Below, piece by piece: positions 1 through 64,000 of a stretch of 64,000 bases of DNA. Position numbers and translations under genes: made by a program. A model generated the notes under the pieces. That model was not told the DNA's origin. It saw only the letters and a program-made list of their open reading frames with translations, and did no database searches. The stretch lies in contig OW818688.1 of NCBI GenBank assembly GCA_942493265.1, positions 1,218,994 through 1,282,993 on the forward strand, written 5' to 3'. The stretch comes from an uncultured Bacteroidota bacterium (GTDB lineage: Bacteria; Bacteroidota; Bacteroidia; Bacteroidales; UBA12481). How positions within the stretch are numbered: position 1 is the stretch's first letter; every line of letters begins with the position of its first letter.

Positions 1-2149
1 CGCCCAGAAGTTTGGGCCAGGCGCTGTTGGTGGTTGCATTTCCATAGAGCACCACTCCCCGGTCGGGATAGGCGGCCGGATCGAACGCGGCATCCGCTAT
101 CACGTCGAGGGCTCCGTTTCCCCGGTAGTACCAGGTTTCGGCATCGTAGCGGGCTTTCGCCAGCGCCCAGGCATTCTCCTCCTTTGTTCCGGTGGTGCCG
201 TACACCATCACCATGCGGTGGTTGAAGGGCTCCTTGAAGGTTCCGTTGCGGACCGGACCTTTCTCCATACTACCCGGACCGGTTCCCACCATCCAGTGGT
301 CCTTTTTCACCAGCACAAGCGGCTGTTTGCCGGCTGGCCGGGGAATCTTCAGATCATCGCCGTCGAGCTGAACCCTTAGGCTGTCGCCCGCCATTCCTTC
401 CACCTGAAGACTTAAAATGGAGATGTTTTCAGTGGTTCCGGTAAAAATACCCTTTGCGCGATTCCGGTCGATTTTGATTGTACTGTATTTTAATGGCTCC
501 AGCTGTTGCAGGACCGATACCCAGCGGTTCGACGATGACACGGCAGGATTGGCCGTACGGAAGTCGATGCGGTTCACTGCGCTGTCGGGCCGTATGGCAT
601 GCGACCGGAAAAACTCGAACAGCGGTGGCCAGTCAACGCTCTCGTTGCTCCACCAGTGATTGCCTCCCGGATATTCGTAATAGGTAAAATCGGGATGAAA
701 TTCACCCAGCAGTTTGCGCATCTGCCGGGCATGCTCCACCGGCACCGTTGGATCGGCATCGCCATGGTGCACGTATACCCCATGGGCTCCATAATTGCGC
801 ACCAGCTCAGGCACATTGCTCCCGTTGCTTGCCCGGTAAAGATTCTGTTCATTTTCGTTATCCCCCGGCTGCGGGATTCGCCCGTCGGCCGAAGCGTAAG
901 CCATCAATGAGGCATAGCCCGCACATGGCGCAATGGCTGCCCACCGGTCAGGATAAGTTGCTCCCAGATACCAGGTTCCGTGGCCTCCCATGGAATGACC
1001 GGTAAGGTAGATCCGGGCGGGATCGGGGTGAAAGGTGTTTTTCGCGATATCCAGCACCTCCAGCGCATCCAGCCGGCCCCAGTCTTCCCAGTTGAACCCG
1101 CGCGGCCGCCGGTTGGTGGGCGCTACCAGGGTACCCCAGTCTTTAGGCGTATAGGCCCGCGCCTGACCGATGGCCTCAACGCCGGCGCCGTGTACCGACA
1201 GGAAAAGTGCACCGGGCTTACTGCCGGATCCGCTCTGCGGGTTAACGGCATAATATTGCACGCTGCCATCGATTTCGCTGATGAAAGTGGAGCGGTATGA
1301 CTCACCGGCAGCTACCGACTCAACAGTCACGACAGAACTCACCAGAGTTTTCCCGTTTGCCGTCAGCACCAGGTTGCAGGGATAGGATCCCTTGGTGGTA
1401 ACCGCCTGACCGTTGAAGCGGAAGGGCACCTTGCGGGTGCTGAAGGGCAGCAGGTCGGGCACCGGCATACTCAATTCCCGGCCCAGCAACTCTGAGCGGA
1501 TGGCAAGTCCGGTAAGTGTTTTATCAGAGGTATTCAGCAGCACAATGGCACCCAGCAGCGACAGGTTATCGCCCCCCGGCACGATATGCGGCAGGGTGGG
1601 ATCGTCGGTAGTAATCAGTACCGGTGTGGCAGGCAGGGTGAGCTGCACGGTTACGGCAGTACGGAAGCCTGCTGTACGTATGTATATTTCATTCAACCCT
1701 TTGCGGATCGCCACGGGGATATGCAGCCAGTTATGGCCATAGGGATCGCCCGGATGAGGTTCGCCGTTCCAGTAGAACATGGCGTTGCCCGTGATGTTGA
1801 TCACCCCGCCACGGTCGCGGTTTGAACGATAAGTCAGGTAGATGTATCCATTAGAAGCCTCCCGCCCGGTAAACCGTCCGGTGCTGTCGGCCCGGATCGC
1901 TGTCCACACCACCTCCCGGCCCTGGGCATTGGTAAACAAAGCCAATGAGGCTGCAGGTTTTTGGTAACCAGGAGTATACATCCGTGCAGCCAGCTGGTCG
2001 GTGAACAGTGCCTGCCGGCCATACTGATGACTGTTGCCTAAGGCCAACCCCTCCCGGAACCGGATGGTGTCCTGGGCAAATGATGGCATTACGGACAGGA
2101 GAATGGCTGCGAGAATTATTCGCGCGGAAAGGGCTTTTGTAGCTTTCAT
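1..2149 (-). CDS. Secreted alpha/beta-hydrolase (prolyl-oligopeptidase / esterase-like); the C-terminal end runs off the window
   Basis: Absent from the ORF track because it has no in-window stop. Manual minus-strand translation from the ATG (complement of 2147-2149) is uninterrupted to position 1. It begins MKATKALSARIILAAILLSVMPSFAQ (signal peptide). It contains LFLSVHGAG...IYLTGHSMGGHGTWYLG (GxSxG nucleophile elbow) and VYVHHGDADPTVPVEH. Confidence 0.8.
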   Translation of the reverse strand, partial: MKATKALSARIILAAILLSVMPSFAQDTIRFREGLALGNSHQYGRQALFTDQLAARMYTPGYQKPAASLALFTNAQGREVVWTAIRADSTGRFTGREASNGYIYLTYRSNRDRGGVINITGNAMFYWNGEPHPGDPYGHNWLHIPVAIRKGLNEIYIRTAGFRTAVTVQLTLPATPVLITTDDPTLPHIVPGGDNLSLLGAIVLLNTSDKTLTGLAIRSELLGRELSMPVPDLLPFSTRKVPFRFNGQAVTTKGSYPCNLVLTANGKTLVSSVVTVESVAAGESYRSTFISEIDGSVQYYAVNPQSGSGSKPGALFLSVHGAGVEAIGQARAYTPKDWGTLVAPTNRRPRGFNWEDWGRLDALEVLDIAKNTFHPDPARIYLTGHSMGGHGTWYLGATYPDRWAAIAPCAGYASLMAYASADGRIPQPGDNENEQNLYRASNGSNVPELVRNYGAHGVYVHHGDADPTVPVEHARQMRKLLGEFHPDFTYYEYPGGNHWWSNESVDWPPLFEFFRSHAIRPDSAVNRIDFRTANPAVSSSNRWVSVLQQLEPLKYSTIKIDRNRAKGIFTGTTENISILSLQVEGMAGDSLRVQLDGDDLKIPRPAGKQPLVLVKKDHWMVGTGPGSMEKGPVRNGTFKEPFNHRMVMVYGTTGTKEENAWALAKARYDAETWYYRGNGALDVIADAAFDPAAYPDRGVVLYGNATTNSAWPKLLG

Positions 2150-2201
2150 GGGCAGGTTGTTTGTTCAAAGGTATAAATTTGCCCATATTTCATTTCTTAA
2201 A

Positions 2202-2645
2202 ATGATTGAAGGACTTTTTGATTACTCCCTGTGGGGATTATTTCTGGCCAGTTTTCTGGCGGCAACGGTGGTTCCTTTTAGTTCCGAAGCCTTGCTTACT
2301 GTTCTGATTATCAACGGAACCAATCCCTATTCAGCTGTTTTGGTCGCCACAGCAGGCAACTGGCTCGGCGGAATGAGCAGCTTTGCCATCGGCTATCTGG
2401 GTAAATGGGCGTGGATTGAAAAATACCTGAGAATTAAGCGCGAAACCCTTGAGAAGTGGCATACCCGACTGTATAAACGAGGGGCCCTTTTTGCATTCCT
2501 GTGCTGGGTTCCCGGTGTAGGCGATATTTTTGCGGTCGGGCTCGGCCTTTTACGGGCCAATATTCTGATAACCGCCTTAGCCATGCTGGCCGGCAAATTT
2601 TTGCGTTACGTGGTTTGGGGATGGCTCACCGGACTGGTTTTCTGA
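2202..2645 (+). CDS. YqaA/DedA-like small integral membrane protein
   Basis: The ORF 2034-2645 has an N-terminal 56 aa that overlaps the upstream gene and looks non-protein. The internal start MIEGLFDYSLWGLFLASFLAATVVPFSSEALL matches the YqaA/SNARE-associated style, with 4 hydrophobic helices. Confidence 0.7.
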   Translation: MIEGLFDYSLWGLFLASFLAATVVPFSSEALLTVLIINGTNPYSAVLVATAGNWLGGMSSFAIGYLGKWAWIEKYLRIKRETLEKWHTRLYKRGALFAFLCWVPGVGDIFAVGLGLLRANILITALAMLAGKFLRYVVWGWLTGLVF

Positions 2646-2913
2646 TTGTTAATTCCAGCTCTGTGATGCAGGATTCCAGTTGCCCGAAAAAGGGATAATG
2701 GTTTCAAAGGCAGGTATCTGGTTTTTCATAATATTCTGGTTTAACCTTTGATCAAAATATACGCTAGGTTAAAGGACTTTGAGATGCAAATGCAAAACAG
2801 GTAGGGTACAGAGAACATACGTCAAATAAATAAATGATTTTCATATAATTGCGCTTGCTTTTTCTATTTTCGGCCGGGAGTTGGCAATAAAGGGTACGCA
2901 CTAAGCTTAAGGA

Positions 2914-5900
2914 ATGAAAAAAGTAGGATTGCATGATAACAAGTTCCACGTAAGGAACCAACCACAGATATTGATTATAGCAACCATATTAATTGTGCTC
3001 TTGCTTGTTTCGGGCCAATATTATGCAACACGTGAATTTAAAACCATAAGATCTGCCAAAACAATTGAGCTCGAGCTAATCGGCACCACAAAAATGAATC
3101 AGATTTCAGAATGGTTTGCCGATGAAATTTTCGATGCATACACGATTGCCAGAAATGAGATCTTTCAACAGGTTACCGGGGATTGGTATTCCACTAAAAA
3201 AGTATCCGACAGTCTTCGGCTGGCGGAGTTTGTTTCGTCGTATGCACGTGAACATAGCTATTTTACGATTTTTCTCGTTGACAATGACGGGAAATTATTA
3301 ATTTCCTCCACGCGGGATAATCCGGAAATTGACCCGCTGCTGCTACCCTTTATCAAGGATTGTGGAAATCTTGACAGCACTTATTCAACGGACCTTTATC
3401 GATCCCAAAAATCAAAAAACATCTGGATCGATTTTCTAACGAAAGCTGAAACTTCCGATGGGCTGCAGGTCGGAGTCTGGGTTTTCCGGTTTGATCCGGC
3501 ATTAAGCCTTTATCCGATCATTGATGCCTGGCCAAAACCCCTGGAAAGCACGGAAACTTACCTGGGCCGTCTTGAGGAGAATTTAGTGAGGGTTCTGAAT
3601 AACTTGAAATTCAAGGAGGATTGTGCACTGAATTTCACCTACACCCTCGACCAGCAGGAGGCTGCGATAGTGATGGCGGCAAATGGACTGTCGGGCGTAA
3701 GAGAGTCAATTGATTACCGGGGGGAAAAGGTAATGGCTTATATCAATAAAGTTCCCGGAACTCCCTGGCTGATTGTAACAAAAACGGATAGCAGTGAGGT
3801 TTTCGAGGAGGCTTTTCTGGAGTTGGGTTTCCTGATCAGTGTAATTTTATTAGCAATCCTGCTGGTTTTGGCAGGAGCCTATCTCCTACACAGGAGTATT
3901 CGCCGTGATTCAATTCAAACCCTCTTTAAGGCACATGAAGAGTTTCGGACAGTGGTTCAGAATGTGAATGCAATCGTGTTTATAATCGACCAAAACGGAA
4001 TTTTCGAATTATCCGAGGGCCTGGGTCTGAGTGCTCTCGGGTTGAAACCTGGTGAGGTTATCGGACTATCGGCGAAGGAGTTGTATAAGGATTATCCGGG
4101 AGTTGTTGCAGGTATTGATAAAGTACTCGAGGGTAAGGCAAACCAGGTTGAATTGCTGGTTCAGGGGATCATTTTTGACACCCTTTTTACGCCTCGTTTT
4201 GATCAGCAGGGAAAAGTTACCGGGGCAATCGGACTAGCCACCAATATTACCGAACGATATGCTGCGGCTGAGGCTATAAAACAGCGGGAGATTTGGTTCC
4301 GCCGGCTGGCAGATACCACTTCAACTGCAATTTTCATCTATCAGAATAATTGCTTTGTGTATGTTAACCGGACTTGTACAGAGCTTACAGGATATTCAGA
4401 AGCCGAGTTACTGGGCATGAATTTCTGGGAAATTGTTCACATGGAATCAAAAGAACTGGTAAAAGACAGGGGCCATGCCCGGCTGCGTGGAGAAACGGTT
4501 CCATCGAGATATGAGTTTAGGATAATTCAAAAAAATGGTCATGAAACCTGGGTCGATTTTACTGCAGGCGAGATTGATTGGCAGGGCCTACCCGCCGGCA
4601 TCGGAACGGCCATCGATATTACGCAACGCAAGAAATCTGAAATAATATATAAATTACAGTACAACATTGCCGATGCAGCGGTTCGTTCCAAAAAAATGAA
4701 AGACCTTTTCGGGATCATCCGGAATGAATTGTCCACCGTTATCGATACAACAAATTGTTTTTTTGTGGATTATGATAAAAGCACCGGAATGTTAACCGTT
4801 CCTTTTGAAAAAGATGAATTGGATGAGATTCCGACAGCTTTTCCGGCTGATGGATCCTTGACCGGTTTGTTAATCAAAAATGGCAAAACATTATTGCTCT
4901 CTTCTGCAGAAATCAGGCAACTCGCCGCTGACGACAAAATCCGTTTAATAGGCACCGTGGCTGAATCCTGGCTTGGTGTGCCCATTCTTATTCACAACGT
5001 TCCCGCAGGCGCATTAGTCGTGCAAAATTATACCAAAGCCAATGCTTATGACGCACAGAGCGCCGGGATACTGGAAATGATCGCGAATCAGTTAAGTGTT
5101 TATATCGAACGAAACCAGGTGGAAGAAACTGCCATAAAGTTGGCCAAAAGTATCGAGCAGAGCCCGGTTAGCATTATCATTACCAACCTTAAAGGCAATA
5201 TTGAATATGTAAATCCCATGTTCTGCAAGTCAACAGGTTATTCCATTGAAGAAATTATCGGCGAAAATCCGAGAATCCTGAAATCGGGTGACCAGCCGGA
5301 GGACTTTTATGAAAATCTTTGGAAAACGATTTTATCGGGAAATGACTGGCATGGTGAATTTCATAACCGTAAAAAAAACGGAGAATTATTCTGGGAGAAC
5401 GGAATTATCTCTCCTATTGTTAATGAAGCCGGCAGGATCACTCATTTTATTGCTGTTAAGGAGGATGTTTCAGAAAGGAGGAAGATGATTGAGGATCTGA
5501 TCATTGCCAAGGAACACGCGGAAGAATCCGACCGGCTTAAATCTGCCTTCCTGGCGAATATGAGTCATGAGATCAGGACCCCGATGAATGCGATTATCGG
5601 ATTTTCGGAACTGCTGAATGACCCGGATACCACTCCTGATGAACGTGAAAAATACACCTATCATATCCAGCAAAGATCATTTGACCTGTTGGCCATTATC
5701 AACGATATCCTCGACTTATCCTCTCTGGAATCCAATCAGTTGCGAATGGTTGAAGAGGCTGGTTGTATTGCTGATTTATTTTCAGATACTTACCACGTGG
5801 GATTGGCTATCAAAAATGATTTAAAAAAGATTGATGTTCAGTTTACCTGTACCGTTGAAGGTGAACTTGCCAATATCAAAATCGTAACTGATTGGCGAAG

Positions 5901-6237
5901 AGTGCGTCAGGTTTTAAACAATGTCATTAACAATGCTTTTAAATTTACTCCATCCGGATTTATTCAGGTAAGCTGCGGACTTTGGAAAGATGATTTCATA
6001 AAGTTTACAGTGGCAGATAGTGGAATTGGCATAGAAAAAGAAAAACTGGAGGCAGTTTTTGAGCGGTTTGTTCAGGCGGATGATTCGCTATCCCGACAAC
6101 ATGGCGGTGCCGGACTTGGTTTGCCTATCTGTAAGGGGCTGGTTGATTTGCTGGGAGGTCACATTGATTTGGTATCTACCCCGTCCAAAGGCAGTGTTTT
6201 TTCATTTACCATTCCGTTCCGGCAAGTTAACGGATAA
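2914..6237 (+). CDS. Sensor histidine kinase with an extracytoplasmic sensor domain, several PAS domains and a GAF-like domain; no receiver domain
   Basis: 1107 aa. Two TM segments flank a ~280-aa N-terminal domain. There are PAS-like repeats (e.g. NPRILKSGDQPEDFYENLWKTILSGNDWHGEFHNRKKNGELFWE). The H-box is FLANMSHEIRTPMNAIIGF and the G2 box is GGAGLGLPICKGLVDLLGG. No adjacent response regulator. Confidence 0.9.
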   Translation: MKKVGLHDNKFHVRNQPQILIIATILIVLLLVSGQYYATREFKTIRSAKTIELELIGTTKMNQISEWFADEIFDAYTIARNEIFQQVTGDWYSTKKVSDSLRLAEFVSSYAREHSYFTIFLVDNDGKLLISSTRDNPEIDPLLLPFIKDCGNLDSTYSTDLYRSQKSKNIWIDFLTKAETSDGLQVGVWVFRFDPALSLYPIIDAWPKPLESTETYLGRLEENLVRVLNNLKFKEDCALNFTYTLDQQEAAIVMAANGLSGVRESIDYRGEKVMAYINKVPGTPWLIVTKTDSSEVFEEAFLELGFLISVILLAILLVLAGAYLLHRSIRRDSIQTLFKAHEEFRTVVQNVNAIVFIIDQNGIFELSEGLGLSALGLKPGEVIGLSAKELYKDYPGVVAGIDKVLEGKANQVELLVQGIIFDTLFTPRFDQQGKVTGAIGLATNITERYAAAEAIKQREIWFRRLADTTSTAIFIYQNNCFVYVNRTCTELTGYSEAELLGMNFWEIVHMESKELVKDRGHARLRGETVPSRYEFRIIQKNGHETWVDFTAGEIDWQGLPAGIGTAIDITQRKKSEIIYKLQYNIADAAVRSKKMKDLFGIIRNELSTVIDTTNCFFVDYDKSTGMLTVPFEKDELDEIPTAFPADGSLTGLLIKNGKTLLLSSAEIRQLAADDKIRLIGTVAESWLGVPILIHNVPAGALVVQNYTKANAYDAQSAGILEMIANQLSVYIERNQVEETAIKLAKSIEQSPVSIIITNLKGNIEYVNPMFCKSTGYSIEEIIGENPRILKSGDQPEDFYENLWKTILSGNDWHGEFHNRKKNGELFWENGIISPIVNEAGRITHFIAVKEDVSERRKMIEDLIIAKEHAEESDRLKSAFLANMSHEIRTPMNAIIGFSELLNDPDTTPDEREKYTYHIQQRSFDLLAIINDILDLSSLESNQLRMVEEAGCIADLFSDTYHVGLAIKNDLKKIDVQFTCTVEGELANIKIVTDWRRVRQVLNNVINNAFKFTPSGFIQVSCGLWKDDFIKFTVADSGIGIEKEKLEAVFERFVQADDSLSRQHGGAGLGLPICKGLVDLLGGHIDLVSTPSKGSVFSFTIPFRQVNG

Positions 6238-6356
6238 AGGTATGTCAGGATCGGCAGGGAGTCATGTGGATTGTGTAAAGGTCATCTAACCATCACCAGG
6301 TAACTGGTTAACAAAAAAATTACCTTTAACATCATCAAAAAAACCTGAATCAGATA

Positions 6357-8954
6357 ATGAAAAATCAATTTTTTCTCACGCTTACCGTTTTTTTGTTCCT
6401 TGGATGGACTCTCTCAGCTCAGAAAACTGTTACTCCTGCTGAACAGGGCAAACTGGATTTCCGGTATTCACCTCCTGAATGGCAAACGGCTATCTGTTTG
6501 CCCGATGATCCGCACAAAACGCTGGTGGACCGCACCGGCGAGCTGCTCTATCATTATAAGCAGGGGGGGCGCGAGTTTGGAACCCGCATCAGTGTTGTGG
6601 TTGCGAATGATGCGAAATGGGTTGGGCAGGAGCTCTATTCGCCGCGGGTACCGATTGTTAAAACCTACCTGCAGTCGGCAGATGTGGAGATTACTGAGGA
6701 GGCTTTTGCTGTTACAGGTGCGCCGGTAGGTAGTATGCCTGAAAATGCACTGAAGCGCTTTGACGATGGCACTGTTGAAAATGGCTGGGCCATGCCTTCG
6801 CCAGGATATGATACAACGCTCAGGAATATCAACCTGCATATGAACGGGAGCATTCAGTATGAATTGTTGATTCCTGCCGGATCATCAAGGCTCATCGCAC
6901 TTGCCCTGTGTGAAGGTTATTGGGGGGAACCCGGGAGGCGCGTGATGAATTTATGCGTGGAGGGAGCGAAAACCCGAACGGTAGATATGGTGGCCGAAAC
7001 CGGGAAGAACAAGCCGGCTGCATTCTGGTTCGAAGCCAGGGATGCGGATGTTGATGGAAAGATTAAGATCTCGGTGGATGCCGCTCCGCAAGCCACGGAT
7101 AAAAATACGGTGCTTAACGGCCTCTGGGTGTTTGATCCGGGAACAAAAACCGATAGTGAGGCGCTTTTAAAAGGCAAATTGAATTCCGCTGCGCTGGTCG
7201 ATCTGAACCATACCACCCACGACGTCCCCGGTCGCGATGATATCATACTGGTTCATCTGAAAAACACCGGTTCTGCCTCAAGGACCGTCACCCCTGAGCT
7301 GATTGTAAATACAGTATTGCCATTGACTTTTCGGGCCGATCAGGGGAAAATCACGGTTAATGGCGCCGAAGTGCTCAATGCATCCCTGGAAATGGCCGGG
7401 ATGGTTGAAAAAACCGGGCCGCTGCACCGGATTCAGCTGGAAACGGTGAATCTGGCTGCCGGTGAAAGCGCATCATTTTACGTACAATACTCCAACGGGA
7501 CGGCCATGCCCGGAAGTCCCGGTTCGATGGAAGAGGTGGTGGCCAGTCGTGCCAAAGCCATTGAATACTGGGAAAAGAAATCGCAGCTGCCTTTTGACCG
7601 GATTCAGGTTCCGGAGCCTGGTGTTCAGGCGCTTATTGAGTCATCCGTACGGAATATCTGGCAGGCGCGGGAGATCAAAAACGGATTGCCTGCTTTCCAG
7701 GTCGGTCCCACCTGCTATCGGGGATTGTGGATCGTTGATGGTGCATTCCTGCTGGAATCGGCCGCTATGGTCGGGGCAGGCGATCAGGCCCGGAACGGTG
7801 TTGCCTATGAGCTGTCGGTACAGAAACCCGATGGACGGATGGAGTCGCTCGCCCCGGATTTCTGGAAGGAAAACGGCATCGTGATCTGGACGTGCGTGCG
7901 GCATGCCCAGCTCACCCAGGATAAAGTGTGGCTCGAGTCGGTATGGCCTAAGCTGCAGCTCATTGCCGAATATATCAAAACACTCCGGAGCCAGACGCTC
8001 AACAATGGTTCCACGCTCGACGACGGCCTTAATCCTGCGGGCACCCTGGATGGAGGCATCGGGGGCACTCATGATGAATACACGAATACTTACTGGAACC
8101 TCACCGGACTGAAAGCTTTTATCCAGGCTGCACAATGGCTGGGCAAAACTCAGGAAGCCGCCGCCTGGCAAAAGGAGTATGATGCCTTTATGCTTGCCTT
8201 CCGGAATGCCGCAAAACGCGATATGGCTAAGGATCCTGCCGGCAACGCCTATCTGGGGGCCCTCATGGGCGAAGCGGGATGGAAACAGTTGCCGCAGCGA
8301 GCCCAATGGGCTTTCTGTCAGGCCGTTTACCCGGGACAGATCTTTTCCAACGACGATCCGCTGGTGACCGGAAACATGGCGATGCTGGAGGCTACCGAAC
8401 GCGAAGGCATGGTGTATGGAACCGGGTGGGACGCCACTGGCATCTGGAATTACTTCGCCTCATTCTACGGCCATGCCTGGCTATGGCAGGGCAATGGGAA
8501 AAAGGCAGCCCAGTCGCTGTATGCCTTTGGAAATCATGCTGCGCCAACATTGGTGTGGCGTGAGGAGCAGTCGCTGAAAGGTGCAACCTTCCGAAAAGTG
8601 GGTGATATGCCCCACAACTGGGCCAGTGCCGAGTTTATCCGTCTCACCATTCATCTCCTGGCCCTGGACCGCGGAAATGACCTGCATCTGCTGGAGGGCA
8701 TGCCGGTTGAGTGGACCAAGCCCGGAATGGTTACCCGGCTGAATGGGGTAGCAACCCCTTTCGGAGCACTCACGATGGAGCTAAAAGTGGCTGACGATGG
8801 CCGTAGCGCAAAGCTGCATGTTGAGCCGCTATCCGATCCTTCCTGCAATGAAATCATCGTGCATCTGAACAGCCTGGCAAAGGTCAGAGGAGGAAAAGTG
8901 ATCAGGTTGAATCCCCGGGAACAAAATGACATCACGCTTCCGATCCGGCTATAG
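6357..8954 (+). CDS. Secreted glycoside-hydrolase-like protein (malectin-like beta-sandwich plus C-terminal six-hairpin (alpha/alpha)6-like region); family unassigned
   Basis: 865 aa. Signal peptide MKNQFFLTLTVFLFLGWTLSAQ. The central NLCVEGAKTRTVDMV...LNGLWVF segment resembles malectin-type carbohydrate-binding modules. The helical C-terminal half (GLWIVDGAFLLESAAM..., NTYWNLTGLKAFIQAAQWLG) looks like a toroid glycosidase. Confidence 0.5.
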   Translation: MKNQFFLTLTVFLFLGWTLSAQKTVTPAEQGKLDFRYSPPEWQTAICLPDDPHKTLVDRTGELLYHYKQGGREFGTRISVVVANDAKWVGQELYSPRVPIVKTYLQSADVEITEEAFAVTGAPVGSMPENALKRFDDGTVENGWAMPSPGYDTTLRNINLHMNGSIQYELLIPAGSSRLIALALCEGYWGEPGRRVMNLCVEGAKTRTVDMVAETGKNKPAAFWFEARDADVDGKIKISVDAAPQATDKNTVLNGLWVFDPGTKTDSEALLKGKLNSAALVDLNHTTHDVPGRDDIILVHLKNTGSASRTVTPELIVNTVLPLTFRADQGKITVNGAEVLNASLEMAGMVEKTGPLHRIQLETVNLAAGESASFYVQYSNGTAMPGSPGSMEEVVASRAKAIEYWEKKSQLPFDRIQVPEPGVQALIESSVRNIWQAREIKNGLPAFQVGPTCYRGLWIVDGAFLLESAAMVGAGDQARNGVAYELSVQKPDGRMESLAPDFWKENGIVIWTCVRHAQLTQDKVWLESVWPKLQLIAEYIKTLRSQTLNNGSTLDDGLNPAGTLDGGIGGTHDEYTNTYWNLTGLKAFIQAAQWLGKTQEAAAWQKEYDAFMLAFRNAAKRDMAKDPAGNAYLGALMGEAGWKQLPQRAQWAFCQAVYPGQIFSNDDPLVTGNMAMLEATEREGMVYGTGWDATGIWNYFASFYGHAWLWQGNGKKAAQSLYAFGNHAAPTLVWREEQSLKGATFRKVGDMPHNWASAEFIRLTIHLLALDRGNDLHLLEGMPVEWTKPGMVTRLNGVATPFGALTMELKVADDGRSAKLHVEPLSDPSCNEIIVHLNSLAKVRGGKVIRLNPREQNDITLPIRL

Positions 8955-8989
8955 AAGATCCTTATTTTAATTCATTACCGGATAGCAGC

Positions 8990-10063
8990 TCAGATGATGT
9001 TCGGATATGAAAACATCGGAACATTGTTTTCTTCCGCCACGGTGAGCCCTCCTTTTTTGTTGATCAATTTCTGAATGTAATGACTGAACATCGGCGGACG
9101 GTGCTTGGTGCCTTTGAATTGGTAATTATCGGAATTTAATTCATTGATCCTTTGCACTCTCTGAGGATGCCACAGAAAATCATCTTTCATGTATTTGTTG
9201 AGGTCGAGCAGCTCATAATCCCGGTGATATTTACATTCAGGACCAGCATAGTTAATTCCGTCGGCACCCACCTGAATAAGAAAATGCGAGCCATGCAGTT
9301 TGTCAAAGATCAATGGTTCAGTGGTATACCTTTCATACGGAATCTGGATATTCGAATCTTTCGGGGCAGATTCTTTCAACTTATTCAGGGCTGCGATCAC
9401 ACCGGTTTGATCCGCCTGTTTGGGATAGGAGGTATCCCAATCGATGCAGTACGGATGAAAATAGAGCCAGTGAATTCCTGATTCCAACGCCATTCTGGCC
9501 ACGGCTTCATATCGGTGAATGGTGTCGGTGCGCGTTAGAATGGAGGCTCCGATTTCCAGTTTGCTGCCGGTTTGATCAATCAGTTTTCTCAGTTGCCGTA
9601 TTTTGGCTAATGTATCATGGAAATATTTTCCTTCCCCATCCTGCCAGTCGTAGAGGGAGAATCGAATGGACGTAACATGTTCAACAAGAGCGTCTTTAAC
9701 GATATTTTTATGGGTATAACCACCATTGGAGATGACTGCGATTTCTTTAAAGCCTCTTTTCCGGGCCAATTGAACCGTTTCAGGAAAGTGCGGAACCATA
9801 GTGGGCTCCCCGCCCGAGAGTACGATCCCCGGTGTTCCGTGTCCGAGTATTCCAAACAGCCGGTCCAGAAACGGGAGCTGCAAGGTTAACCCGGGAGTTC
9901 GGGAGGTTCCGTACGGACACCCGTCACAAGCCCTGGTGCAAAGCTGGGTTAAATCCAGTTCAATGGTAGTCGGAAAAATGTTTTCGCCATTCAGATAGGC
10001 CGCCACTTTATCTTTTTCATTTCCAACCTTGGAAGCCGCAAATACAGTTTGATTATTGTTCAT
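8990..10063 (-). CDS. Radical SAM enzyme (no SPASM-type C-terminal Cys cluster)
   Basis: 357 aa with a CX3CX2C motif in LTQLCTRACDGCPYG near the N-terminus. GGEPTM-type SAM-binding motif (LSGGEPTMV). Last gene of the wzx operon. Confidence 0.8.
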   Translation of the reverse strand: MNNNQTVFAASKVGNEKDKVAAYLNGENIFPTTIELDLTQLCTRACDGCPYGTSRTPGLTLQLPFLDRLFGILGHGTPGIVLSGGEPTMVPHFPETVQLARKRGFKEIAVISNGGYTHKNIVKDALVEHVTSIRFSLYDWQDGEGKYFHDTLAKIRQLRKLIDQTGSKLEIGASILTRTDTIHRYEAVARMALESGIHWLYFHPYCIDWDTSYPKQADQTGVIAALNKLKESAPKDSNIQIPYERYTTEPLIFDKLHGSHFLIQVGADGINYAGPECKYHRDYELLDLNKYMKDDFLWHPQRVQRINELNSDNYQFKGTKHRPPMFSHYIQKLINKKGGLTVAEENNVPMFSYPNII

Positions 10064-10081
10064 AAATACTAGTTGATTTTA

Positions 10082-11017
10082 TCATTTCAAACCCCTCATG
10101 ATCAGGATCTTTTGTCGCGTTAACTGAAATTTTTTTATACTTTGTTTTTTTCGATATTTCCGGATTCCCGGTATCCGGTCGCCCATGGAATGGATGATTT
10201 TCAAGTAATGCCTTTTAATCATCCCCAAACTGCTCCGGGGTGAAAGAATATTAGTGCGCAGGGTAAACTGACTGAACTCATAGGCTATACTATTTAACAA
10301 ATCCAACAATAATTTATCCGGATTGTTTTCAATTTCAGACCAATACTTTTTAAGGGCATTGGCCAGGTTGACCTGATTTTTATAGGAATTCCAGACGGTA
10401 GACTGAAATTTCACAACTGTCAGTTTCTCTAAAGGGCTGATCGTACCAAGTTTACGGGCTATGCGGCCAAAATAATCCTGGTCGGGCGTGGTATCCAGCA
10501 AATGGTAATTCTCCTCCCAGAATCCCACCTGATCCATGATCTCTCTTTTCATGAACCAGCTAGATGGGGGAACCACAAAATTTTCAAGGCTGGTACCCTG
10601 ATGGCACTTTCCCCGTACCTGTTCAATTCCGTCCGGGGATAAGAGTATGGTGATGGAATATGTAAAAATCAGCCGGTTGGTTTCAGCATGGGTTAAGAGT
10701 TCTTCCAGATGTTGGGGGAGCCAAAGGTCATCATGTCCTAAAAAGGCAATATACTCCCCTTGCGCCCGCTTCATCCCCTCATTATTAGGGGCCGGCTGGC
10801 TTCCGGAATTTTCAGTCCGGTTATACCAATGAAGCCGGTCGTCATGAAATTCCAGCACCACCTGCTCTGAATCATCTGTACAGGCGTCCCCGATAATCCA
10901 GGCCTCAAAATCCTGAAAGGTTTGGTTGAGCAGACTTTTCAGGGTGTACCCCAGCGTGTGGCTGCTATTATAGGTAGCAATGACCACGGAAATTTTGGGC
11001 GACTGATTATTGTTCAT
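10082..11017 (-). CDS. Family 2 glycosyltransferase
   Basis: ISVVIATYNSSHTLGYTLKSLLNQTFQDFEAWIIGDACTDDS plus a later GHDD motif (FLGHDDLW), typical of the GT2 GT-A fold. Its start overlaps the stop of the upstream gene (11007-11017). Confidence 0.85.
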   Translation of the reverse strand: MNNNQSPKISVVIATYNSSHTLGYTLKSLLNQTFQDFEAWIIGDACTDDSEQVVLEFHDDRLHWYNRTENSGSQPAPNNEGMKRAQGEYIAFLGHDDLWLPQHLEELLTHAETNRLIFTYSITILLSPDGIEQVRGKCHQGTSLENFVVPPSSWFMKREIMDQVGFWEENYHLLDTTPDQDYFGRIARKLGTISPLEKLTVVKFQSTVWNSYKNQVNLANALKKYWSEIENNPDKLLLDLLNSIAYEFSQFTLRTNILSPRSSLGMIKRHYLKIIHSMGDRIPGIRKYRKKQSIKKFQLTRQKILIMRGLK

Positions 11018-11948
11018 GGCTTGCCAATTCTCGGAGCTCCTCTATTTTTAAAACTACCTCATATCCTTCCTGAACGCTGCTTTTCGGAGGATCTCCATGA
11101 CCCTGAATCCAGGTGATAAAAGCCTTTAGTTCTTCCAGGAGCGGCATGGTATTGGCGAAAGATTTAAAGTTGGGATCGGGCTTGATTCTTAGATTTGACG
11201 GATCGGTTTGAAAAATTTCGATCTTCTCATCATAAGAATCGTTCAGCTGAGCCAGACCATTCTCAAAATACAAAATCATTTCCCGTTTATTTCCGGGCGA
11301 CCTTTCACTGATTTCCAGCGACACCCACATCCGGTTATCCGACAGAAAACCGGATAAGCCCTGTATGCCATGCGGTGTTTTATCGAACCGGGCGTATCTG
11401 GCCGGAGGGAGGTATCCGGCTATTTCCAGTACAATGCTTAAGTCGTGCGGAAGGAGAATCCAGGTACAATCCACATCAGTATGCGGTATCCCCCAATTAT
11501 TTCTTGTTAATTTGATACCCAGCAGTTTACCCAGCCGATCCGATTTTGCCATTTCACTCAGGGCAAGAATACCCTGATGGTATCGCCATTTGTGCATCAC
11601 AAACAGGTTTCCGGGAGCCCTGTCAAGCAGGTGCCTGGCATCGCTGGCTTTTACGCACAGCGGTTTTTCAACGTATACCGGAATGTTCCCATAATGATCC
11701 AGAATGCTGTTAATGACTTCGAAATGGGCAATGCTGTTGACCGCCACTATGGCACCGTCGATCACACCTGACTCATCAAATCCGTTGATTAATTGATCAG
11801 CGCCCCCGTCAATTGCATTTTGTTTGCTCTCTTCCGACTGGGTCAGCACAAAAACGGTACAATCCAGGATTTTAAGATCACGCAGGATGAGTTTTCCCCA
11901 ACGGCCGCATCCCACCAGCAATATCCGGGTTTTGTGAGTATTATTCAT
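11007..11948 (-). CDS. Gfo/Idh/MocA-type NAD(P)-dependent oxidoreductase
   Basis: N-terminal Rossmann motif RILLVGCGRWGKLILRDL and EKP motif (VYVEKPL). 8-nt overlap with wzx (11941-11948). Confidence 0.75.
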   Translation of the reverse strand: MNNTHKTRILLVGCGRWGKLILRDLKILDCTVFVLTQSEESKQNAIDGGADQLINGFDESGVIDGAIVAVNSIAHFEVINSILDHYGNIPVYVEKPLCVKASDARHLLDRAPGNLFVMHKWRYHQGILALSEMAKSDRLGKLLGIKLTRNNWGIPHTDVDCTWILLPHDLSIVLEIAGYLPPARYARFDKTPHGIQGLSGFLSDNRMWVSLEISERSPGNKREMILYFENGLAQLNDSYDEKIEIFQTDPSNLRIKPDPNFKSFANTMPLLEELKAFITWIQGHGDPPKSSVQEGYEVVLKIEELRELASHEQ

Positions 11949-13398
11949 GGGAATCTCGTATTTGCTTCAGTTTCTCTTTTGCTATGGTTTTCAGATAGAT
12001 ATAGTCACGCTGCCTGATCAGCTCCCCGAGGGTAATCACCACCAGAAATCCACTGAACACCTGGATGATTAACACCTGATAAGGCAGGAACGGAATCCAT
12101 CTCCCTTCAAAATACAGGAAAGAGGCAGTAACCAATGCCAGTATAAAGGAGGATGAAATATCTTTCAGCTGGGCAAGAAAAGAATAGTTGATAAATTTAC
12201 CAAACCCTTTGGTATTGATGTACAGGGAGAAGATATTGTATAGGATCAAAGCAACCAGCATCTCCTTAATGCCAATAAATATACCGGCCAGAATAACGGG
12301 TATCGCCCATATTTTCTTCAGCACCTCCAGACGCAGGAGCAGATCACTTCGTCCGAGTACCTTAAAAACATTCAAATTGATGGCCAGCAAGGGATATAGC
12401 ATTCCCGACAGGCATAATAGCTGTATGTAAACAATGCTTCCTTCCCATTTTGCGCCGATCAGGGCAAGTACCATCGGTTTGGCAATTGCTGCCAGGCCCA
12501 GCATAAGGGGAAATGAAAAAAACATGGTGCTGCGAATGATCCGCTGATAGGCCTCTTTTAACCTGGGAATATCATCCTGAAGCCGCGATAATACCGGGTA
12601 GGTAACCCGTGCGATACTGGTTTGAAGCGTGGTGGAGGGCAGAGAACTGAATCCCTGGGCTTTGGAATAAAATCCCAATTCGGCAGTTGAATAGAATTTT
12701 CCGATAATCATGAGATAGGCGCTTGAGAAAACCGTGTCGATTAAACCACTGAGGAACAGCTTACTGCCAAATGAATAATGTTCGCGAAGGGTCCTCCTGC
12801 TGAAATGTCCGAAGGGCTTCCACGAACCCCGGATCAACAATAAAACCGTAGTCAGAAATTGTTGGGCAATCGATAAAACCACCAGACTCCATACTCCAAC
12901 TCCCCTGATGGCTAAATAAACAGCCAGCGAACCTGAAACCAGGGAGGATATTACTGAAATCACGGTCAATTGTTTGAAATCGACCTCTTTCTTCAAACGG
13001 GTTATCGGGATTATTCCCAAAGAGCTGATTATCAATCCTAAGCCCAGTATACGAAGAATTAAATTTAGTTTTGGTTCGTCAAAAAAGAGGGAAATCCAGG
13101 GTGCCCCCACAAATAGCATGGCATAAAATGCCAGGCTGACTGCCAGATTGAAATAGAATACCGTAGAATAATCCCCGGAAGAACAGTTCTGTTTTCTGAT
13201 CAGGGCCTGGCTCATGCCGCTGTCGATAAATGCCAGGGAGATATTGATAAATATGACGGTCATTCCGATTAAACCGAATTCATCCGGACTCAGAATCCGG
13301 GCCAGAATGATTCCCGTCAGGAACCTGATCAAAAATCCGGACAGGCTTTCGACAAAACTCCAAATAAGACCGGTTACTGTTTTTTGCACCAGCGACAT
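11941..13398 (-). CDS. wzx: Polysaccharide flippase (Wzx / MOP superfamily)
   Basis: 485 aa with ~12-14 hydrophobic helices. The N-terminus (KTVTGLIWSFVESLSGFLIRFLTGIILARILSPDEFGL) is typical of oligosaccharide flippases. Confidence 0.8.
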   Translation of the reverse strand: MSLVQKTVTGLIWSFVESLSGFLIRFLTGIILARILSPDEFGLIGMTVIFINISLAFIDSGMSQALIRKQNCSSGDYSTVFYFNLAVSLAFYAMLFVGAPWISLFFDEPKLNLILRILGLGLIISSLGIIPITRLKKEVDFKQLTVISVISSLVSGSLAVYLAIRGVGVWSLVVLSIAQQFLTTVLLLIRGSWKPFGHFSRRTLREHYSFGSKLFLSGLIDTVFSSAYLMIIGKFYSTAELGFYSKAQGFSSLPSTTLQTSIARVTYPVLSRLQDDIPRLKEAYQRIIRSTMFFSFPLMLGLAAIAKPMVLALIGAKWEGSIVYIQLLCLSGMLYPLLAINLNVFKVLGRSDLLLRLEVLKKIWAIPVILAGIFIGIKEMLVALILYNIFSLYINTKGFGKFINYSFLAQLKDISSSFILALVTASFLYFEGRWIPFLPYQVLIIQVFSGFLVVITLGELIRQRDYIYLKTIAKEKLKQIRDSHE

Positions 13399-13520
13399 CG
13401 TCTGATTTTCCCCATGTTTAGAAGCTCAATATAGGAATAAATTTTTCTTTGGATTTTTACAGACGAAAGGTCAGGATTCGTGCATTGGGCAAGTACCGAA
13501 GAATAGTAATAAATTCTGAA

Positions 13521-13566
13521 TTTCGGCAGTTGAGTGCCGGTATTTATATAATTTCCGGCAGTTGAG
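13521..13566. repeat. Two direct repeats, TTTC(C)GGCAGTTGAG, 32 bp apart, abutting the truncated ATPase remnant
   Basis: GGCAGTTGAG occurs at 13525-13534 and 13557-13566. The second copy overlaps the 5' edge of the remnant reading frame. Confidence 0.6.
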
Positions 13567-13704
13567 GCCAATTTTTGGCGTACCTATGATCAAAAGGAGA
13601 TCGACCTGATTGAGGAATCGATGGGTACGATTGCAGCATATGAGTTCAAGTGGGGCACCAAAGTTGCCGGGCCTCCCCGGGGCAGTCAGGCCGATAATTG
13701 CTAA
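13552..13704 (+). pseudogene. C-terminal ~50-aa remnant of an AAA+/DUF4143-type ATPase (PD-(D/E)xK-like tail)
   Basis: The in-frame translation after a TAA is FPAVEANFWRTYDQKEIDLIEESMGTIAAYEFKWGTKVAGPPRGSQADNC*. This matches the ...W(R/T)...EIDxI...(E)FKW tail of this ATPase family. There is no start codon and no ATPase domain. Confidence 0.6.
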
Positions 13705-13778
13705 ATTGCCGCGTTTAACCGGCTAATCCGGATATCGTGCGGTTGAGTCAATGAATGCAAATCAGAATAGTTAAAATA

Positions 13779-16013
13779 ATGAAGATTCTTTCAAAAGTAC
13801 CCCTGCTTGCCTTACTCAGTGTGCTGGCTTCTTGCAATCCCAAACCCCTTGATCTTACCCGTTATGTTGACCCGTTTATCGGCACGGGCGACCATGGTCA
13901 CGTTTTTATCGGGGCAAATGTTCCCTACGGAGCCGTTCAGCTGGGTCCCACGCAGCTTACCGAGGGCTGGGACTGGAGTTCGGGTTACCATTACAGCGAT
14001 TCAACGATTATCGGATTTGCTCATACCCATCTGGGCGGAGCAGGCAGTGCCGATCTTGGCGATATCCTGCTGATGCCATCAATTGGAGAGGTGAAACTCA
14101 CGCGTGGTAATTTAAGTGATTCATCTTCAGGTATCTATTCGAAGTTTTCGCATGCTAATGAAATGGCAAGGGCCGGATATTACAAAGTGCATCTGAACCG
14201 GTTTAATATCGATGCGGAACTGACCGCAACCACCCGGGTGGGATTTCACAAATACACTTTTCCGGAATCTTCCGAAGCCCGCATCATCATCGACCTGGAA
14301 CACGGGCTAGAGGATTATCCCACGGAAACCCATGTGGTTCTGGAGGATGATTCAACCATTTCGGGCTTTCGCACCTCAAGCGGATGGGCCGAAAATCATA
14401 CGATGTACTTTACGGCGCGCTTTTCAAAACCCATGACCGCTTTTACCGTGTCGGATGCCCGGGTGGCGGGACCGAAGGATTCGCTGGTGATGCCTGAAGC
14501 TTATGGCGTGGTTCATTTTAAAACCACAGATCGGGAATCCATATTGGTTAAGGTAGCTCTCTCGCCGGTGAGTATCGAAAATGCCAGGATGAACCTGAAG
14601 ACTGAACTTCCCGGCTGGGATTTTAACGGTACCTGTGAAAAGGCTGATCAGGCCTGGAACCAGGCGCTGAATAAAATCAGGATAACCTCGCCGGATGAAC
14701 ATATCCTGCGAACTTTCTACACGGCATTCTATCATACCATGGTGGCGCCATCGGTGTATTGCGATGTGAACGGGGACTATTTCGGAACCGACCGTAAAGT
14801 GCACGCCAACAATGATTTCGTAAATTATTCGACCTTTTCGCTGTGGGATACCTACCGTGCCGCACATCCGCTGATGAACCTGGTACATCCCGAAATGGTG
14901 CCCGACATAGCCAATACCATGATCCACATCTTTAAGGAGCAGGGAAAGCTTCCGGTTTGGCACATGATGTCGAATGAAACCAATGCCATGGTGGGAAATC
15001 CGGGTGCGGTGGTGCTGGCCGACATTGTTCTGAAAGAATTTGATATTGATGAAAAGGCTGCTTATGAGGCGATGAAAACCTCGGCCATGCTCGATGAACG
15101 GGGATTGAAATGGTATAAGCAGTACGGATATATTCCTTATAACCTGGAGTACTCATCGGTGGCGAAGGCGCTGGAATACGGGCTGGCCGACTGGTCGATT
15201 GCCCAGGTGGCGAAAAAGGTTGGCGCGGAAGCCGACTATACCTATTTTATGAACAGGAGTCAGGCTTACCGGTATTATTTCGATCCGGAAACCCGGCTGT
15301 TGCGGCCAAAGGATTCGGCAGGGATTTTTCGCACGCCATTCAATCCGATCGGACTCGCGGATTACCGGGAAGGCAATGCCTGGCAATATACGTGGCTGGT
15401 GCCCCATGATGTGAACGGACTGATCTCCCTGTTCGGTTCGGAGGAGGCCTTTATCGCCCGTCTGGATTCCCTCTTTCTGGTGAAAGGGGAGTTGAAAAAT
15501 GCACTGGATGTTACCGGACTGATCGGCCAGTATGCCCATGGGAACGAGCCCAGTCATCATATTCTGTATCTGTACAATTATGTGGGACAGCCCTGGAAAA
15601 CAGCCGAAAAAGTAAGGGAAGTGATGTCCACGCTTTACAGCGATCAACCGGCAGGGTTGGCCGGGAATGAGGATGTGGGACAGATGTCGGCCTGGTATAT
15701 TTTCTCTGCCCTCGGGATGTATCCGGTGGTCCCGGCCGGCGGGGATTTCGTGTTCGGCAGTCCGATAGTGGATCATGCCGTCATTGAATTGGCTGATAAC
15801 AGGAAGCTTACGATTTCTGTTAAGAATAATAGCCCGGTTAATAAATACATCTTGAGCGTCAGGCTGAACGGTAAGGAATTCTCCCGGTCATCGATCAGTT
15901 TTCAGGATATCATGGCCGGCGGAACACTGGAGTTTGAAATGGGGGCAAAACCTTCGCCAACCTTTGGAGTAGCTCCTCCGGACCGGCCCGCTTCTAAAAT
16001 GGGTCAGCAATAG
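13779..16013 (+). CDS. GH92 alpha-mannosidase (lipoprotein)
   Basis: LTRYVDPFIGTGDHGHVFIGANVPYGAVQLGPTQ and ...QYAHGNEPSHHILYLYNYVGQPWKTAEKV... are hallmark GH92 blocks. Lipobox LLSVLASC. The ORF opens at 13755, but the signal peptide favours the MKILSK start at 13779. Confidence 0.9.
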   Translation: MKILSKVPLLALLSVLASCNPKPLDLTRYVDPFIGTGDHGHVFIGANVPYGAVQLGPTQLTEGWDWSSGYHYSDSTIIGFAHTHLGGAGSADLGDILLMPSIGEVKLTRGNLSDSSSGIYSKFSHANEMARAGYYKVHLNRFNIDAELTATTRVGFHKYTFPESSEARIIIDLEHGLEDYPTETHVVLEDDSTISGFRTSSGWAENHTMYFTARFSKPMTAFTVSDARVAGPKDSLVMPEAYGVVHFKTTDRESILVKVALSPVSIENARMNLKTELPGWDFNGTCEKADQAWNQALNKIRITSPDEHILRTFYTAFYHTMVAPSVYCDVNGDYFGTDRKVHANNDFVNYSTFSLWDTYRAAHPLMNLVHPEMVPDIANTMIHIFKEQGKLPVWHMMSNETNAMVGNPGAVVLADIVLKEFDIDEKAAYEAMKTSAMLDERGLKWYKQYGYIPYNLEYSSVAKALEYGLADWSIAQVAKKVGAEADYTYFMNRSQAYRYYFDPETRLLRPKDSAGIFRTPFNPIGLADYREGNAWQYTWLVPHDVNGLISLFGSEEAFIARLDSLFLVKGELKNALDVTGLIGQYAHGNEPSHHILYLYNYVGQPWKTAEKVREVMSTLYSDQPAGLAGNEDVGQMSAWYIFSALGMYPVVPAGGDFVFGSPIVDHAVIELADNRKLTISVKNNSPVNKYILSVRLNGKEFSRSSISFQDIMAGGTLEFEMGAKPSPTFGVAPPDRPASKMGQQ

Positions 16014-16778
16014 TTAACGCACCACCCCTTTTCCCAGCCGCACGATGCGCAATCTGGAATTGACCATTCGAATGGAGTAGGGTAGAATCAAGGTTTCATC
16101 AACATACAGTATATCAAGTTTGTGGCAGTACTTTATGGTTTCAGGTATCCGTACCAGGGTGCCGCAATAGGCGGCGTTCAGGGTTGTCAGGTTCGACAGG
16201 TTACCGATTTCATCCGGGATTTCCACGAGGCTGTTTTTGCCGATGGTAAAAAACCTCAGACCCGATAAATTTCCGATTTCTTTGGGCAGCGTAACCAGGT
16301 CATTGTTATTGACAGATAGATTTTCGAGCTTCTTGAGGTTGCCAATGCTGGAAGGCAGAGATACCAGATCGTTATATTCCAGATACAATTCCTTGAGCTG
16401 GTGTAGATTGCCTATCTCGGCAGGCAATTTCCTCAGCCGGTTATTCTTAAACGAGATTTTTTTCAGATTGGTCAACTGTCCGATAGAGGCGGGGATGCTC
16501 GATAATTGGTTGCTGCTGACCACCAGGTTTTCCAGTTTTTTCAGATTTCCTATCTCATCGGGGAGTTTTTGCAGCTTGTTCCGGAACAGATAGAGGGTTT
16601 TCAGATTGGTGAGCGTGCCGATTTCCTTAGGCAGACTATCGAGCCGCACATTCTGGATTTTCAGCGTGGTTACGCTTTCCGGATCGGCTAATGCCTCAGC
16701 CAATGGATTGTAGGTGGAGCATGCGGTTAACAGGATGCTAACGGTAAACAACAGTCCGATAGGCGCAGCTCGTCTCAT
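16014..16778 (-). CDS. Leucine-rich-repeat lipoprotein
   Basis: About 8 tandem 23-aa LRRs (LxxLPxEIGNLxxLxxLxLxxNx). Likely start is MRRAAPIGLLFTVSILLTAC (lipobox); the ORF opens at 16826. Confidence 0.85.
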   Translation of the reverse strand: MRRAAPIGLLFTVSILLTACSTYNPLAEALADPESVTTLKIQNVRLDSLPKEIGTLTNLKTLYLFRNKLQKLPDEIGNLKKLENLVVSSNQLSSIPASIGQLTNLKKISFKNNRLRKLPAEIGNLHQLKELYLEYNDLVSLPSSIGNLKKLENLSVNNNDLVTLPKEIGNLSGLRFFTIGKNSLVEIPDEIGNLSNLTTLNAAYCGTLVRIPETIKYCHKLDILYVDETLILPYSIRMVNSRLRIVRLGKGVVR

Positions 16779-16872
16779 TACTTTTTCCGCATCTGGTAAT
16801 TTACAAATAATTTCCGGGTAATTCAACCGTCGTACCGCACCTCTTCCCTCCTCATTTTGCTGAACAGTAACC

Positions 16873-18234
16873 TTAAAACTTCATTTCGCCGATTAAGCCC
16901 GCAAAATACATCGGGAGCGACAGAAGTGAATAATCGATGATGGTGGTTTCATTATTTACACTGACAGATGCCTGCAAATGGGTGCCATAATTCGGGAGAT
17001 CGAGATTAAATCGAATGCCATTCTGTTTATGGTTGGTTCCCAAATAGACCTGCATGGATTTCAGAGTTCCTGTTTTACCGGCCTTTACTTCGACAGGGTA
17101 TATTTCATTGCCTTTTTGTAGGAGATAGTCAATCTCAGCATTTGAATTCTTTGCTTCACGCATCCAATAGTAGAGTTTTGTTTCCCTGAAAAACGGCGAA
17201 GATGCAATTAATTCCTGACCAACAAATTGCTCGGCCAGCGCCCCTTCAAAATCGGTGGCCAGATTTTTAATATCAATCAATCGTATCTGTGCCAGGTGAT
17301 TGGCAAGACCTATGTCAAAAAAAACAGGTTTAAAAGTATCGTTGTCAATATATTGAGTGATCGGCGGATTCACTGATTTTGTCTTTCGCACCAGATGGAT
17401 CACCCTGCTCATTTCCAGTTTCAGCAGTGCCTGCTTGAGCTGGGATGAGTGGACGTTTTGATCGATATTGACATATTTAACTTTTCGACCAATATTGTTG
17501 GCAACATAATGCAATGACGATTGCAGAAAATCCTGTTCCCTCCGGGTTCCATATTTTGAAAAATCATATTGCAGGGAGGTGAGGATATTGGAATGGACCT
17601 TTTCAACCTCGATGAGATTGCCGGTTTCAATATAGGTTTTTACAGCTTCCGGCATTCCGCCAATGAAAAAGTACAATCGTAAAATTTCCGATACTTTCGC
17701 GTGAATCGCTGAGCTGAAATCCTTTCCGGGCACGAAATCATGCAGGTATTGGCATAGCCCTGTTTCTCCGATTGCCGTGCAAAACTCCATAAAATTGAGT
17801 GGATACAGGTACGCGTATTCAACCCGTCCGATGGGCATCGAATAGCGCAATTCGTTGAGAGTGTGATCGAGTAGTGATCCGGCTGCAATGACATGCAGAT
17901 CCGGAATTTGTTCGTAGAAATACCGGAGAGATGCAATTGCTGTCGGGGAAGCTTGAATTTCATCAATGAAGAGCAGGGTTTTTCCGGCCAACAGCGGAAT
18001 ATTATACAGACTGGTCAATTCATTGATGATCGTGACCGGATTATTGCTTTCAAAAACCGATTGTAGATTTCGGTCCTGCTCAAGATTAACATGCAAATAG
18101 TATTCAAAATGGTTCTTGCCAAACTCATTGACAATAAATGTTTTGCCAACTTGCCTTGCCCCTCTTAAAATCAATGGTTTTCGCCTTGGGCTATCCTTCC
18201 AGGTTTTCAGGTATTCTTCTATTGATCGTTTCAT
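16873..18234 (-). CDS. AAA+ ATPase with C-terminal PD-(D/E)xK-like domain (COG1373 / DUF4143 type), paralog 1
   Basis: Walker A LRGARQVGKT, Walker B LLFIDEIQ, C-terminal AEIDYLL...PVEVKAG (D...ExK). The start at 18234 (MKRSIEEYL) is preferred because a TATCTTTG -7 box (complement of 18256-18263) lies downstream of the 18258 ATG. Confidence 0.85.
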   Translation of the reverse strand: MKRSIEEYLKTWKDSPRRKPLILRGARQVGKTFIVNEFGKNHFEYYLHVNLEQDRNLQSVFESNNPVTIINELTSLYNIPLLAGKTLLFIDEIQASPTAIASLRYFYEQIPDLHVIAAGSLLDHTLNELRYSMPIGRVEYAYLYPLNFMEFCTAIGETGLCQYLHDFVPGKDFSSAIHAKVSEILRLYFFIGGMPEAVKTYIETGNLIEVEKVHSNILTSLQYDFSKYGTRREQDFLQSSLHYVANNIGRKVKYVNIDQNVHSSQLKQALLKLEMSRVIHLVRKTKSVNPPITQYIDNDTFKPVFFDIGLANHLAQIRLIDIKNLATDFEGALAEQFVGQELIASSPFFRETKLYYWMREAKNSNAEIDYLLQKGNEIYPVEVKAGKTGTLKSMQVYLGTNHKQNGIRFNLDLPNYGTHLQASVSVNNETTIIDYSLLSLPMYFAGLIGEMKF

Positions 18235-18287
18235 TTGAATTCTATAATGCCTGATCAAAGATACACTTAATTCCTAAAATGAATTAC

Positions 18288-18365
18288 AACACTATTGGAA
18301 AATAGCATGTAGATGTCAAAAACACTATTGGATTTCGGTAAGATATGGCCGGAAACACTATTGGA
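18288..18365 (-). promoter_or_regulatory. Three exact AACACTATTGGA direct repeats at 33-bp phasing upstream of ATPase paralog 1
   Basis: Exact 12-mers at 18288-18299, 18321-18332 and 18354-18365. They lie 54-131 nt upstream of the 18234 start, adjacent to and upstream of the promoter. Confidence 0.7.
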
Positions 18366-18413
18366 ATTTAGAAATATTGAAATCTGATGAATATCTTACG
18401 TATTGATAGTTAA

Positions 18414-20264
18414 TCAGATCACCACCAGTTTTTGAGTTTTTCTTCGGTTACCCGTTTTCACGGTTGCGTAGTATATCCCCGGCTTAAGAATTCCGGCAGC
18501 ATTTATGGAACAATCGCCATGGATCGTATCCCGATAAACCATGCGGCCGCGGGAATCAATGATTTCAAAGGAGGCATCCGGGTAAGAGGGGTTGGAGAAC
18601 CTGATATTCAGTACTCCTCCGTTGCTGTTCAGCGGATTGGGAAAAATAAGCGCATCGGAGGAGTACTCATCATGTACACCGGTTCCCGAAACGATATCCT
18701 TCAGGTCCTTAATCCAGTCGTACCATTTCACGTAAATACTTGCCGCTCTCACAACCCCTTTCACCAGTTGCAGGCGGTAATCATAATGGGCCTTGCGGGT
18801 AATTTCGCCTTTGTATTCATAATCGGTATTGCAGATCACGGCAAACACCACGCTGTTGGCCGGCTTGTTTTCAAGTATCAGCGAACAGTCGCCCCCGGTT
18901 ACCGGCTGACTGTATACCGTTGTTCCATCCTTGGTGCGGTAACAGAGCTGGCACGACATGTTTTTCCCGATCGGCTGGAAATTTACCGTAACGGTGTCAC
19001 CTTCAATGAACAGCGGAATCTGGTTGGCGCCCGACCATCCCGGCGTGGTACGGTATTCAGGTGTGAGGAGGCCCATGCCGTCATTGGTGGTTTTGGCGTA
19101 TGGCGTGGCGAGCCATACCTCCGGATTCAGCCACGAAGGCTGCCATTCAGCCTTGATGCTGCTTTTAAAATTCGAGTCGAGCAGCTTTTTAATCGCACCG
19201 GTCCATTCCTTCATATCGAGGAGGGCCTGCTTGGCCCTGTATTCGGTGATAAGCCTGCGGGTTTGCGCAGCGCCCAGTGTGTCGGCAATGCCCTTCAGCA
19301 CGCGCGAGGGGCAGTATCTCCAGATCCAGGCGATGCTGCCTGTACCCAGTGTTTGTCCGAGAAATACCGGAAAAGTATTGCCATACTGGTTGCCGCCGAG
19401 CAAGTTACGCCAGGTGCAAAGCTGCTGACTGCCGTTGTAGCGGTTTACCCCTTCGGCGGATGGTCCGCCGAAGGAGCCATCCTGCAGCCATCCGCTGTAG
19501 CACTCGATGGGCATGAAGGGGGCGATGAACGGACAGGCGTTCAGGAATCCCATGCTGCTGTAATCACCCGACCTTCTGGATTCAGCCTCCTGCTGCAGCC
19601 AGGTGTTTCCGCCCTCATGAAACCAGGCGGCATTCCTGCACCCCGGGAGATCGGCCAGTATGGAGTGGATACCTTCATGAACCATCGCTCCCATCTGAAA
19701 ATTCCGGTCGCTGTAATTACAGGCAGGATCGAAACAGTACACGGGATAATAGGAGGCCAGTACCATCGGCCAGTTCTGACCATTGTACCAGATGGCGCTT
19801 TGCCAGCCTCCCAGTTCGGTGTTGGATGCATTATCAGTACAAAGGCCTGATCCAAAGAGATAGATGGCGCTGCGATATCCGTATTTAACTCGTTTGTCAG
19901 GCGGCCAGCCCATGGAATCGCGGAAATAGGCAAATTCAGCATTCATGCGTTCCAGCATCGGGGTGATGGCGGCGGAGGTTACCAGGGGATTGGCCAGGGG
20001 GCCCCACCGAAAGGTCCACCAGCCTGACGATTGCGAGCCCACAACCTGCGGACAATCATTTAAATCGCGCGATGGCATTTCCAATGCCGGAAACTCTTCC
20101 CGGAAATTGTAGTCGAGCGTGGGCTCATAGGCGGGCCAGCTGTATGGCATACCTGATACATTGCCAGATGTGGCAACCTCCTTCAGGGCGGGTTTCGTTT
20201 GTCCGTTCAGCGACAGGACCGGGACGAGGCAGCAAACAGCCGCAAGTAATCTGCAGAATTTCAT
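18414..20264 (-). CDS. Secreted T9SS-sorted protein with an HExxH motif (putative metallohydrolase; family unknown)
   Basis: 616 aa. Signal peptide, then GAMVHEGIHSILADL (HExxH) and WFHEGGNTW. The C-terminal ~80 aa (LIFPNPLNS...IYYATVKTGNRRKTQKLVVI) has the Por/T9SS CTD pattern. Confidence 0.6.
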   Translation of the reverse strand: MKFCRLLAAVCCLVPVLSLNGQTKPALKEVATSGNVSGMPYSWPAYEPTLDYNFREEFPALEMPSRDLNDCPQVVGSQSSGWWTFRWGPLANPLVTSAAITPMLERMNAEFAYFRDSMGWPPDKRVKYGYRSAIYLFGSGLCTDNASNTELGGWQSAIWYNGQNWPMVLASYYPVYCFDPACNYSDRNFQMGAMVHEGIHSILADLPGCRNAAWFHEGGNTWLQQEAESRRSGDYSSMGFLNACPFIAPFMPIECYSGWLQDGSFGGPSAEGVNRYNGSQQLCTWRNLLGGNQYGNTFPVFLGQTLGTGSIAWIWRYCPSRVLKGIADTLGAAQTRRLITEYRAKQALLDMKEWTGAIKKLLDSNFKSSIKAEWQPSWLNPEVWLATPYAKTTNDGMGLLTPEYRTTPGWSGANQIPLFIEGDTVTVNFQPIGKNMSCQLCYRTKDGTTVYSQPVTGGDCSLILENKPANSVVFAVICNTDYEYKGEITRKAHYDYRLQLVKGVVRAASIYVKWYDWIKDLKDIVSGTGVHDEYSSDALIFPNPLNSNGGVLNIRFSNPSYPDASFEIIDSRGRMVYRDTIHGDCSINAAGILKPGIYYATVKTGNRRKTQKLVVI

Positions 20265-20306
20265 GCCTAAAAATAGCGGAATATTCAGCGGCTCAACATC
20301 GTGAGG

Positions 20307-21665
20307 TCACACTTTTTCCGGCATCACATAAGGGGCCCGGTAGGTTCGCGTCAGTAACCTGTCGGCTTCAGGATCATTCACAAATTTTTCATTTTCGGAA
20401 TTAAAGATGAGCTTCCGGCCGGTACGGTAGGAAATAATGCCCAGATGCCCCAGTGAAGCCGAAAGATGTCCTTCCAGTATATCATTTTCCAGATCTTCCC
20501 TTTTTCCGCTTCGCACGCAATCGATGAGGTTTTTCCAGCCATCGTGCAGCTCTTCGGCAGGAAAATCCTTGTCGGAACGGGCGGGACCGGGTTCATTCTT
20601 ACTCCCGAAATAGGTTTTATACCCGTCCGGACTGAACGTCATCCAACCCAGATCGCTGTAAAGAAATGCATCGCCCGAGCCGGGCAGCCCTTCGGGATTG
20701 GTTGCCAGGCACCTGAATTCATTCTGAATGATCACGCCATCCGGGTATTCATAGTCGGCCATCATAATATTGGGAACCTCCTGATCGTCATCCCTGCCAA
20801 ATTTTCCGCCGGTACAATTGATTTTCACAGGATGCTCATTCTTTTGCAATGCCCACCGAACCGTATCCATCCGGTAGATGCCATTATTGCCGAACTCGGT
20901 TGTTCCGCCGGTATCCCAGAAGAAGTGCCAGTTATACAGAAACCGGTTTTCATTATACGGGCGATACGGGGCCGGTCCCAGAAAATTGTCCCAGTGAAGG
21001 CCTGCCGGTATCGGGCTGTCGGCAATCCTGCCGACCGATTCACGGTACCGGTAGGTGAGCCCTTTGGCCATATACACTTTACCCAGCATACCGTCATGCA
21101 CAAATTTGATCCCCTCCTGCACGGCTTTACTGCTCCGGTAACAGATCCCCGACTGCACCATGCGGTTGTATTTTCGGGCCGCCTCCACCATTTTCCTCCC
21201 TTCCAGTACCGTATGACTCACCGGTTTTTCCACATAAACATCCTTGCCGGCCTGACAGGCCCAGACGGTCATGAGGGCATGCCAGTGATCGGGAGTTGCC
21301 AGCGATACAACATCTATGTCTTTGTCTTCAAGTACTTTGCGATAATCATATTCGGTTGTTGGCTCGGTCCCGAATTTTTCCTTAATAATCTGGATATTTC
21401 GTGGGAACAGCCGCTCATCCACATCACAGATGGTTTTAATCCTGACATTTGGAATTTTCGCGTAGCTGTTGATATGACCTATCCCCCGCCCGTCGATGAT
21501 TCCACGTACATTCTGGCGTTCCCCCGCAATGCCGATCAGGGCAATATTTACCCGGTCATTCGGACTGTCGCTGACCATTCCTCTGATGTATGCAGGGGCA
21601 ACTAATGCTCCCCCGGCCAATACTGTTGATTTCCTCACGAAATCGCTTCTGGATATTTGTTTCAT
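20307..21665 (-). CDS. Periplasmic (Tat-like signal) Gfo/Idh/MocA oxidoreductase
   Basis: N-terminus SRSDFVRKSTVLAGGALVAPAYI, Rossmann segment VNIALIGIAGERQN, and DVYVEKP. Confidence 0.8.
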   Translation of the reverse strand: MKQISRSDFVRKSTVLAGGALVAPAYIRGMVSDSPNDRVNIALIGIAGERQNVRGIIDGRGIGHINSYAKIPNVRIKTICDVDERLFPRNIQIIKEKFGTEPTTEYDYRKVLEDKDIDVVSLATPDHWHALMTVWACQAGKDVYVEKPVSHTVLEGRKMVEAARKYNRMVQSGICYRSSKAVQEGIKFVHDGMLGKVYMAKGLTYRYRESVGRIADSPIPAGLHWDNFLGPAPYRPYNENRFLYNWHFFWDTGGTTEFGNNGIYRMDTVRWALQKNEHPVKINCTGGKFGRDDDQEVPNIMMADYEYPDGVIIQNEFRCLATNPEGLPGSGDAFLYSDLGWMTFSPDGYKTYFGSKNEPGPARSDKDFPAEELHDGWKNLIDCVRSGKREDLENDILEGHLSASLGHLGIISYRTGRKLIFNSENEKFVNDPEADRLLTRTYRAPYVMPEKV

Positions 21666-21704
21666 TGTTGTTGAATCAAATTTTTGTCCATTTTTTCTTC
21701 CTGA

Positions 21705-22607
21705 TCAGATTGCATTTTGCAAAGCCAAAAACAAACCGCGGTAGTATTGCATAAACCTAACCGGTTCGCAACTTGCCTCGACTTCTGCATTGCAATAGCC
21801 CTGGTATCCTGATTCCGCCAGCAGCTTGAAAAACAGGCGGTAGGGATATTCAGCATTAAACAATTCATGCATGTGAACCCCTTTGATGCGGTCCTTCACC
21901 AGATTGAAATTGGATTCCATGCCTTCGCCGGCTGCATCTGACGGATCACAATTCCAATTGACATATACATAAGGACTTTTAGAATAGTCGATTATCTTTT
22001 TAATCATGGTAACGGAATTTGTTCCCTGACCATGCACGCACACCCGGATTTCCACTCCATGATCATGGGCAAAGGAGCTTACCTCGGCAAGGGCTTTCCC
22101 GATCCGTTCCATGGTTTTTTCCTTATCCTCTCCATCCACGAAGGCATTGGGGAAAACCCGGATTCCCGTTGCCCCGACATCCTGCGCAAGCTTCACAAAT
22201 TCCTTCGTTCCCGCAATATTGCTTTTCAGCTCGGCCGCGTCGGGTGAATGGTAGGCGAAAGCACTTGCCAGACTGATGGTTTCGAGTGCGGAATCCTTAA
22301 ACCGCTTCCTGACATCCGCCCGCTGTGCCGCCGACAGGGTAACTTCCACCCCGTGTTTATGGGTGGTGCGCAGTTCAACTGATTTCCACTCCGCTTCGGT
22401 ACAATTTTTTATAATGGTTTCGATATCCCAATCCTTACCCAGATTATAGGTCATCAATCCTATTTTCAAAGGATTCTGGTTCAGCTTGATACCATTTTTC
22501 TGCTGCGGATCGATCACGGAAGCCCCGGCATAAGCGGGAACCACCAATGCGGTTGCCGACAGGGCAGCCGATTTCAGAAAGTTTCTTCTTGAGGATTCAG
22601 TTTTCAT
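21705..22607 (-). CDS. Tat-signal sugar-phosphate isomerase/epimerase (xylose-isomerase-like TIM barrel)
   Basis: SRRNFLKSAALSATALVVPAYAGA twin-arginine signal. The TIM-barrel pattern, with VELRTTHKHGV and GVEIRVCVHGQ blocks, is typical of AP endonuclease 2 / XylA-like family proteins. Confidence 0.7.
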   Translation of the reverse strand: MKTESSRRNFLKSAALSATALVVPAYAGASVIDPQQKNGIKLNQNPLKIGLMTYNLGKDWDIETIIKNCTEAEWKSVELRTTHKHGVEVTLSAAQRADVRKRFKDSALETISLASAFAYHSPDAAELKSNIAGTKEFVKLAQDVGATGIRVFPNAFVDGEDKEKTMERIGKALAEVSSFAHDHGVEIRVCVHGQGTNSVTMIKKIIDYSKSPYVYVNWNCDPSDAAGEGMESNFNLVKDRIKGVHMHELFNAEYPYRLFFKLLAESGYQGYCNAEVEASCEPVRFMQYYRGLFLALQNAI

Positions 22608-22609
22608 GT

Positions 22610-25600
22610 TTATCTTTTTAATGACTCTGGCGGACCCAGGTAGGATTTCCTGACCCCGCCCGTATTCAGGATTAGCTTGTCGATTACCACTCCCGGATCC
22701 ACCATCCTGATTTTCAGGATATGGGCACCCGGCTGATCAATCATCAGTTCGGTTTTCAATGGCATCAGATTATCCATCACATTCCGGTCGGCCGGCTTGA
22801 ACGACACCAATTGCGGCTGGTTGTCATCAACCGACACGGCCACGCGCAATCCATAGCCTGAGTGGATGGGGTAGGAGGGAATGCAGTTTAACTGCAGCGC
22901 CACTTTTCCGGTGGTGAAAAGATAGAGGTCGTACTCCAGCAGTGGCGAGTCCGGCACAATACGGGCCGGATCAGTTACCGGGGCAATAGTGGTTGACAGC
23001 ACGGTAACCGAATTGCCTGTGCGGCCCAGTCCTTCAATGATATTCCACCCGGCCTCCTTTCCTTTTACGTTTCGTGAAAAGTTCTCGGCCTCCATGGAAA
23101 TATATCCGTTGCTCTCCACAAATCCCTTCACTACTTCCGGCGACGGGCTTGCCAGATTAAACTGGGTGACACTGAACTCCCTCGACCGGCCGGGCACGCT
23201 GTATGTAAGCTCGCCCTTCCGGTAAGCCTGCCGGTCTTTTTCCGACAGCTGATCATAGTCGGTCCATTCATCATCGGCCGCGGTTGACCATCGGAAAGTG
23301 ATTTTACCTTTTTCAGCCAGGCCCTTGGGGGCCTTTTTCCAATCGATCGAAACCCAGATCCTTTTTTCATCATATAGGGCACCCGAGGTTTCGGTTAAAA
23401 CGATCCAATCATCAGAAACTGCAGAAGACCAATAGATTACACCGTTTCCGGTATTATACAGGTCGATGAATCCCCTGTCCTGGTTATACACGCTGAATCC
23501 CGGCAGGTTTACTGAATCACCGCCTTCGGCAGCTGCCTGCAGGGCGGGTTCCCCTTCACCGGAGTAAAAACTCAGCGGGGGCATGTCCCACTGACGCCAC
23601 TGTCCGCCCCAGGGACCCGGCAACGAGGCCATGCGGTCCCATTTTTTCCCGGTGGTAACCAGTTCCCGGTTGTAATGACGGATCAGGCTGTATATATCAT
23701 TTTCAGCCTGTTGCGCTTTTGCTGCGTATCCGGCAGCACTGCTTCTCCTTTGCGCACCGTACACAATGCTTTTCTGAGCATTGAGGATTTTCCTGTTTTG
23801 GAGCGCGGAGCCCTTCACATTATATACCACCGTTTCGAAAAAGGCATCTTTCTGTTCGCGGGGCAGGGATTCATAAATTTCATCGACCTGCCGGATCAGG
23901 CTGTCGTACTCATCCAACCTTTGCTGAGCCTCATCATCATACTCGTTGATGCTGAACCAATCCCATGCCGTGGTCCCCTTTCTTCCGTCGAACAGGACCA
24001 TACTTTCCGGCCGGCGGGCATATCCCAGTTCATAGTGCTTGTTCAGAATGTCTGCAATGGCGCCGGCGTGTTCAGCCCCAAAATCACGCGTTGCCCATTG
24101 GGTAACGAACTGACTGGAATTCTGATGGTCCCACACGGAAATATCCCAGGCCATCTGCATGAAATACTCGATATTGATCTCGGCCGGCTTGATATCGCCC
24201 ACATTAACGATCCAGAGTTTATTTGCCCCGTTGTCATAAGCCTTTTTCATCTCCATCCAGGTGAGCGCCAGCGGGGTGGTGCAAGTCCAGGTGTATGCCG
24301 TAGTGGCCCCGTTGAGCCACTGAAAATGATAATAGATGCCCGATCCGCCCGGTCGCAGCCGTTCCTTCTGGTCGGGCAGCTGCCGGATATTCCCGAAATT
24401 ATCGTCGGGCCAGCAGATGATCACATCATCCGGCAATTTCAGTCCCTGGTTATAGAGCCCCAGCACCTCGGTATACGGGATCAGCACCTGCGGAACCCGG
24501 GTCACATCTTTATTCACCCATTTCCGGAGGATGCTCCGCTGATCGGCAAAAATCCTTTCCAGAACGGGTACCGTGATATCGGTTCCGGCTTCATCATCTT
24601 TCCCCCTTTTACCGAGGGTATAGATGTTTTCGTAGCGACCGTTGGCTTTTACCCGGTCTTCCCAGTATTTGTAAATGTGATCCCTGTTTTTCACATAATC
24701 CCAGGGCTCTCCGGGATATTCAATGTCCCATTCGGCACCGGCGATATTATTCCGCAGCATGGGTTCGATATGCGAGGAGCCCATGATAATAGCGTATTGA
24801 TCGGCCACCACCTTATTCTGTTCGTACTGGTTGAACGGCCTGGTTTGCTGATGCATGGCCGGCCAGAGGGTATTGGCTTTCAGTCTGAGCAGGAGCTCGA
24901 ATATCTTGCTGTAGGTGGTGGGCCCGAGACCCTTTCCCTCCTCGGGGGCGAGCGTATGCATAGCCCAGGGGCGGAGGCCCCACATCTCATCATTGATAAA
25001 GATGCCGCGGTATTTTACCGACGGGGATTGGAGGATCTGTTTTCCGGCTTTAATGGATATTTCCGTACTCTTTTTCGGGGGTACATCGGCAAAATAGTAC
25101 CAGGGCGAAACGCCGATCTGCTTCGATAATTCGAAGACCCCGTAGGCCGTTCCCCGCCGGTCGCTCCCGGCAATCACCAGTGCTTTGGAGATGCCCGGCA
25201 GGGGATTATCGATGGTTTGGGTCAGACAGCTTTCCCATTGGCCTTTAACACCCGATACATCGATTTTTTTGTTGGCGATGAGTTTTTTGATGATCCGGCT
25301 TTTTTCAATGGAGCCGATGATTACGCAGTATGGGATTGGATCCGTTTGTCCGGTTATCAGCGCTGGTTTATAGCCCGTTACCCGCTCCACATCTTCCCGG
25401 AACAAGTTTGCGCATAGTTTCACAACCGGGAAATCCTCCTCATCGATCAGAATCAGTGCATGATGCTGATTGGTAACCAGTTGAAAGTCGGTGGCCGTGG
25501 GATTTGCGGTGAGGATGCTGGCGGGGAAGGCGGTTGATTGCGCCAGGGCCGGGCCCATTGATAAAGCGGTGAGCGATAGAAAAATCAACAGTCGGGTTTT

Positions 25601-25612
25601 GATTGAATCCAT
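22610..25612 (-). CDS. GH115 alpha-glucuronidase
   Basis: 1000 aa. GSDRRGTAYGVFELSKQIGVSPWYYFADVPPKK and GIFINDEMWGLRPWA are characteristic GH115 blocks. Confidence 0.85.
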   Translation of the reverse strand: MDSIKTRLLIFLSLTALSMGPALAQSTAFPASILTANPTATDFQLVTNQHHALILIDEEDFPVVKLCANLFREDVERVTGYKPALITGQTDPIPYCVIIGSIEKSRIIKKLIANKKIDVSGVKGQWESCLTQTIDNPLPGISKALVIAGSDRRGTAYGVFELSKQIGVSPWYYFADVPPKKSTEISIKAGKQILQSPSVKYRGIFINDEMWGLRPWAMHTLAPEEGKGLGPTTYSKIFELLLRLKANTLWPAMHQQTRPFNQYEQNKVVADQYAIIMGSSHIEPMLRNNIAGAEWDIEYPGEPWDYVKNRDHIYKYWEDRVKANGRYENIYTLGKRGKDDEAGTDITVPVLERIFADQRSILRKWVNKDVTRVPQVLIPYTEVLGLYNQGLKLPDDVIICWPDDNFGNIRQLPDQKERLRPGGSGIYYHFQWLNGATTAYTWTCTTPLALTWMEMKKAYDNGANKLWIVNVGDIKPAEINIEYFMQMAWDISVWDHQNSSQFVTQWATRDFGAEHAGAIADILNKHYELGYARRPESMVLFDGRKGTTAWDWFSINEYDDEAQQRLDEYDSLIRQVDEIYESLPREQKDAFFETVVYNVKGSALQNRKILNAQKSIVYGAQRRSSAAGYAAKAQQAENDIYSLIRHYNRELVTTGKKWDRMASLPGPWGGQWRQWDMPPLSFYSGEGEPALQAAAEGGDSVNLPGFSVYNQDRGFIDLYNTGNGVIYWSSAVSDDWIVLTETSGALYDEKRIWVSIDWKKAPKGLAEKGKITFRWSTAADDEWTDYDQLSEKDRQAYRKGELTYSVPGRSREFSVTQFNLASPSPEVVKGFVESNGYISMEAENFSRNVKGKEAGWNIIEGLGRTGNSVTVLSTTIAPVTDPARIVPDSPLLEYDLYLFTTGKVALQLNCIPSYPIHSGYGLRVAVSVDDNQPQLVSFKPADRNVMDNLMPLKTELMIDQPGAHILKIRMVDPGVVIDKLILNTGGVRKSYLGPPESLKR

Positions 25613-25695
25613 TAACTGGAGGGTATAAAGTTTTTCAAAGGTTAGCCAAGATTACTGTCGGTATAAAGTTAACAGACCCATTTTATTTATCTGCT

Positions 25696-25726
25696 TAGCA
25701 AATTGGCAGGTATGGATACTAACTTG
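25696..25726 (-). promoter_or_regulatory. Conserved 31-bp operon-leader motif, copy 1 (upstream of the GH115 operon)
   Basis: Minus-sense CAAGTTAGTAtccatacctgcCAATTTGCTA, 84 nt upstream of the ATG at 25612. It overlaps the last codons and stop of the MFS gene. Confidence 0.6.
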
Positions 25727-27026
25727 ACCAGGTGGAGATCAGTGCCTTTGTATGCGGTGTGGTGTTTGCGCATGGCTTGATTTCCCGGATAAAAAGTTTC
25801 AGGATTATCCAGTTGACCAGGTAAACGGAAGATGCCACGAAGAAGATTAAAAAATAGCTTCCGGTACTTTCAAGAATCAGTCCGATAAAGGAAGCCGACA
25901 GGGCGCCTCCCGCGGCACCGGCAAATCCGCTGAGTCCAACCATGGTTCCAACAGCCTGTTTCGGATAAATATCTGAAACAATGGTGAAAATATTGGATGC
26001 CCACCCCTGGTGGCCGGCAGCGGCCAATGCAATCAGAATCACGGCAATCCAAAGATTATGCGTTTGAGATACCAGCATCACCGGCAGGATAATCAATGCA
26101 CAGATCAGGATGCTTCTTTTCCGGGCAAAATCAATGGATTTCCCTGCAGTAATAAACCGTGAGGAAAGCCAGCCTCCGCCAATGCCGCCAATGCTGGAAA
26201 CAGAATAAATGACTATGATCGGAATTACGGCCTCTTTCATATCAATACCGTGTGCCTTATTCAGGTAATCAGGAATCCAGAACAGGAAAAACCACCATAC
26301 CCAATCAGAAATGAAACGGGTGGAACAGATTGCCCGGGTCTGTTTCAACCTGAACAGGTCAATCCATCTTATTTTATTTTTATTATCTGTATCTAACTCA
26401 TCCTGATTGATATACAGCAGCTCCTCTTTTGATATTTCCGGATGTTTTTCGGGAACCTGATACCAGGCTATCCAAAAAATCAGCCAGATAAAACCAAGCG
26501 AGCCAGTTATGATAAAGGCCCATTTCCAGCCCAGGCTCAGGGAAATCGCGGTTACAATCAGGGGAGCAATAATGGCCCCGATGGTGGATCCGGAGTTGAA
26601 AAGACCGGTGGCAAAAGCCCGTTCTTTTTTGGGAAACCATTCAGCCACGCTTTTAACGGCTGCCGGGAAATTGGCGGATTCACCGAGTCCGAGGGTAAAC
26701 CGGGCCACCGCAAAACCAACCACACCGCGTGCTGCGGCATGAGCCATCCCTGCAAGGCTCCAAACGACAATAGCCCACAAGTACCCGATGCGGGTACCGA
26801 ACTTATCCAAAAACCGGCCCGTCGAGATCAGTCCTATGGCATACGCAACCTGAAAAGCCGTTACGATGTACCCGTAATCGGCCTCACTCCAGGCCAGTTC
26901 TTCAGAAATGAAGGGTTTCAGCAATCCGATTACCTGCCGGTCGATGTAATTGATGGTGGTGGCAAAAAAGAGCAGGGACAGAATCCTCCAGCGATAATTT
27001 TGGGTATTGGTAACCAGTTTATTCAT
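25719..27026 (-). CDS. MFS transporter, hexuronate (ExuT/ACS)-like
   Basis: 435 aa, 12 TM helices. YRWRILSLLFFATTINYIDRQVIGLLKPFI is typical of ACS-family hexuronate/sugar-acid transporters. Confidence 0.8.
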   Translation of the reverse strand: MNKLVTNTQNYRWRILSLLFFATTINYIDRQVIGLLKPFISEELAWSEADYGYIVTAFQVAYAIGLISTGRFLDKFGTRIGYLWAIVVWSLAGMAHAAARGVVGFAVARFTLGLGESANFPAAVKSVAEWFPKKERAFATGLFNSGSTIGAIIAPLIVTAISLSLGWKWAFIITGSLGFIWLIFWIAWYQVPEKHPEISKEELLYINQDELDTDNKNKIRWIDLFRLKQTRAICSTRFISDWVWWFFLFWIPDYLNKAHGIDMKEAVIPIIVIYSVSSIGGIGGGWLSSRFITAGKSIDFARKRSILICALIILPVMLVSQTHNLWIAVILIALAAAGHQGWASNIFTIVSDIYPKQAVGTMVGLSGFAGAAGGALSASFIGLILESTGSYFLIFFVASSVYLVNWIILKLFIREIKPCANTTPHTKALISTWSS

Positions 27027-27064
27027 TGCGGGATTTGGTCTGTCAGGATTCTGAAATTGGTTAA

Positions 27065-29419
27065 TTATTTGACTCCAAAATAGTTAACCTTTTCTGATTC
27101 AAGAGCTTGCGGCTCAATGATCAATTCAGGTTTTTCATCAGCAGGATACAGAATAACCTCTTCGCCCTGTGGGATATCCAGCCGGTAGCAACCCTTTTCC
27201 ATCTCCTCGATTTTAGTGTTATTCTTACTGATAATGAGAGGGATTCCTTCAATAGCCGGACAAATCACGCAGGGTTCACCCTTCAGGCTCTTGATTCTCA
27301 CGAAGCTGGTTTTTCCCTTTTCCCGGCGGGCACTGATGAGAAATGCGCCCTCGGCCCTGAAATCTTGAAATGCCACATCCTTCCATTCATCGGGCAGTGC
27401 CGGAAACACCCGGATCTTATTGCCCCAGCTTTGCAAGAGCATATCCTGCACGCAGGTATTGTAGCTCAATGAGGTTTCGATGCAGGGTGTGGAAAGATAA
27501 TAAATGCCGTTTTTTCCCAGAGTTTCGTTCTCCACATCACGGTAAAGAATGTCATTCATCCGCTGCAGGGCCAGGTTTCCCAGTCCCAGGGCAGCGGCGG
27601 CAGGCGACGATTGCGAAGCCCCCATTTTGGGCATCGTTACCGGTTGAAAGTATCTCACCGATTGTTCGAGCAGATCTTTATCTGCGCCATTATCAATGTT
27701 TTCCAGATAGAGGGGGTAGATCATCATCAGGTGCGACATATGCTGATGGTCGATGGGGGCCGGTTTATCGCTTCCCAGCCGGTACCCGTTTTCATCCACG
27801 GGATAATCTGCCAGTTGACTCCTGATCTTGTCCCATTCGGGCAGCAGCGGGTCATCAATTCCGAGAATCCTGCAGATCTCTTCAAGCCTGATACAACCCC
27901 ATTTTAGAAGGGCCAGATCAAAATTACAATCGGCGGTAATTCCGGTTTCGGGCGAGAAAGTCGGAGGGAGATGCAGTTTGTCGTTATCGCCGGTAACCAG
28001 CAGGTGGCGGTAAAAATTGATACTGCGCCGCAGGAGGGGAAAGATTTTCTCCCTCAGCATTTCCTGATCCAAGGTATGCCGGTATTGCAGCCAGCAATTA
28101 TTCAGCAGCCAGGTAAGGCACCCCACCATTTCGCTGTATCGCCCGTCGCCATCCCTTTTCCCTTTCAGGTCGAAGGCCGTGGCCAGCGGGAGCAGCGCGG
28201 AATCACCCTGCCACTCAGCAGGAACCACATTGCTGATAAGGGTTTCCCGGTTGCGGTGAAGCGATTCCACCAATGCCTCCCCAAGGTGCAGCCGGTTTGC
28301 TGTATAGATTGGAAAATGAGCCGTTTGTGTGTTAAAGTCATGGGTGCTGTAAGGCCAGGGCCCTCCCGAGTTCCACATGCCGGGGGTATCGATGTATTGG
28401 GCATCCGGGCGGGTGCAGCAGGCCAGACGGTAAACGTTGTTCCAGTAAAACGTTTGCCCGATGGTATCGGGGAAGGTTACAAAGCTTTCAGGGTAATAGT
28501 TGTGCCACCAGGTGCGGTGCTTCTCTTTCCATTTTTTCAGACTTTCCTGAATTTTTTCAGTTGCCTGATTGATAACCCTTACCGCAGCATCAGTGGATGT
28601 TTTCGTGGGATAACTGTGTTGAATAGTTATCCGCAGGGTAGATGAGTTTTTGGCCGACCGCTCTTCCTTCCAGGCGGTGGCATAATCGCCGCCGGCTGAT
28701 AAATCCTGAATCCCGGAAAATATCCCCTGATGATTTTCCACCCGGTGTTCCGGATTTTTCAGTTCCTGATAGGGAGCATAGGCCTGCCCGTAGCTTTCGT
28801 CCCCGGGTTTTCCACCCCGCGACCCGTTGGCTTCGAACGGGTGCCACTCCCATCCGGAAAACACCTCACCGCCCGCTGATTCAATCCGGGTGTGGATAAT
28901 ATCATCTTGCCGGTGTACAAAATGTTGTATTTCAATGTTTCCGAGGCTCGTCAGTATATTTCCGGTGAGTTCGGCATTATAGATATCCAGCCTCAGGTTG
29001 CAATTAATGATCTCTCCTTTGGGTTTCATCAGGAAATATCCGATCTGGTAGCGGGGGCGGCTATAGGCTGCCCATCCATAAGATTCATCGGCATGGTCGT
29101 GCACATCCGATCTGAAAACCTGCAGCCGGATCTGATTTTCTTCAAACCAGATCATGGATCCGATCAGTCCGTTCCCCAGATGGGGCGCTTCGGTCATGCC
29201 GGAAGGAGTTTTTTTCCAGATCAGGTCATGATCTTTCATCATCTCCTTCCAGTTTATCCGGGAAATGATTTCAGACTTACCGGCTTGATTAGCAGTCGGA
29301 TTTGCACCCGAAACACAACCTTCCAGCCATACCAGTGATCCCGGAAGCACCATTGCACCCAGAGCAACGCCTGCCGATTTCTTCAGGAAAATCCGTCTGC
29401 CAATTTGTTTTTTCATCAT
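27065..29419 (-). CDS. Tat-signal GH95-like (alpha/alpha)6 glycoside hydrolase (family assignment uncertain)
   Basis: RRIFLKKSAGVALGAMVLPGS signal. The layout parallels GH95: EAPHLGNGLIGSMIW near the N-terminus and TPGMWNSGGPWPYSTHDFNTQTAHFPIYTANR in the catalytic region. Confidence 0.5.
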   Translation of the reverse strand: MMKKQIGRRIFLKKSAGVALGAMVLPGSLVWLEGCVSGANPTANQAGKSEIISRINWKEMMKDHDLIWKKTPSGMTEAPHLGNGLIGSMIWFEENQIRLQVFRSDVHDHADESYGWAAYSRPRYQIGYFLMKPKGEIINCNLRLDIYNAELTGNILTSLGNIEIQHFVHRQDDIIHTRIESAGGEVFSGWEWHPFEANGSRGGKPGDESYGQAYAPYQELKNPEHRVENHQGIFSGIQDLSAGGDYATAWKEERSAKNSSTLRITIQHSYPTKTSTDAAVRVINQATEKIQESLKKWKEKHRTWWHNYYPESFVTFPDTIGQTFYWNNVYRLACCTRPDAQYIDTPGMWNSGGPWPYSTHDFNTQTAHFPIYTANRLHLGEALVESLHRNRETLISNVVPAEWQGDSALLPLATAFDLKGKRDGDGRYSEMVGCLTWLLNNCWLQYRHTLDQEMLREKIFPLLRRSINFYRHLLVTGDNDKLHLPPTFSPETGITADCNFDLALLKWGCIRLEEICRILGIDDPLLPEWDKIRSQLADYPVDENGYRLGSDKPAPIDHQHMSHLMMIYPLYLENIDNGADKDLLEQSVRYFQPVTMPKMGASQSSPAAAALGLGNLALQRMNDILYRDVENETLGKNGIYYLSTPCIETSLSYNTCVQDMLLQSWGNKIRVFPALPDEWKDVAFQDFRAEGAFLISARREKGKTSFVRIKSLKGEPCVICPAIEGIPLIISKNNTKIEEMEKGCYRLDIPQGEEVILYPADEKPELIIEPQALESEKVNYFGVK

Positions 29420-29425
29420 TCAGCG

Positions 29426-31054
29426 CTAATACAACACGGCCCCTTTTTCCTTCAGCCGGTTGATGTAATCATCCCTGGTGATCCCGGTTTTTTCAAAAAA
29501 GGTTTGATAGTCCTTTGAATCAAAAAGATACTGCGGTATTCGCTGACCAGACTGCACATAGTAGTCATTGTAAACTCCCTGCCAGGCAGGGTGGTCGCAG
29601 CCAAAATTGTTGATGCGCATGAAGCGTGGGTAACTTTCCCAGATATCCCCCTGCCCGGACATCCGGGGGTCGCCATTATCGCGCAACTGCTTTTCCAGGG
29701 TTTTCAACAGGCCATCAAAAGTCTCTTTGTACTCCGGCTTTCCGGACAGATTCACCATGGCCCAGGGATCGCTGATCATATCATACAATTCGAATTCGGG
29801 GCGCAATCCGAAGGCATCCTCGTACATTTTCTTTCCCTCGGGATTAACATCCTTCAATCTGATCATCTCCTTTAAAACTCCGGCGGCTTCATTCTCATTC
29901 AGCCGGTTACCGGCGGGAAACCGGTCGGGCTTCATATTCCAGATCAGCTGATATTGCCGGGTTCGTATGGTTCTCGCCGGATAGCCAACATTATTCGGTC
30001 GGGCCGAGGTGGCCCTTTCCCGTCCATAAAACAGGCTTTCGCGGAATGGTTTACGTTCCGGGGATTCCGGATCGAGCATCAGATCCAGGAAGCTTTTCCC
30101 TTCGATTTCAGGAAAAGCCGGTACATCGGCTATATCCAGCATGGTTGGGGCAAGATCGATATGACTGATGAAATCATCAATGACCCGGCCGGCGGGGATC
30201 TTGTTTCCCCAGCGAACGGCCATCGGAACATGCACCCCGGCATCATTGGCATTTCCCTTGGCGCGGGGGTAGGGCATGCCATTATCGGACGTTACGATGA
30301 TCAGCGTGTTATCGAGTTCACCCATCTCCTCCAATATTCGGATCATCTGCACCAGGTTGCTGTCGAACCGTTCAATTTTTACAGCATAATCCAGGAAGTC
30401 GGACCGAACGATATCGCAATCAGGAAGATAGGGAGGAACAACAACATCTTCAGGTTTCTTTCCGCTGGCTAATCCCGATCCCGGATCGAAAGCCCGGTGA
30501 GGATCATTGGTTCCGTACCAGAAGAAGAAGGGTTTGCCGGGATCTTTCTCTTTTACGAATTTTTGAAACTCTTTCCAGTATTCAGCCTCATTTTCAGTAG
30601 TATAATACTTGCCTGTCAGCGTTTTGTTGGTTAACCGGTTTATGGTATCCACCACTCCGGGTCCCCAGGTTTTACCGGTAGAGGCCATGTCATATCCGCC
30701 CTGCATGATCAGGTCGGTAAAGATGTTCAGGTGTGCCGGAAACAGACTCGCATGAGTACCGGCCTCGGCGATCTGCCACAGGTAGCGCCCGGTGAGGATG
30801 CATGCCCGGTTTGGTGAAGATTGGGGGGCCGCGCAATACACATTGTTGAAAAGCAAACCCTCCGAGGCAACCCGGTCGAATCCGGGGGTATTGACAAACC
30901 GGGTACCGTAGGCTCCGGCAAAGGGATAGCCCTGGTCGTCGGATATGGCGAAAATTATATTGGGCCTGCCGGGTGGTTTCCTGGCTGAACAGGAACTCAT
31001 CTGAAGAACCATGAAAAGGATGCTGCCGATCAGGAATAAGCTTATTGTACGCAT
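29426..31054 (-). CDS. Sulfatase (S1 family), Ser-type active-site motif
   Basis: PNIIFAISDDQGYPFAGAYG metal-binding start. The active-site box is AAPQSSPNRACILTGRY, i.e. S-x-P-x-R rather than C-x-P-x-R. Confidence 0.85.
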   Translation of the reverse strand: MRTISLFLIGSILFMVLQMSSCSARKPPGRPNIIFAISDDQGYPFAGAYGTRFVNTPGFDRVASEGLLFNNVYCAAPQSSPNRACILTGRYLWQIAEAGTHASLFPAHLNIFTDLIMQGGYDMASTGKTWGPGVVDTINRLTNKTLTGKYYTTENEAEYWKEFQKFVKEKDPGKPFFFWYGTNDPHRAFDPGSGLASGKKPEDVVVPPYLPDCDIVRSDFLDYAVKIERFDSNLVQMIRILEEMGELDNTLIIVTSDNGMPYPRAKGNANDAGVHVPMAVRWGNKIPAGRVIDDFISHIDLAPTMLDIADVPAFPEIEGKSFLDLMLDPESPERKPFRESLFYGRERATSARPNNVGYPARTIRTRQYQLIWNMKPDRFPAGNRLNENEAAGVLKEMIRLKDVNPEGKKMYEDAFGLRPEFELYDMISDPWAMVNLSGKPEYKETFDGLLKTLEKQLRDNGDPRMSGQGDIWESYPRFMRINNFGCDHPAWQGVYNDYYVQSGQRIPQYLFDSKDYQTFFEKTGITRDDYINRLKEKGAVLY

Positions 31055-31106
31055 GTCATTCAGTGAATAAGGGATAAAGATACCAGACAGATTGCTTTTA
31101 ACTGAA

Positions 31107-31137
31107 AAGGAAATTGGCAGGACTGGATACTAACTTG
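31107..31137 (-). promoter_or_regulatory. Conserved 31-bp operon-leader motif, copy 2 (upstream of the sulfatase / GH95-like / MFS operon)
   Basis: Minus-sense CAAGTTAGTAtccagtcctgcCAATTTCCTT, 53 nt upstream of the ATG at 31054. Confidence 0.6.
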
Positions 31138-31193
31138 TCTAATAATCAATCAAGAAAATGTGACAGATTCGAGATATATCTTTTTTTGACAAC

Positions 31194-31250
31194 TGCGAAG
31201 TTGACGCTTCACGCATAAGGCGGAGAAATCGTAACGCTTCACGATTCCTC
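31194..31250. promoter_or_regulatory. Two tandem related hairpins sharing ACGCTTCACG (30-bp spacing) in a divergent intergenic region
   Basis: ACGCTTCACG occurs at 31204-31213 and 31234-31243. Stems: TGCGAAG/CTTC(AC)GCA (31194-31215) and GAGAAATCGT/ACGATTCCTC (31223-31250, 9/10 bp). Confidence 0.4.
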
Positions 31251-31339
31251 TGAAAGTGTTGTGTATGTGGACGAAAGGTTGCATATTTGTAGGCAACGCT
31301 TGGCAAAGCTGCGTGTCTTAAACCATACAAACTGTCCTT

Positions 31340-34300
31340 ATGAGCACTCTAACCCGGGGTTTTGGAACTACTATCGCTTTACTCACCCTATTCTGTTACC
31401 AGACAGGTTTTTCTCAAATCAATGATCAGGGATCACAAGCTTATGAAAATAAGGATTTTATATCCTTGATGCAGAATCCTGATGTGGATTTTTCCGCCGT
31501 GCAAAAGGCGTTTAACCAATATTGGGATGGACGCACAGATTATAAAGGTAACGGTTGGAAAGTGTTCAAACGTTGGGAATATATCAATGAATTTCGCGTT
31601 TTACCCAATGGGAAATTGCAGCCCCCGGGATACGTTACCGAGACTCATCTTCAGGCTCTTGCAGCCAGCCCACGGTTAAAGTCGGCCTCTGGCAGCTGGT
31701 CGATAGTGGCCCCAACGTCATATCCTGTTAACAATACTTCGCAACCCACGGGTATGGGACGGGTAAATGCGATCGCGTTTCACCCGGGAGTTCCATCAAC
31801 CATTTATGTAGGCTCACCTTCAGGCGGTATCTGGAAATCAACCGGTGGAGGGACCAGCTGGTCAGATATTTCATCCGATCTTCCGACACTCGGCGTTTCA
31901 TCTATCCTGATTGATCCTACCGATTCCAATATCATTTATATAGGCTCGGGTGACCGTGATTCCGATGATGCTGAACCTATGGGTGTTTTTAAATCAGTGA
32001 ACGGGGGTGCCACCTGGACACAGATCAATGGAACAATGGGGAACGTTGTTGTTGGTGCCATGATCATGCATCCATCGGCTCCGAATACTATTCTTGCAGC
32101 AACAAGTGGTGGAATTTATAAAACAACTGACGGGGGTGCCTCCTGGAGCCTGAGAACCAGCGGCAACTTTAAGGATATTAAATTCAAACCGGACGACCCG
32201 TCAATTGTATATGCGGTAAACATTACCACACCGGCGGAGTTTTACCGGTCAACTGATACCGGCGGCAACTGGACAAAGATTACATCCGGTATCTCAACTG
32301 CCGGAATTGGTTCCCGCATGGTGATCGGTGTTAGTCCCGCAAATTCCTCGGTGGTTTATCTGGTTCAAATAAAATCTGCCGATAAAAACTTCGCAGGATT
32401 ATTAAAGTCAACCGATGCAGGTTTAAATTTTAGTACGCAATCCACCTCACCAAACATTTTCGATTATGCATGCGATGGTTCGGGTACAGCCAGTCAGGCA
32501 ACCTATGACCTCTGTATCACTGTTGACCCTGCCAACGCCAACACCCTCTACGTGGGGAGTATTAATAACTGGAAATCTACCGATGGAGGTGTGAACTGGA
32601 CAATCGTATCGCAGTGGGCAGGTCAATGTTCCGGAATTTCGGCACTTCACGCTGATCAGCATGTTTATGAATGGAGTGGTTCAAGCCTGTATGTCGGCCA
32701 TGATGGTGGGATCAGTTACACCGCCAATGCAGGTGGATCCTGGACGGAGATCACCGGAAACCTGGCAATCGCACAGGTATATAAAATCGGGCAAAGCGCC
32801 ACGCAGAGCGACCTGGTATTAATGGGATTTCAGGATAACGGCTCAGCTGCCAGTGATGGTTCTGTATTTACTACCACCCGCGGAGGCGACGGAACGGAGT
32901 GCCTTGTTGATTATGGGATAACGAATTATTGCTACAACACCTATGTTATGGGTGACATTAGCCGGTCGACTACAGGGCCCACCGGAACCTATTCGAATAT
33001 TGGATCAACCGGAACCAATGGTATTGGCGCCGATGAGACCGGTGCCTGGGTAACCCCGTTTCTGCTTCATAAAACCGATGCCAATGTGATGTTTGCGGGG
33101 TACGAGAATGTTTTCAGAACGGCCAATGTAAAAGCTGATCCCGCTTCTTCCGTCAGCTGGTTGGCCATCTCCACCGGGGAAACAACTACCTGCAGGGTAC
33201 TTGAACAATCGGCCGCTAATGTCGATATCCTGTACGTGGCAAGGCCAGGTTCATTGAAGCGCACTGATAACGCCAATGCGGCGGGTTCGGTTAGCTGGAC
33301 TGTATGCGCGCTTCCAGGTGGCGCAATGCCTGTCGATATTGAAGCGCATCCAACCAATGCAGATATCGTTTTTGCAACATCCGGATATGGGATATACCGG
33401 TCGGGTGATAAAGGGGCTACCTGGAGCGATATTTCGTCCAATCTACCCGGATTATTCATCAACTGCATTGTGATGGATAAAAACAGCAATGAGGGATTAT
33501 ATATAGGCAACCAAACCAATGTTTGGTACAAGGATGCCGGTATGACAGACTGGATACTTTACAGTTCAGGATTGCCACCAACTGATATCAGGGAACTTGA
33601 AATTTACTATGCTGCTGTTCCTGCCAACAATAGAATAAAAGCAGGTACTTATGGCCGTGGGTTATGGCAAAGCGACCTTGCCCAGGTTAATGTGATTGAT
33701 CCTTCAAATTTCACTGCAAATTCAGCAAGTTCGAGCCAGATCAACCTGAGCTGGACAAAGAATGCAGCCAATAACGATGTGATCATTGCCTGGTCTCCCA
33801 CCTCAACTTTTGGAGTTCCGGCAGATGGTACAGGATACACAGCAGGTAACACTTTGCCATCTGGCGGAGGTACTGTAGCTTATGTGGGAGGTTTAACATC
33901 ATTCAATCATTCATCGCTTACATCTGGTATTACATACTATTACAAAATCTGGTCGGTAAACGGCAGTAACCAGTATTCGGCAGGATTACCACCGATTTCC
34001 GAAACAACCTATTCACACAACTGGACAGGTGGGGCTGGAACAACCAATTGGTTCACTCCGGGGAATTGGGGACCAAATTCAGTTCCAACTTCTTTAGATG
34101 GCGTATTTATTCCATTAACAACATTTCAGCCAGTTATTGCAGCTTCTGGTGCAGCTTGTGAAGATGTATGGATAGAAAGTGGTGCTTCTCTGACCATGAG
34201 CAATACAACTGCATATACTTTGTCTGTTTCCGGAGACTGGACTAATAGTGGGACTTTTACCTGTGGCATCGGAACAGTTAATTTTAATGGTTCGAACACG

Positions 34301-37300
34301 TACCAGGAAATTGCCGGTTCATCTACTACCGGCTTTTATATACTTGGTGTTGAAAAAGGTTCTGTAGACAATATACTGGAAGCAAACTCCATCATCACTC
34401 TCAACGCAACAACCCCGGATGCACGACTTCAATTAATTTCCGGTACTTTCAAGATATCCAATAGTTCAATCAATATCATCGCGATTAATACTAATGGTAC
34501 AGCCACAGCCAATGCTTTGGGAAGCGGCAAACGGATCTGGGTTCACAATGGCACGTTGGCGATTAATTCAAGTTGGAGGCTTAATGCAGGTGAATTGAAG
34601 ATTACCGGAGGCGTGGTGAATGTTGGAAATGTAAATAGTCAATATCTTGATTTTTTAAACAACGGGAAAATCATTGTACAGGGGGGCGAGCTAAATGTTT
34701 CGGCTGGTATATGGGGCAACACCACAAGTTCCAGTGGAACCGTAATTATTAATGGTGGAACACTGACAGTTGCTACACTTTATAATGGATTCAACCGCCC
34801 TGCTTTTGAAATGAACAGTAATACTACTTTTACAATGACAGGGGGGGGCATTGTGATACGAAGGCATGGAACACCCGACGCTGGCTCAGACTACTTCAAC
34901 CAATCCAATAATGCCACCGTCACTGGCGGCACCCTGCAAATCGGAAATGCATCAACTCTGGCAAGCCAGACCATCCGCATCAACAGCTCGGTTCCTGTTT
35001 ACAACCTGGTGGTGAATTCAACGAATTCCCCAACTGCCCAATTGGTCACGAACGGATTATCGGTGTTGAATGATGTGACTATTTCGGGCGGGACATTGAA
35101 TGCCAATAACCTCAACCTTTCTGTTGGTGGCTCCTGGACCAATAACGGATCTTTTACAGCCGGAACCGGCACCGTGACTTTAAATGGTACCGGGGTGCAA
35201 AACATTACCGGAAGTGCGGTGACAACTTTTAAAAACCTAACGGTAAACAATAGTGCCGGTCTATCGCTGATTGGAAGCGTTGATGCCACAATAGCAGGAA
35301 CCCTAACATTGACTTCGGGAGTTATTACTACTGGAGGTCGCAAGGTTATTATCGAATCAACTGGCTCGGTTTCAAGAACATCAGGACATATTTTTGGCAA
35401 TCTGCAAAAGAATTTCAGTACAGGAACCAATATCAGCCAGATTTTCGAAATTGGTGATGCTTCAGCCGCGAATTATACACCCATTACCTTAACATTTGCC
35501 ACCGTTGGCACCGCCGGGAACTTGATAACGACCAGTATTGCAGGCGATCACCCAAACATCGGCTCATCGCTTTTAGCGGCGAGCAAAAGCGTGAACAGGT
35601 ATTGGACCTTGACTAACAGCGGGATAGTGTTTACTAACTATACTGCTCTATTTAATTTCCTGGCCGGCGATCTGGATGGCACCGCAAATACTTCAAACCT
35701 GATTTGTGGGCAATATGCTGCATCAACCTGGTCATACCCAACTGTAGGAACAAAAACTTCTTTGAGCACAGAGGTGCCAGGACTTACCTCTCTCGGCAAT
35801 TTTCAATTAGCCGAACCGTCGATCATATCAAGCTCGAACGGGGGCGGTTTTTGGGATATATCAACTTCCTGGTCTCCCGCAATTGTACCTGTGGCCGAAA
35901 ATGATGTTGTGATTACAACGGGGAATCCGATAACAGTGGGAACGACCGGAGTTGTTTGTAACAATTTAACAATCAATGCTTCCGCGATTCTAACCATTAA
36001 TGCGGGCGGGACACTGACAGCGAATGGTACCGTGGTTAACAACGCCGGAAACGCAGGCTTCCTCATTAAGTCAACCTCTTTCGATGCTCTGGGTACGGGC
36101 TCCCTGATTCTGAATACCGAGAATGTTGATGCAACGGTGGAGCGCTATTTAACGGGATTGGTTTCCCTAGCCCCTCTCGTGGAAAAATGGCACACGATAT
36201 CCTCTCCGGTGGCCGATCAAAGTATCCCCAGCTTTTTGAGTTCCCAAGGGATTGATCATTGGACCGTTGGCATTGTAGAACGCTATGGCTTTGCTCCGTA
36301 TTTGGAACAAACCAACACCTGGAATTACTATACCTCCGCAACTACTGGCATCCTGGGTGTTGGTAATGGCTATGAAGCGCTGATCGGAACTCCCACAGGT
36401 ACCGTCCGTTTCACAGGAAAATTAAACTCTGCCAACGTGAGCCCCGTGGTTCAGCGAACTGAAGGAGCAACTTTCGGATGGAACCTGCTCGGGAATCCAT
36501 ACCCATCGGGACTGGATGTTGCTGGTTTTCTAACCGCGAATGCAGGGAAATTCGAGAGCTTGTTCACTTCGCTTTATGTTTGGAACGGGGAAAACAAAAA
36601 CTGGGAAATTACCACCACTGGGAATATTCCGCTCGGGGAGGGCTTTTTCGTTAAGGCAGCAACCGGAGTCACCTCCTTTATCATGAATACCGGCATGCGT
36701 ACCCATACGATGTCTCCTTTTAAAAGCGCTCTCTCTACCGATCCGGAAATCAGGCTGATAGCAGAATCCGCCGCCGGGAAGAGCGACACGCGCATCGCTT
36801 ACCATCCCAACTGGTCGCGCGGAATCGACGAGGGTCATGATATAGCCGTTTTTAACGGACAAAAATCCGGATTCGAGATATTTACCCGCCTGATCGAGGG
36901 TAGTACCCTTGATATCGGATTGCAGGGCCTGCCCGATGATTACGATAACCTGGTGGTACCGGTCGGACTGCGTGCGACTCAGGGTTCGAAAGTCACACTG
37001 CGGGCCGAAATGGGCAACTTCCCGGCAACCCACAAAGTTTATCTGGAAGATAAAACCACCGGCCAGTTCATCCGTCTCGATGAACCTGGTAGCATGTACT
37101 CCTTCACCCTGACTTCACCCGCCAACGGCATCGGACGGTTCTACCTGCATACAAAACAAGGTTCGATGGGTATCGATCAGCCCTTAATTGATGGTTTATC
37201 GGTTTTGGCTTATCCTGAACGGCAATTGATCAGGGTACTGGGAGAGATTGCCCTGCCTGCACGAGTATCGGTTTACGACCTTAATGGCCGGATCGTGAGA

Positions 37301-37426
37301 TCAGTCGCGCTGAACAACCCTCTGGTAAACGAGATTTATCTGCCTGAACTGACCAACGGGATGTACCTGCTGGTGATTGAATCGGCTCAGAAAACGGTAA
37401 AAAGAAAAATTTCCTGGATCAAGTAA
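31340..37426 (+). CDS. Giant T9SS-sorted surface protein (N-terminal BNR/sortilin-type beta-propeller repeats, FN3-like domain, long Gly/Thr/Asn-rich beta-helix-like region)
   Basis: 2028 aa. Repeated S/TxDxGxxW motifs (STGGGTSWSDIS, SVNGGATWTQIN, TTDGGASWSL, STDTGGNWTKIT, STDGGVNWTIV, SGDKGATWSDIS). FN3-like segment PSNFTANSASSSQINLSWTK. The C-terminal ~85 aa (LSVLAYPERQ...MYLLVIESAQKTVKRKISWIK) is a T9SS CTD. Confidence 0.85.
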   Translation: MSTLTRGFGTTIALLTLFCYQTGFSQINDQGSQAYENKDFISLMQNPDVDFSAVQKAFNQYWDGRTDYKGNGWKVFKRWEYINEFRVLPNGKLQPPGYVTETHLQALAASPRLKSASGSWSIVAPTSYPVNNTSQPTGMGRVNAIAFHPGVPSTIYVGSPSGGIWKSTGGGTSWSDISSDLPTLGVSSILIDPTDSNIIYIGSGDRDSDDAEPMGVFKSVNGGATWTQINGTMGNVVVGAMIMHPSAPNTILAATSGGIYKTTDGGASWSLRTSGNFKDIKFKPDDPSIVYAVNITTPAEFYRSTDTGGNWTKITSGISTAGIGSRMVIGVSPANSSVVYLVQIKSADKNFAGLLKSTDAGLNFSTQSTSPNIFDYACDGSGTASQATYDLCITVDPANANTLYVGSINNWKSTDGGVNWTIVSQWAGQCSGISALHADQHVYEWSGSSLYVGHDGGISYTANAGGSWTEITGNLAIAQVYKIGQSATQSDLVLMGFQDNGSAASDGSVFTTTRGGDGTECLVDYGITNYCYNTYVMGDISRSTTGPTGTYSNIGSTGTNGIGADETGAWVTPFLLHKTDANVMFAGYENVFRTANVKADPASSVSWLAISTGETTTCRVLEQSAANVDILYVARPGSLKRTDNANAAGSVSWTVCALPGGAMPVDIEAHPTNADIVFATSGYGIYRSGDKGATWSDISSNLPGLFINCIVMDKNSNEGLYIGNQTNVWYKDAGMTDWILYSSGLPPTDIRELEIYYAAVPANNRIKAGTYGRGLWQSDLAQVNVIDPSNFTANSASSSQINLSWTKNAANNDVIIAWSPTSTFGVPADGTGYTAGNTLPSGGGTVAYVGGLTSFNHSSLTSGITYYYKIWSVNGSNQYSAGLPPISETTYSHNWTGGAGTTNWFTPGNWGPNSVPTSLDGVFIPLTTFQPVIAASGAACEDVWIESGASLTMSNTTAYTLSVSGDWTNSGTFTCGIGTVNFNGSNTYQEIAGSSTTGFYILGVEKGSVDNILEANSIITLNATTPDARLQLISGTFKISNSSINIIAINTNGTATANALGSGKRIWVHNGTLAINSSWRLNAGELKITGGVVNVGNVNSQYLDFLNNGKIIVQGGELNVSAGIWGNTTSSSGTVIINGGTLTVATLYNGFNRPAFEMNSNTTFTMTGGGIVIRRHGTPDAGSDYFNQSNNATVTGGTLQIGNASTLASQTIRINSSVPVYNLVVNSTNSPTAQLVTNGLSVLNDVTISGGTLNANNLNLSVGGSWTNNGSFTAGTGTVTLNGTGVQNITGSAVTTFKNLTVNNSAGLSLIGSVDATIAGTLTLTSGVITTGGRKVIIESTGSVSRTSGHIFGNLQKNFSTGTNISQIFEIGDASAANYTPITLTFATVGTAGNLITTSIAGDHPNIGSSLLAASKSVNRYWTLTNSGIVFTNYTALFNFLAGDLDGTANTSNLICGQYAASTWSYPTVGTKTSLSTEVPGLTSLGNFQLAEPSIISSSNGGGFWDISTSWSPAIVPVAENDVVITTGNPITVGTTGVVCNNLTINASAILTINAGGTLTANGTVVNNAGNAGFLIKSTSFDALGTGSLILNTENVDATVERYLTGLVSLAPLVEKWHTISSPVADQSIPSFLSSQGIDHWTVGIVERYGFAPYLEQTNTWNYYTSATTGILGVGNGYEALIGTPTGTVRFTGKLNSANVSPVVQRTEGATFGWNLLGNPYPSGLDVAGFLTANAGKFESLFTSLYVWNGENKNWEITTTGNIPLGEGFFVKAATGVTSFIMNTGMRTHTMSPFKSALSTDPEIRLIAESAAGKSDTRIAYHPNWSRGIDEGHDIAVFNGQKSGFEIFTRLIEGSTLDIGLQGLPDDYDNLVVPVGLRATQGSKVTLRAEMGNFPATHKVYLEDKTTGQFIRLDEPGSMYSFTLTSPANGIGRFYLHTKQGSMGIDQPLIDGLSVLAYPERQLIRVLGEIALPARVSVYDLNGRIVRSVALNNPLVNEIYLPELTNGMYLLVIESAQKTVKRKISWIK

Positions 37427-37451
37427 TCGAAACAATTATTCTGATAATAAG

Positions 37452-37712
37452 ATGATTAAGAAAATAGACGAAACCCCATCAGAAGCAATTTCCCGGGAGG
37501 AGGCAATTAAAAAAGCAGGGAAGTACGCTGTGTTTACCGCCGCCGCTACCATGCTTTTTTTAACTCCCAAGGCCATGGCGCTGGGAAGCCCGAACAGCCC
37601 CGGAACCGGATACCGGGATGGGGGTCCTGTTGCACCGACAAGTAGTGGCCGCTCAAATTCCCCGTTTACGAAGAATAAGGAAACCAGTTTTACAAAATCG
37701 CCCTGGCATTAA
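37452..37712 (+). CDS. Small hypothetical protein (one hydrophobic helix, Gly/Pro/Ser-rich tail)
   Basis: 86-aa ORF 25 nt after the giant gene. EEAIKKAGKYAVFTAAATMLFLTPKAMA looks like a signal or anchor sequence. No recognisable family. Confidence 0.3.
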   Translation: MIKKIDETPSEAISREEAIKKAGKYAVFTAAATMLFLTPKAMALGSPNSPGTGYRDGGPVAPTSSGRSNSPFTKNKETSFTKSPWH

Positions 37713-37975
37713 TCAGGTTGGATAGGGTGGAAGGGGAGAAGATTGTTTAGATTACCATGGCATCATTGCGTTATGGCGTTTTTATAGAGACCAGTTGGAA
37801 AGTGTAAAGATTTTGCCGTTTTCTATACATAATAGGTTGTATTTGTATAGTTAATACAAAATTCTTTACCTAATGGAATCCTGGAATCTGAGTGAACTTC
37901 CGCTTAATGTTATAAGAAACAATCGCAGCAAAAAACAAATCCAAAACCAAATTGTTATTCTAGAAAAATGGAGCA

Positions 37976-38425
37976 ATGACAAAAAGTAAAGTTACGCTGC
38001 ACCGGGTTTTTACAGCAAGCCCGGAAAAAGTATTCAGGGCATTTACTGATGCAGATGCAATGGCCTCGTGGTTGCCACCTTACGGTTTTGTTTGCAAAGT
38101 GCATAGCATGGATGTAAAAATTGGCGGGACCTATAAAATGTCTTTTACCAATTTTACTACGGGTAGCAGCCAGTCATTTGGTGGCGAATATCTGGAAATT
38201 ATACCCAATGAACTGTTGACGTATTCCGACCGGTTTGACGACCCGAATCTTCCAGGTCAAATGATTACAAAAATTGAGTTGCGGAAAGTTTTAGTTGGCA
38301 CAGAGCTTATTGCAACTCAGGAGGGAATACCAGACGTAATACCGATCGAAATGTGTTATTTGGGTTGGCAGGAATCGTTGGACAAATTAAAACGATTAGT
38401 TGAACCTAATATACCAGATGCGTGA
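37976..38425 (+). CDS. SRPBCC / AHSA1-domain protein
   Basis: LHRVFTASPEKVFRAFTDADAMASWLPPYGF...GGTYKMSF...GGEYLEIIPNELLTYS is typical of Aha1/START-like SRPBCC proteins. Confidence 0.8.
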   Translation: MTKSKVTLHRVFTASPEKVFRAFTDADAMASWLPPYGFVCKVHSMDVKIGGTYKMSFTNFTTGSSQSFGGEYLEIIPNELLTYSDRFDDPNLPGQMITKIELRKVLVGTELIATQEGIPDVIPIEMCYLGWQESLDKLKRLVEPNIPDA

Positions 38426-38449
38426 ATTTTTAAGAAAAGAATAAAAAAT

Positions 38450-38869
38450 ATGGCAAAGCAAATATTTATCAATATAGCAGTGAAAGACCTTCAGAAATCG
38501 ATGGACTTTTATACTGCATTGGGATTTTCAAATAATCCGCAATTTTCCGACGACTCCGGCAAATGTATGGTTTGGAGTGACGATATCTTTGTCATGATTA
38601 TGACGCACGAAAAATTTAAATCCTTTGCAACCAAGCCCGTCGCAGATACAAAATCAAATTTAGCCGGGATCTTTTCATTAGCTGTCGACAGTCTTGAGGA
38701 AGTAAACAGCATTATGACCAATGGACTGAAATCAGGTGGAACCGAGCCAAGCGAAATGAAAGATTATGGATTTATGCAACAGCGTACTATAGAAGATTTT
38801 GACGGTCATACCTGGGAGATTTTCTATATGGATATGACTAAATTTCCAACAGAACCCTCAAACGGGTAA
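38450..38869 (+). CDS. VOC (glyoxalase/bleomycin-resistance fold) family protein
   Basis: FINIAVKDLQKSMDFYTALGF...DFDGHTWEIFYMD is typical of VOC-family small proteins. Confidence 0.8.
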   Translation: MAKQIFINIAVKDLQKSMDFYTALGFSNNPQFSDDSGKCMVWSDDIFVMIMTHEKFKSFATKPVADTKSNLAGIFSLAVDSLEEVNSIMTNGLKSGGTEPSEMKDYGFMQQRTIEDFDGHTWEIFYMDMTKFPTEPSNG

Positions 38870-38885
38870 AGGAATAAGCTGTTTG

Positions 38886-40772
38886 TTATGCACCCTGCAA
38901 TCTCACCGTAATTTCGATGCTGCTGTTTTTATCCATTAATTCAACAGGAATTCTGAGTTCAATCCTTTTCAGGTTATTGATCTGTTTATCCAGTTTGTGA
39001 GGTGGCGGATCGAGCGACACCACGGTAAATCTGATATCGGGATGTGAATGATTGATGAGCTTTAACATCCTGCCGTCCTGTTTCAGTATTGCTCCACCAT
39101 CAACGATCTCCACCTCGGCGCAGGTGATCAGCTGCCAGGTTACAACCTTCGTATTCTCATCAGGAATGATCTCATCTTTAATTAGCAGGGATCTCTTAGT
39201 GTCTTTGGTAAACGTTCTGAAAGCACTTTTTAGCTGTCCTGTAAAAGTGGGACTCAGGTCGAAGGTAACGAACGGCTTTTTTCCGGTTTGGTAATCCTTC
39301 ACCAGCGCATAACCGTCAACAATGTGGCGCTTGTCATCCACCGTAAGGGTGCTGTGCCCGTGATTGTTTTTGGTCAGTAATTCCCAACGCTGGCAATCCT
39401 GGCACTGCCGCCAAAGGTCAAAACCCTCCTCGCCGATCATATAGGACTGGATGCCCGGATCGATACTCCAGCGCACGCCATTGAGTTCAAAAATGAAGGA
39501 TCCGGCGTCCATGTTGCCATGACTGACCGCGCCACATCCGCCTTTTGCAGCAAAATAATAGTCGCTGTTCTTGCCTTCGCCCCTGAATACCGCGATGGGT
39601 GTTCTGCCTTTACCCACCCAATTTGTCGGTGGTTTTTCGGTAGATGTTTCCTCATATTGGGATAACCAGGACATGGCAGCTCCTGTTAAGTAGCTTATCC
39701 TCATATTCTTGGCCGGCGTGAGGAACTTGTCTTTTTCGAAATACACGCTTTTACCTGTCTGAGCTGCAAACCAGGCTATGAATATCTCCCCGTCAACTTC
39801 CGGATAGTCCTTGCAATCGGCAAAATTGTAATACCCTCCGGAGGGTAGATTAGAGGTCTGGTACTTATAGGTTGCGCTTTGCATAAAACCGGGGTATTCG
39901 GAATGCCCGAAGTCGGAACCAAAGGCGGTCCGGAGTATTGAAATGGTTAAAATGGTATAGCCGGTGCCATACTCCCAGTACATCGGGCTTTCGGGGTAAA
40001 TACCATCGGGCATATACGACGACAATACATTTGGCAAACCGTCGAGTGCCCTTTTGATGGTTTTCCCGGCCAGCTCCGGATCCTCTTCGGCTATGGCTAT
40101 CGAAGCTGCGATCAGGCTGCCGTTGCAAACCTGGTTCCAGTTATTATAGTGATCGACCCACCAGGCATTCTGTTTAATACCGCCATGTTCTTCCCAGCTG
40201 GGGTAAATTCCCTTTTCGATCAATGCCTTTTTTGCCTCTCTGATAGTGGATTCCGGCAAATCACCCAAAGTCCAGTCGAGGGCCAGCGAAACAGCCATGC
40301 TGATTTCTGCAACATCCAGATATACAGGAGGATTCCAGTCGGTGAAGCGGCTGGCTGCCAGAACTTCCTGATTGATGCGTTCCAGGATTACCGGATCTTT
40401 TTCCACCAGGTAAACTACTCCAAGCATATTTATCCGGCGCAGCAGATCCCGGGAAATATCCAGGATCGAATTGCTGTTCTGAACCCTTTTAATGAGCGGT
40501 TTATCCAGTATGGCAAAGGCGTTCAGACGGATTGCCGCATACAAATTCCCGATAACCGGATCTGTTTTTATTTTGCCTTTGAAACCGGTCAGTATCGACT
40601 CATTATAGATCAGGCGCGGCTTTGATTTTGTCAGGTTTTCACGGATATACGATACCGTAAAGGGATTTTGAAGTTTCGGGATATTCGGGTCCTTAATTTG
40701 GGGAAGGGCAGGGGTTACCTGAATCATTAACAGAGCGATGAGGATCGACGGTATTGATTGAGTCTTATTCAT
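38886..40772 (-). CDS. Heparinase II/III-like polysaccharide lyase
   Basis: 628 aa with a signal peptide and an N-terminal alpha-toroid. The C-terminal block GGCGAVSHGNMDAGSFIFELNGVRWSIDPG...NNHGHSTLTVDDK matches the heparinase II/III domain pattern. Confidence 0.75.
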   Translation of the reverse strand: MNKTQSIPSILIALLMIQVTPALPQIKDPNIPKLQNPFTVSYIRENLTKSKPRLIYNESILTGFKGKIKTDPVIGNLYAAIRLNAFAILDKPLIKRVQNSNSILDISRDLLRRINMLGVVYLVEKDPVILERINQEVLAASRFTDWNPPVYLDVAEISMAVSLALDWTLGDLPESTIREAKKALIEKGIYPSWEEHGGIKQNAWWVDHYNNWNQVCNGSLIAASIAIAEEDPELAGKTIKRALDGLPNVLSSYMPDGIYPESPMYWEYGTGYTILTISILRTAFGSDFGHSEYPGFMQSATYKYQTSNLPSGGYYNFADCKDYPEVDGEIFIAWFAAQTGKSVYFEKDKFLTPAKNMRISYLTGAAMSWLSQYEETSTEKPPTNWVGKGRTPIAVFRGEGKNSDYYFAAKGGCGAVSHGNMDAGSFIFELNGVRWSIDPGIQSYMIGEEGFDLWRQCQDCQRWELLTKNNHGHSTLTVDDKRHIVDGYALVKDYQTGKKPFVTFDLSPTFTGQLKSAFRTFTKDTKRSLLIKDEIIPDENTKVVTWQLITCAEVEIVDGGAILKQDGRMLKLINHSHPDIRFTVVSLDPPPHKLDKQINNLKRIELRIPVELMDKNSSIEITVRLQGA

Positions 40773-40773
40773 T

Positions 40774-41001
40774 TTACCTGAGTTTTAATTGATATTTTTT
40801 GGTCAGGCCATCCAGCATCAAGGTGGCGATTGAAGCACTCATGCAGTAGTCGGGGATGCCCAGCGGCTTTCCGGTCATCGAATCGTAATGTTCGCTGATC
40901 CCGTTTCGGATGGCATTTTCAACCATTCCGAAAGCCAGACTTCCGGATGTTTGGATAAATCTCCGTCTTGAAAAGCCCATTTTCTTAATATCCTCCATCA
41001 T
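40774..41001 (-). pseudogene. 75-aa relic: Tat signal fused directly to the C-terminal tail of an (alpha/alpha)6 glycosidase
   Basis: MGFSRRRFIQTSGSLAFG (twin-arginine signal) is followed immediately by VENAIRNGISEHYDSMTGKPLGIPDYCMSASIATLMLDGL. That segment resembles the extreme C-terminus of GH63/GH37-like toroid enzymes, and the catalytic body is missing. Confidence 0.5.
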
Positions 41002-41090
41002 TACCGGTGAGATTGGCTGACTCTCTGATTTCTTACCTCAACCCCTACTGCACCGGGTTAAAGGTATATGCCTGAATGGAATTCCTTGCT

Positions 41091-41121
41091 TACCAAATTG
41101 ATAGAATTGGATACTAACTTG
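41091..41121 (-). promoter_or_regulatory. Conserved 31-bp operon-leader motif, copy 3 (upstream of the relic ORF and heparinase-like lyase)
   Basis: Minus-sense CAAGTTAGTAtccaattctatCAATTTGGTA, 90 nt upstream of the ATG at 41001. Confidence 0.6.
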
Positions 41122-41236
41122 CCTGTCCTGACCAGATGAAGCCAGCAAGTGCCAAAATAGTGTATAAGGTTGCAAAACAACTATCGTACAATTACAATTA
41201 TTTGGCATAACATAACAGACAATATTTATTTAATAC

Positions 41237-42424
41237 ATGATCAACAGAATTTGTTTCAATCGGATAGCAGCGATAATAATGGCCTTCAGCCTGGCAGCCT
41301 GTCAGACCCGGGAGGATTCAAAAAGCTGGACCTTTGTCAGCATGCCGGACTTTATTAATGTGGATTGCGATTATCCGCAGCCCAACTGGGAGGATGCGCT
41401 GTCCTGTATACTCGGGTCCGTCAAAAAGGAGAATCCCGATTTTCTTATTGTCGGCGGAGACATGGTCATGGGGGAATGGGACGGAACGGACTGGAACGAC
41501 CGGGATTCCATCAGCAAATATGCAGAACGTTATTATCCGGCATGGATAAACCGGATGAAAGACCATGGACTTAAATACTATACTGCGATCGGCGATCATG
41601 AAATCGGGGATAATGACTGGCCCACTGAAAAGCGGCTCCATGCAGTAAAAATCTATAAAGAGGCATTTGCCAGATACTTCAGAATGCCTGAAAATGGTCC
41701 TCCCCACATGCAGGGATCTGCATATTGGTGGAGGCACAGGAATGTTCTCTTTGTTTCGCTGGACCTTTTTGAAGAGGGTCAAAGTCGTAATGGATTAATA
41801 AAGATTGGGGTAACCGGCGAGCAGCTGAGCTGGTTCAGGAAAATTCTGTCAGAAAATGCTGATGCAGATCACCGGATTGTGGTGGGACACGCCCCTATTC
41901 TCGGACCTGTCAGAAAATGGAGCTCCAGTGCACTGATGGTCGACGGAGGCCGGGAATCCGAACTCTGGCAAACCATGAAAGAATACCAGGTGGATGCATA
42001 TTTATGCGGGGAGGTTCATGCCATAACCTGCACGGAGCGGGATGGTATCATGCAGATTGCGCATGGAGGATTGATCGGATATAATACCCGGACCAACTAC
42101 CTGGTGGCTCATGTGAGCAAATCGAAAATCGAAATCGAAATCAAGGAGATCGATCTGTTACCAACCGGTGAACATCTGTGGCAGCCCCAATCCAACCGGC
42201 CGCTCGATCATGTGAGCATTTCGGCGGAGAATAAGGCACGGGGGTTTGTACCAGTCGGGACCCTGACCATCAATAAAAAAGGGGGCAAAGAGTTTACTAA
42301 CCGTAAAGGCTACTTTCTTAAAGAGTATGAGACCAGTGATGAAACGGCCGTACCGATATTCAAAAAAGACAATAGCAGGGGACTGCCCACGGAGTTGCCC
42401 CGGATAACCTTAAAAAGTTCGTAA
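41237..42424 (+). CDS. Calcineurin-like metallophosphoesterase lipoprotein
   Basis: Lipobox AFSLAAC. Metallophosphoesterase motifs VGGDMVMGEW, GDHEIGDNDW, VVGHAPILGP and CGEVHA. Confidence 0.8.
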   Translation: MINRICFNRIAAIIMAFSLAACQTREDSKSWTFVSMPDFINVDCDYPQPNWEDALSCILGSVKKENPDFLIVGGDMVMGEWDGTDWNDRDSISKYAERYYPAWINRMKDHGLKYYTAIGDHEIGDNDWPTEKRLHAVKIYKEAFARYFRMPENGPPHMQGSAYWWRHRNVLFVSLDLFEEGQSRNGLIKIGVTGEQLSWFRKILSENADADHRIVVGHAPILGPVRKWSSSALMVDGGRESELWQTMKEYQVDAYLCGEVHAITCTERDGIMQIAHGGLIGYNTRTNYLVAHVSKSKIEIEIKEIDLLPTGEHLWQPQSNRPLDHVSISAENKARGFVPVGTLTINKKGGKEFTNRKGYFLKEYETSDETAVPIFKKDNSRGLPTELPRITLKSS

Positions 42425-42459
42425 CCGGAAAGGCGAGGCGCCATGGGTCAGGTAACCTT

Positions 42460-43341
42460 TTAATCATTTTCTTCATAGTAATAGGAATAGTCAATCCCTT
42501 TCATAAACATTTCACGGTCATTTATTTGGGAAGTGAGGGCATTATTCAATAGAGTCTTCAGAGTATTGTTTTTTGTTGGACTTAGCATCATTGCATTCAT
42601 ATAGTCTCGTTTACTTATTTTACTCCAATCAATACATTTTTTAAGGCGTTTTTTTAGCATCAAATCCAACCATATTCGTGTGCTTCTGCCGTTACCTTCC
42701 ATAAAAGGGTGTGCAATGTTCATTTCAATATATTTGTTTACGATATCGTCAAATGAAGTTTCGGGCATTGCTTCTATTTGCTTTAATGTGTCACCTAAAA
42801 ATCGTGATACAGCAAATTGAAAACCACCTTTGGAAATGTTTTTTTGTCTTATTTGGCCAGCAAAATCATATAATCCACCAAATAAATAAGCGTGAATTTG
42901 TTGTAACCCTTTGGTTGTCCCAACTTCTATACTGTCGATAAATGAACTGTCAAATAGCGCATACGCTTTTGTCTTGCTTTTGCCGTCAATACTTTCATTA
43001 CTATATGTAAACCATTCAATAAATCGGTTTGCTTTTTTACTTGGAAATTCTTTCCCCAAAGCGATAATGCCATTGTAATCTAACATATCGGTTAAATATC
43101 GTTTACCGTCATTTGCTAAAAGTTTCAGTTGGGTAGTTGCACTAACCAACTCATTTTTTTCTTTTTTCAATTTGGCCTTAAGATATTTCCAATAATTACG
43201 AGTCTTTGTATAGTCGTTTTGGTCGGTAAGCACTGCAACAATATCCAACACCGAAAACCACCACTTGGAATTTTCTTCATCCCAAACAGCTCGTACTTCG
43301 CGGTCATCAAAGAAACGAATGGATATTTTTGTGTTACTCAT
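42460..43341 (-). CDS. Fic-domain protein with N-terminal Bro-N-like domain
   Basis: Fic motif [14 protein letters not shown]. The N-terminus [29 protein letters not shown] resembles the Bro-N / antirepressor N-terminal fold. Confidence 0.85.
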
Positions 43342-43426
43342 TATTAAATCTCTTCTGTTTTACAGTTATTTTTCACGAAGGTATTGTAATTTTTGTTTTT
43401 AAGTAATAGTCTTGGGCTCTTCTCAG

Positions 43427-43574
43427 AACGAACGCTAACTGACGGAACTACATGCTGTTGACGACTGCGGGCGGTTTTCCTGTCGAGCCGTACTGCCGCT
43501 GTTGCGGGCAACATGGCTTGTTGTCGGTACGGAAACGGCAATTGACATATAGTTTTTGTTAATGGCTGACGTTC
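43427..43574 (-). repeat. attC-like ~148-bp imperfect-palindrome repeat I (abuts the stop codon of the GyrI-like gene)
   Basis: Minus-sense it starts ...ccaTTAAC next to the stop and ends GTTAGCG. It is GC-rich within an AT-rich island. It has internal stems with bulged bases (e.g. TGC(C)CGC-AACA-GCGGCA). The core 43457-43512 aligns by eye at ~65-70% with 44117-44172. Confidence 0.45.
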
Positions 43575-44060
43575 TCATTTCGTCTGTATTGGTATCCATA
43601 TTTCTTCTTCCGAATCAGGGTCGGCATTTTTGTATTTGTCTCCTAATACTTCAAAATGTGGTCTGTCGTCCAACATGTAAACCGAATTTGGAAGCCAAAC
43701 GCCAAAAATATACTGGAAGATACTATTGTCGGTGCTTGAACCTTTATAGTCGAAAACAGCGTAAAGTCCGGCTGTCAGTGTAAACGTTTCCATCTCGTTT
43801 GGCACCTGCTCAAAGTTAGTTACTTCAACTGCCGCCCACTTTTCAAAGTCATTTGTTGGTTTAAAGTCTGCAAAATGTGTTGGCTTATAAATTGCCATTG
43901 AAATAAAATCATTTGTCAGGTTGTTGGTTATTTCTTTACGTCTGGGCATAAAGCTTCTCCACAATTCTCCTGTCTTGTTGTCAGATAAACTCATTGTTAG
44001 TCGTTTACCTACTAGTTTCTTCTCATTTGATATCTCAATTCTTGGTTCCATTTTGCTCAT
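43575..44060 (-). CDS. GyrI-like small-molecule-binding domain protein
   Basis: 161 aa. IEISNEKKLVGKRLTMS...GLYAVFDYKGS...HFEVLGDKY is typical of GyrI/SbmC-like effector-binding domains. Confidence 0.75.
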   Translation of the reverse strand: MSKMEPRIEISNEKKLVGKRLTMSLSDNKTGELWRSFMPRRKEITNNLTNDFISMAIYKPTHFADFKPTNDFEKWAAVEVTNFEQVPNEMETFTLTAGLYAVFDYKGSSTDNSIFQYIFGVWLPNSVYMLDDRPHFEVLGDKYKNADPDSEEEIWIPIQTK

Positions 44061-44084
44061 ATTGTCTTGGTAGTGTGTCTTTTT

Positions 44085-44229
44085 ACGCTTGCCGTTAACG
44101 CTTGGCGGTATGAAAAGTTGGGGATTGCGGGCTTCGTCCCTGTCTGCCGTTACTAAAGCCGATGCTGGGCAGAATGCTTAACATAACCATTGAACCCCCA
44201 ATGTTTTATACTTGATGTTAGCCGCTGGC
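44085..44229 (-). repeat. attC-like ~145-bp imperfect-palindrome repeat II (4 nt from the stop codon of the isochorismatase-family gene)
   Basis: Terminal inverted segments GCTTGCCGTTAAC (44087-44099) and GTTAGCCGCTGGC (44217-44229) give 9 WC + 2 GU of 13. Minus-sense ends are ggCTAAC ... GTTAACG. The core is related to repeat I. Confidence 0.45.
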
Positions 44230-44233
44230 ATTT

Positions 44234-44731
44234 TTATTTTTGATCTAACAAGTTATTCAAATTATTTATTTTACTGCCATTTTTTTCGTAATACTTCAGC
44301 ATTTCGTCAATTTTCCTTTTATCATAACTTGTGATACAATCTGATAAGACTGTAACTTTGTAGTTTTTCTTGCACATATTAAATACGGTTGATTTCACGC
44401 AGGCAATGGCGTCTGCTCCTGTAATGTAAAATTCGCTAATCTCATTTTTCTTGATAAAGTCTGCAAAATCTTCGCTGGTCAATGCGTTGCCTTTGGATTT
44501 TTCAAAAATGTTTGTGGAAACTAATTTCATGTCCGAAACTAATTCAGACCCACGAGTATTTGGTTTGAAAGTCCTTGTGCCATCAGATAAGTTATAATGC
44601 CTTATGTAAACGACATGAATTTCATTTTCCACTGCCCAATCTATTGCCCGATTAACATTGTCAATGATTTCTTTGTAGTTTTTAGTAATGTCATTTTGAA
44701 TGTCAATTACCACTAAAGACTTATTCTGCAT
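44234..44731 (-). CDS. Isochorismatase-family cysteine hydrolase
   Basis: LVVIDIQNDITKNY (catalytic Asp region) and ITGADAIACVKSTV (catalytic Cys). Confidence 0.8.
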   Translation of the reverse strand: MQNKSLVVIDIQNDITKNYKEIIDNVNRAIDWAVENEIHVVYIRHYNLSDGTRTFKPNTRGSELVSDMKLVSTNIFEKSKGNALTSEDFADFIKKNEISEFYITGADAIACVKSTVFNMCKKNYKVTVLSDCITSYDKRKIDEMLKYYEKNGSKINNLNNLLDQK

Positions 44732-44911
44732 GGGATTTCCTTCTTTTATTTTTATGTTTTGGTCAAATTTTCTATTTCATTGTCCATCGCACTGTCGCTT
44801 ATTCGCTTGCGGCTTACGTGTCGCTATCCGCATTGCGTATATCTGAGATTTATCTGAATCCGGTTTATGTTATTGTAAATCATATTTATATCATGTCGTA
44901 AAAGTTTCTTT

Positions 44912-45382
44912 TTATTCTACTTTGCACGTTGGATTACACTTCACTTCAAAATTTACAGAGTTGGCTATATAGCAAATTTCGTGAGCTTTGTGATGTAGCT
45001 CGATTGCCTTTTCAACCATACTTTCATCGGCTACAAAGAAAATTGGATTCAGGCTAACTTCGCTGAAACTTCCGCCACCACTTTCCTTTTCAATCATTAT
45101 GCCAGTGGCATTGTCGGTGTAAGAGGTAATTAAAATTCCTTCTATTGCACATAGATACAAGTAAGAAAGCAGGTGGCATGATGATATGGCGGTAACCAAT
45201 AAATCCTCAGGATTCAATTTTGTTTTATCGCCAACAGCGGCATTATCTGTGGTAAGAAATAATTCTGGTTTTCCTGGTATGGTAACGGTGTGGCTACGAT
45301 CGTAGGTTCGTACATTTTTTGTTCCTTCACCTTTATTCCCGGTCCATACCGCAGTTAGCTTGTAGTTATGTTCGTGTGTCAT
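44912..45382 (-). CDS. OsmC/Ohr-family protein
   Basis: PEDLLVTAISSCHLLSYLYLCA and ...HHKAHEICYIANSV are OsmC-like blocks. The start at MTHEHNYK (45382) is preferred; the ORF opens at 45430. Confidence 0.75.
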   Translation of the reverse strand: MTHEHNYKLTAVWTGNKGEGTKNVRTYDRSHTVTIPGKPELFLTTDNAAVGDKTKLNPEDLLVTAISSCHLLSYLYLCAIEGILITSYTDNATGIMIEKESGGGSFSEVSLNPIFFVADESMVEKAIELHHKAHEICYIANSVNFEVKCNPTCKVE

Positions 45383-45476
45383 TATCGTTTTTGTTTCTTT
45401 ACATTCGCTTGAAAAAAATACCAGTAGCAACAGATAAAAAGCATCTTCATTTTAAAGTCTGGATTTACGGATAGGT

Positions 45477-46046
45477 TCAAACCCTGAGCGATCCCCGGAA
45501 ACCCCTAACTCCATAGTAGGAATCCGCGCCGTTGTGGTAAACGAAAACATGGTTGTACCGGCGATCGCAGAAAATGGCTCCCCCAAGTTTCCTGATTTCA
45601 GTAGGTGTTTTCACCCAGCTTGAGGTTTTGGTATCGAAATTACCCAGTTTCTGCAACTCCCGGTATTGTTCTTCCGTTAGAAGGTCAATTCCCATGGCAG
45701 CCGCCATATCCAGTGCGTTGTTTGCCGGTTTGTATTCCTTCCTGGATTCCAGCGCCTCCCGGTCATAGCAGATGCTCCGGCGGCTCTTGGGACTTTCGGG
45801 AGCACAATCATAAAAGATAAATTCACCCGTACGGGCATCCATATCAACCACATCCGGTTCACCGCCTGTTGTTTCCATTTCATTGAGCGACCAGAGTTTT
45901 TCAGTATTTGCTTCCAGCCTGGCCTGTATTCCGGACCATTCCATACCCGGATGGCGGTTACTGTTTTTTCCGAAGCGGGCTTTCAGGGTGCCGAGCAGTT
46001 CTTCGCGCTGTTCCGGCGACAATTCTTTTTTGTTTTCCATGGCCAT
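45477..46046 (-). CDS. DUF4256-like protein
   Basis: LKARFGKNSNRHPGMEWSGIQARLEANTEKLWSLNEMETTGGEPDVV matches my recollection of the DUF4256 family. No functional motif. Confidence 0.6.
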   Translation of the reverse strand: MAMENKKELSPEQREELLGTLKARFGKNSNRHPGMEWSGIQARLEANTEKLWSLNEMETTGGEPDVVDMDARTGEFIFYDCAPESPKSRRSICYDREALESRKEYKPANNALDMAAAMGIDLLTEEQYRELQKLGNFDTKTSSWVKTPTEIRKLGGAIFCDRRYNHVFVYHNGADSYYGVRGFRGSLRV

Positions 46047-46148
46047 TTTTTGTTTTATGAATTCATTACCAGTTAAACGCTTTCAGGACGATTTTGATTT
46101 GGGCTAGTTGTTCAGCTGATAACTTTGGCCGGCTTTGATGTCGGGTAA

Positions 46149-46598
46149 TCACATTTTTTTATACTCTATTATTTTTATAACATCTTCAATCTGTTCAATT
46201 CTTGTCATTTTAATTACCAGTGGAATCAATTTACCAATATTTTTACTTTGACTAAATTCCTCTTTAATAGTCTTGTCAATATTAAGTTCGGTGATTCCTG
46301 AACCATTTTTTTCTGTAAAATAGAACCCCAATTTGAAATGCATTTTCCAAATTGATAACCAAAACACTGTTTTCTTTTTATAACAAACCTTACATAACCA
46401 GGATTTCCCATCATTATAATATTTCCATTCCGGAGTTAATCCCAAATCAGAATCTGTAATAGTTTCAATAAACTGATTAAAGACTTTATAAATATCCTCT
46501 CCAAGTGCATTTTCCAGAACTTCCTTTGATGGATATATACTGGAATCTTTTAACAAAATTTCTTCCATTTGTAAATCGTTGTAAATGAACCAACCCAA
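46149..46598 (-). CDS. DUF3788-like protein
   Basis: PEWKYYNDGKSWLCKVCYKKKTVFWLSIWKMHFKLGFYFTEKN resembles the DUF3788 family. Alternative start MEEILLK at 46568. Confidence 0.55.
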   Translation of the reverse strand: MGWFIYNDLQMEEILLKDSSIYPSKEVLENALGEDIYKVFNQFIETITDSDLGLTPEWKYYNDGKSWLCKVCYKKKTVFWLSIWKMHFKLGFYFTEKNGSGITELNIDKTIKEEFSQSKNIGKLIPLVIKMTRIEQIEDVIKIIEYKKM

Positions 46599-46641
46599 AT
46601 TTACATTTTCTTTTCTGTAACATCAATGGCTTCCTGATTGC

Positions 46642-48969
46642 CTAGATATTTAACCATTTCTGATTCTCTTTCAATTCCCAGATTTTATCACCGTAAACCA
46701 CCCGGCAGGGGAGACCTGCCCTGGAATGGATCACCGCACTGGTCAGTTGCCCGTTGTTCCAGCTCATTTCCACCTCAAATCCGCCACGGGCGCAAAGGCC
46801 GGTGACCTTGCCTGCAGGCCATGCTTTGGGCAGTGCGGGCAGCAGATGGATGGATCCCGTGTGGCTTTGCACCAGCATCTCGCAGAAGCCGGCTGTAGCA
46901 CCAAAATTGCCATCAATCTGGAACGGCGGATGCGAGTCGAAGAGGTTCGGATAAACTCCGCCGCCGCTGTCGCCGTAGATGGTTTCTGTTCCGTGGACCA
47001 CGTTGAGCAGGCTGCGCAGCATGGTGTAGGCGTGATCGCCGTCCCACAGCCTGGCCCAGAAATTGATTTTCCAGGCGCGGCTCCATCCGGTACTTTTGTC
47101 GCCGCGGGCCTGCAGGGAAACGCGGGCGGCTTCGGCCAGTTCAGGGGTGGTTGCCCGGGTGATCTGCCGTCCGGGATACAGGGCGAACAGATGGGAAACA
47201 TGGCGATGAGTATCCTTTGGATCGTCCTTGTCTTCTTCCCACTCCTGCAATTGTCCCCAGTGCCCGACCTTCGGCTTGAGCAGCTTGTCGCGCAGTCCGG
47301 CAATGTGATCCCGGAATTCCCTGTCATCACCCAGCACATCTGCGGCTTCAATCGTGTTGGTGAAGAGGTCGAAGATGATCTCCTGGTCGTATGTCACACC
47401 TTCTTCGGCGGGACCGTGCTCGGGCGACCATCCATCGGGTGTGACGAGCGTGCCGTCAGGCCGGCGTTTCAGGTGATCGTCCCAGAACTGGCACACTTCT
47501 TTAAGAACGGGATAGGCAGTTGTGCGGAGATACTCCTTATCCCGGCCAAAAGCGAAATGCTCCCACAAATGTTGTGCATACCAGGCACTCCCGGGCGGAT
47601 TCCATTTCCAATACGAAACACCACACGCGTTGTTCATCGTTTGCACGGTCCAGCCCCTGACTTTGCCATATTTTCGTTGGGTGTTTTTCCTGCTGACCTC
47701 CCGGATGCTCGCAGTATAGTCGATAAACGGCTTGTGGCACTCAGCGAGATTGGCCGGTTCAGCTGGCCAGTAGTTCATTTCGACGTTGATATTTGAGTGG
47801 TAGTCACCGGCCCAGGCGGGTTCGTTGCTGTCGTTCCATACCCCCTGGAGATTGGCGGGCAAAGATCCCGGGCGCGAGCAACCAATCAGCAGGTAGCGTC
47901 CATACTGGCAGAACAGGGCTTCGAGATCCGGGTCGGCCATGGAGTTTTTTGTGTAGTCATCCAGCCTCGCCAGCGTGGTTCGGGCCAGCTGGCTGGGAGC
48001 CGTGGTTCCCACCTCAAGGGAAAAACGGTGAAACAACGATTGATAATCTTTCACATGCCGGTCCTGAAGCCTGGCTGCACTCTGCCTGGCTGCGGCATCC
48101 ACCCGCCTGGTTACGGCGGCATGGGGATGAATGCCCAGCCACTGTTTGGTGTGATCCTGAATGAAGTTTGTGCCTGCCCCGAGTATCAGCGTCAGGCTGT
48201 CGCACTGGTCGAAGGCCAGGCTGCTGGTGGGTGTGGCAATATCCCATGGGTTTTTGGCTGATGCATCGTCTTTCACGGCGATGGCGCCGTTTTTGTTCAG
48301 CACGAGCAATTGGGCTTCATATTCAAACCCGTTTTCCAGCCTGCCCACCGAGCTGATCCTGTTGCCTTCGGCGGCAATCCGCGCCCTGTGCATGTCGGCA
48401 AGCTGAACGCGGCCGGTATAGGCCGCGGGCTTGTTCGCCGTAAGATGGACCACAATAACACCGTCAGGATGACTGGCGAAGGCAGTGCGTTGATAGCGCA
48501 CCCCATTGTAATCGTAGGTTACCTGATGAACGGCGCGATTGATGTCGAGCTCCTGCCGGTAGCGGGTCACCCCGGAGAAATCATGACCAAGATGGATGAA
48601 GATATCACCAAACGCCTGATAGGCGCCCAGGTCCTGACCTTCATCATCCAATCCCTCAACAGCCATGCGGGTTCCCGACCAGAGACTGATCTCATTGAAC
48701 TGTATCCGCTCGATCGCGGTGCCGCCAAAGAGCATCGCCCCCATGGGCCCGTTGCCGATCGGATAGGCCTCGGTCATCCAGGCTTCTGCCGGCCGGTCGG
48801 ACCAAAGGCACAATTTTCCGGAGGCTTTCGCCCCGACAGGGATTTCACCCGCACGGGCAGTCATTCCGGTTAGCGGACTAATGCCCAGAGCGGCCGTTGC
48901 CATGCCGGCGGAATACAAAAAGTGACGCCGGGAGATGGGGTTTTCCTGTTTGTGTGTTTTTTTAGTCAT
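46642..48969 (-). CDS. GH95 alpha-L-fucosidase (Tat signal)
   Basis: [17 protein letters not shown] signal. [33 protein letters not shown] and [21 protein letters not shown] are hallmark GH95 blocks. Confidence 0.9.
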
Positions 48970-49063
48970 GCTGGTAATCGATTTCGGACGGTGCTTTCTT
49001 TGTGAAAATACGACTAAACTTTTCCCGTTTGACGCTAAAACATTTGGAACTTGTCTTCTTTCT

Positions 49064-49117
49064 GTTTACAGAAATTATTTAATATATAATATTTAAGTTA
49101 ACAGAAATTTATTTATC
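49064..49117 (+). promoter_or_regulatory. Two GTT(T/A)ACAGAAATT direct repeats at 33-bp phasing upstream of ATPase paralog 2
   Basis: ACAGAAATT occurs at 49068-49076 and 49101-49109. The second copy ends 4 nt before a TATCTTTG -7 box (49114-49121). ATG at 49142. Confidence 0.6.
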
Positions 49118-49141
49118 TTTGATCTTGTTCAACCAAACCCG

Positions 49142-50437
49142 ATGGATAAGAATAAATTATTCGGCATACTAAACGACTGGAACTACTGGGATAAGCCGGT
49201 TACGGAGTTTTTCCCGAGGGAGGAGTACCAGAAGAAAATCAATTCATACCTGGCAACCGGTGAGGTTATCGTACTGAAAGGTATCCGCAGGTCAGGAAAA
49301 TCAACACTGCTAATCAACCATATACGGCATCTCACTGGCACGGGAGTGGATAAAAAGGAGACACTCTTCGTGAATTTTGAAGACCCCCGTTTCGACGGAG
49401 TACTGAACAGCGAACTACTGGAACAAATTTTTGAGGTTTACAGGGAATTTGTCAACAACGAAACAAAACCTCATATTTTTCTGGATGAAGTTCAGCATGT
49501 TGCTCAATGGGAAAAATGGGTACTCTCCGGTTATGAGCTAAAAAGGGCGCATTTTTATGTTACCGGCTCATCTTCAAAACTCCTTAGCCGAGAATTTGGC
49601 ACTGCCCTGAGCGGACGGTTTCTTTCTATCACTGTTTTCCCGCTTAGTTTCGGGGAGTACCTCCGGTTTAAGCTTCAGCCAGCACCGGATAAAATTTCGA
49701 TCATCACACAGAAATTAGTTTATAAAATAGCTTTCAATGAGTACATCAAAGGGGGCGGTTTCCCTAAAGTATGTTCTCTTGACGAGGATTTGAGGCGGCA
49801 GGAAATCATTATGTATTTCGAAACCATCATTCTTAAAGATATTGTTGCCCGCTACAACCTCAAAAACTACGACAGCGTTAAAAAAGTAGCACTTTATCTA
49901 ATTTCTAACATTGGAAAACCCTTTAACCTGAACAAGGTAAGAGTTTCACTTACACTTTCGTACGACCTGGCAGACAAGTATTTCGAATACCTGAAAGATA
50001 CTTTTCTGTTGTTTGAAGTATTTCAATACGACCACTCAATTAACCGTCAATTTGCCAATCACCGTAAAGTTTATTGCATCGACAATGGAGTATTGACTTA
50101 TACTTCTTTCAGGGTTTCAGAAGATTATGGCCGCTACCTTGAAAACCTTGTTTTCATTGAATTGCTGCGACAGGGGCATGAGGTATATTTCCACCAGGGG
50201 AAAAAAGAATGTGATTTTATAATCAAGAAAGGGCTAACGATCACTCAAGCCATACAGGTATGCCGCACCTTGCAGGATGAAGAAACCAAAAAGCGGGAAC
50301 TGGAAGGATTAAAAGAAGCTCTTGAAACATATGGGCTGATTGAAGGAGTGATACTTACTGAAGACGAAGAATACGAAATATCTTTCCAGGGACGCCGGAT
50401 CATCGTTCAACCGGTTTGGAAATGGTTGCTGGAATAG
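49142..50437 (+). CDS. AAA+ ATPase (COG1373 / DUF4143 type), paralog 2
   Basis: Walker A LKGIRRSGKST and Walker B IFLDEVQ. The C-terminal ECDFII...AIQVC segment is a divergent nuclease-like tail. Confidence 0.85.
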   Translation: MDKNKLFGILNDWNYWDKPVTEFFPREEYQKKINSYLATGEVIVLKGIRRSGKSTLLINHIRHLTGTGVDKKETLFVNFEDPRFDGVLNSELLEQIFEVYREFVNNETKPHIFLDEVQHVAQWEKWVLSGYELKRAHFYVTGSSSKLLSREFGTALSGRFLSITVFPLSFGEYLRFKLQPAPDKISIITQKLVYKIAFNEYIKGGGFPKVCSLDEDLRRQEIIMYFETIILKDIVARYNLKNYDSVKKVALYLISNIGKPFNLNKVRVSLTLSYDLADKYFEYLKDTFLLFEVFQYDHSINRQFANHRKVYCIDNGVLTYTSFRVSEDYGRYLENLVFIELLRQGHEVYFHQGKKECDFIIKKGLTITQAIQVCRTLQDEETKKRELEGLKEALETYGLIEGVILTEDEEYEISFQGRRIIVQPVWKWLLE

Positions 50438-50441
50438 TTGG

Positions 50442-50627
50442 TCAGCTTAATTTAATAATCGGATCAAAGAATATCCCGCTGAGTACGGCATTATCGCCGC
50501 GGACCTGGTCAATCCGGAACTTGGCGGATTTATTATATGAATAGATCAGGTACCGGCCACCCTTGAAATTACTGATGATCTTTACAGGCGCGATTTGGTT
50601 CAAAGTCTCCGCATCCATCATCTCCAC
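50442..50627 (-). CDS. Small hypothetical ORF (possibly non-coding or a gene fragment)
   Basis: 61-aa ORF downstream of GH29 with no recognisable motif, squeezed between convergent genes. Confidence 0.2.
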   Translation of the reverse strand: MEMMDAETLNQIAPVKIISNFKGGRYLIYSYNKSAKFRIDQVRGDNAVLSGIFFDPIIKLS

Positions 50628-50650
50628 GGCTGCTTAAAATATGATAATAT

Positions 50651-52147
50651 TTATAATGGTTTACGGCGAACAATCTTAATAGCATAAGCATGCTCACAGG
50701 GTTTTGTTTTCGGGGTTTCTATAATTAGCCCTTCTTTTGTCATCTCCCATTTGAGCTCCTTGCCATCACCCAGCATGGTTATGGAAGTGATTTCCGAGGG
50801 ATAGAGTCCGGCCCATGTTTTCCCCTTGGGGGCAAAGCTTTTTATGAGCATCTTCTCGCCGGGCCAATCCAGAGCGATCACATAAAGATTGTCATCCTTA
50901 ACGGTAAACCTGAAATCCTGTCCGGTATAGATCAGATCGTTCTTCTCAACATTTTCACCGGCGCCGCCCAGTTTTGTCGGTCCCTCACCTGCAATTACCC
51001 AAGCGGAAGTGCCATAGATAGCTTCTCCATTCATCCTAAGCCATTCACCCATTGCCAGAAGCCGTTGCCTAGCTTCTTCCGGAATGGTACCATCCGGCTT
51101 AGGGCCTACGTTGAGCAGCAAGTAACCGTTCTTGCTGACACGATCCACCAGGTTATCAATCAGATTGTCCACCGATTTAAACCCAAGACCTTTAACATAT
51201 CCCCATCCTTGTCCATCATCAATTGAGGTGTCGGTTATCCATTCGTAATAGGTTAGTTCACCTTCCTGACCCTGTTCGTAGTCAACCAAGCCGGTTCCGG
51301 GCGGCAAATCATGTCCTTTATAACTGACCACCACTTCTTTTCTATTCTTAACGGCCCAATTGTAATAATTGGCCAGCATTTCCTTCTTGTAAGATTCGGC
51401 AATCAGTTCGAGACCGAAATCAAACCAGATGAAATCAGGCTCGTAGAGGCCGATAACCTCAGTAATTTTGTTCTGCCATTGCTCCAGAAACGCTTTTGAC
51501 GGCCGTTCACCCGGCTCATGGATTGGGCCGTATAGGCTTGAATATTTTGGATCACCGCAATCGTAGCGCTTATCCCAGGTTGGGAAGTAGAACCACTCCT
51601 CAGCATGATGAAAGGCCGTGAGGAATTTCATATTATGATTCCTGATTGCTTTTGACAATTCCCCTACCACGTCGCGTTTCGGACCCATTTTCACCGCATT
51701 CCATTCGGTATATTTTGTGTTCCACATCGCAAATCCATCGTGATGCTCCGCTACCGGACCCGCAAACCTGGCTCCGGCCTTTTCGAACAGGTCAGCCCAC
51801 TCCTCCGCGTTGAACTTCTCACCGGTAAACATGGGGATAAAGTCCTTGTACCCGAAATCCTCCAGTTTGCCATAAGTAGCTTCATGATATTTGCGCTGCG
51901 GGCTTGCAGGATTCACGTAAACCTGGTTGGCATACCAGGTTCCGTTAGGACCTTGCGCCGGAACCGAATATACTCCCCAATGGGTGTAAATACCGAACTT
52001 TCCATCCCGGAGCCATTGTGGGGTCATAAATTTGTTCAGAGATTTCCAGGTCGGCTCATAAACTTCTTGTGCTTCGACTGGAAATAATGGTATCAATTGC
52101 AATAGGATCGACAACCCTATGAGCGAATATAACTGATTCTTTTTCAT
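50651..52147 (-). CDS. GH29 alpha-L-fucosidase
   Basis: Signal peptide. KFGIYTHWGVYSVPAQG and AGPVAEHHDGFAMWNTKYTEWNAVKMGPKRDVV are typical GH29 blocks. Confidence 0.9.
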   Translation of the reverse strand: MKKNQLYSLIGLSILLQLIPLFPVEAQEVYEPTWKSLNKFMTPQWLRDGKFGIYTHWGVYSVPAQGPNGTWYANQVYVNPASPQRKYHEATYGKLEDFGYKDFIPMFTGEKFNAEEWADLFEKAGARFAGPVAEHHDGFAMWNTKYTEWNAVKMGPKRDVVGELSKAIRNHNMKFLTAFHHAEEWFYFPTWDKRYDCGDPKYSSLYGPIHEPGERPSKAFLEQWQNKITEVIGLYEPDFIWFDFGLELIAESYKKEMLANYYNWAVKNRKEVVVSYKGHDLPPGTGLVDYEQGQEGELTYYEWITDTSIDDGQGWGYVKGLGFKSVDNLIDNLVDRVSKNGYLLLNVGPKPDGTIPEEARQRLLAMGEWLRMNGEAIYGTSAWVIAGEGPTKLGGAGENVEKNDLIYTGQDFRFTVKDDNLYVIALDWPGEKMLIKSFAPKGKTWAGLYPSEITSITMLGDGKELKWEMTKEGLIIETPKTKPCEHAYAIKIVRRKPL

Positions 52148-52151
52148 GTTA

Positions 52152-53717
52152 TTACAGTTTCTTTATAATTGTTTCTTTGAAGTCTTGCTGTTTGGCATCA
52201 GGTGCGGGAGAGGTTTTACACTGATCCAGCAAAGCCTTCATTTCCTGCACGATCTCCGGGTGTTTGAAATAGAGATTCACGGTTTCTCCCGGATCGGATT
52301 CGAGGTTATATAGCTGTGCCGGGGCATCCGGTGCATTGTCGTTGAGCATGAAGGGTTTAAGGTCAGGATTGTTGTAGTTGTTCCCGCCGGATCCGCGATG
52401 GTCGAGGTATTTCCAGGGTCCCTTGCGGATGGCGAGGGCCAGACTGATGGTTTGGTGCAGGGTGTATGGGCGGACTGCGCTGTCGCCCGCTTTGCCGAGC
52501 AGTATGGGAAGAATGTTGTAGCTGTCTTCGGCAGAGCCATCAGGCAGTGCGGCGCCGGTCATCGCGGCACACGTGGCCATGATGTCGGTGAGACAGACCG
52601 TTTGATCACTCGTGCTGCCGGATGCGATTTTTCCCGGCCAGCGAACGATGAAGGGCACCCGGTGTCCGCCCTCCCACTGATCGCGCTTCACCCCTCGCCA
52701 GGGCCTTGCGCCGTCATGGTTATAGTCAGCGCGCATGTGAACCACGCTGGTGACTTCCGGACCGTTGTCGCTGGAAAACATCACCACGGTATTTTCCGCC
52801 ATTCCAAGCCGATCCAGAGCCTTCATCAGTTCGCCGATAATGTAATCGAGTTCATGGATGAAATCCCCGTGGGGTCCGGCTTTCGTGCTGCCCTGAAACT
52901 GCTTTGATGCGAAAGAGGGCAGATGCACCGCATTCATGGAGTGGAAGAGGAAGAAGGGCTTATCCGGCTGGCTTTTCGCATGTTCACCGAGAAATTCAAG
53001 GCTCTTTTGCAGGAAAACCCGATCCAGTTTTTCCAGGTCATAGTCCGGCGCGATCATGCCGTCGCGGTTGTCCTCGGAATAAGGGTGTTTGGGCAGGTTC
53101 GACTTGTTGAGCATCCCTGTGGGCGGCACCGGAATCCGGTCGCCCTCGATGAAGGCATACAGAAAATCGGTGGCCGGACAGCAGGCTGTGCCGAAGAAGC
53201 TGTCGAATCCGCGATGTACCGGAGCATCCGGAATGGCGCGCGAGTAATCGATCATTTTTACGCCTTCAACACCCCCTTGCGTGATGCGCTGCCCTTCCTT
53301 GTCGAAGAAACTCAGGCCGACATGCCACTTGCCGGTCATGGCCGTGGTATAGCCCTGATTACGAAGCATCTGCGGCAGGGTCAGCTGATCCTCTTTGATT
53401 AAACAGGGCCCGCCCACACCGGCGAAGACCCCTTTATAAGGAATGCGGAATGCCATCCGGCCGGTGAGCAGACTGTACCGGCTGGGAGTGCTTACCGTTG
53501 ATGGAGAATGGGCGTCGGTGAACCGCATCCCCTGCCGTGCCAGCCGGTCGAGGTTAGGCGTGGCAACTCTGGATTCGGCATTGTAGCAGCCAACATCGCC
53601 ATAGCCGAGGTCGTCGGCCAGGATCATGATGATATTGGGTTTTATCGGGTTTGCCCGATCCTGTGCTACAAGTGACAGGGGGGTAAGGGCCAGGGTGGTG
53701 AGAAGGGTTGATTTCAT
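52152..53717 (-). CDS. Sulfatase (S1 family), Ser-type active-site motif
   Basis: PNIIMILADDLGYGDVGCYN. The active-site box is VSTPSRYSLLTGR, i.e. S-T-P-S-R instead of C-T-P-S-R. Confidence 0.85.
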   Translation of the reverse strand: MKSTLLTTLALTPLSLVAQDRANPIKPNIIMILADDLGYGDVGCYNAESRVATPNLDRLARQGMRFTDAHSPSTVSTPSRYSLLTGRMAFRIPYKGVFAGVGGPCLIKEDQLTLPQMLRNQGYTTAMTGKWHVGLSFFDKEGQRITQGGVEGVKMIDYSRAIPDAPVHRGFDSFFGTACCPATDFLYAFIEGDRIPVPPTGMLNKSNLPKHPYSEDNRDGMIAPDYDLEKLDRVFLQKSLEFLGEHAKSQPDKPFFLFHSMNAVHLPSFASKQFQGSTKAGPHGDFIHELDYIIGELMKALDRLGMAENTVVMFSSDNGPEVTSVVHMRADYNHDGARPWRGVKRDQWEGGHRVPFIVRWPGKIASGSTSDQTVCLTDIMATCAAMTGAALPDGSAEDSYNILPILLGKAGDSAVRPYTLHQTISLALAIRKGPWKYLDHRGSGGNNYNNPDLKPFMLNDNAPDAPAQLYNLESDPGETVNLYFKHPEIVQEMKALLDQCKTSPAPDAKQQDFKETIIKKL

Positions 53718-53726
53718 CGATGCAGA

Positions 53727-55664
53727 TTAATCTTTTATAAATTTTCTGACCTCAATGTGCTCAGCTGTTTTTACTTTGACCACATAAAATCCATCAGGCA
53801 ATCCGGATACATCTATTTTAGCCGATCTCTCAGCCGTTTTGGTTATCAGGAGGGTTCCATTCAAACTGTATATCTCGGCAATGGTTTTACCGAAACCGTA
53901 TGTTTGCACATTCAGCACGTCAATTGCTGGATTTGGATACACCAGAAGTCCGATTGCGCTGATTTCAGAATCAGTAATCCCCGATGGCAATTTCGAACCC
54001 CTCAGATTGATCTCCGCAATTGAGGTTCTCATATCCGAAAGGCTCCCGTCGCCTAACCAGGAATTGATGCACGAAAACTTCAGATATCTTCCGGGCGTAT
54101 TTGCAAACAGTACATATTGAGCGAGTTCAGTATAAAAAAAGGTTCCCGATGCAACCGGTGTTCCCCATTCCATGCCATCGGAACTTAAATAGACTTTGTA
54201 TTCAGCCACCCGTCCTTCCCAAGGGGCAACCGTGTTGGAATTCGCTGTATAATGGAATTCATTGATCAGGTATTCCTGGCCCAGATCGATGATCATTTCA
54301 TGCGGTCGGGCAAAAACATTACCCCACTGAACATGATAATAGGTGCTTGTGTTTCCATCGAAAGCTTTAGTCCCCTGAAAACCTGTTTGTGAAGGAGGAG
54401 CTGAAACCAGCCGCCAGTCTGTTTGCGGGATTTCCGGTAACCGACTGGCAGGTTCGGGAGCGGTTATCGTAAAGCTGATCCGGTCAGTGCCCGCAAATTG
54501 GATACCGGTGACTTCAATGCCGGATGCCCGGCCATCCCACCATTTCGTATCTGGTTTTGAATCAGGAGTGAATGATTTTCCGGGACGATACACATCTCCA
54601 ATATTTCCCCGGTTGGTGGCCGATTTCTCCAGTTCAAACCTTCCGTCGGCCTGCTCAATGGAGTTCCGGTAGTGTTTTAGAGGGGTCATATCCGAAAGCC
54701 GGTTTGAAGTAAAAACCTTGGAATCGGTATGCCAGATCAGTAACCCAAGATCGGCGGGGAAAAGTGAATTTCCGATGGTCGACTTTTTACGGGCCTCGAT
54801 GGTAAAGAATTCGAATGGATCGTATGGATTTCGCAATACCACAATGCTGTCACCGTCAGCTTTTAAGGTTATCGTTGTGGTTCCTGCTTGGGGCTCAAGA
54901 GCCATTCCCCATTTATATTGGGCCAGAAAGGGTCCGCCGATGGGCTCAACATCGGGCAGACCTCCCGACATCAGGCAGTAAAAACCGGTTCCGCCGGAAT
55001 GTGCGGCGCCGTCATCGGTATCATAAGTATCTGGAAACCCAAAAATTCCATGACCCGATTCGTGGAGGGTCATAAATAGATTTACCGGCGTGGTATCCCA
55101 GGGGGATTTCAGGACAGATCCGTAAATCGTGGTCACTTTTACCCCGTTGGACAGGGTCCAGTTCGGACCGTGGGAAGCCCCAACCCCCAGGGGTCCCCAT
55201 TTGGAGCTGATCACCATCACCGATGCCAGTCCGCCCTTCCACGATTTGTCGAAACTATCGTCGGTAATACTCAATGACCGCCAGTCATACTGCGGATTAT
55301 GCGTAATGATCCATTCCAGCGCATCTTTCCAGAGCAGAATTCCCTCTTGCCAGGTAATTGATTCATAATAGGTTGAAGGCTGAGGTGCCGTATAGAAAAA
55401 AATATCATGGGTAAAGTCGAAATTTCTTCTGGATTGCTCATACCAGTATTTTCTAAAGCTTCGTGCAGCCCCCTCTTCCTGGTAAGTCATACCGTTGATC
55501 AGGCTGTCGAGCCTTGCCGGGGTTACCGATGCCGGCACATCCGGATAATCTATATAAATGGCAATCCCCTTATACTTTGCGTGAGCATCCGTCTGGCTAA
55601 CAGCCTCACGGGTAATTGGCAGGAGAAGCAATCCTGCAATAATCAGCGAGTGTATTGTTTTCAT
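53727..55664 (-). CDS. Secreted M6 (InhA)-like zinc metalloprotease with discoidin (F5/8 type C)-like domain and T9SS CTD
   Basis: LHESGHGIFGFPDTYD matches the M6 HExxHxxGxPDxYD signature. GTKAFDGNTSTYYHVQW looks discoidin-like. The C-terminus LLVYPNPAIDVLNVQ...FYVVKVKTAEHIEVRKFIKD is a T9SS CTD. Confidence 0.7.
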   Translation of the reverse strand: MKTIHSLIIAGLLLLPITREAVSQTDAHAKYKGIAIYIDYPDVPASVTPARLDSLINGMTYQEEGAARSFRKYWYEQSRRNFDFTHDIFFYTAPQPSTYYESITWQEGILLWKDALEWIITHNPQYDWRSLSITDDSFDKSWKGGLASVMVISSKWGPLGVGASHGPNWTLSNGVKVTTIYGSVLKSPWDTTPVNLFMTLHESGHGIFGFPDTYDTDDGAAHSGGTGFYCLMSGGLPDVEPIGGPFLAQYKWGMALEPQAGTTTITLKADGDSIVVLRNPYDPFEFFTIEARKKSTIGNSLFPADLGLLIWHTDSKVFTSNRLSDMTPLKHYRNSIEQADGRFELEKSATNRGNIGDVYRPGKSFTPDSKPDTKWWDGRASGIEVTGIQFAGTDRISFTITAPEPASRLPEIPQTDWRLVSAPPSQTGFQGTKAFDGNTSTYYHVQWGNVFARPHEMIIDLGQEYLINEFHYTANSNTVAPWEGRVAEYKVYLSSDGMEWGTPVASGTFFYTELAQYVLFANTPGRYLKFSCINSWLGDGSLSDMRTSIAEINLRGSKLPSGITDSEISAIGLLVYPNPAIDVLNVQTYGFGKTIAEIYSLNGTLLITKTAERSAKIDVSGLPDGFYVVKVKTAEHIEVRKFIKD

Positions 55665-55705
55665 ATGTTGGGCTCAAGGTAGGAGATAATCCGAATGCCT
55701 GTATG

Positions 55706-55736
55706 TATCAAATTGGTAGGAATGATTACTAAATTA
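55706..55736 (-). promoter_or_regulatory. Conserved 31-bp operon-leader motif, copy 4 (upstream of the protease / sulfatase / GH29 operon)
   Basis: Minus-sense TAATTTAGTAatcattcctacCAATTTGATA, 42 nt upstream of the ATG at 55664 and 4 nt from the IS-flanking repeat array. Confidence 0.55.
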
Positions 55737-55740
55737 TCTT

Positions 55741-55840
55741 GTCCACATTACCCCTCGGAGAGGTGGCATCCTGCTCTGACTGACCCTCGGAGAGGTGTCA
55801 TCTGCCACCAAGCTACCCTCGGAGAAGTGTCATCCCGACG
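55741..55840. repeat. Left arm: three 19-bp cores CCCTCGGAGA(R)GTG(K)CATC at 32-bp period with 13-bp spacers
   Basis: Cores at 55752-55770, 55784-55802 and 55816-55834. Spacers are CTGCTCTGACTGA and TGCCACCAAGCTA. The outer end is GTCCACA. Confidence 0.9.
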
Positions 55841-55909
55841 TATTCTAAGATAAAAACAAGTTTTTTCTTAGGTATTTTTAAAAAACATTGCCACAATTTC
55901 CTTCTACCT

Positions 55910-56056
55910 CATCAAAGGTCTTAACCGCCAAGATAAGGTATGATCAGAACCTGTCAAGGGCAAGTAAATGCCTCTTCCATCGCTCAAGGCATTATCACAG
56001 GCACCCTTGACAGAACCTGAGTCATACCTTGAAAAAGCGTTTAAGATCCTTTGATG
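55910..56056 (-). ncRNA. Candidate structured RNA / nested stem-loop immediately 3' of the transposase gene
   Basis: Nested complementary pairs: 55910-55924/56041-56056, 55935-55943/56022-56030, 55951-55960/56004-56013 and 55967-55973/55987-55993, with internal loops between them. The 60-aa ORF here is discounted. Confidence 0.35.
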
Positions 56057-56075
56057 CGAAGCCCTGTTGATTGAA

Positions 56076-57071
56076 CTATGCTGCATATCCCATGGTTTCT
56101 ACGTAGGGGGTTCCGCGCTCAACAACAGCAAAGATTCTGGCGACAAGTTTGTTGCGGATGATATTCTGTGTTGACATTTTGTTTTTTCCTTCCGCGATTC
56201 TTTTCTGGTAATACAATCTAATCTCAGTATTATGCTGGATGGCACTGCCGGTAATGTTACTCAAGAGGGATTTCATTTTTTTGTTAGCGAGATGGCTCAC
56301 TTTGGTTTTACCTCTGATACTGGTCCCCGATTGGTATGGGAATGGAGCAATGCCTGCATAACAAGCAAACTTGCGCGCATTTGGGAACCTGTGAAAAGCA
56401 TGAGTTACAGCAATCATATAGAGAGCAGTTTGAGTACCAACACCCTTGATGCTGACGATCAAATCAAATTGCGTTTTCAGCTTCGGATGATTCTGTACCA
56501 CCTTTAAAAGTTCTTTGTCCAGCAGATCGATCTGTTGATCAAGACTCTTGATCATGGTTTCCTGGACGTTGAAGAAAAGCGGATCCTCTTTTTTTCCAAT
56601 TGCCCGTTTAGCTTCACCAATAGATGCCTTATATCCGGCCCTTTGACTCACGAGTCTGTCTCGCAAGGAGAGCAATCGCTTCATCTGTTGGATCTCTTTT
56701 TCGGGCATTTGCGTTGGTATGATCAGGAGCTTACGCAAGCTGGCATACTCGGCAATCTTCCCGGCATCCACCTTGTCACTTTTGCCACGGGAAATGCCCA
56801 GGGATCGCTTCAACTCCAGTCCAGGGAGCATCACAAAAGAGTACCCTTTTTCCTGAAGATAAACAGCCAACTGATGCGAGTAATAGCCGGTATGCTCAAA
56901 AGCGAAGAGCGCCTCAGAGAGTTTTACTTTGTAATCCTTTGCCAGTGAGTGAAAGAGCTGCTTAATACCCTTAGCATCATTCTCTACCTGGAAGACCTTG
57001 CCCTCTGGTAAAACTTCTACATCGAGAGTTAATTTACTTACATCGAAGCCAATAATTTTTGAATAATCCAT
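56076..57071 (-). CDS. IS110-family (DEDD) transposase/recombinase
   Basis: 331 aa. The N-terminal IIGFDVSKLTLDVEV is the first Asp of the RuvC-like DEDD domain. The C-terminal IKGVGTQTALYMIAVTHAFHRFPNARKFACYAGIAPFPYQSGTSIRGKTKVSHLANKKMKSLL is the IS116/IS110/IS902 Tnp domain. Confidence 0.9.
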   Translation of the reverse strand: MDYSKIIGFDVSKLTLDVEVLPEGKVFQVENDAKGIKQLFHSLAKDYKVKLSEALFAFEHTGYYSHQLAVYLQEKGYSFVMLPGLELKRSLGISRGKSDKVDAGKIAEYASLRKLLIIPTQMPEKEIQQMKRLLSLRDRLVSQRAGYKASIGEAKRAIGKKEDPLFFNVQETMIKSLDQQIDLLDKELLKVVQNHPKLKTQFDLIVSIKGVGTQTALYMIAVTHAFHRFPNARKFACYAGIAPFPYQSGTSIRGKTKVSHLANKKMKSLLSNITGSAIQHNTEIRLYYQKRIAEGKNKMSTQNIIRNKLVARIFAVVERGTPYVETMGYAA

Positions 57072-57164
57072 AACTTTGCAATTAAGCGTTAATAAAAAGC
57101 TGCTGTAACTAAAACCTTTAATAGGACTCGTCTCCTAAAATTCTAATTGGTTCACAGTAGCAAG

Positions 57165-64000: not shown

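What the first reader, a model, noticed from the sequence alone, without database searches (positions are those of the whole stretch)
18288..18365. Each intact DUF4143-type AAA+/nuclease-like ATPase paralog carries its own private direct repeats at exactly 33-bp phasing just upstream
Seen directly:
- Paralog 1 has three exact AACACTATTGGA 12-mers at 18288, 18321 and 18354 (33 + 33 bp).
- Paralog 2 has GTT(T/A)ACAGAAATT at 49064 and 49097 (33 bp).
- Paralog 3 has TATC(NN)GATAAAA at 62152 and 62185 (33 bp).
- The repeat sequences differ between paralogs, but the phasing (three helical turns) and the position next to a shared TATCTT(T)G(N)ATC -7-like box are the same.
- The truncated copy at 13552-13704 is also immediately preceded by or overlaps a GGCAGTTGAG pair 32 bp apart. 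That is what an internal deletion from operator to C-terminus would leave.
Established knowledge: these COG1373 proteins (AAA+ core plus a PD-(D/E)xK-like tail; D...ExK is visible in paralogs 1 and 3 and in both remnants) are abundant multi-copy genes of unknown function in Bacteroidota.
Inference: the repeats are paralog-specific iteron-like binding sites, i.e. autoregulatory operators or cis sites on which the cognate ATPase oligomerises. I am not aware of this architecture having been described.
Basis: partly seen in the sequence, partly recalled or inferred. Interest (0 to 1): 0.7.

Follow-up and report, generated by a model that had tools for sequence, protein, structure and literature searches.

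The report
Phased operator repeats of DUF4143 ATPases
Genes of a very common but uncharacterised ATPase-nuclease family (DUF4143, also called PDC-S01) often carry two to five copies of a lineage-specific recognition sequence of about 20 bp, spaced 33 bp apart beside their promoter, in bacteria and archaea alike. The protein most likely binds these sites to control its own gene, which gives a first experimental handle on what it recognises.

Summary
All quoted repeats are at the stated coordinates. Each of the three motifs is conserved, at the same 33-bp spacing, upstream of orthologues that lie in unrelated genomic contexts, while the spacers between the motifs have diverged.

In a survey of 77 family loci from many phyla, the best upstream direct repeat was spaced exactly 33 bp in 34 loci. 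Shuffled sequences and neighbouring intergenic regions gave a flat spacing distribution (Fisher p about 1e-9 to 1e-11).

A motif-first metagenome scan found the paralog-1 repeat pair directly upstream of a family gene in 11 of 16 hits. DPANN-archaeal relatives of paralog 2 keep the same palindrome and spacing, there abutting a TATA box.

The sites are pseudo-palindromes of 16-22 bp that abut or overlap the host's core promoter element. The protein models as an Orc1/Cdc6-like AAA+ domain, a winged helix and a PD-(D/E)xK domain.

The best reading is that these are lineage-specific autoregulatory operator arrays bound cooperatively by the gene's own product. Binding itself is inferred, not shown. 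More distant subfamilies on Firmicutes plasmids have one or two palindromes spaced 39-40 bp, so 33 bp is not universal. I found no prior description.

The parts
18354..18365 (-). Paralog-1 operator site 1 (distal), TCCAATAGTGTT. With flanks it reads AAATTCCAATAGTGTTT.
   Evidence: Conserved in L001, L009, L002 and 11 metagenome loci.
18321..18332 (-). Paralog-1 operator site 2, TCCAATAGTGTT, 33 bp from site 1.
18288..18299 (-). Paralog-1 operator site 3 (proximal), TCCAATAGTGTT. It ends 24 nt upstream of the -7 box.
18370..18381 (-). Degenerate half-phase copy TTCAATATTTCT, 16 bp upstream of site 1. L001 and L009 have TTCAATAATGCT at the same place.
   Evidence: Weak evidence: 4 mismatches.
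18256..18263 (-). Bacteroidota-type -7 promoter box TATCTTTG of paralog 1.
   Evidence: Conserved as TA(t/c)CTTTG in orthologues. The consensus TAnnTTTG is from my own knowledge.
16873..18234 (-). Paralog 1 gene (453 aa): AAA+ core, lid, winged helix, PD-(D/E)xK-like domain.
   Evidence: Pfam AAA_14 + DUF4143. PADLOC PDC-S01, E = 3e-143. AF2 model with pLDDT 89.9. Foldseek top hits are Orc1/Cdc6.
49059..49074 (+). Paralog-2 distal operator, the palindrome TTTCTGTTTACAGAAA.
   Evidence: Conserved in L025, L026 and L027 and in the archaeal loci L131 and L136.
49092..49107 (+). Paralog-2 proximal operator TTTAAGTTAACAGAAA, 33 bp from the distal site and 6 nt before the -7 box.
49114..49121 (+). 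-7 promoter box TATCTTTG of paralog 2.
49142..50437 (+). Paralog 2 gene (431 aa), AAA_14 + DUF4143.
62149..62164 (+). Paralog-3 distal operator, the palindrome TTTTATCACGATAAAA.
   Evidence: Conserved in L010, L013, L017 and L021.
62182..62197 (+). Paralog-3 proximal operator TTATATCCTGATAAAA, 33 bp from the distal site and 3 nt before the -7 box.
62201..62208 (+). -7-like promoter box TATCTTGC of paralog 3.
62234..63601 (+). Paralog 3 gene (455 aa). DNA homology to copies carried on conjugative elements spans only 62129-63521.
13524..13566 (+). Pair of CGGCAGTTGAG repeats (13524-13534 and 13556-13566), 32 bp apart, abutting the gene remnant. Possibly a relic operator.
   Evidence: No comparative support was obtainable.
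13567..13656 (+). C-terminal remnant of a DUF4143 / PDC-S01 gene (…FWRTYDQKEIDLIEE…EFKWG).

Best explanation
The repeats are lineage-specific operator sites for the product of the downstream gene. Each site is a pseudo-palindrome of about 16-22 bp: an A-rich arm, a specific core and a T-rich arm.

Two to five sites lie 33 bp apart centre to centre, about three helical turns, so they face the same side of the DNA. The most proximal site abuts or overlaps the host's core promoter element. That element is the -7 box in Bacteroidota, the -10/-35 hexamers in sigma-70 bacteria and the TATA box in archaea.

The ATPase reads the sites with its DUF4143 region, meaning the winged helix and possibly also the PD-(D/E)xK-like domain. 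Protomers or dimers on neighbouring sites contact each other through the AAA+ module. The complex covers roughly 70-100 bp and competes with the transcription machinery. The result is negative autoregulation of a potentially toxic ATPase-nuclease.

Because regulator and operator travel as one unit of about 1.4 kb, the cassette stays self-controlled in any host.

Shown: the sites, their phasing, their conservation and their linkage to the gene. Inferred: who binds them, the sign of regulation and the oligomerisation.
For: 1. Footprinting. Each motif is kept at 32-33 bp spacing upstream of orthologues with different neighbouring genes, while the spacers diverge. This holds for paralog 1 relatives of 80-89% identity, for paralog 3 relatives inside conjugative elements and for paralog 2 relatives of 74-90% identity.

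2. Family survey of 77 loci from many phyla:
- 33 loci have a repeat pair matching at 11/12 positions or better. Of these, 24 are spaced exactly 33 bp, one each at 32 and 34, and two at 66.
- The best spacing is 33 bp in 34 of 77 loci.
- Shuffles give a flat distribution.
- In the control set of 149 intergenic regions, 5 have such a pair at 33-34 bp. Of these, 2 are the same divergent intergenic region as the ATPase gene, 1 belongs to a second family paralog and 1 to another AAA ATPase.
- Fisher p is 1e-9 to 8e-12, and the binomial p against shuffles is 2e-41.

3. Family position weight matrix (PWM). The matrix TAAAATAACCTTGTATTTTATC holds 13.3 bits.
- Adjacent hits are 33 bp apart in 32 of 43 cases.
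- Hits are 20-fold enriched in the 220 nt upstream of the gene on the gene strand.
- The matrix correlates 0.74 with its own reverse complement.
- Identity between adjacent units is 0.74 in the motif and 0.45 in the spacer.

4. Motif-first scan. 11 of 16 exact paralog-1 pairs in metagenomes lie 60-110 nt upstream of a homologue of 51-67% identity. Nine of those 11 have a third copy 32-33 bp further on.

5. Cross-domain conservation. DPANN-archaeal paralog-2 relatives (53-56% identity) keep TTTC(T/G)GTnnACAGAAA twice at 33 bp. The proximal site is 1 nt from a TTTTATAA box about 26 nt before the ATG. No host factor is plausibly shared between Bacteroidota and DPANN archaea.

6. Spacing is independent of the promoter. 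The spacing between sites is constant, whereas the gap to the promoter box varies from 3 to 35 nt within the paralog-1 clade and from 1 to 6 nt in the paralog-2 and paralog-3 clades.

7. Capacity to bind DNA. The confident model has a winged helix at 229-306. The best structural matches are archaeal Orc1/Cdc6 on origin DNA, ORC subunits and MalT.

8. Specificity signal. The winged helix is the most diverged domain between the paralog-1 and paralog-3 clades (identity 0.14 against 0.32 overall), yet it is as conserved as the rest within each clade. Across 35 loci, motif similarity covaries with the DUF4143 half (PD-(D/E)xK domain partial r = 0.30, p = 0.001; winged helix r = 0.15, p = 0.025) but not with the AAA+ core or lid.

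9. Privacy. There are three motifs in one window with no cross-occurrence. Adjacent paralogs in L027 and in L092 each have their own motif.
Against: - There is no binding or expression data; the identity of the binder is inferred.
- 41 of 77 surveyed loci lack a clear phased pair, and 14 have no PWM hit.
- More distant plasmid-borne members show other layouts. Enterococcus and Monoglobus have two palindromes 39-40 bp apart. Listeria has a single 30-bp palindrome. Acinetobacter has no clear pattern.
- The covariation test does not single out the recognition helix: residues 248-291 give partial r = 0.04, p = 0.29.
- Partial Mantel tests are known to be liberal when the data have phylogenetic structure.
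- In paralog 1 the proximal site ends 24 nt upstream of the -7 box. That position could as well serve activation as repression.
- The invariant D369/E382/K384 residues raise the question of why the protein's own operator is not cleaved if the nuclease-like domain touches it.
Confidence: 0.6

Rival explanations
1. The cognate protein does bind the array, but regulating the gene is secondary. On this view the array is the protein's native assembly or 'home' platform, like an iteron or an origin recognition box. An ATP-dependent oligomer is nucleated or parked there as part of its main job: sensing foreign DNA, licensing the nuclease, or moving or maintaining the gene cassette.
For: - The fold resembles Orc1/Cdc6, and ORC-type matches lead the structure search.
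- The 33-bp register is rigid and independent of promoter geometry.
- There are up to five copies in some loci.
- The unit of promoter plus gene, about 1.4 kb, appears in many unrelated contexts, including conjugative elements.
- Orphan arrays without a gene exist.
- The conserved nuclease catalytic residues imply a function beyond repression.
Against: - The sites occur only at the 5' end and abut the core promoter in three different transcription systems. That placement is what regulation predicts.
- No second array or inverted copy lies downstream or elsewhere in the window.
- No integrase, Rep protein or target-site duplication is linked to the unit.
Confidence: 0.17
2. The sites are bound by a different trans factor, either a host regulator or an unrecognised small co-transferred product, and not by the ATPase.
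For: - No direct evidence identifies the binder.
- Palindromic operators are typical of small helix-turn-helix repressors.
- Small ORFs are sometimes called over the operator region, for example 75 aa in L017 and 39 aa in L001.
- The recognition-helix covariation test was negative.
Against: - The motif follows the protein clade across unrelated genomes, phyla and domains.
- The conserved DNA unit contains only this one gene.
- The small upstream ORFs are not conserved between clades.
- Three paralogs in one genome would need three separate host factors.
Confidence: 0.1
3. The repeats are tandem promoter elements read only by RNA polymerase. In sigma-70 hosts the unit carries TTGTAT, and exactly 17 bp downstream the TAAAAT of the next unit. 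The array would then be a stack of promoters that gives a mobile gene expression independent of its context.
For: - The family matrix gives 33 = 6 + 4 + 6 + 17 bp, which is ideal -35/-10 geometry.
- The proximal site is usually preceded by a TATAAT-like hexamer.
Against: - The conserved bases extend well beyond the hexamers (ACC…TTTTAG) and vary by clade.
- Control promoters in the same loci show no such arrays.
- In Bacteroidota and archaea the motifs do not resemble the local promoter elements, yet they keep the 33-bp spacing beside a single -7 or TATA box.
Confidence: 0.05
4. The repeats are chance matches or neutral relics of a 33-bp tandem duplication.
For: The paralog 2 and 3 pairs in the window are imperfect and lie in AT-rich sequence.
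Against: - The spacers have diverged while the motif and the spacing are kept in lineages down to about 50% protein identity and across domains.
- The statistics exclude chance.
Confidence: 0.01

Closest known systems
Lrp-family autoregulatory operators, e.g. Ss-LrpB of Sulfolobus solfataricus (PMC1802622)
   Same: The regulator's own control region carries three similar, regularly spaced, semi-palindromic boxes. Each box is bound by a dimer, binding is cooperative, and about 100 bp of DNA is wrapped. The layout is the same as the three 33-bp-phased sites of paralog 1 (3 x 33 is about 100 bp).
   Different: - The protein here is not an Lrp/AsnC regulator. It is a 450-aa protein with AAA+ ATPase, winged-helix and PD-(D/E)xK domains.
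- The register is a rigid 33 bp, kept across Bacteria and Archaea.
- Wrapping and cooperativity are untested here.
Archaeal Orc1/Cdc6 and origin recognition boxes (PDB 2qby, 2v1u)
   Same: - These are the best structural matches to the paralog 1 model.
- They share the AAA+, lid and winged-helix order.
- They bind sequence-specifically to repeated boxes next to the protein's own gene.
   Different: - There is no sequence-level membership: Pfam gives AAA_14/DUF4143, not Cdc6.
- The TM-scores are low (0.27-0.31).
- The sites here are direct repeats beside a promoter, not inverted boxes flanking a DNA-unwinding element.
- There is an extra nuclease-like domain.
- No origin features were found.
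Plasmid iterons with autoregulating Rep initiators
   Same: Private direct repeats lie next to the gene for the protein presumed to bind them. The sequence is specific to the lineage, and the unit of repeats plus gene moves horizontally.
   Different: - Classical iterons are about 17-22 bp and lie near-contiguous, about two helical turns apart, inside an origin (my own knowledge).
- Here there are 2-5 sites at 33 bp, the gene is not a Rep gene, and the copies are chromosomal and carried on conjugative elements.
ATPase transcription factors with repeated boxes: MalT (a STAND ATPase; PDB 8bob is among the hits) and the bacterial enhancer-binding proteins NtrC and PspF
   Same: A large P-loop ATPase with a DNA-binding domain oligomerises on several phased sites upstream of a promoter. 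PspF and NtrC also autoregulate (my own knowledge).
   Different: - Those proteins are activators of other operons and respond to effectors.
- They have no nuclease domain.
- Their sites are not private to each paralog's own gene.
Dedicated repressors of defence loci (e.g. RptR, PMC12255303; BrxR- and CapW-type regulators)
   Same: Palindromic operators in the promoter of a defence gene or candidate defence gene keep it under tight control.
   Different: There the regulator is a separate small protein. Here the single-gene cassette appears to regulate itself through its effector protein.

Membership tests
AAA_14-DUF4143 ATPases (COG1373; PADLOC candidate defence system PDC-S01) | N-terminal AAA_14 P-loop domain | tested here: met
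   Pfam PF13173, E = 1e-25 to 3e-33 in all three paralogs. The Walker A sequence GxxGxGKT/S and the DE(I/V)Q motif are invariant.
AAA_14-DUF4143 ATPases (COG1373; PADLOC candidate defence system PDC-S01) | C-terminal DUF4143 domain with a PD-(D/E)xK signature | tested here: met
   Pfam PF13635, E = 4e-18 to 2e-36. D369 and K384 are invariant and E382 is conserved in at least 90% of sequences. The family is listed as PD-(D/E)XK with unknown function in PMC3424549.
AAA_14-DUF4143 ATPases (COG1373; PADLOC candidate defence system PDC-S01) | Match to the PDC-S01 profile HMMs | tested here: met
   PDLC04788, E = 3e-143 (paralog 1). PDLC04787, E = 4e-119 (paralog 2). PDLC04786, E = 4e-183 (paralog 3). 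The remnant matches PDLC04789, E = 2e-11.
AAA_14-DUF4143 ATPases (COG1373; PADLOC candidate defence system PDC-S01) | Anti-phage activity | not testable with these tools
   PDC systems are predictions made by 'guilt-by-embedding'. Most, including PDC-S01, await validation.
Autoregulatory phased operator array (Lrp-like layout) | Two or more similar sites in the regulator's own control region | tested here: met
   Three sites for paralog 1 and two each for paralogs 2 and 3. Two to five sites in 36 of the 78 surveyed loci with usable upstream sequence.
Autoregulatory phased operator array (Lrp-like layout) | Spacing of a whole number of helical turns, conserved in relatives | tested here: met
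   The best spacing is 33 bp in 34 of 77 loci, and 32 of 43 adjacent PWM hits are 33 bp apart. Spacing is 32-33 bp throughout the paralog-1 clade.
Autoregulatory phased operator array (Lrp-like layout) | Sites overlap or abut core promoter elements | tested here: met
   The proximal site lies 3-6 nt from the -7 box in paralogs 3 and 2. It lies 1 nt from the TATA box in archaea. In sigma-70 hosts the sites interleave with -35/-10-like hexamers. In paralog 1 the gap is 24 nt, reaching the -33 region. The promoters are inferred from consensus sequences, not mapped.
Autoregulatory phased operator array (Lrp-like layout) | The sites are bound by the product of the adjacent gene and change its transcription | not testable with these tools
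   Only indirect evidence exists: co-inheritance across contexts and domains, a predicted winged helix and domain-level covariation.
Plasmid-type iterons / replication origin | The adjacent gene encodes a Rep-family initiator | tested here: not met
   Pfam and NCBIfam give only AAA_14/DUF4143. There is a sub-threshold RFC hit at 21.6 bits against a cut-off of 471.
Plasmid-type iterons / replication origin | Near-contiguous repeats about two helical turns apart, with the same repeats as inverted copies or in a DNA-unwinding region | tested here: not met
   The spacing is 33 bp with unrelated spacers of 11-21 bp. There are no further copies elsewhere in the window.
Archaeal Orc1/Cdc6 initiators with origin recognition boxes | Sequence membership in the Cdc6/Orc1 family | tested here: not met
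   There is no Pfam or NCBIfam Cdc6 hit. The similarity is structural only: 2qby_A, E = 3.8e-6, TM-score 0.27-0.31.
CRISPR-like array | Many identical repeats of 23 bp or more with unique spacers, together with cas genes | tested here: not met
   There are 2-5 copies of a conserved block of 12-22 bp. The position upstream of one gene family is fixed. No cas domains appear among the neighbouring genes examined.

The most novel reading that the evidence does not exclude
DUF4143 / PDC-S01 proteins would be a previously unrecognised class of sequence-specific, Orc1/Cdc6-like ATPase-nucleases. Their native DNA substrate would be the 33-bp-phased array in front of their own gene.

An ATP-dependent oligomer would wrap about 70-100 bp of this array. 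That would give a self-contained expression switch that does not depend on the host, and it would explain how a single-gene cassette can spread between Bacteria and DPANN Archaea and multiply into many non-interfering paralogs per genome.

Release from, or remodelling of, this 'home' complex, for example by competing foreign DNA or a change in nucleotide pools, would be the trigger that frees the nuclease.
Probability: 0.2. Interest if true: 0.85.

Novelty: new variant of a known kind. Interest (0 to 1): 0.68.

Why it matters
PDC-S01 / DUF4143 is reported as the fourth most common 'defence' call across prokaryotes, with about 39,000 instances in one survey (PMC12988326). It was the single most frequent locus in rumen genomes (PMC13356809). 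Despite this, nothing is known about what the protein binds or does.

A conserved, lineage-specific DNA motif at a fixed register in front of each gene has several consequences:
- It predicts that the protein is a sequence-specific DNA binder.
- It supplies the cognate DNA for gel-shift, footprinting, structural and reporter experiments.
- It offers a natural set of orthogonal protein-operator pairs, three of them in this window alone.
- It suggests how dozens of paralogs can coexist in one genome without cross-talk.
- It suggests how a one-gene cassette stays controlled after transfer between hosts with different transcription machineries.
- It gives annotators a cis-signature for finding true start sites and relic copies of these genes.

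Tried and rejected
Searches and tools that gave nothing:
- An exact-protein contig look-up for paralog 1 found nothing.
- A nine-sequence alignment spanning all subfamilies was too diverse to seed a genome scan. A narrower alignment (A2) was used instead.
- A PDB sequence search gave no hit.
- Rfam gave no family anywhere in the window, and the sites lie upstream of the inferred promoter boxes. An RNA element is therefore unlikely.
- Viral-contig scans for the paralog 2, paralog 3 and remnant repeat pairs gave 0 hits. The remnant motif occurs once in 137 loci, so its operator status stays open.
- Literature searches found no description of these repeats. Terms used were DUF4143, COG1373, PDC-S01, AAA_14/PF13173/PF13635 and guilt-by-embedding.

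Ideas considered and rejected:
- Transposon ends: no second array and no inverted copy downstream.
- Replication origin or iterons: no Rep gene and the wrong spacing.
- CRISPR-like array: too few and too short repeats, and no cas genes.
- Terminator of the upstream gene: the motifs are A/T-rich, are not GC hairpins, and travel with the downstream gene rather than the upstream one.

A weaker result than hoped: a covariation test restricted to the putative recognition helix (residues 248-291) was negative. The domain-wise version points to the whole DUF4143 half of the protein.
Full report
**Anatomy in the window**

The window carries three intact AAA_14 + DUF4143 genes:
- paralog 1, 16873-18234 on the minus strand
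- paralog 2, 49142-50437 on the plus strand
- paralog 3, 62234-63601 on the plus strand

All three match the PADLOC candidate defence family PDC-S01 with E-values of 1e-119 to 1e-183, each through a different sub-model. A fourth, C-terminal fragment lies at 13567-13656.

Read on the gene strand:
- Paralog 1 has TCCAATAGTGTT three times, spaced 33 + 33 bp. The last copy ends 24 nt before a TATCTTTG box.
- Paralog 2 has two 16-bp palindromes, TTTCTGTTTACAGAAA and TTTAAGTTAACAGAAA, 33 bp apart and 6 nt before TATCTTTG.
- Paralog 3 has TTTTATCACGATAAAA and TTATATCCTGATAAAA, 33 bp apart and 3 nt before TATCTTGC.

The shared box fits the Bacteroidota -7 promoter element TAnnTTTG (my own knowledge). 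None of the three motifs occurs anywhere else in the 64 kb. No Rfam family matches in the window.

**Conservation in relatives**

Close relatives were located in public assemblies.

Paralog 1 relatives of 89%, 82% and 80% identity sit between entirely different neighbouring genes. All keep TCCAAT(A/G/T)GTGTT-like boxes at 33-bp intervals and the same -7 box, while the intervening 21 nt are unrelated.

Paralog 3 relatives of 90-92% identity lie inside CTnDOT-like conjugative elements. They sit between the coupling-protein and relaxase genes, or next to IS1595 and TIR genes. DNA homology to the window covers only 62129-63521, which is the promoter plus the gene. The TTTTATCnnGATAAAA pair at 33 bp is retained.

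Paralog 2 relatives of 90%, 85% and 74% identity, again in different contexts, keep TTTCTGTnnACAGAAA twice at 33 bp. A more distant AAA_14 gene adjacent to one of them has its own motif, GTAAnCCATTAC, three times at 32 bp.

Most tellingly, DPANN-archaeal members of the paralog-2 clade (53-56% identity; the sources name them Nanoarchaeia and Woesearchaeota) carry the same palindrome twice at exactly 33 bp. The proximal copy is 1 nt from a TTTTATAA box about 26 nt upstream of the ATG. That is the geometry expected for an archaeal TATA box on a leaderless gene (the promoter rule is my own knowledge).

**Family-wide survey**

A genome scan returned 80 loci from Bacteroidota, Verrucomicrobiota, Proteobacteria, Chlamydiota, Spirochaetota, Omnitrophota and others. 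They are 36-61% identical to paralog 1. For the 180 nt upstream of 77 of them I scored the best 12-nt direct-repeat pair over all spacings from 14 to 70.
- 33 loci reach 11/12 or better. Of these, 24 are spaced exactly 33 bp, one each at 32 and 34, and two at 66. The best spacing is 33 bp in 34 of 77 loci.
- Dinucleotide shuffles reach 11/12 in 5% of trials, with a flat spacing distribution.
- Among 149 other intergenic upstream regions from the same loci, five have such a pair at 33-34 bp. Two of these are the same divergent intergenic region as the ATPase gene, one belongs to a second family paralog, and one belongs to another AAA ATPase carrying the family motif.
- Fisher p is 1e-9 uncorrected and 8e-12 after removing the family-linked controls. 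The binomial p against shuffles is 2e-41.

An EM-derived matrix, TAAAATAACCTTGTATTTTATC (13.3 bits), hits 63 of the 77 upstream regions.
- Adjacent hits are 33 bp apart in 32 of 43 cases.
- Hits are 20-fold enriched in the 220 nt before the gene.
- The matrix correlates 0.74 with its own reverse complement, so the sites are 20-bp pseudo-palindromes.
- Adjacent units are 74% identical in the motif and 45% in the spacer.

**Testing from the motif side**

Scanning metagenomes for TCCAATAGTGTT-N21-TCCAATAGTGTT gave 16 loci.
- In 11 loci, a paralog-1 homologue of only 51-67% identity starts 60-110 nt downstream on the same strand. Nine of the 11 have a third copy 32-33 bp further on.
- Three are arrays with no gene behind them.
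- Two are unrelated: a coding repeat and a satellite.

Within this clade the spacing between sites is always 32-33 bp. The gap to the -7 box ranges from 3 to 35 nt. The register therefore belongs to whatever binds the sites, not to promoter geometry.

**What binds**

The motif travels with the gene through unrelated genomes, phyla and both prokaryotic domains. The conserved DNA unit holds only this one gene. The simplest binder is therefore the gene's own product.

An AlphaFold model of paralog 1 (pLDDT 89.9, pTM 0.90) shows five parts:
- an AAA+ core (1-155)
- a helical lid (156-228)
- a winged helix (229-306, with helices 231-246 and 263-275 followed by a beta-hairpin)
- a PD-(D/E)xK-like domain (307-410)
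- a small beta C-terminus

D369 and K384 are invariant and E382 is conserved in at least 90% of sequences.

The best Foldseek matches in the PDB are archaeal Orc1/Cdc6 bound to origin DNA, ORC subunits, MalT, RFC and STAND proteins. The probabilities are high but the TM-scores are low, so this is a resemblance in architecture, not family membership.

Between the paralog-1 and paralog-3 clades, which have different motifs, the winged helix is by far the most diverged region (14% identity against 32% overall). Within each clade it is as conserved as the rest of the protein.

Across 35 loci, motif similarity covaries with the PD-(D/E)xK-like domain (partial r = 0.30, p = 0.001) and with the winged helix (r = 0.15, p = 0.025) after controlling for the rest of the protein. 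It does not covary with the AAA+ core or the lid. A narrower window on the putative recognition helix showed nothing. The specificity determinants therefore seem to lie in the DUF4143 half, but which surface reads the DNA remains open.

**How it most likely works**

The sites sit where a bound protein would compete with transcription initiation:
- In Bacteroidota they lie between or next to the -33 and -7 elements.
- In archaea they abut the TATA box.
- In sigma-70 bacteria the array is interleaved with the promoter. The TTG(T/A)AT in one unit lies exactly 17 bp upstream of the TA(A/T)AAT arm of the next unit, because 33 = 6 + 4 + 6 + 17.

I therefore favour negative autoregulation by cooperative binding of dimers or protomers on same-face sites three helical turns apart, bridged by the AAA+ module. 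The nearest described layout is the Lrp family. Ss-LrpB binds three regularly spaced palindromic boxes in its own control region, one dimer per box, and wraps about 100 bp (PMC1802622).

Binding, the sign of regulation and oligomerisation are all inferences.

**Limits**
- About half of the surveyed loci show no clear phased pair.
- Distant plasmid-borne members (28-43% identity to paralog 2) differ. Enterococcus gilvus and Monoglobus have two palindromes 39-40 bp apart before a TATAAT. Listeria seeligeri has a single perfect 30-bp palindrome next to a TAAAAT. Acinetobacter, Moraxella and Sulfurimonas have no convincing pattern.
- So 'palindromic operator beside the promoter' is the general theme, and the rigid 33-bp register characterises the subfamilies found in this window.

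**Novelty**

The family is listed as a PD-(D/E)XK group of unknown function (PMC3424549). It was added to PADLOC as an unvalidated defence candidate (bioRxiv 10.1101/2024.01.29.577857). Recent surveys rank it among the most abundant 'defence' calls (PMC12988326, PMC13356809). None of the papers retrievable here mentions upstream repeats or autoregulation.

Phased autoregulatory operators are a known kind of system. Four things appear to be new:
- finding them as a conserved signature of this family
- the effector protein acting as its own regulator
- the fixed 33-bp register across domains
- the diversification into private motifs

I rate the finding as a new variant of a known kind, with interest 0.68.

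Noticed in passing
window 55751-57491: An IS110-family transposase gene (56076-57071, minus strand; Pfam DEDD_Tnp_IS110 + Transposase_20) is flanked by inverted arrays of about 90 nt. Each array is three 32-bp units (CCCTCGGAGAGGTG(G/T)CATC…), and the arms are 77-96% complementary. This is unusual for IS110, which typically lacks long terminal inverted repeats (my own knowledge). The units may be phased transposase-binding sites, or a repeat array into which the element inserted.
   Followed up: partly
L010-L024 (e.g. L010 768-6122); window 62129-63521: The paralog-3 clade is cargo of CTnDOT-like conjugative elements. It is inserted antisense between the coupling-protein and relaxase/MobC genes, or beside IS1595 and TIR genes. 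One identical 431-aa protein is indexed in 146 blocks of the assembly collection. The window copy has lost that context.
   Followed up: partly
window 63521-63601: Paralog 3 is 455 aa, whereas its relatives of 85-92% identity are 427-431 aa. DNA homology stops at 63521. The last 24-28 codons are therefore a read-through into unrelated sequence, probably marking a cassette boundary or a rearrangement.
   Followed up: no
L076 1097-2851: A different AAA ATPase (Walker A sequence HAPRQTGKTT) near the surveyed family gene has a pair of family-type motifs (rc of ACC(C/T)TGTA(T/C)TTTAGAC) 33 bp apart in its upstream region. The motifs are in the opposite orientation relative to the gene.
   Followed up: no
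L115/L118 (same sequence) and L127: These loci hold orphan TCCAATAGTGTT arrays (two or three phased copies) with no family gene downstream. They may be relics left after gene loss, analogous to the window's remnant at 13524-13656.
   Followed up: partly
L142 (Listeria seeligeri pLIS51, upstream of the gene at 407); L140 (Enterococcus gilvus pCR1A): Plasmid-borne relatives in culturable Firmicutes carry large palindromes with the same half-site (TTTGAAG…CTTCAAA) next to a -10 box. In Listeria this is a single perfect 30-bp palindrome. In Enterococcus there are two sites 39 bp apart. 169 Acinetobacter plasmids also carry a family member. These are convenient systems for experiments.
   Followed up: partly
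window 18370-18381 (minus strand): A degenerate copy, TTCAATATTTCT, lies 16 bp (half a phase) upstream of the first paralog-1 site. A similar copy sits at the same position in the orthologues of 89% identity.
   Followed up: partly
window 16014-16826, 18414-20264, 46642-61997: The paralogs' neighbours are ordinary Bacteroidota genes: an LRR protein, a protein with a T9SS C-terminal sorting domain, GH95 and GH29 fucosidases, and a 1496-aa multi-domain hydrolase (SASA, amidohydrolase and M24 peptidase domains). They are not defence islands. This fits the reported weak association of PDC systems with other defence genes.
   Followed up: no

Follow-up and report, generated by a model that had tools for sequence, protein, structure and literature searches.

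Six small co-oriented minus-strand genes are flanked by a GH95 gene and a convergently oriented phosphoesterase gene in a 64-kb stretch of DNA from an uncultured Bacteroidota bacterium (64,000 nucleotides, hereafter the window). Imperfect palindromes in two of the spacers raise the question whether these genes form a cassette array and, if so, which type of recombination system the array belongs to. The original prediction was a CALIN-like or decayed cassette array.

Genes and elements of the locus

All six genes described earlier exist (Table 1). The top Pfam match of the GyrI-like gene was PF14526 Cass2, "Integron-associated effector binding protein". The region had been described as more AT-rich than its flanks, which is true for five genes with GC contents of 28-40% (28% for the DUF3788 gene and 32% for the isochorismatase-family gene) compared with 49-57% for the flanks (57% for the GH95 gene), but not for the DUF4256 gene, which has 51%. 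GH95 homologues with 83% amino acid identity have unrelated neighbour genes, and a protein identical to the metallophosphoesterase was found on a 5.38-Mb NCBI contig.

Table 1. Positions of the genes, elements and spacers of the array and its flanks, in window coordinates
Feature	Position	Strand	Remarks
GH95 alpha-L-fucosidase gene	46642..48969	-	Pfam Glyco_hydro_95_cat E=1e-159; upstream flank in gene sense
Possible left junction GTTACAG	46615..46621	-	21 nt past GH95 stop codon; read from sequence, no statistical support
Cassette 1 ORF, DUF3788	46149..46568	-	Pfam PF12663 E=1e-27
Spacer, possible internally deleted remnant	46047..46148	-	by eye; no profile or CM detection
Cassette 2 ORF, DUF4256	45477..46046	-	Pfam PF14066 E=6e-91
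Spacer, possible remnant	45383..45476	-	by eye; models detect no element
Cassette 3 ORF, OsmC-like	44912..45382	-	Pfam PF02566 E=6e-12
Spacer, degenerate 3' end and cassette leader	44732..44911	-	by-eye likeness to L040; no CM detection
Cassette 4 ORF, isochorismatase family	44234..44731	-	Pfam PF00857 E=1e-27
Element B, attC-like	44093..44223	-	R'' GGCTAAC (44223-44217) to R' GTTAACG (44099-44093)
Cassette 5 ORF, GyrI-like / Cass2	43575..44060	-	Pfam PF14526 Cass2 E=4e-21
Element A, attC-like	43433..43564	-	R'' CATTAAC (43564-43558) to R' GTTAGCG (43439-43433)
Cassette 6 ORF, Fic plus Bro-N	42460..43341	-	cassette starts T43438; own element missing
Array end, 35-nt gap before convergent phosphoesterase gene	42425..42459	.	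same junction in relative contig L203
Metallophosphoesterase gene	41237..42424	+	Pfam PF00149; flank

Elements A and B are related imperfect palindromes of 131-132 nt. That two full-length elements are present was confirmed with a profile built from other genomes only, which matched A at 43420-43575 (nhmmer E=7e-21) and B at 44078-44237 (E=1e-34), with no further match in the window. Likewise, a covariance model (CM) found these two alone in the window, with scores of 95.5 bits for A and 139 bits for B. The gene-sense ends had been read correctly; however, the conserved part begins 11-15 nt past the stop codon instead of 0-5 nt, and the 65-70% core identity estimated by eye dropped to about 53% in an alignment nearly free of gaps. 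A and B belong to one family and represent different subtypes. B is 87-89% identical to elements in three other loci (L032, L060, L094), and about 12 MAG loci have elements that share 90-92% identity with A, the homology stopping at TAAC (43561) and GTT (43437). In A, the putative crossover falls between G43439 and T43438, and in B between G44099 and T44098. Three L-box pairs are broken in B because its two arms derive from different subtypes.

In the three other spacers, neither the profile nor the CM detected any element. The short box (C/A)AAGCG(T/A)(T/A), said to be shared by them, is indeed present at 44802-44809, 45404-45411 and 46076-46083, but it occurs at chance level in the window (17 matches versus 17.0 expected). 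The five gene-sense-strand matches in the roughly 890 nt of array spacers, versus about 0.1 expected, come from a circular test, since these very sites had served to define the pattern. The first spacer (46047..46148) contains an R''-like CAGCTGAACAAC (46118-46107), a GTC (46089-46087) and the box as AAAGCGTT (46083-46076); the second (45383..45476) contains CCAGACTTTAAA, a GTA (45421-45419) and the box as CAAGCGAA (45411-45404). In the third (44732..44911), GTAAGCC (44817-44811) is followed by CAAGCGAATAAGCGACAGTGC, and about 26 of 34 positions are equal to the R'-plus-leader GTTAGGCACAAGCGGAGAAAACGACAGTGC of locus L040 (manual count). The three spacers possibly hold fragments of former elements, a reading of the letters that has no statistical support, and taking GTTACAG as the left junction of the array is speculative.

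The Fic cassette is 85% identical at the nucleotide level to positions 5393-6375 of locus L092, and the homology begins at the GTT of element A. An intact element follows the Fic gene in L092, whereas homology in the window stops 4 nt past the stop codon. The Fic/phosphoesterase junction recurs in the relative contig L203 (92% nucleotide identity over 40924-42534). Fic homologues in three further loci (L204-L206) share only the ORF, and neither the leader nor the element; therefore, not every copy of the Fic gene is a cassette. With a recognisable element in only 2 of 6 cassettes, and broken pairs in both, the array is decayed, as had been proposed.

The element family in other genomes

Two copies of the core GACAGGn6GCCCGCAnTCnnCAAC are present in the window, exclusively in A and B. 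A genome scan seeded with the pattern from A and B, the matches of which were delivered as 8-kb blocks, yielded at least 120 genome loci with this core, most of them from Bacteroidota MAGs, compared with about 4 expected by chance according to our own estimate. The two elements are not peculiar to this locus. In the core-bearing loci, the profile matched 226 times, with up to 7 elements per array and never in mixed orientation within a locus. Among 155 elements having an upstream gene, 146 were preceded by a co-oriented ORF, with a median distance of 2.5 nt from the ORF end to the match; the elements are placed directly 3' of ORFs.

The structure of the element was analyzed with 121 diverse family members. 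The proposed structure was 93% paired, compared with 73% in shuffles and 26-41% in slid controls. Compensatory changes were found for 17 of 17 stem pairs, and the covariation score of 0.462 (0.108 in shuffles) was reached by 0 of 500 shuffles. The AAC and GTT ends are 94-98% conserved, with Y/R at the adjoining position, and two conserved A.C mismatches of the top strand correspond to G.T wobbles on the bottom strand. Spacers of 2 nt and 5 nt separate the R from the L boxes, and the stem comprises 17-19 bp. The interior of about 75 nt is conserved in sequence across genera, and RNAalifold found no consensus fold in it.

When the same cassette was found in different contexts, homology broke at the 3' GTT, which is the integron crossover point. 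Two locus pairs (L002/L096 and L102/L107) part directly after CCGTT, and the homology of a third pair (L050/L086) begins at GTT. Some genomes contain several distant arrays, for example at 0.56 and 1.30 Mb in OY781971.1 and at 2.49 and 4.25 Mb in CAWAHF010000004.1, and MAGs placed in different Bacteroidota families share elements with about 90% identity. The cargo of related arrays includes Fic/Doc, GNAT, glyoxalase, HTH, MarR, HEPN and DUF3800 genes, and a 49% identical homologue of the OsmC-like protein is encoded directly 3' of an element in L064. The AAC/GTT ends, the covarying stem, the unit of ORF plus element and the breakpoints between G and TT in related loci support the proposed gene-cassette array with attC-like sites.

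Related arrays also contain genes for group II intron reverse transcriptases; in L033 and L077, the intron has the orientation of the cassettes and splits the element itself.

A linked recombinase and its junction site

A gene for a Xer/IntI-like tyrosine recombinase lies upstream of related arrays, on the same strand. Eighty metagenome loci were picked by recombinase protein similarity alone, with a recombinase alignment built from loci already having elements. The CM found 62 matches in these loci, all on the recombinase strand, 58 downstream and 4 upstream of the gene, even though twice as much upstream as downstream sequence was searched. Of the 25 loci in which at least 1.5 kb followed the recombinase, 21 had an element match. 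The 3' side of the gene carries a conserved attI-like site, TATAAACGA|GTT, preceded by three ~11-bp repeats. The motif TAYAHDNNA|GTT was found in 62 of 64 loci, at a median of 100 nt past the recombinase stop codon. Only the left side of this junction is conserved, and the right side varies with the cassette. Four locus pairs are identical through GTTA and different beyond. The same cassette leader adjoins an element end in L077 and the attI-like site in L085.

In 90 of 90 alignments against a manually entered IntI1 sequence, the I2 region of the recombinases was 33-44 aa shorter. The recombinases scored 202-218 bits with NCBIfam TIGR02249, under its cutoff of 265, and contain an additional N-terminal domain (about 90 aa, order beta-beta-alpha-beta-beta-alpha). 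Their closest solved sequence relatives were XerA (5hxy and 4a8e, 146 and 133 bits) and VchIntIA (2a3v, 122 bits), and Foldseek matched the folds of XerA and VchIntIA, both with E about 2e-15. The absence of an integrase from the window, as stated earlier, was verified in a recombinase search of the 64 kb; both the linked Xer-like recombinase and the attI-like motif are missing there. Classical IntI was found neither in the window nor in 200 related element-rich loci (about 1.3 Mb), and the array family is linked instead to the Xer-like recombinase without I2.

Interpretation and comparison with known systems

Together, these results indicate that the region is probably an orphan cassette array in decay, belonging to a non-canonical integron-like system with a linked Xer-type recombinase. 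The system is widespread, was seen mostly in Bacteroidota, and is apparently undescribed. Its unit would be a once circularisable cassette comprising a short 5' leader that begins with TTRnnn, one ORF, and an imperfect-palindrome site of about 131 nt ending in G. Strand exchange inside the GTT box, after its G and before its TT, would join cassettes head to tail, with the crossover at the same position as in integrons. Arrays of the family start beside the recombinase gene, which is transcribed towards the cassettes. Positional linkage suggests that the recombinase acts on these elements, and it most likely pairs the double-stranded attI-like site with a folded strand, probably the bottom strand, of the cassette site. 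In the window, A and B would have survived, three sites would have been cut to fragments, and the last one deleted. In this state, and with the recombinase and the attI-like site absent, the array would now be fixed, and its genes would therefore have to be expressed from their own signals.

Taken as a classical CALIN, with ordinary attC sites served by a canonical I2-containing IntI elsewhere in the genome and the Xer-like recombinase as incidental or cargo, the originally proposed array would fit the RYYYAAC/GTTRRRY-like ends, the 131-132-nt imperfect palindrome, the crossover between G and TT and the single ORF per unit. Integrons have been reported in Bacteroidota (PMC8618304), a preprint states that integron integrases can place cassettes outside att sites (bioRxiv 10.1101/2022.09.11.507474), and in L191 some elements lie upstream of the recombinase gene. 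Nevertheless, this reading is unlikely in view of the lack of IntI in the window and the element-rich loci, the co-oriented position of most CM matches downstream of the Xer-like gene, the conserved junction site of that gene where cassettes swap, and the R-L spacer geometry and conserved interior, which are unlike canonical attC. Moreover, hardly any integrons were reported for Bacteroidetes with IntegronFinder 2.0 (PMC9024848), yet the family is common in Bacteroidota genomes.

It is very unlikely that the recombinase is a housekeeping chromosome-dimer resolvase (a single Xer with an adjacent dif) which the arrays hijack in the manner of IMEX/pdif modules. Its top solved sequence relative is XerA (5hxy, 146 bits), it belongs to a very large family (over 7,900 clusters at 90% identity, JGI name XerD), the recombinase gene adjoins its site in the XerS and XerH systems, and XerCD recombines the folded single-stranded CTX phage attP hairpin with a double-stranded site. 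However, several distant arrays per genome, a junction that is conserved on the left only, unlike dif, the extra N-terminal domain and a structural likeness to VchIntIA that equals that to XerA all argue against it. A generic repeat (REP, MITE, terminator-like) between ordinary accessory genes would agree with the unexceptional folding energies of A and B alone (z-scores -2.0 to +0.5), the two copies only in 64 kb, and the conservation of the Fic end of the array in a relative (L203). This explanation is largely refuted and highly improbable: the elements are strictly co-oriented and lie 3' of an ORF, their arrays have roughly one ORF for each unit, modules have been exchanged with breaks at GTT, each of the 17 stem pairs covaries, and a recombinase and junction site are linked to the elements.

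The non-canonical system proposed here resembles classical integrons in its cassettes, which share one orientation, mostly have a single ORF and each precede an imperfect palindrome bounded by ...AAC and GTT..., in the crossover position, in a tyrosine recombinase with an adjacent site and variable first cassette, in orphan arrays scattered in genomes, and in accessory cargo, one window gene matching Cass2, a Pfam family named for integron cassettes. In contrast to classical integrons, the recombinase lacks the ~40-aa I2/additional domain, has the ~90-aa N-terminal domain and is encoded co-oriented with the cassettes, while the sites have 2-nt and 5-nt R-L spacers, a 17-19-bp stem, two conserved A.C/G.T positions replacing the classical extrahelical bases, and a sequence-conserved ~75-nt interior. 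Published descriptions call the I2/additional domain essential to the function of integrons (PMC8138268) and the innovation that underlies recombination of single strands (PMC7790495).

Long, mutually similar sites are shared with the Vibrio cholerae-type repeats. In such sedentary chromosomal integrons, the attC sites of about 120-130 nt are served by a classical IntI, and they are homogeneous within one genome or genus, whereas about 90% identity is observed here between elements of MAGs from different Bacteroidota families. In CTX-phage-type IMEX elements and Acinetobacter pdif modules, the sites are dif-like and 28 bp long, and the recombinase is the housekeeping XerC/D of the host. These elements and modules also move discrete gene modules with a Xer-type recombinase without the I2 helix, and CTX phage hairpin recombination is a precedent for the proposed mechanism, but they are not known to form arrays of co-oriented ORFs and 130-nt hairpins beside a dedicated recombinase gene. 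The closest solved relatives in both sequence and fold remain XerA and VchIntIA; the linked recombinase differs from IntI in lacking the I2 insertion and from XerA in its additional N-terminal domain. Classical group IIC-attC introns insert into the attC bottom strand (PMC3001079), and the group II introns of L033 and L077 similarly interrupt the element, but unlike them are oriented with the cassettes.

The window array and its two palindromic elements

Gene calling and Pfam searches recovered all six small minus-strand genes described in the original prediction. The array is bounded by the 3' end of a GH95 gene and by a convergent metallophosphoesterase gene, and it begins directly after the GH95 gene, with neither a recombinase gene nor an attI-like site at its start. 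The low GC content attributed to the island applies to five genes (28-40%, compared with 49-57% in the flanks), but not to the DUF4256 gene.

Genes of the cassette-like array, with positions in the window
Gene	Position	Strand	Remark
Fic plus Bro-N	42460-43341	-	cassette ORF
GyrI-like	43575-44060	-	best Pfam match Cass2, 'Integron-associated effector binding protein'
isochorismatase	44234-44731	-	
OsmC	44912-45382	-	
DUF4256	45477-46046	-	GC 51%
DUF3788	46149-46568	-	

The GH95 gene itself (46642-48969) has a GC content of 57% within a genome region of ~45-50%. Its protein is 80-86% identical to the best homologues and 72-83% to lower-ranked ones, and among the latter, those with an organism name include MAG proteins of Verrucomicrobiota, Planctomycetota and Lentisphaerae. 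The GC contrast and the homologues in other phyla suggest that this CAZyme may have spread horizontally. Two genes for AAA_14 plus DUF4143 ATPases are also present (49142-50437 and 62198-63601), one of them adjoining the GH95 gene, and the same family occurs near the Fic homologue in locus L204.

Two spacers of the array contain GC-rich imperfect palindromes, denoted A and B, which are 660 nt apart and each located 3' of a minus-strand ORF. Both proved to be real elements, as an nhmmer profile of 109 copies from other genomes, with the window's own copies left out, matched A with E=7e-21 and B with E=1e-34; the same search of the whole window yielded no third element. The end boxes, read in gene sense, are CATTAAC...GTTAGCG for A (43564-43433) and GGCTAAC...GTTAACG for B (44223-44093) and fit the attC consensus RYYYAAC/GTTRRRY only partly, as had been cautioned. 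The elements are 131-132 nt long (attC sites, 57-141 nt). A and B have in common the block GACAGGn6GCCCGCAnTCnnCAAC, which is absent elsewhere in the window. The core identity of ~65-70% estimated by eye was too high, as alignment of the whole elements gave only ~53%, a divergence too great for the repeat search to link A to B. About a dozen MAGs contain copies that match element A at 90-92% identity, with the likeness ending exactly at TAAC and GTT. A search of region 42000-47000 against Rfam 15 gave no match even at E<=10 and nothing relevant at the gathering threshold.

The element family and its predicted hairpin

The search for further copies of the ~145-bp element that had been proposed was performed with an exact block taken from A and B, with 19 specified bases, against 185,579 species-representative genomes. 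At least 120 loci carry the block, compared with about four expected by chance according to our own estimate. Among the loci listed, nearly all belong to Bacteroidota (Bacteroidales, Prolixibacteraceae, Marinilabiliales, Flavobacteriaceae), including a few isolates. Because the matches attributed to other phyla were mostly on short MAG contigs, we do not claim a spread across phyla. The profile identified 226 copies in the loci, in arrays of up to seven, with a median distance of ~1.3 kb between successive copies and an orientation that was never mixed within a locus. When a gene was present upstream, it was a co-oriented ORF for 146 of 155 copies, ending a median of 2.5 nt before the match, and the usual content between two copies was one co-oriented ORF. 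The sampled cargo was accessory (HTH, glyoxalase, MarR, GNAT, Fic/Doc, DUF1801, AHSA1, alpha/beta hydrolase, DUF3800 and HEPN).

The structure was analyzed with an alignment of 121 copies, none of which was more than 88% identical to another. The end triplets AAC and GTT are 94-98% conserved, with Y next to one triplet and R next to the other. The positions farther out are unconstrained (Watson-Crick pairing of 33-48%), as would follow if the next cassette supplied the outer half of the 3' box. Inside the ends, a 17-bp imperfect stem is present, of which RNAalifold, unaided, recovered 16 pairs, with compensatory changes in 16 of 16. In the full structure, 93% of the cells are paired, compared with 73% in shuffled alignments and 26-41% when the partners are slid, and the covariation score of 0.462, versus 0.108 for shuffled alignments, was reached by none of 500 shuffles. 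At two positions of the stem, the gene-sense strand has a conserved A.C mismatch (in 99 and 119 of the 121 copies), which becomes a G.T wobble on the complementary strand, such that the bottom strand folds better. These two positions stand where the classical attC has extrahelical G and T. The spacer between end box and stem comprises 2 nt in one arm and ~5 nt in the other. The ~75-nt interior (columns 51-127 of the family alignment A3; window positions 43536-43462 and 44194-44120) shows strong sequence conservation between genera, and RNAalifold did not find a consensus fold for it in the 121-copy alignment. It contains two direct CCCGCA motifs ~46 nt apart.

Bottom-strand folding of A and B had been suggested as a check. 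Single-sequence DNA folding reached significance on neither strand, and the stem is visible only through the covariation of the family. A covariance model of the family scored A with 95.5 bits and B with 139.4 bits, values that are not independent because both were in the training set; with filters off, it detected only A and B in the window. According to the non-pair marks in these alignments, three stem pairs are broken in A and four in B. Three of those in B fall in its L box, in the outer stem, since a 5' arm of one subtype (CAAGT) here faces a 3' arm of another (ACCGCC).

Recombinase, attI-like site and cassette boundaries in related loci

The biggest protein cluster among the genome loci was an Xer-like tyrosine recombinase, and in five loci its gene is just upstream of the first cassette and on the same strand. 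All-against-all clustering of the large ORFs in the first 120 loci did not yield a dominant neighbour family. Nine of ten picks of integrase-sized minus-strand ORFs were, by eye, unrelated to recombination, while the tenth (in L040) was an Xer-like recombinase; one group II intron reverse transcriptase was also among the few picks scanned.

In addition, 80 metagenome loci were fetched by protein similarity to the recombinase alone, using an alignment seeded from element-bearing loci. The covariance model gave 62 matches in these loci, and all 62 were on the recombinase strand. The search covered twice as much upstream as downstream sequence, yet 58 matches were downstream of the recombinase gene and only four upstream, and 21 of the 25 loci with at least 1.5 kb of downstream sequence contained a match. 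The recombinase-element link is a positional one. The contigs ended within 400 nt after the recombinase gene in 36 of the 80 loci, compared with 9 of 80 on the upstream side. This excess is expected of assemblies that break at the array repeats, and such arrays are probably under-represented in MAGs.

Identity between the recombinase and IntI1 is 30%, the gaps at the IntI-specific insertion add up to 41 aa (the IntI1 query is approximate), and 90 of 90 long recombinase alignments were 33-44 aa short across the I2 region. The recombinase scores below the NCBIfam cutoff for integron integrases (TIGR02249), and its closest solved relatives, by sequence and fold, are XerA and VchIntIA. The predicted structure contains an extra small N-terminal beta-beta-alpha-beta-beta-alpha domain. 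The family is very large, occurs mainly in Bacteroidota, and is annotated as XerD or 'site-specific tyrosine recombinase/integron integrase'.

Downstream of the recombinase gene, the motif TAYAHDNNA/GTT was present in 62 of 64 loci, at a median of 100 nt past the stop codon and most commonly in the form TATAAACGA/GTT. It is preceded by a ~11-bp repeat in two inverted copies and one direct copy, which varies between loci and matches within a locus. Four locus pairs are identical through GTTA and unrelated past it. The site looks like an attI with exchangeable first cassettes. In L077, the leader GTTAGCGGTCATGCTATGACGACAGTGCAAA adjoins an element end, and in L085, the attI-like site. In L009, an element end is followed by GTTGAACTAAACCGCC and then a GC-rich hairpin; in L128, L138 and L148, the same sequence comes after the attI-like site, and it appears to be a recurrent first 'cassette'.

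When the same cassette was found in two contexts, the homology broke at the 3' GTT. The loci L002 and L096 (99.6% identity over 905 nt) and L102 and L107 part directly after CCGTT, and the homologies between L050 and L086 and between the window and L092 start at GTT. In all four pairs, the cassette boundary is therefore located between G and TT of the core site, as in integrons. The Fic cassette of the window and that of L092 are 85% identical over a stretch that opens with the GTT of A and closes 4 nt beyond the stop codon; L092 has an intact element 3' of the Fic gene, which the window cassette lacks. The L092 element (6378-6536) ends with ...AACC GAT instead of the family GTT, and this lone cassette lies directly after a host gene that is, by eye, OmpA-like, with the left junction ...TATCTA/GTTAGCG. 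This arrangement would be compatible with integration at a secondary site that is not GTT.

Group II intron reverse-transcriptase genes were found inside the arrays of L033 (2610-4545) and L077 (4288-6219), and also in L025, L040 and L047. Both in L033 and in L077, an element is interrupted within its 3' arm, after ...CATA, by the intron, which has the same orientation as the cassettes, whereas classical group IIC-attC introns use the bottom strand. In L023, a gene for an IS91-family transposase, assigned by eye, and a small tyrosine recombinase gene are located between two array elements (1600-3518).

State and classification of the window array

As the original prediction stated, the window contains no integrase: tblastn searches of the 64 kb with IntI1 and with the array-linked recombinase revealed no tyrosine recombinase (best E=0.9, for the array-linked query). 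The attI-like motif (TATAAACGA/GTT) is also absent from the 64 kb, and the complete platform of recombinase, attI-like site and array is not present in the window. The short box (C/A)AAGCG(T/A)(T/A) reported for the other three spacers does exist in them, but it occurs at chance frequency window-wide and coincides with no model match there. Relaxed nhmmer, an HMM of the R' box plus leader, low-stringency blastn and the covariance model with filters off all failed to support these three spacers. The box is a common variant of the 5' leader of family cassettes, 7-8 nt after GTT (e.g., in L100, L151, L190 and L040). In each of the three spacers, GTA or GTC instead of GTT precedes it at the right distance, and two spacers contain a CCAG...AAC-like motif farther upstream. 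From these motifs, the three spacers may be interpreted as remnants that have undergone internal deletion and point mutation. The spacer closest to GH95 gave a 39-nt match to L141, which was dismissed, as it is inside an ORF in L141.

The comparison of synteny was informative at one end of the array. L203, a contig of a close relative with 92% nucleotide identity to the window, has the same Fic/phosphoesterase junction, and therefore at least this array end was inherited and not freshly inserted. On the other side, GH95 homologues at 83% identity have unrelated neighbours, such that synteny is uninformative there. The contexts of three Fic homologues (L204-L206) have only the Fic ORF in common with the window. 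Outside the array, a 75-aa ORF (40774-41001) is the remnant of a glycoside hydrolase gene with a breakpoint at 40923/40924; L203 contains an intact 448-aa MGH1-like/trehalase gene, of which ~1.1 kb are missing in the window. We rate the window feature as a decayed member of the element family. Two small low-GC genes on the plus strand (37976-38869), encoding AHSA1/SRPBCC (42% GC) and glyoxalase (39% GC) proteins, belong to Pfam families that also occur as cassettes in related arrays. The covariance model gave matches of only E~9 at their flanks, and the pair may be another, fully decayed mini-array.

The array had been predicted to be CALIN-like or decayed. The decay and the boundaries at G/TT agree with this assignment, and, as in CALINs, at least two nearby sites are co-oriented with short ORFs and no intI is near. 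However, the putative cognate enzyme differs, as an IntI with the additional I2 domain was not found in the related loci. Because the linked recombinase lacks this defining domain in every related locus examined, the array is not filed as a classical integron. The platform recombinase, the adjacent junction site, the hairpin-ended single-ORF cassettes, the G/TT crossover and the orphan arrays suggest a system that works like an integron. We are evenly divided on the overall reading, namely, that Bacteroidota carry a second, widespread kind of integron, in which an Xer/IntI-like recombinase without the I2 helix and with an extra N-terminal domain would act together with a conserved attI-like site, the cassettes would end in ~131-nt sequence-conserved hairpins exchanged at G/TT, and the window would hold one orphan array.

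Three other explanations were weighed. A classical IntI encoded elsewhere in the genome is unlikely in our view; no classical integron integrase was detected with the approximate IntI1 query in the window or in any locus examined. We regard a housekeeping Xer/dif system hijacked by the cassettes as slightly less probable still. Modules of the pdif type are bounded by 28-bp XerC/XerD sites in alternating orientation, which does not fit the directly oriented ~131-nt hairpins of these arrays. A generic repeat is a very improbable explanation. A dispersed REP/MITE unrelated to gene 3' ends, raised as a possible refutation, is contradicted by the preference for the 3' ends of co-oriented ORFs and by the uniform orientation within loci.

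Taken for this genome by itself, the outcome is modest: an AT-rich six-gene accessory island is explained as a fossil array. More generally, a cassette system with integron logic appears to be common in genomes and metagenomes of Bacteroidota, a phylum that is highly important in communities of the gut and the environment, and to be linked to a recombinase without the I2 insertion. In Bacteroidetes, hardly any integrons were detected with IntegronFinder 2.0 (PMC9024848); if our reading of a second kind of integron is true, this near-absence would be a detection artefact. Confirmation of the system would also reveal a large pool of mobile accessory genes that lack annotation, among them genes with toxin, defence and stress functions. 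A partial literature search found no description of the element family or the platform, and prior work may exist.

Integrons are currently defined by IntI, and its I2 helix is seen as the innovation that enabled recombination of folded single strands (PMC7790495). If our reading is true, capture of hairpin cassettes would be possible without the IntI-specific insertion; confirmation would broaden the definition of integron-like gene capture and offer a natural way to test the role for which I2 is required. A precedent for an Xer-type enzyme acting on a hairpin is the CTX phage, the folded single-stranded attP of which is recombined by XerCD.
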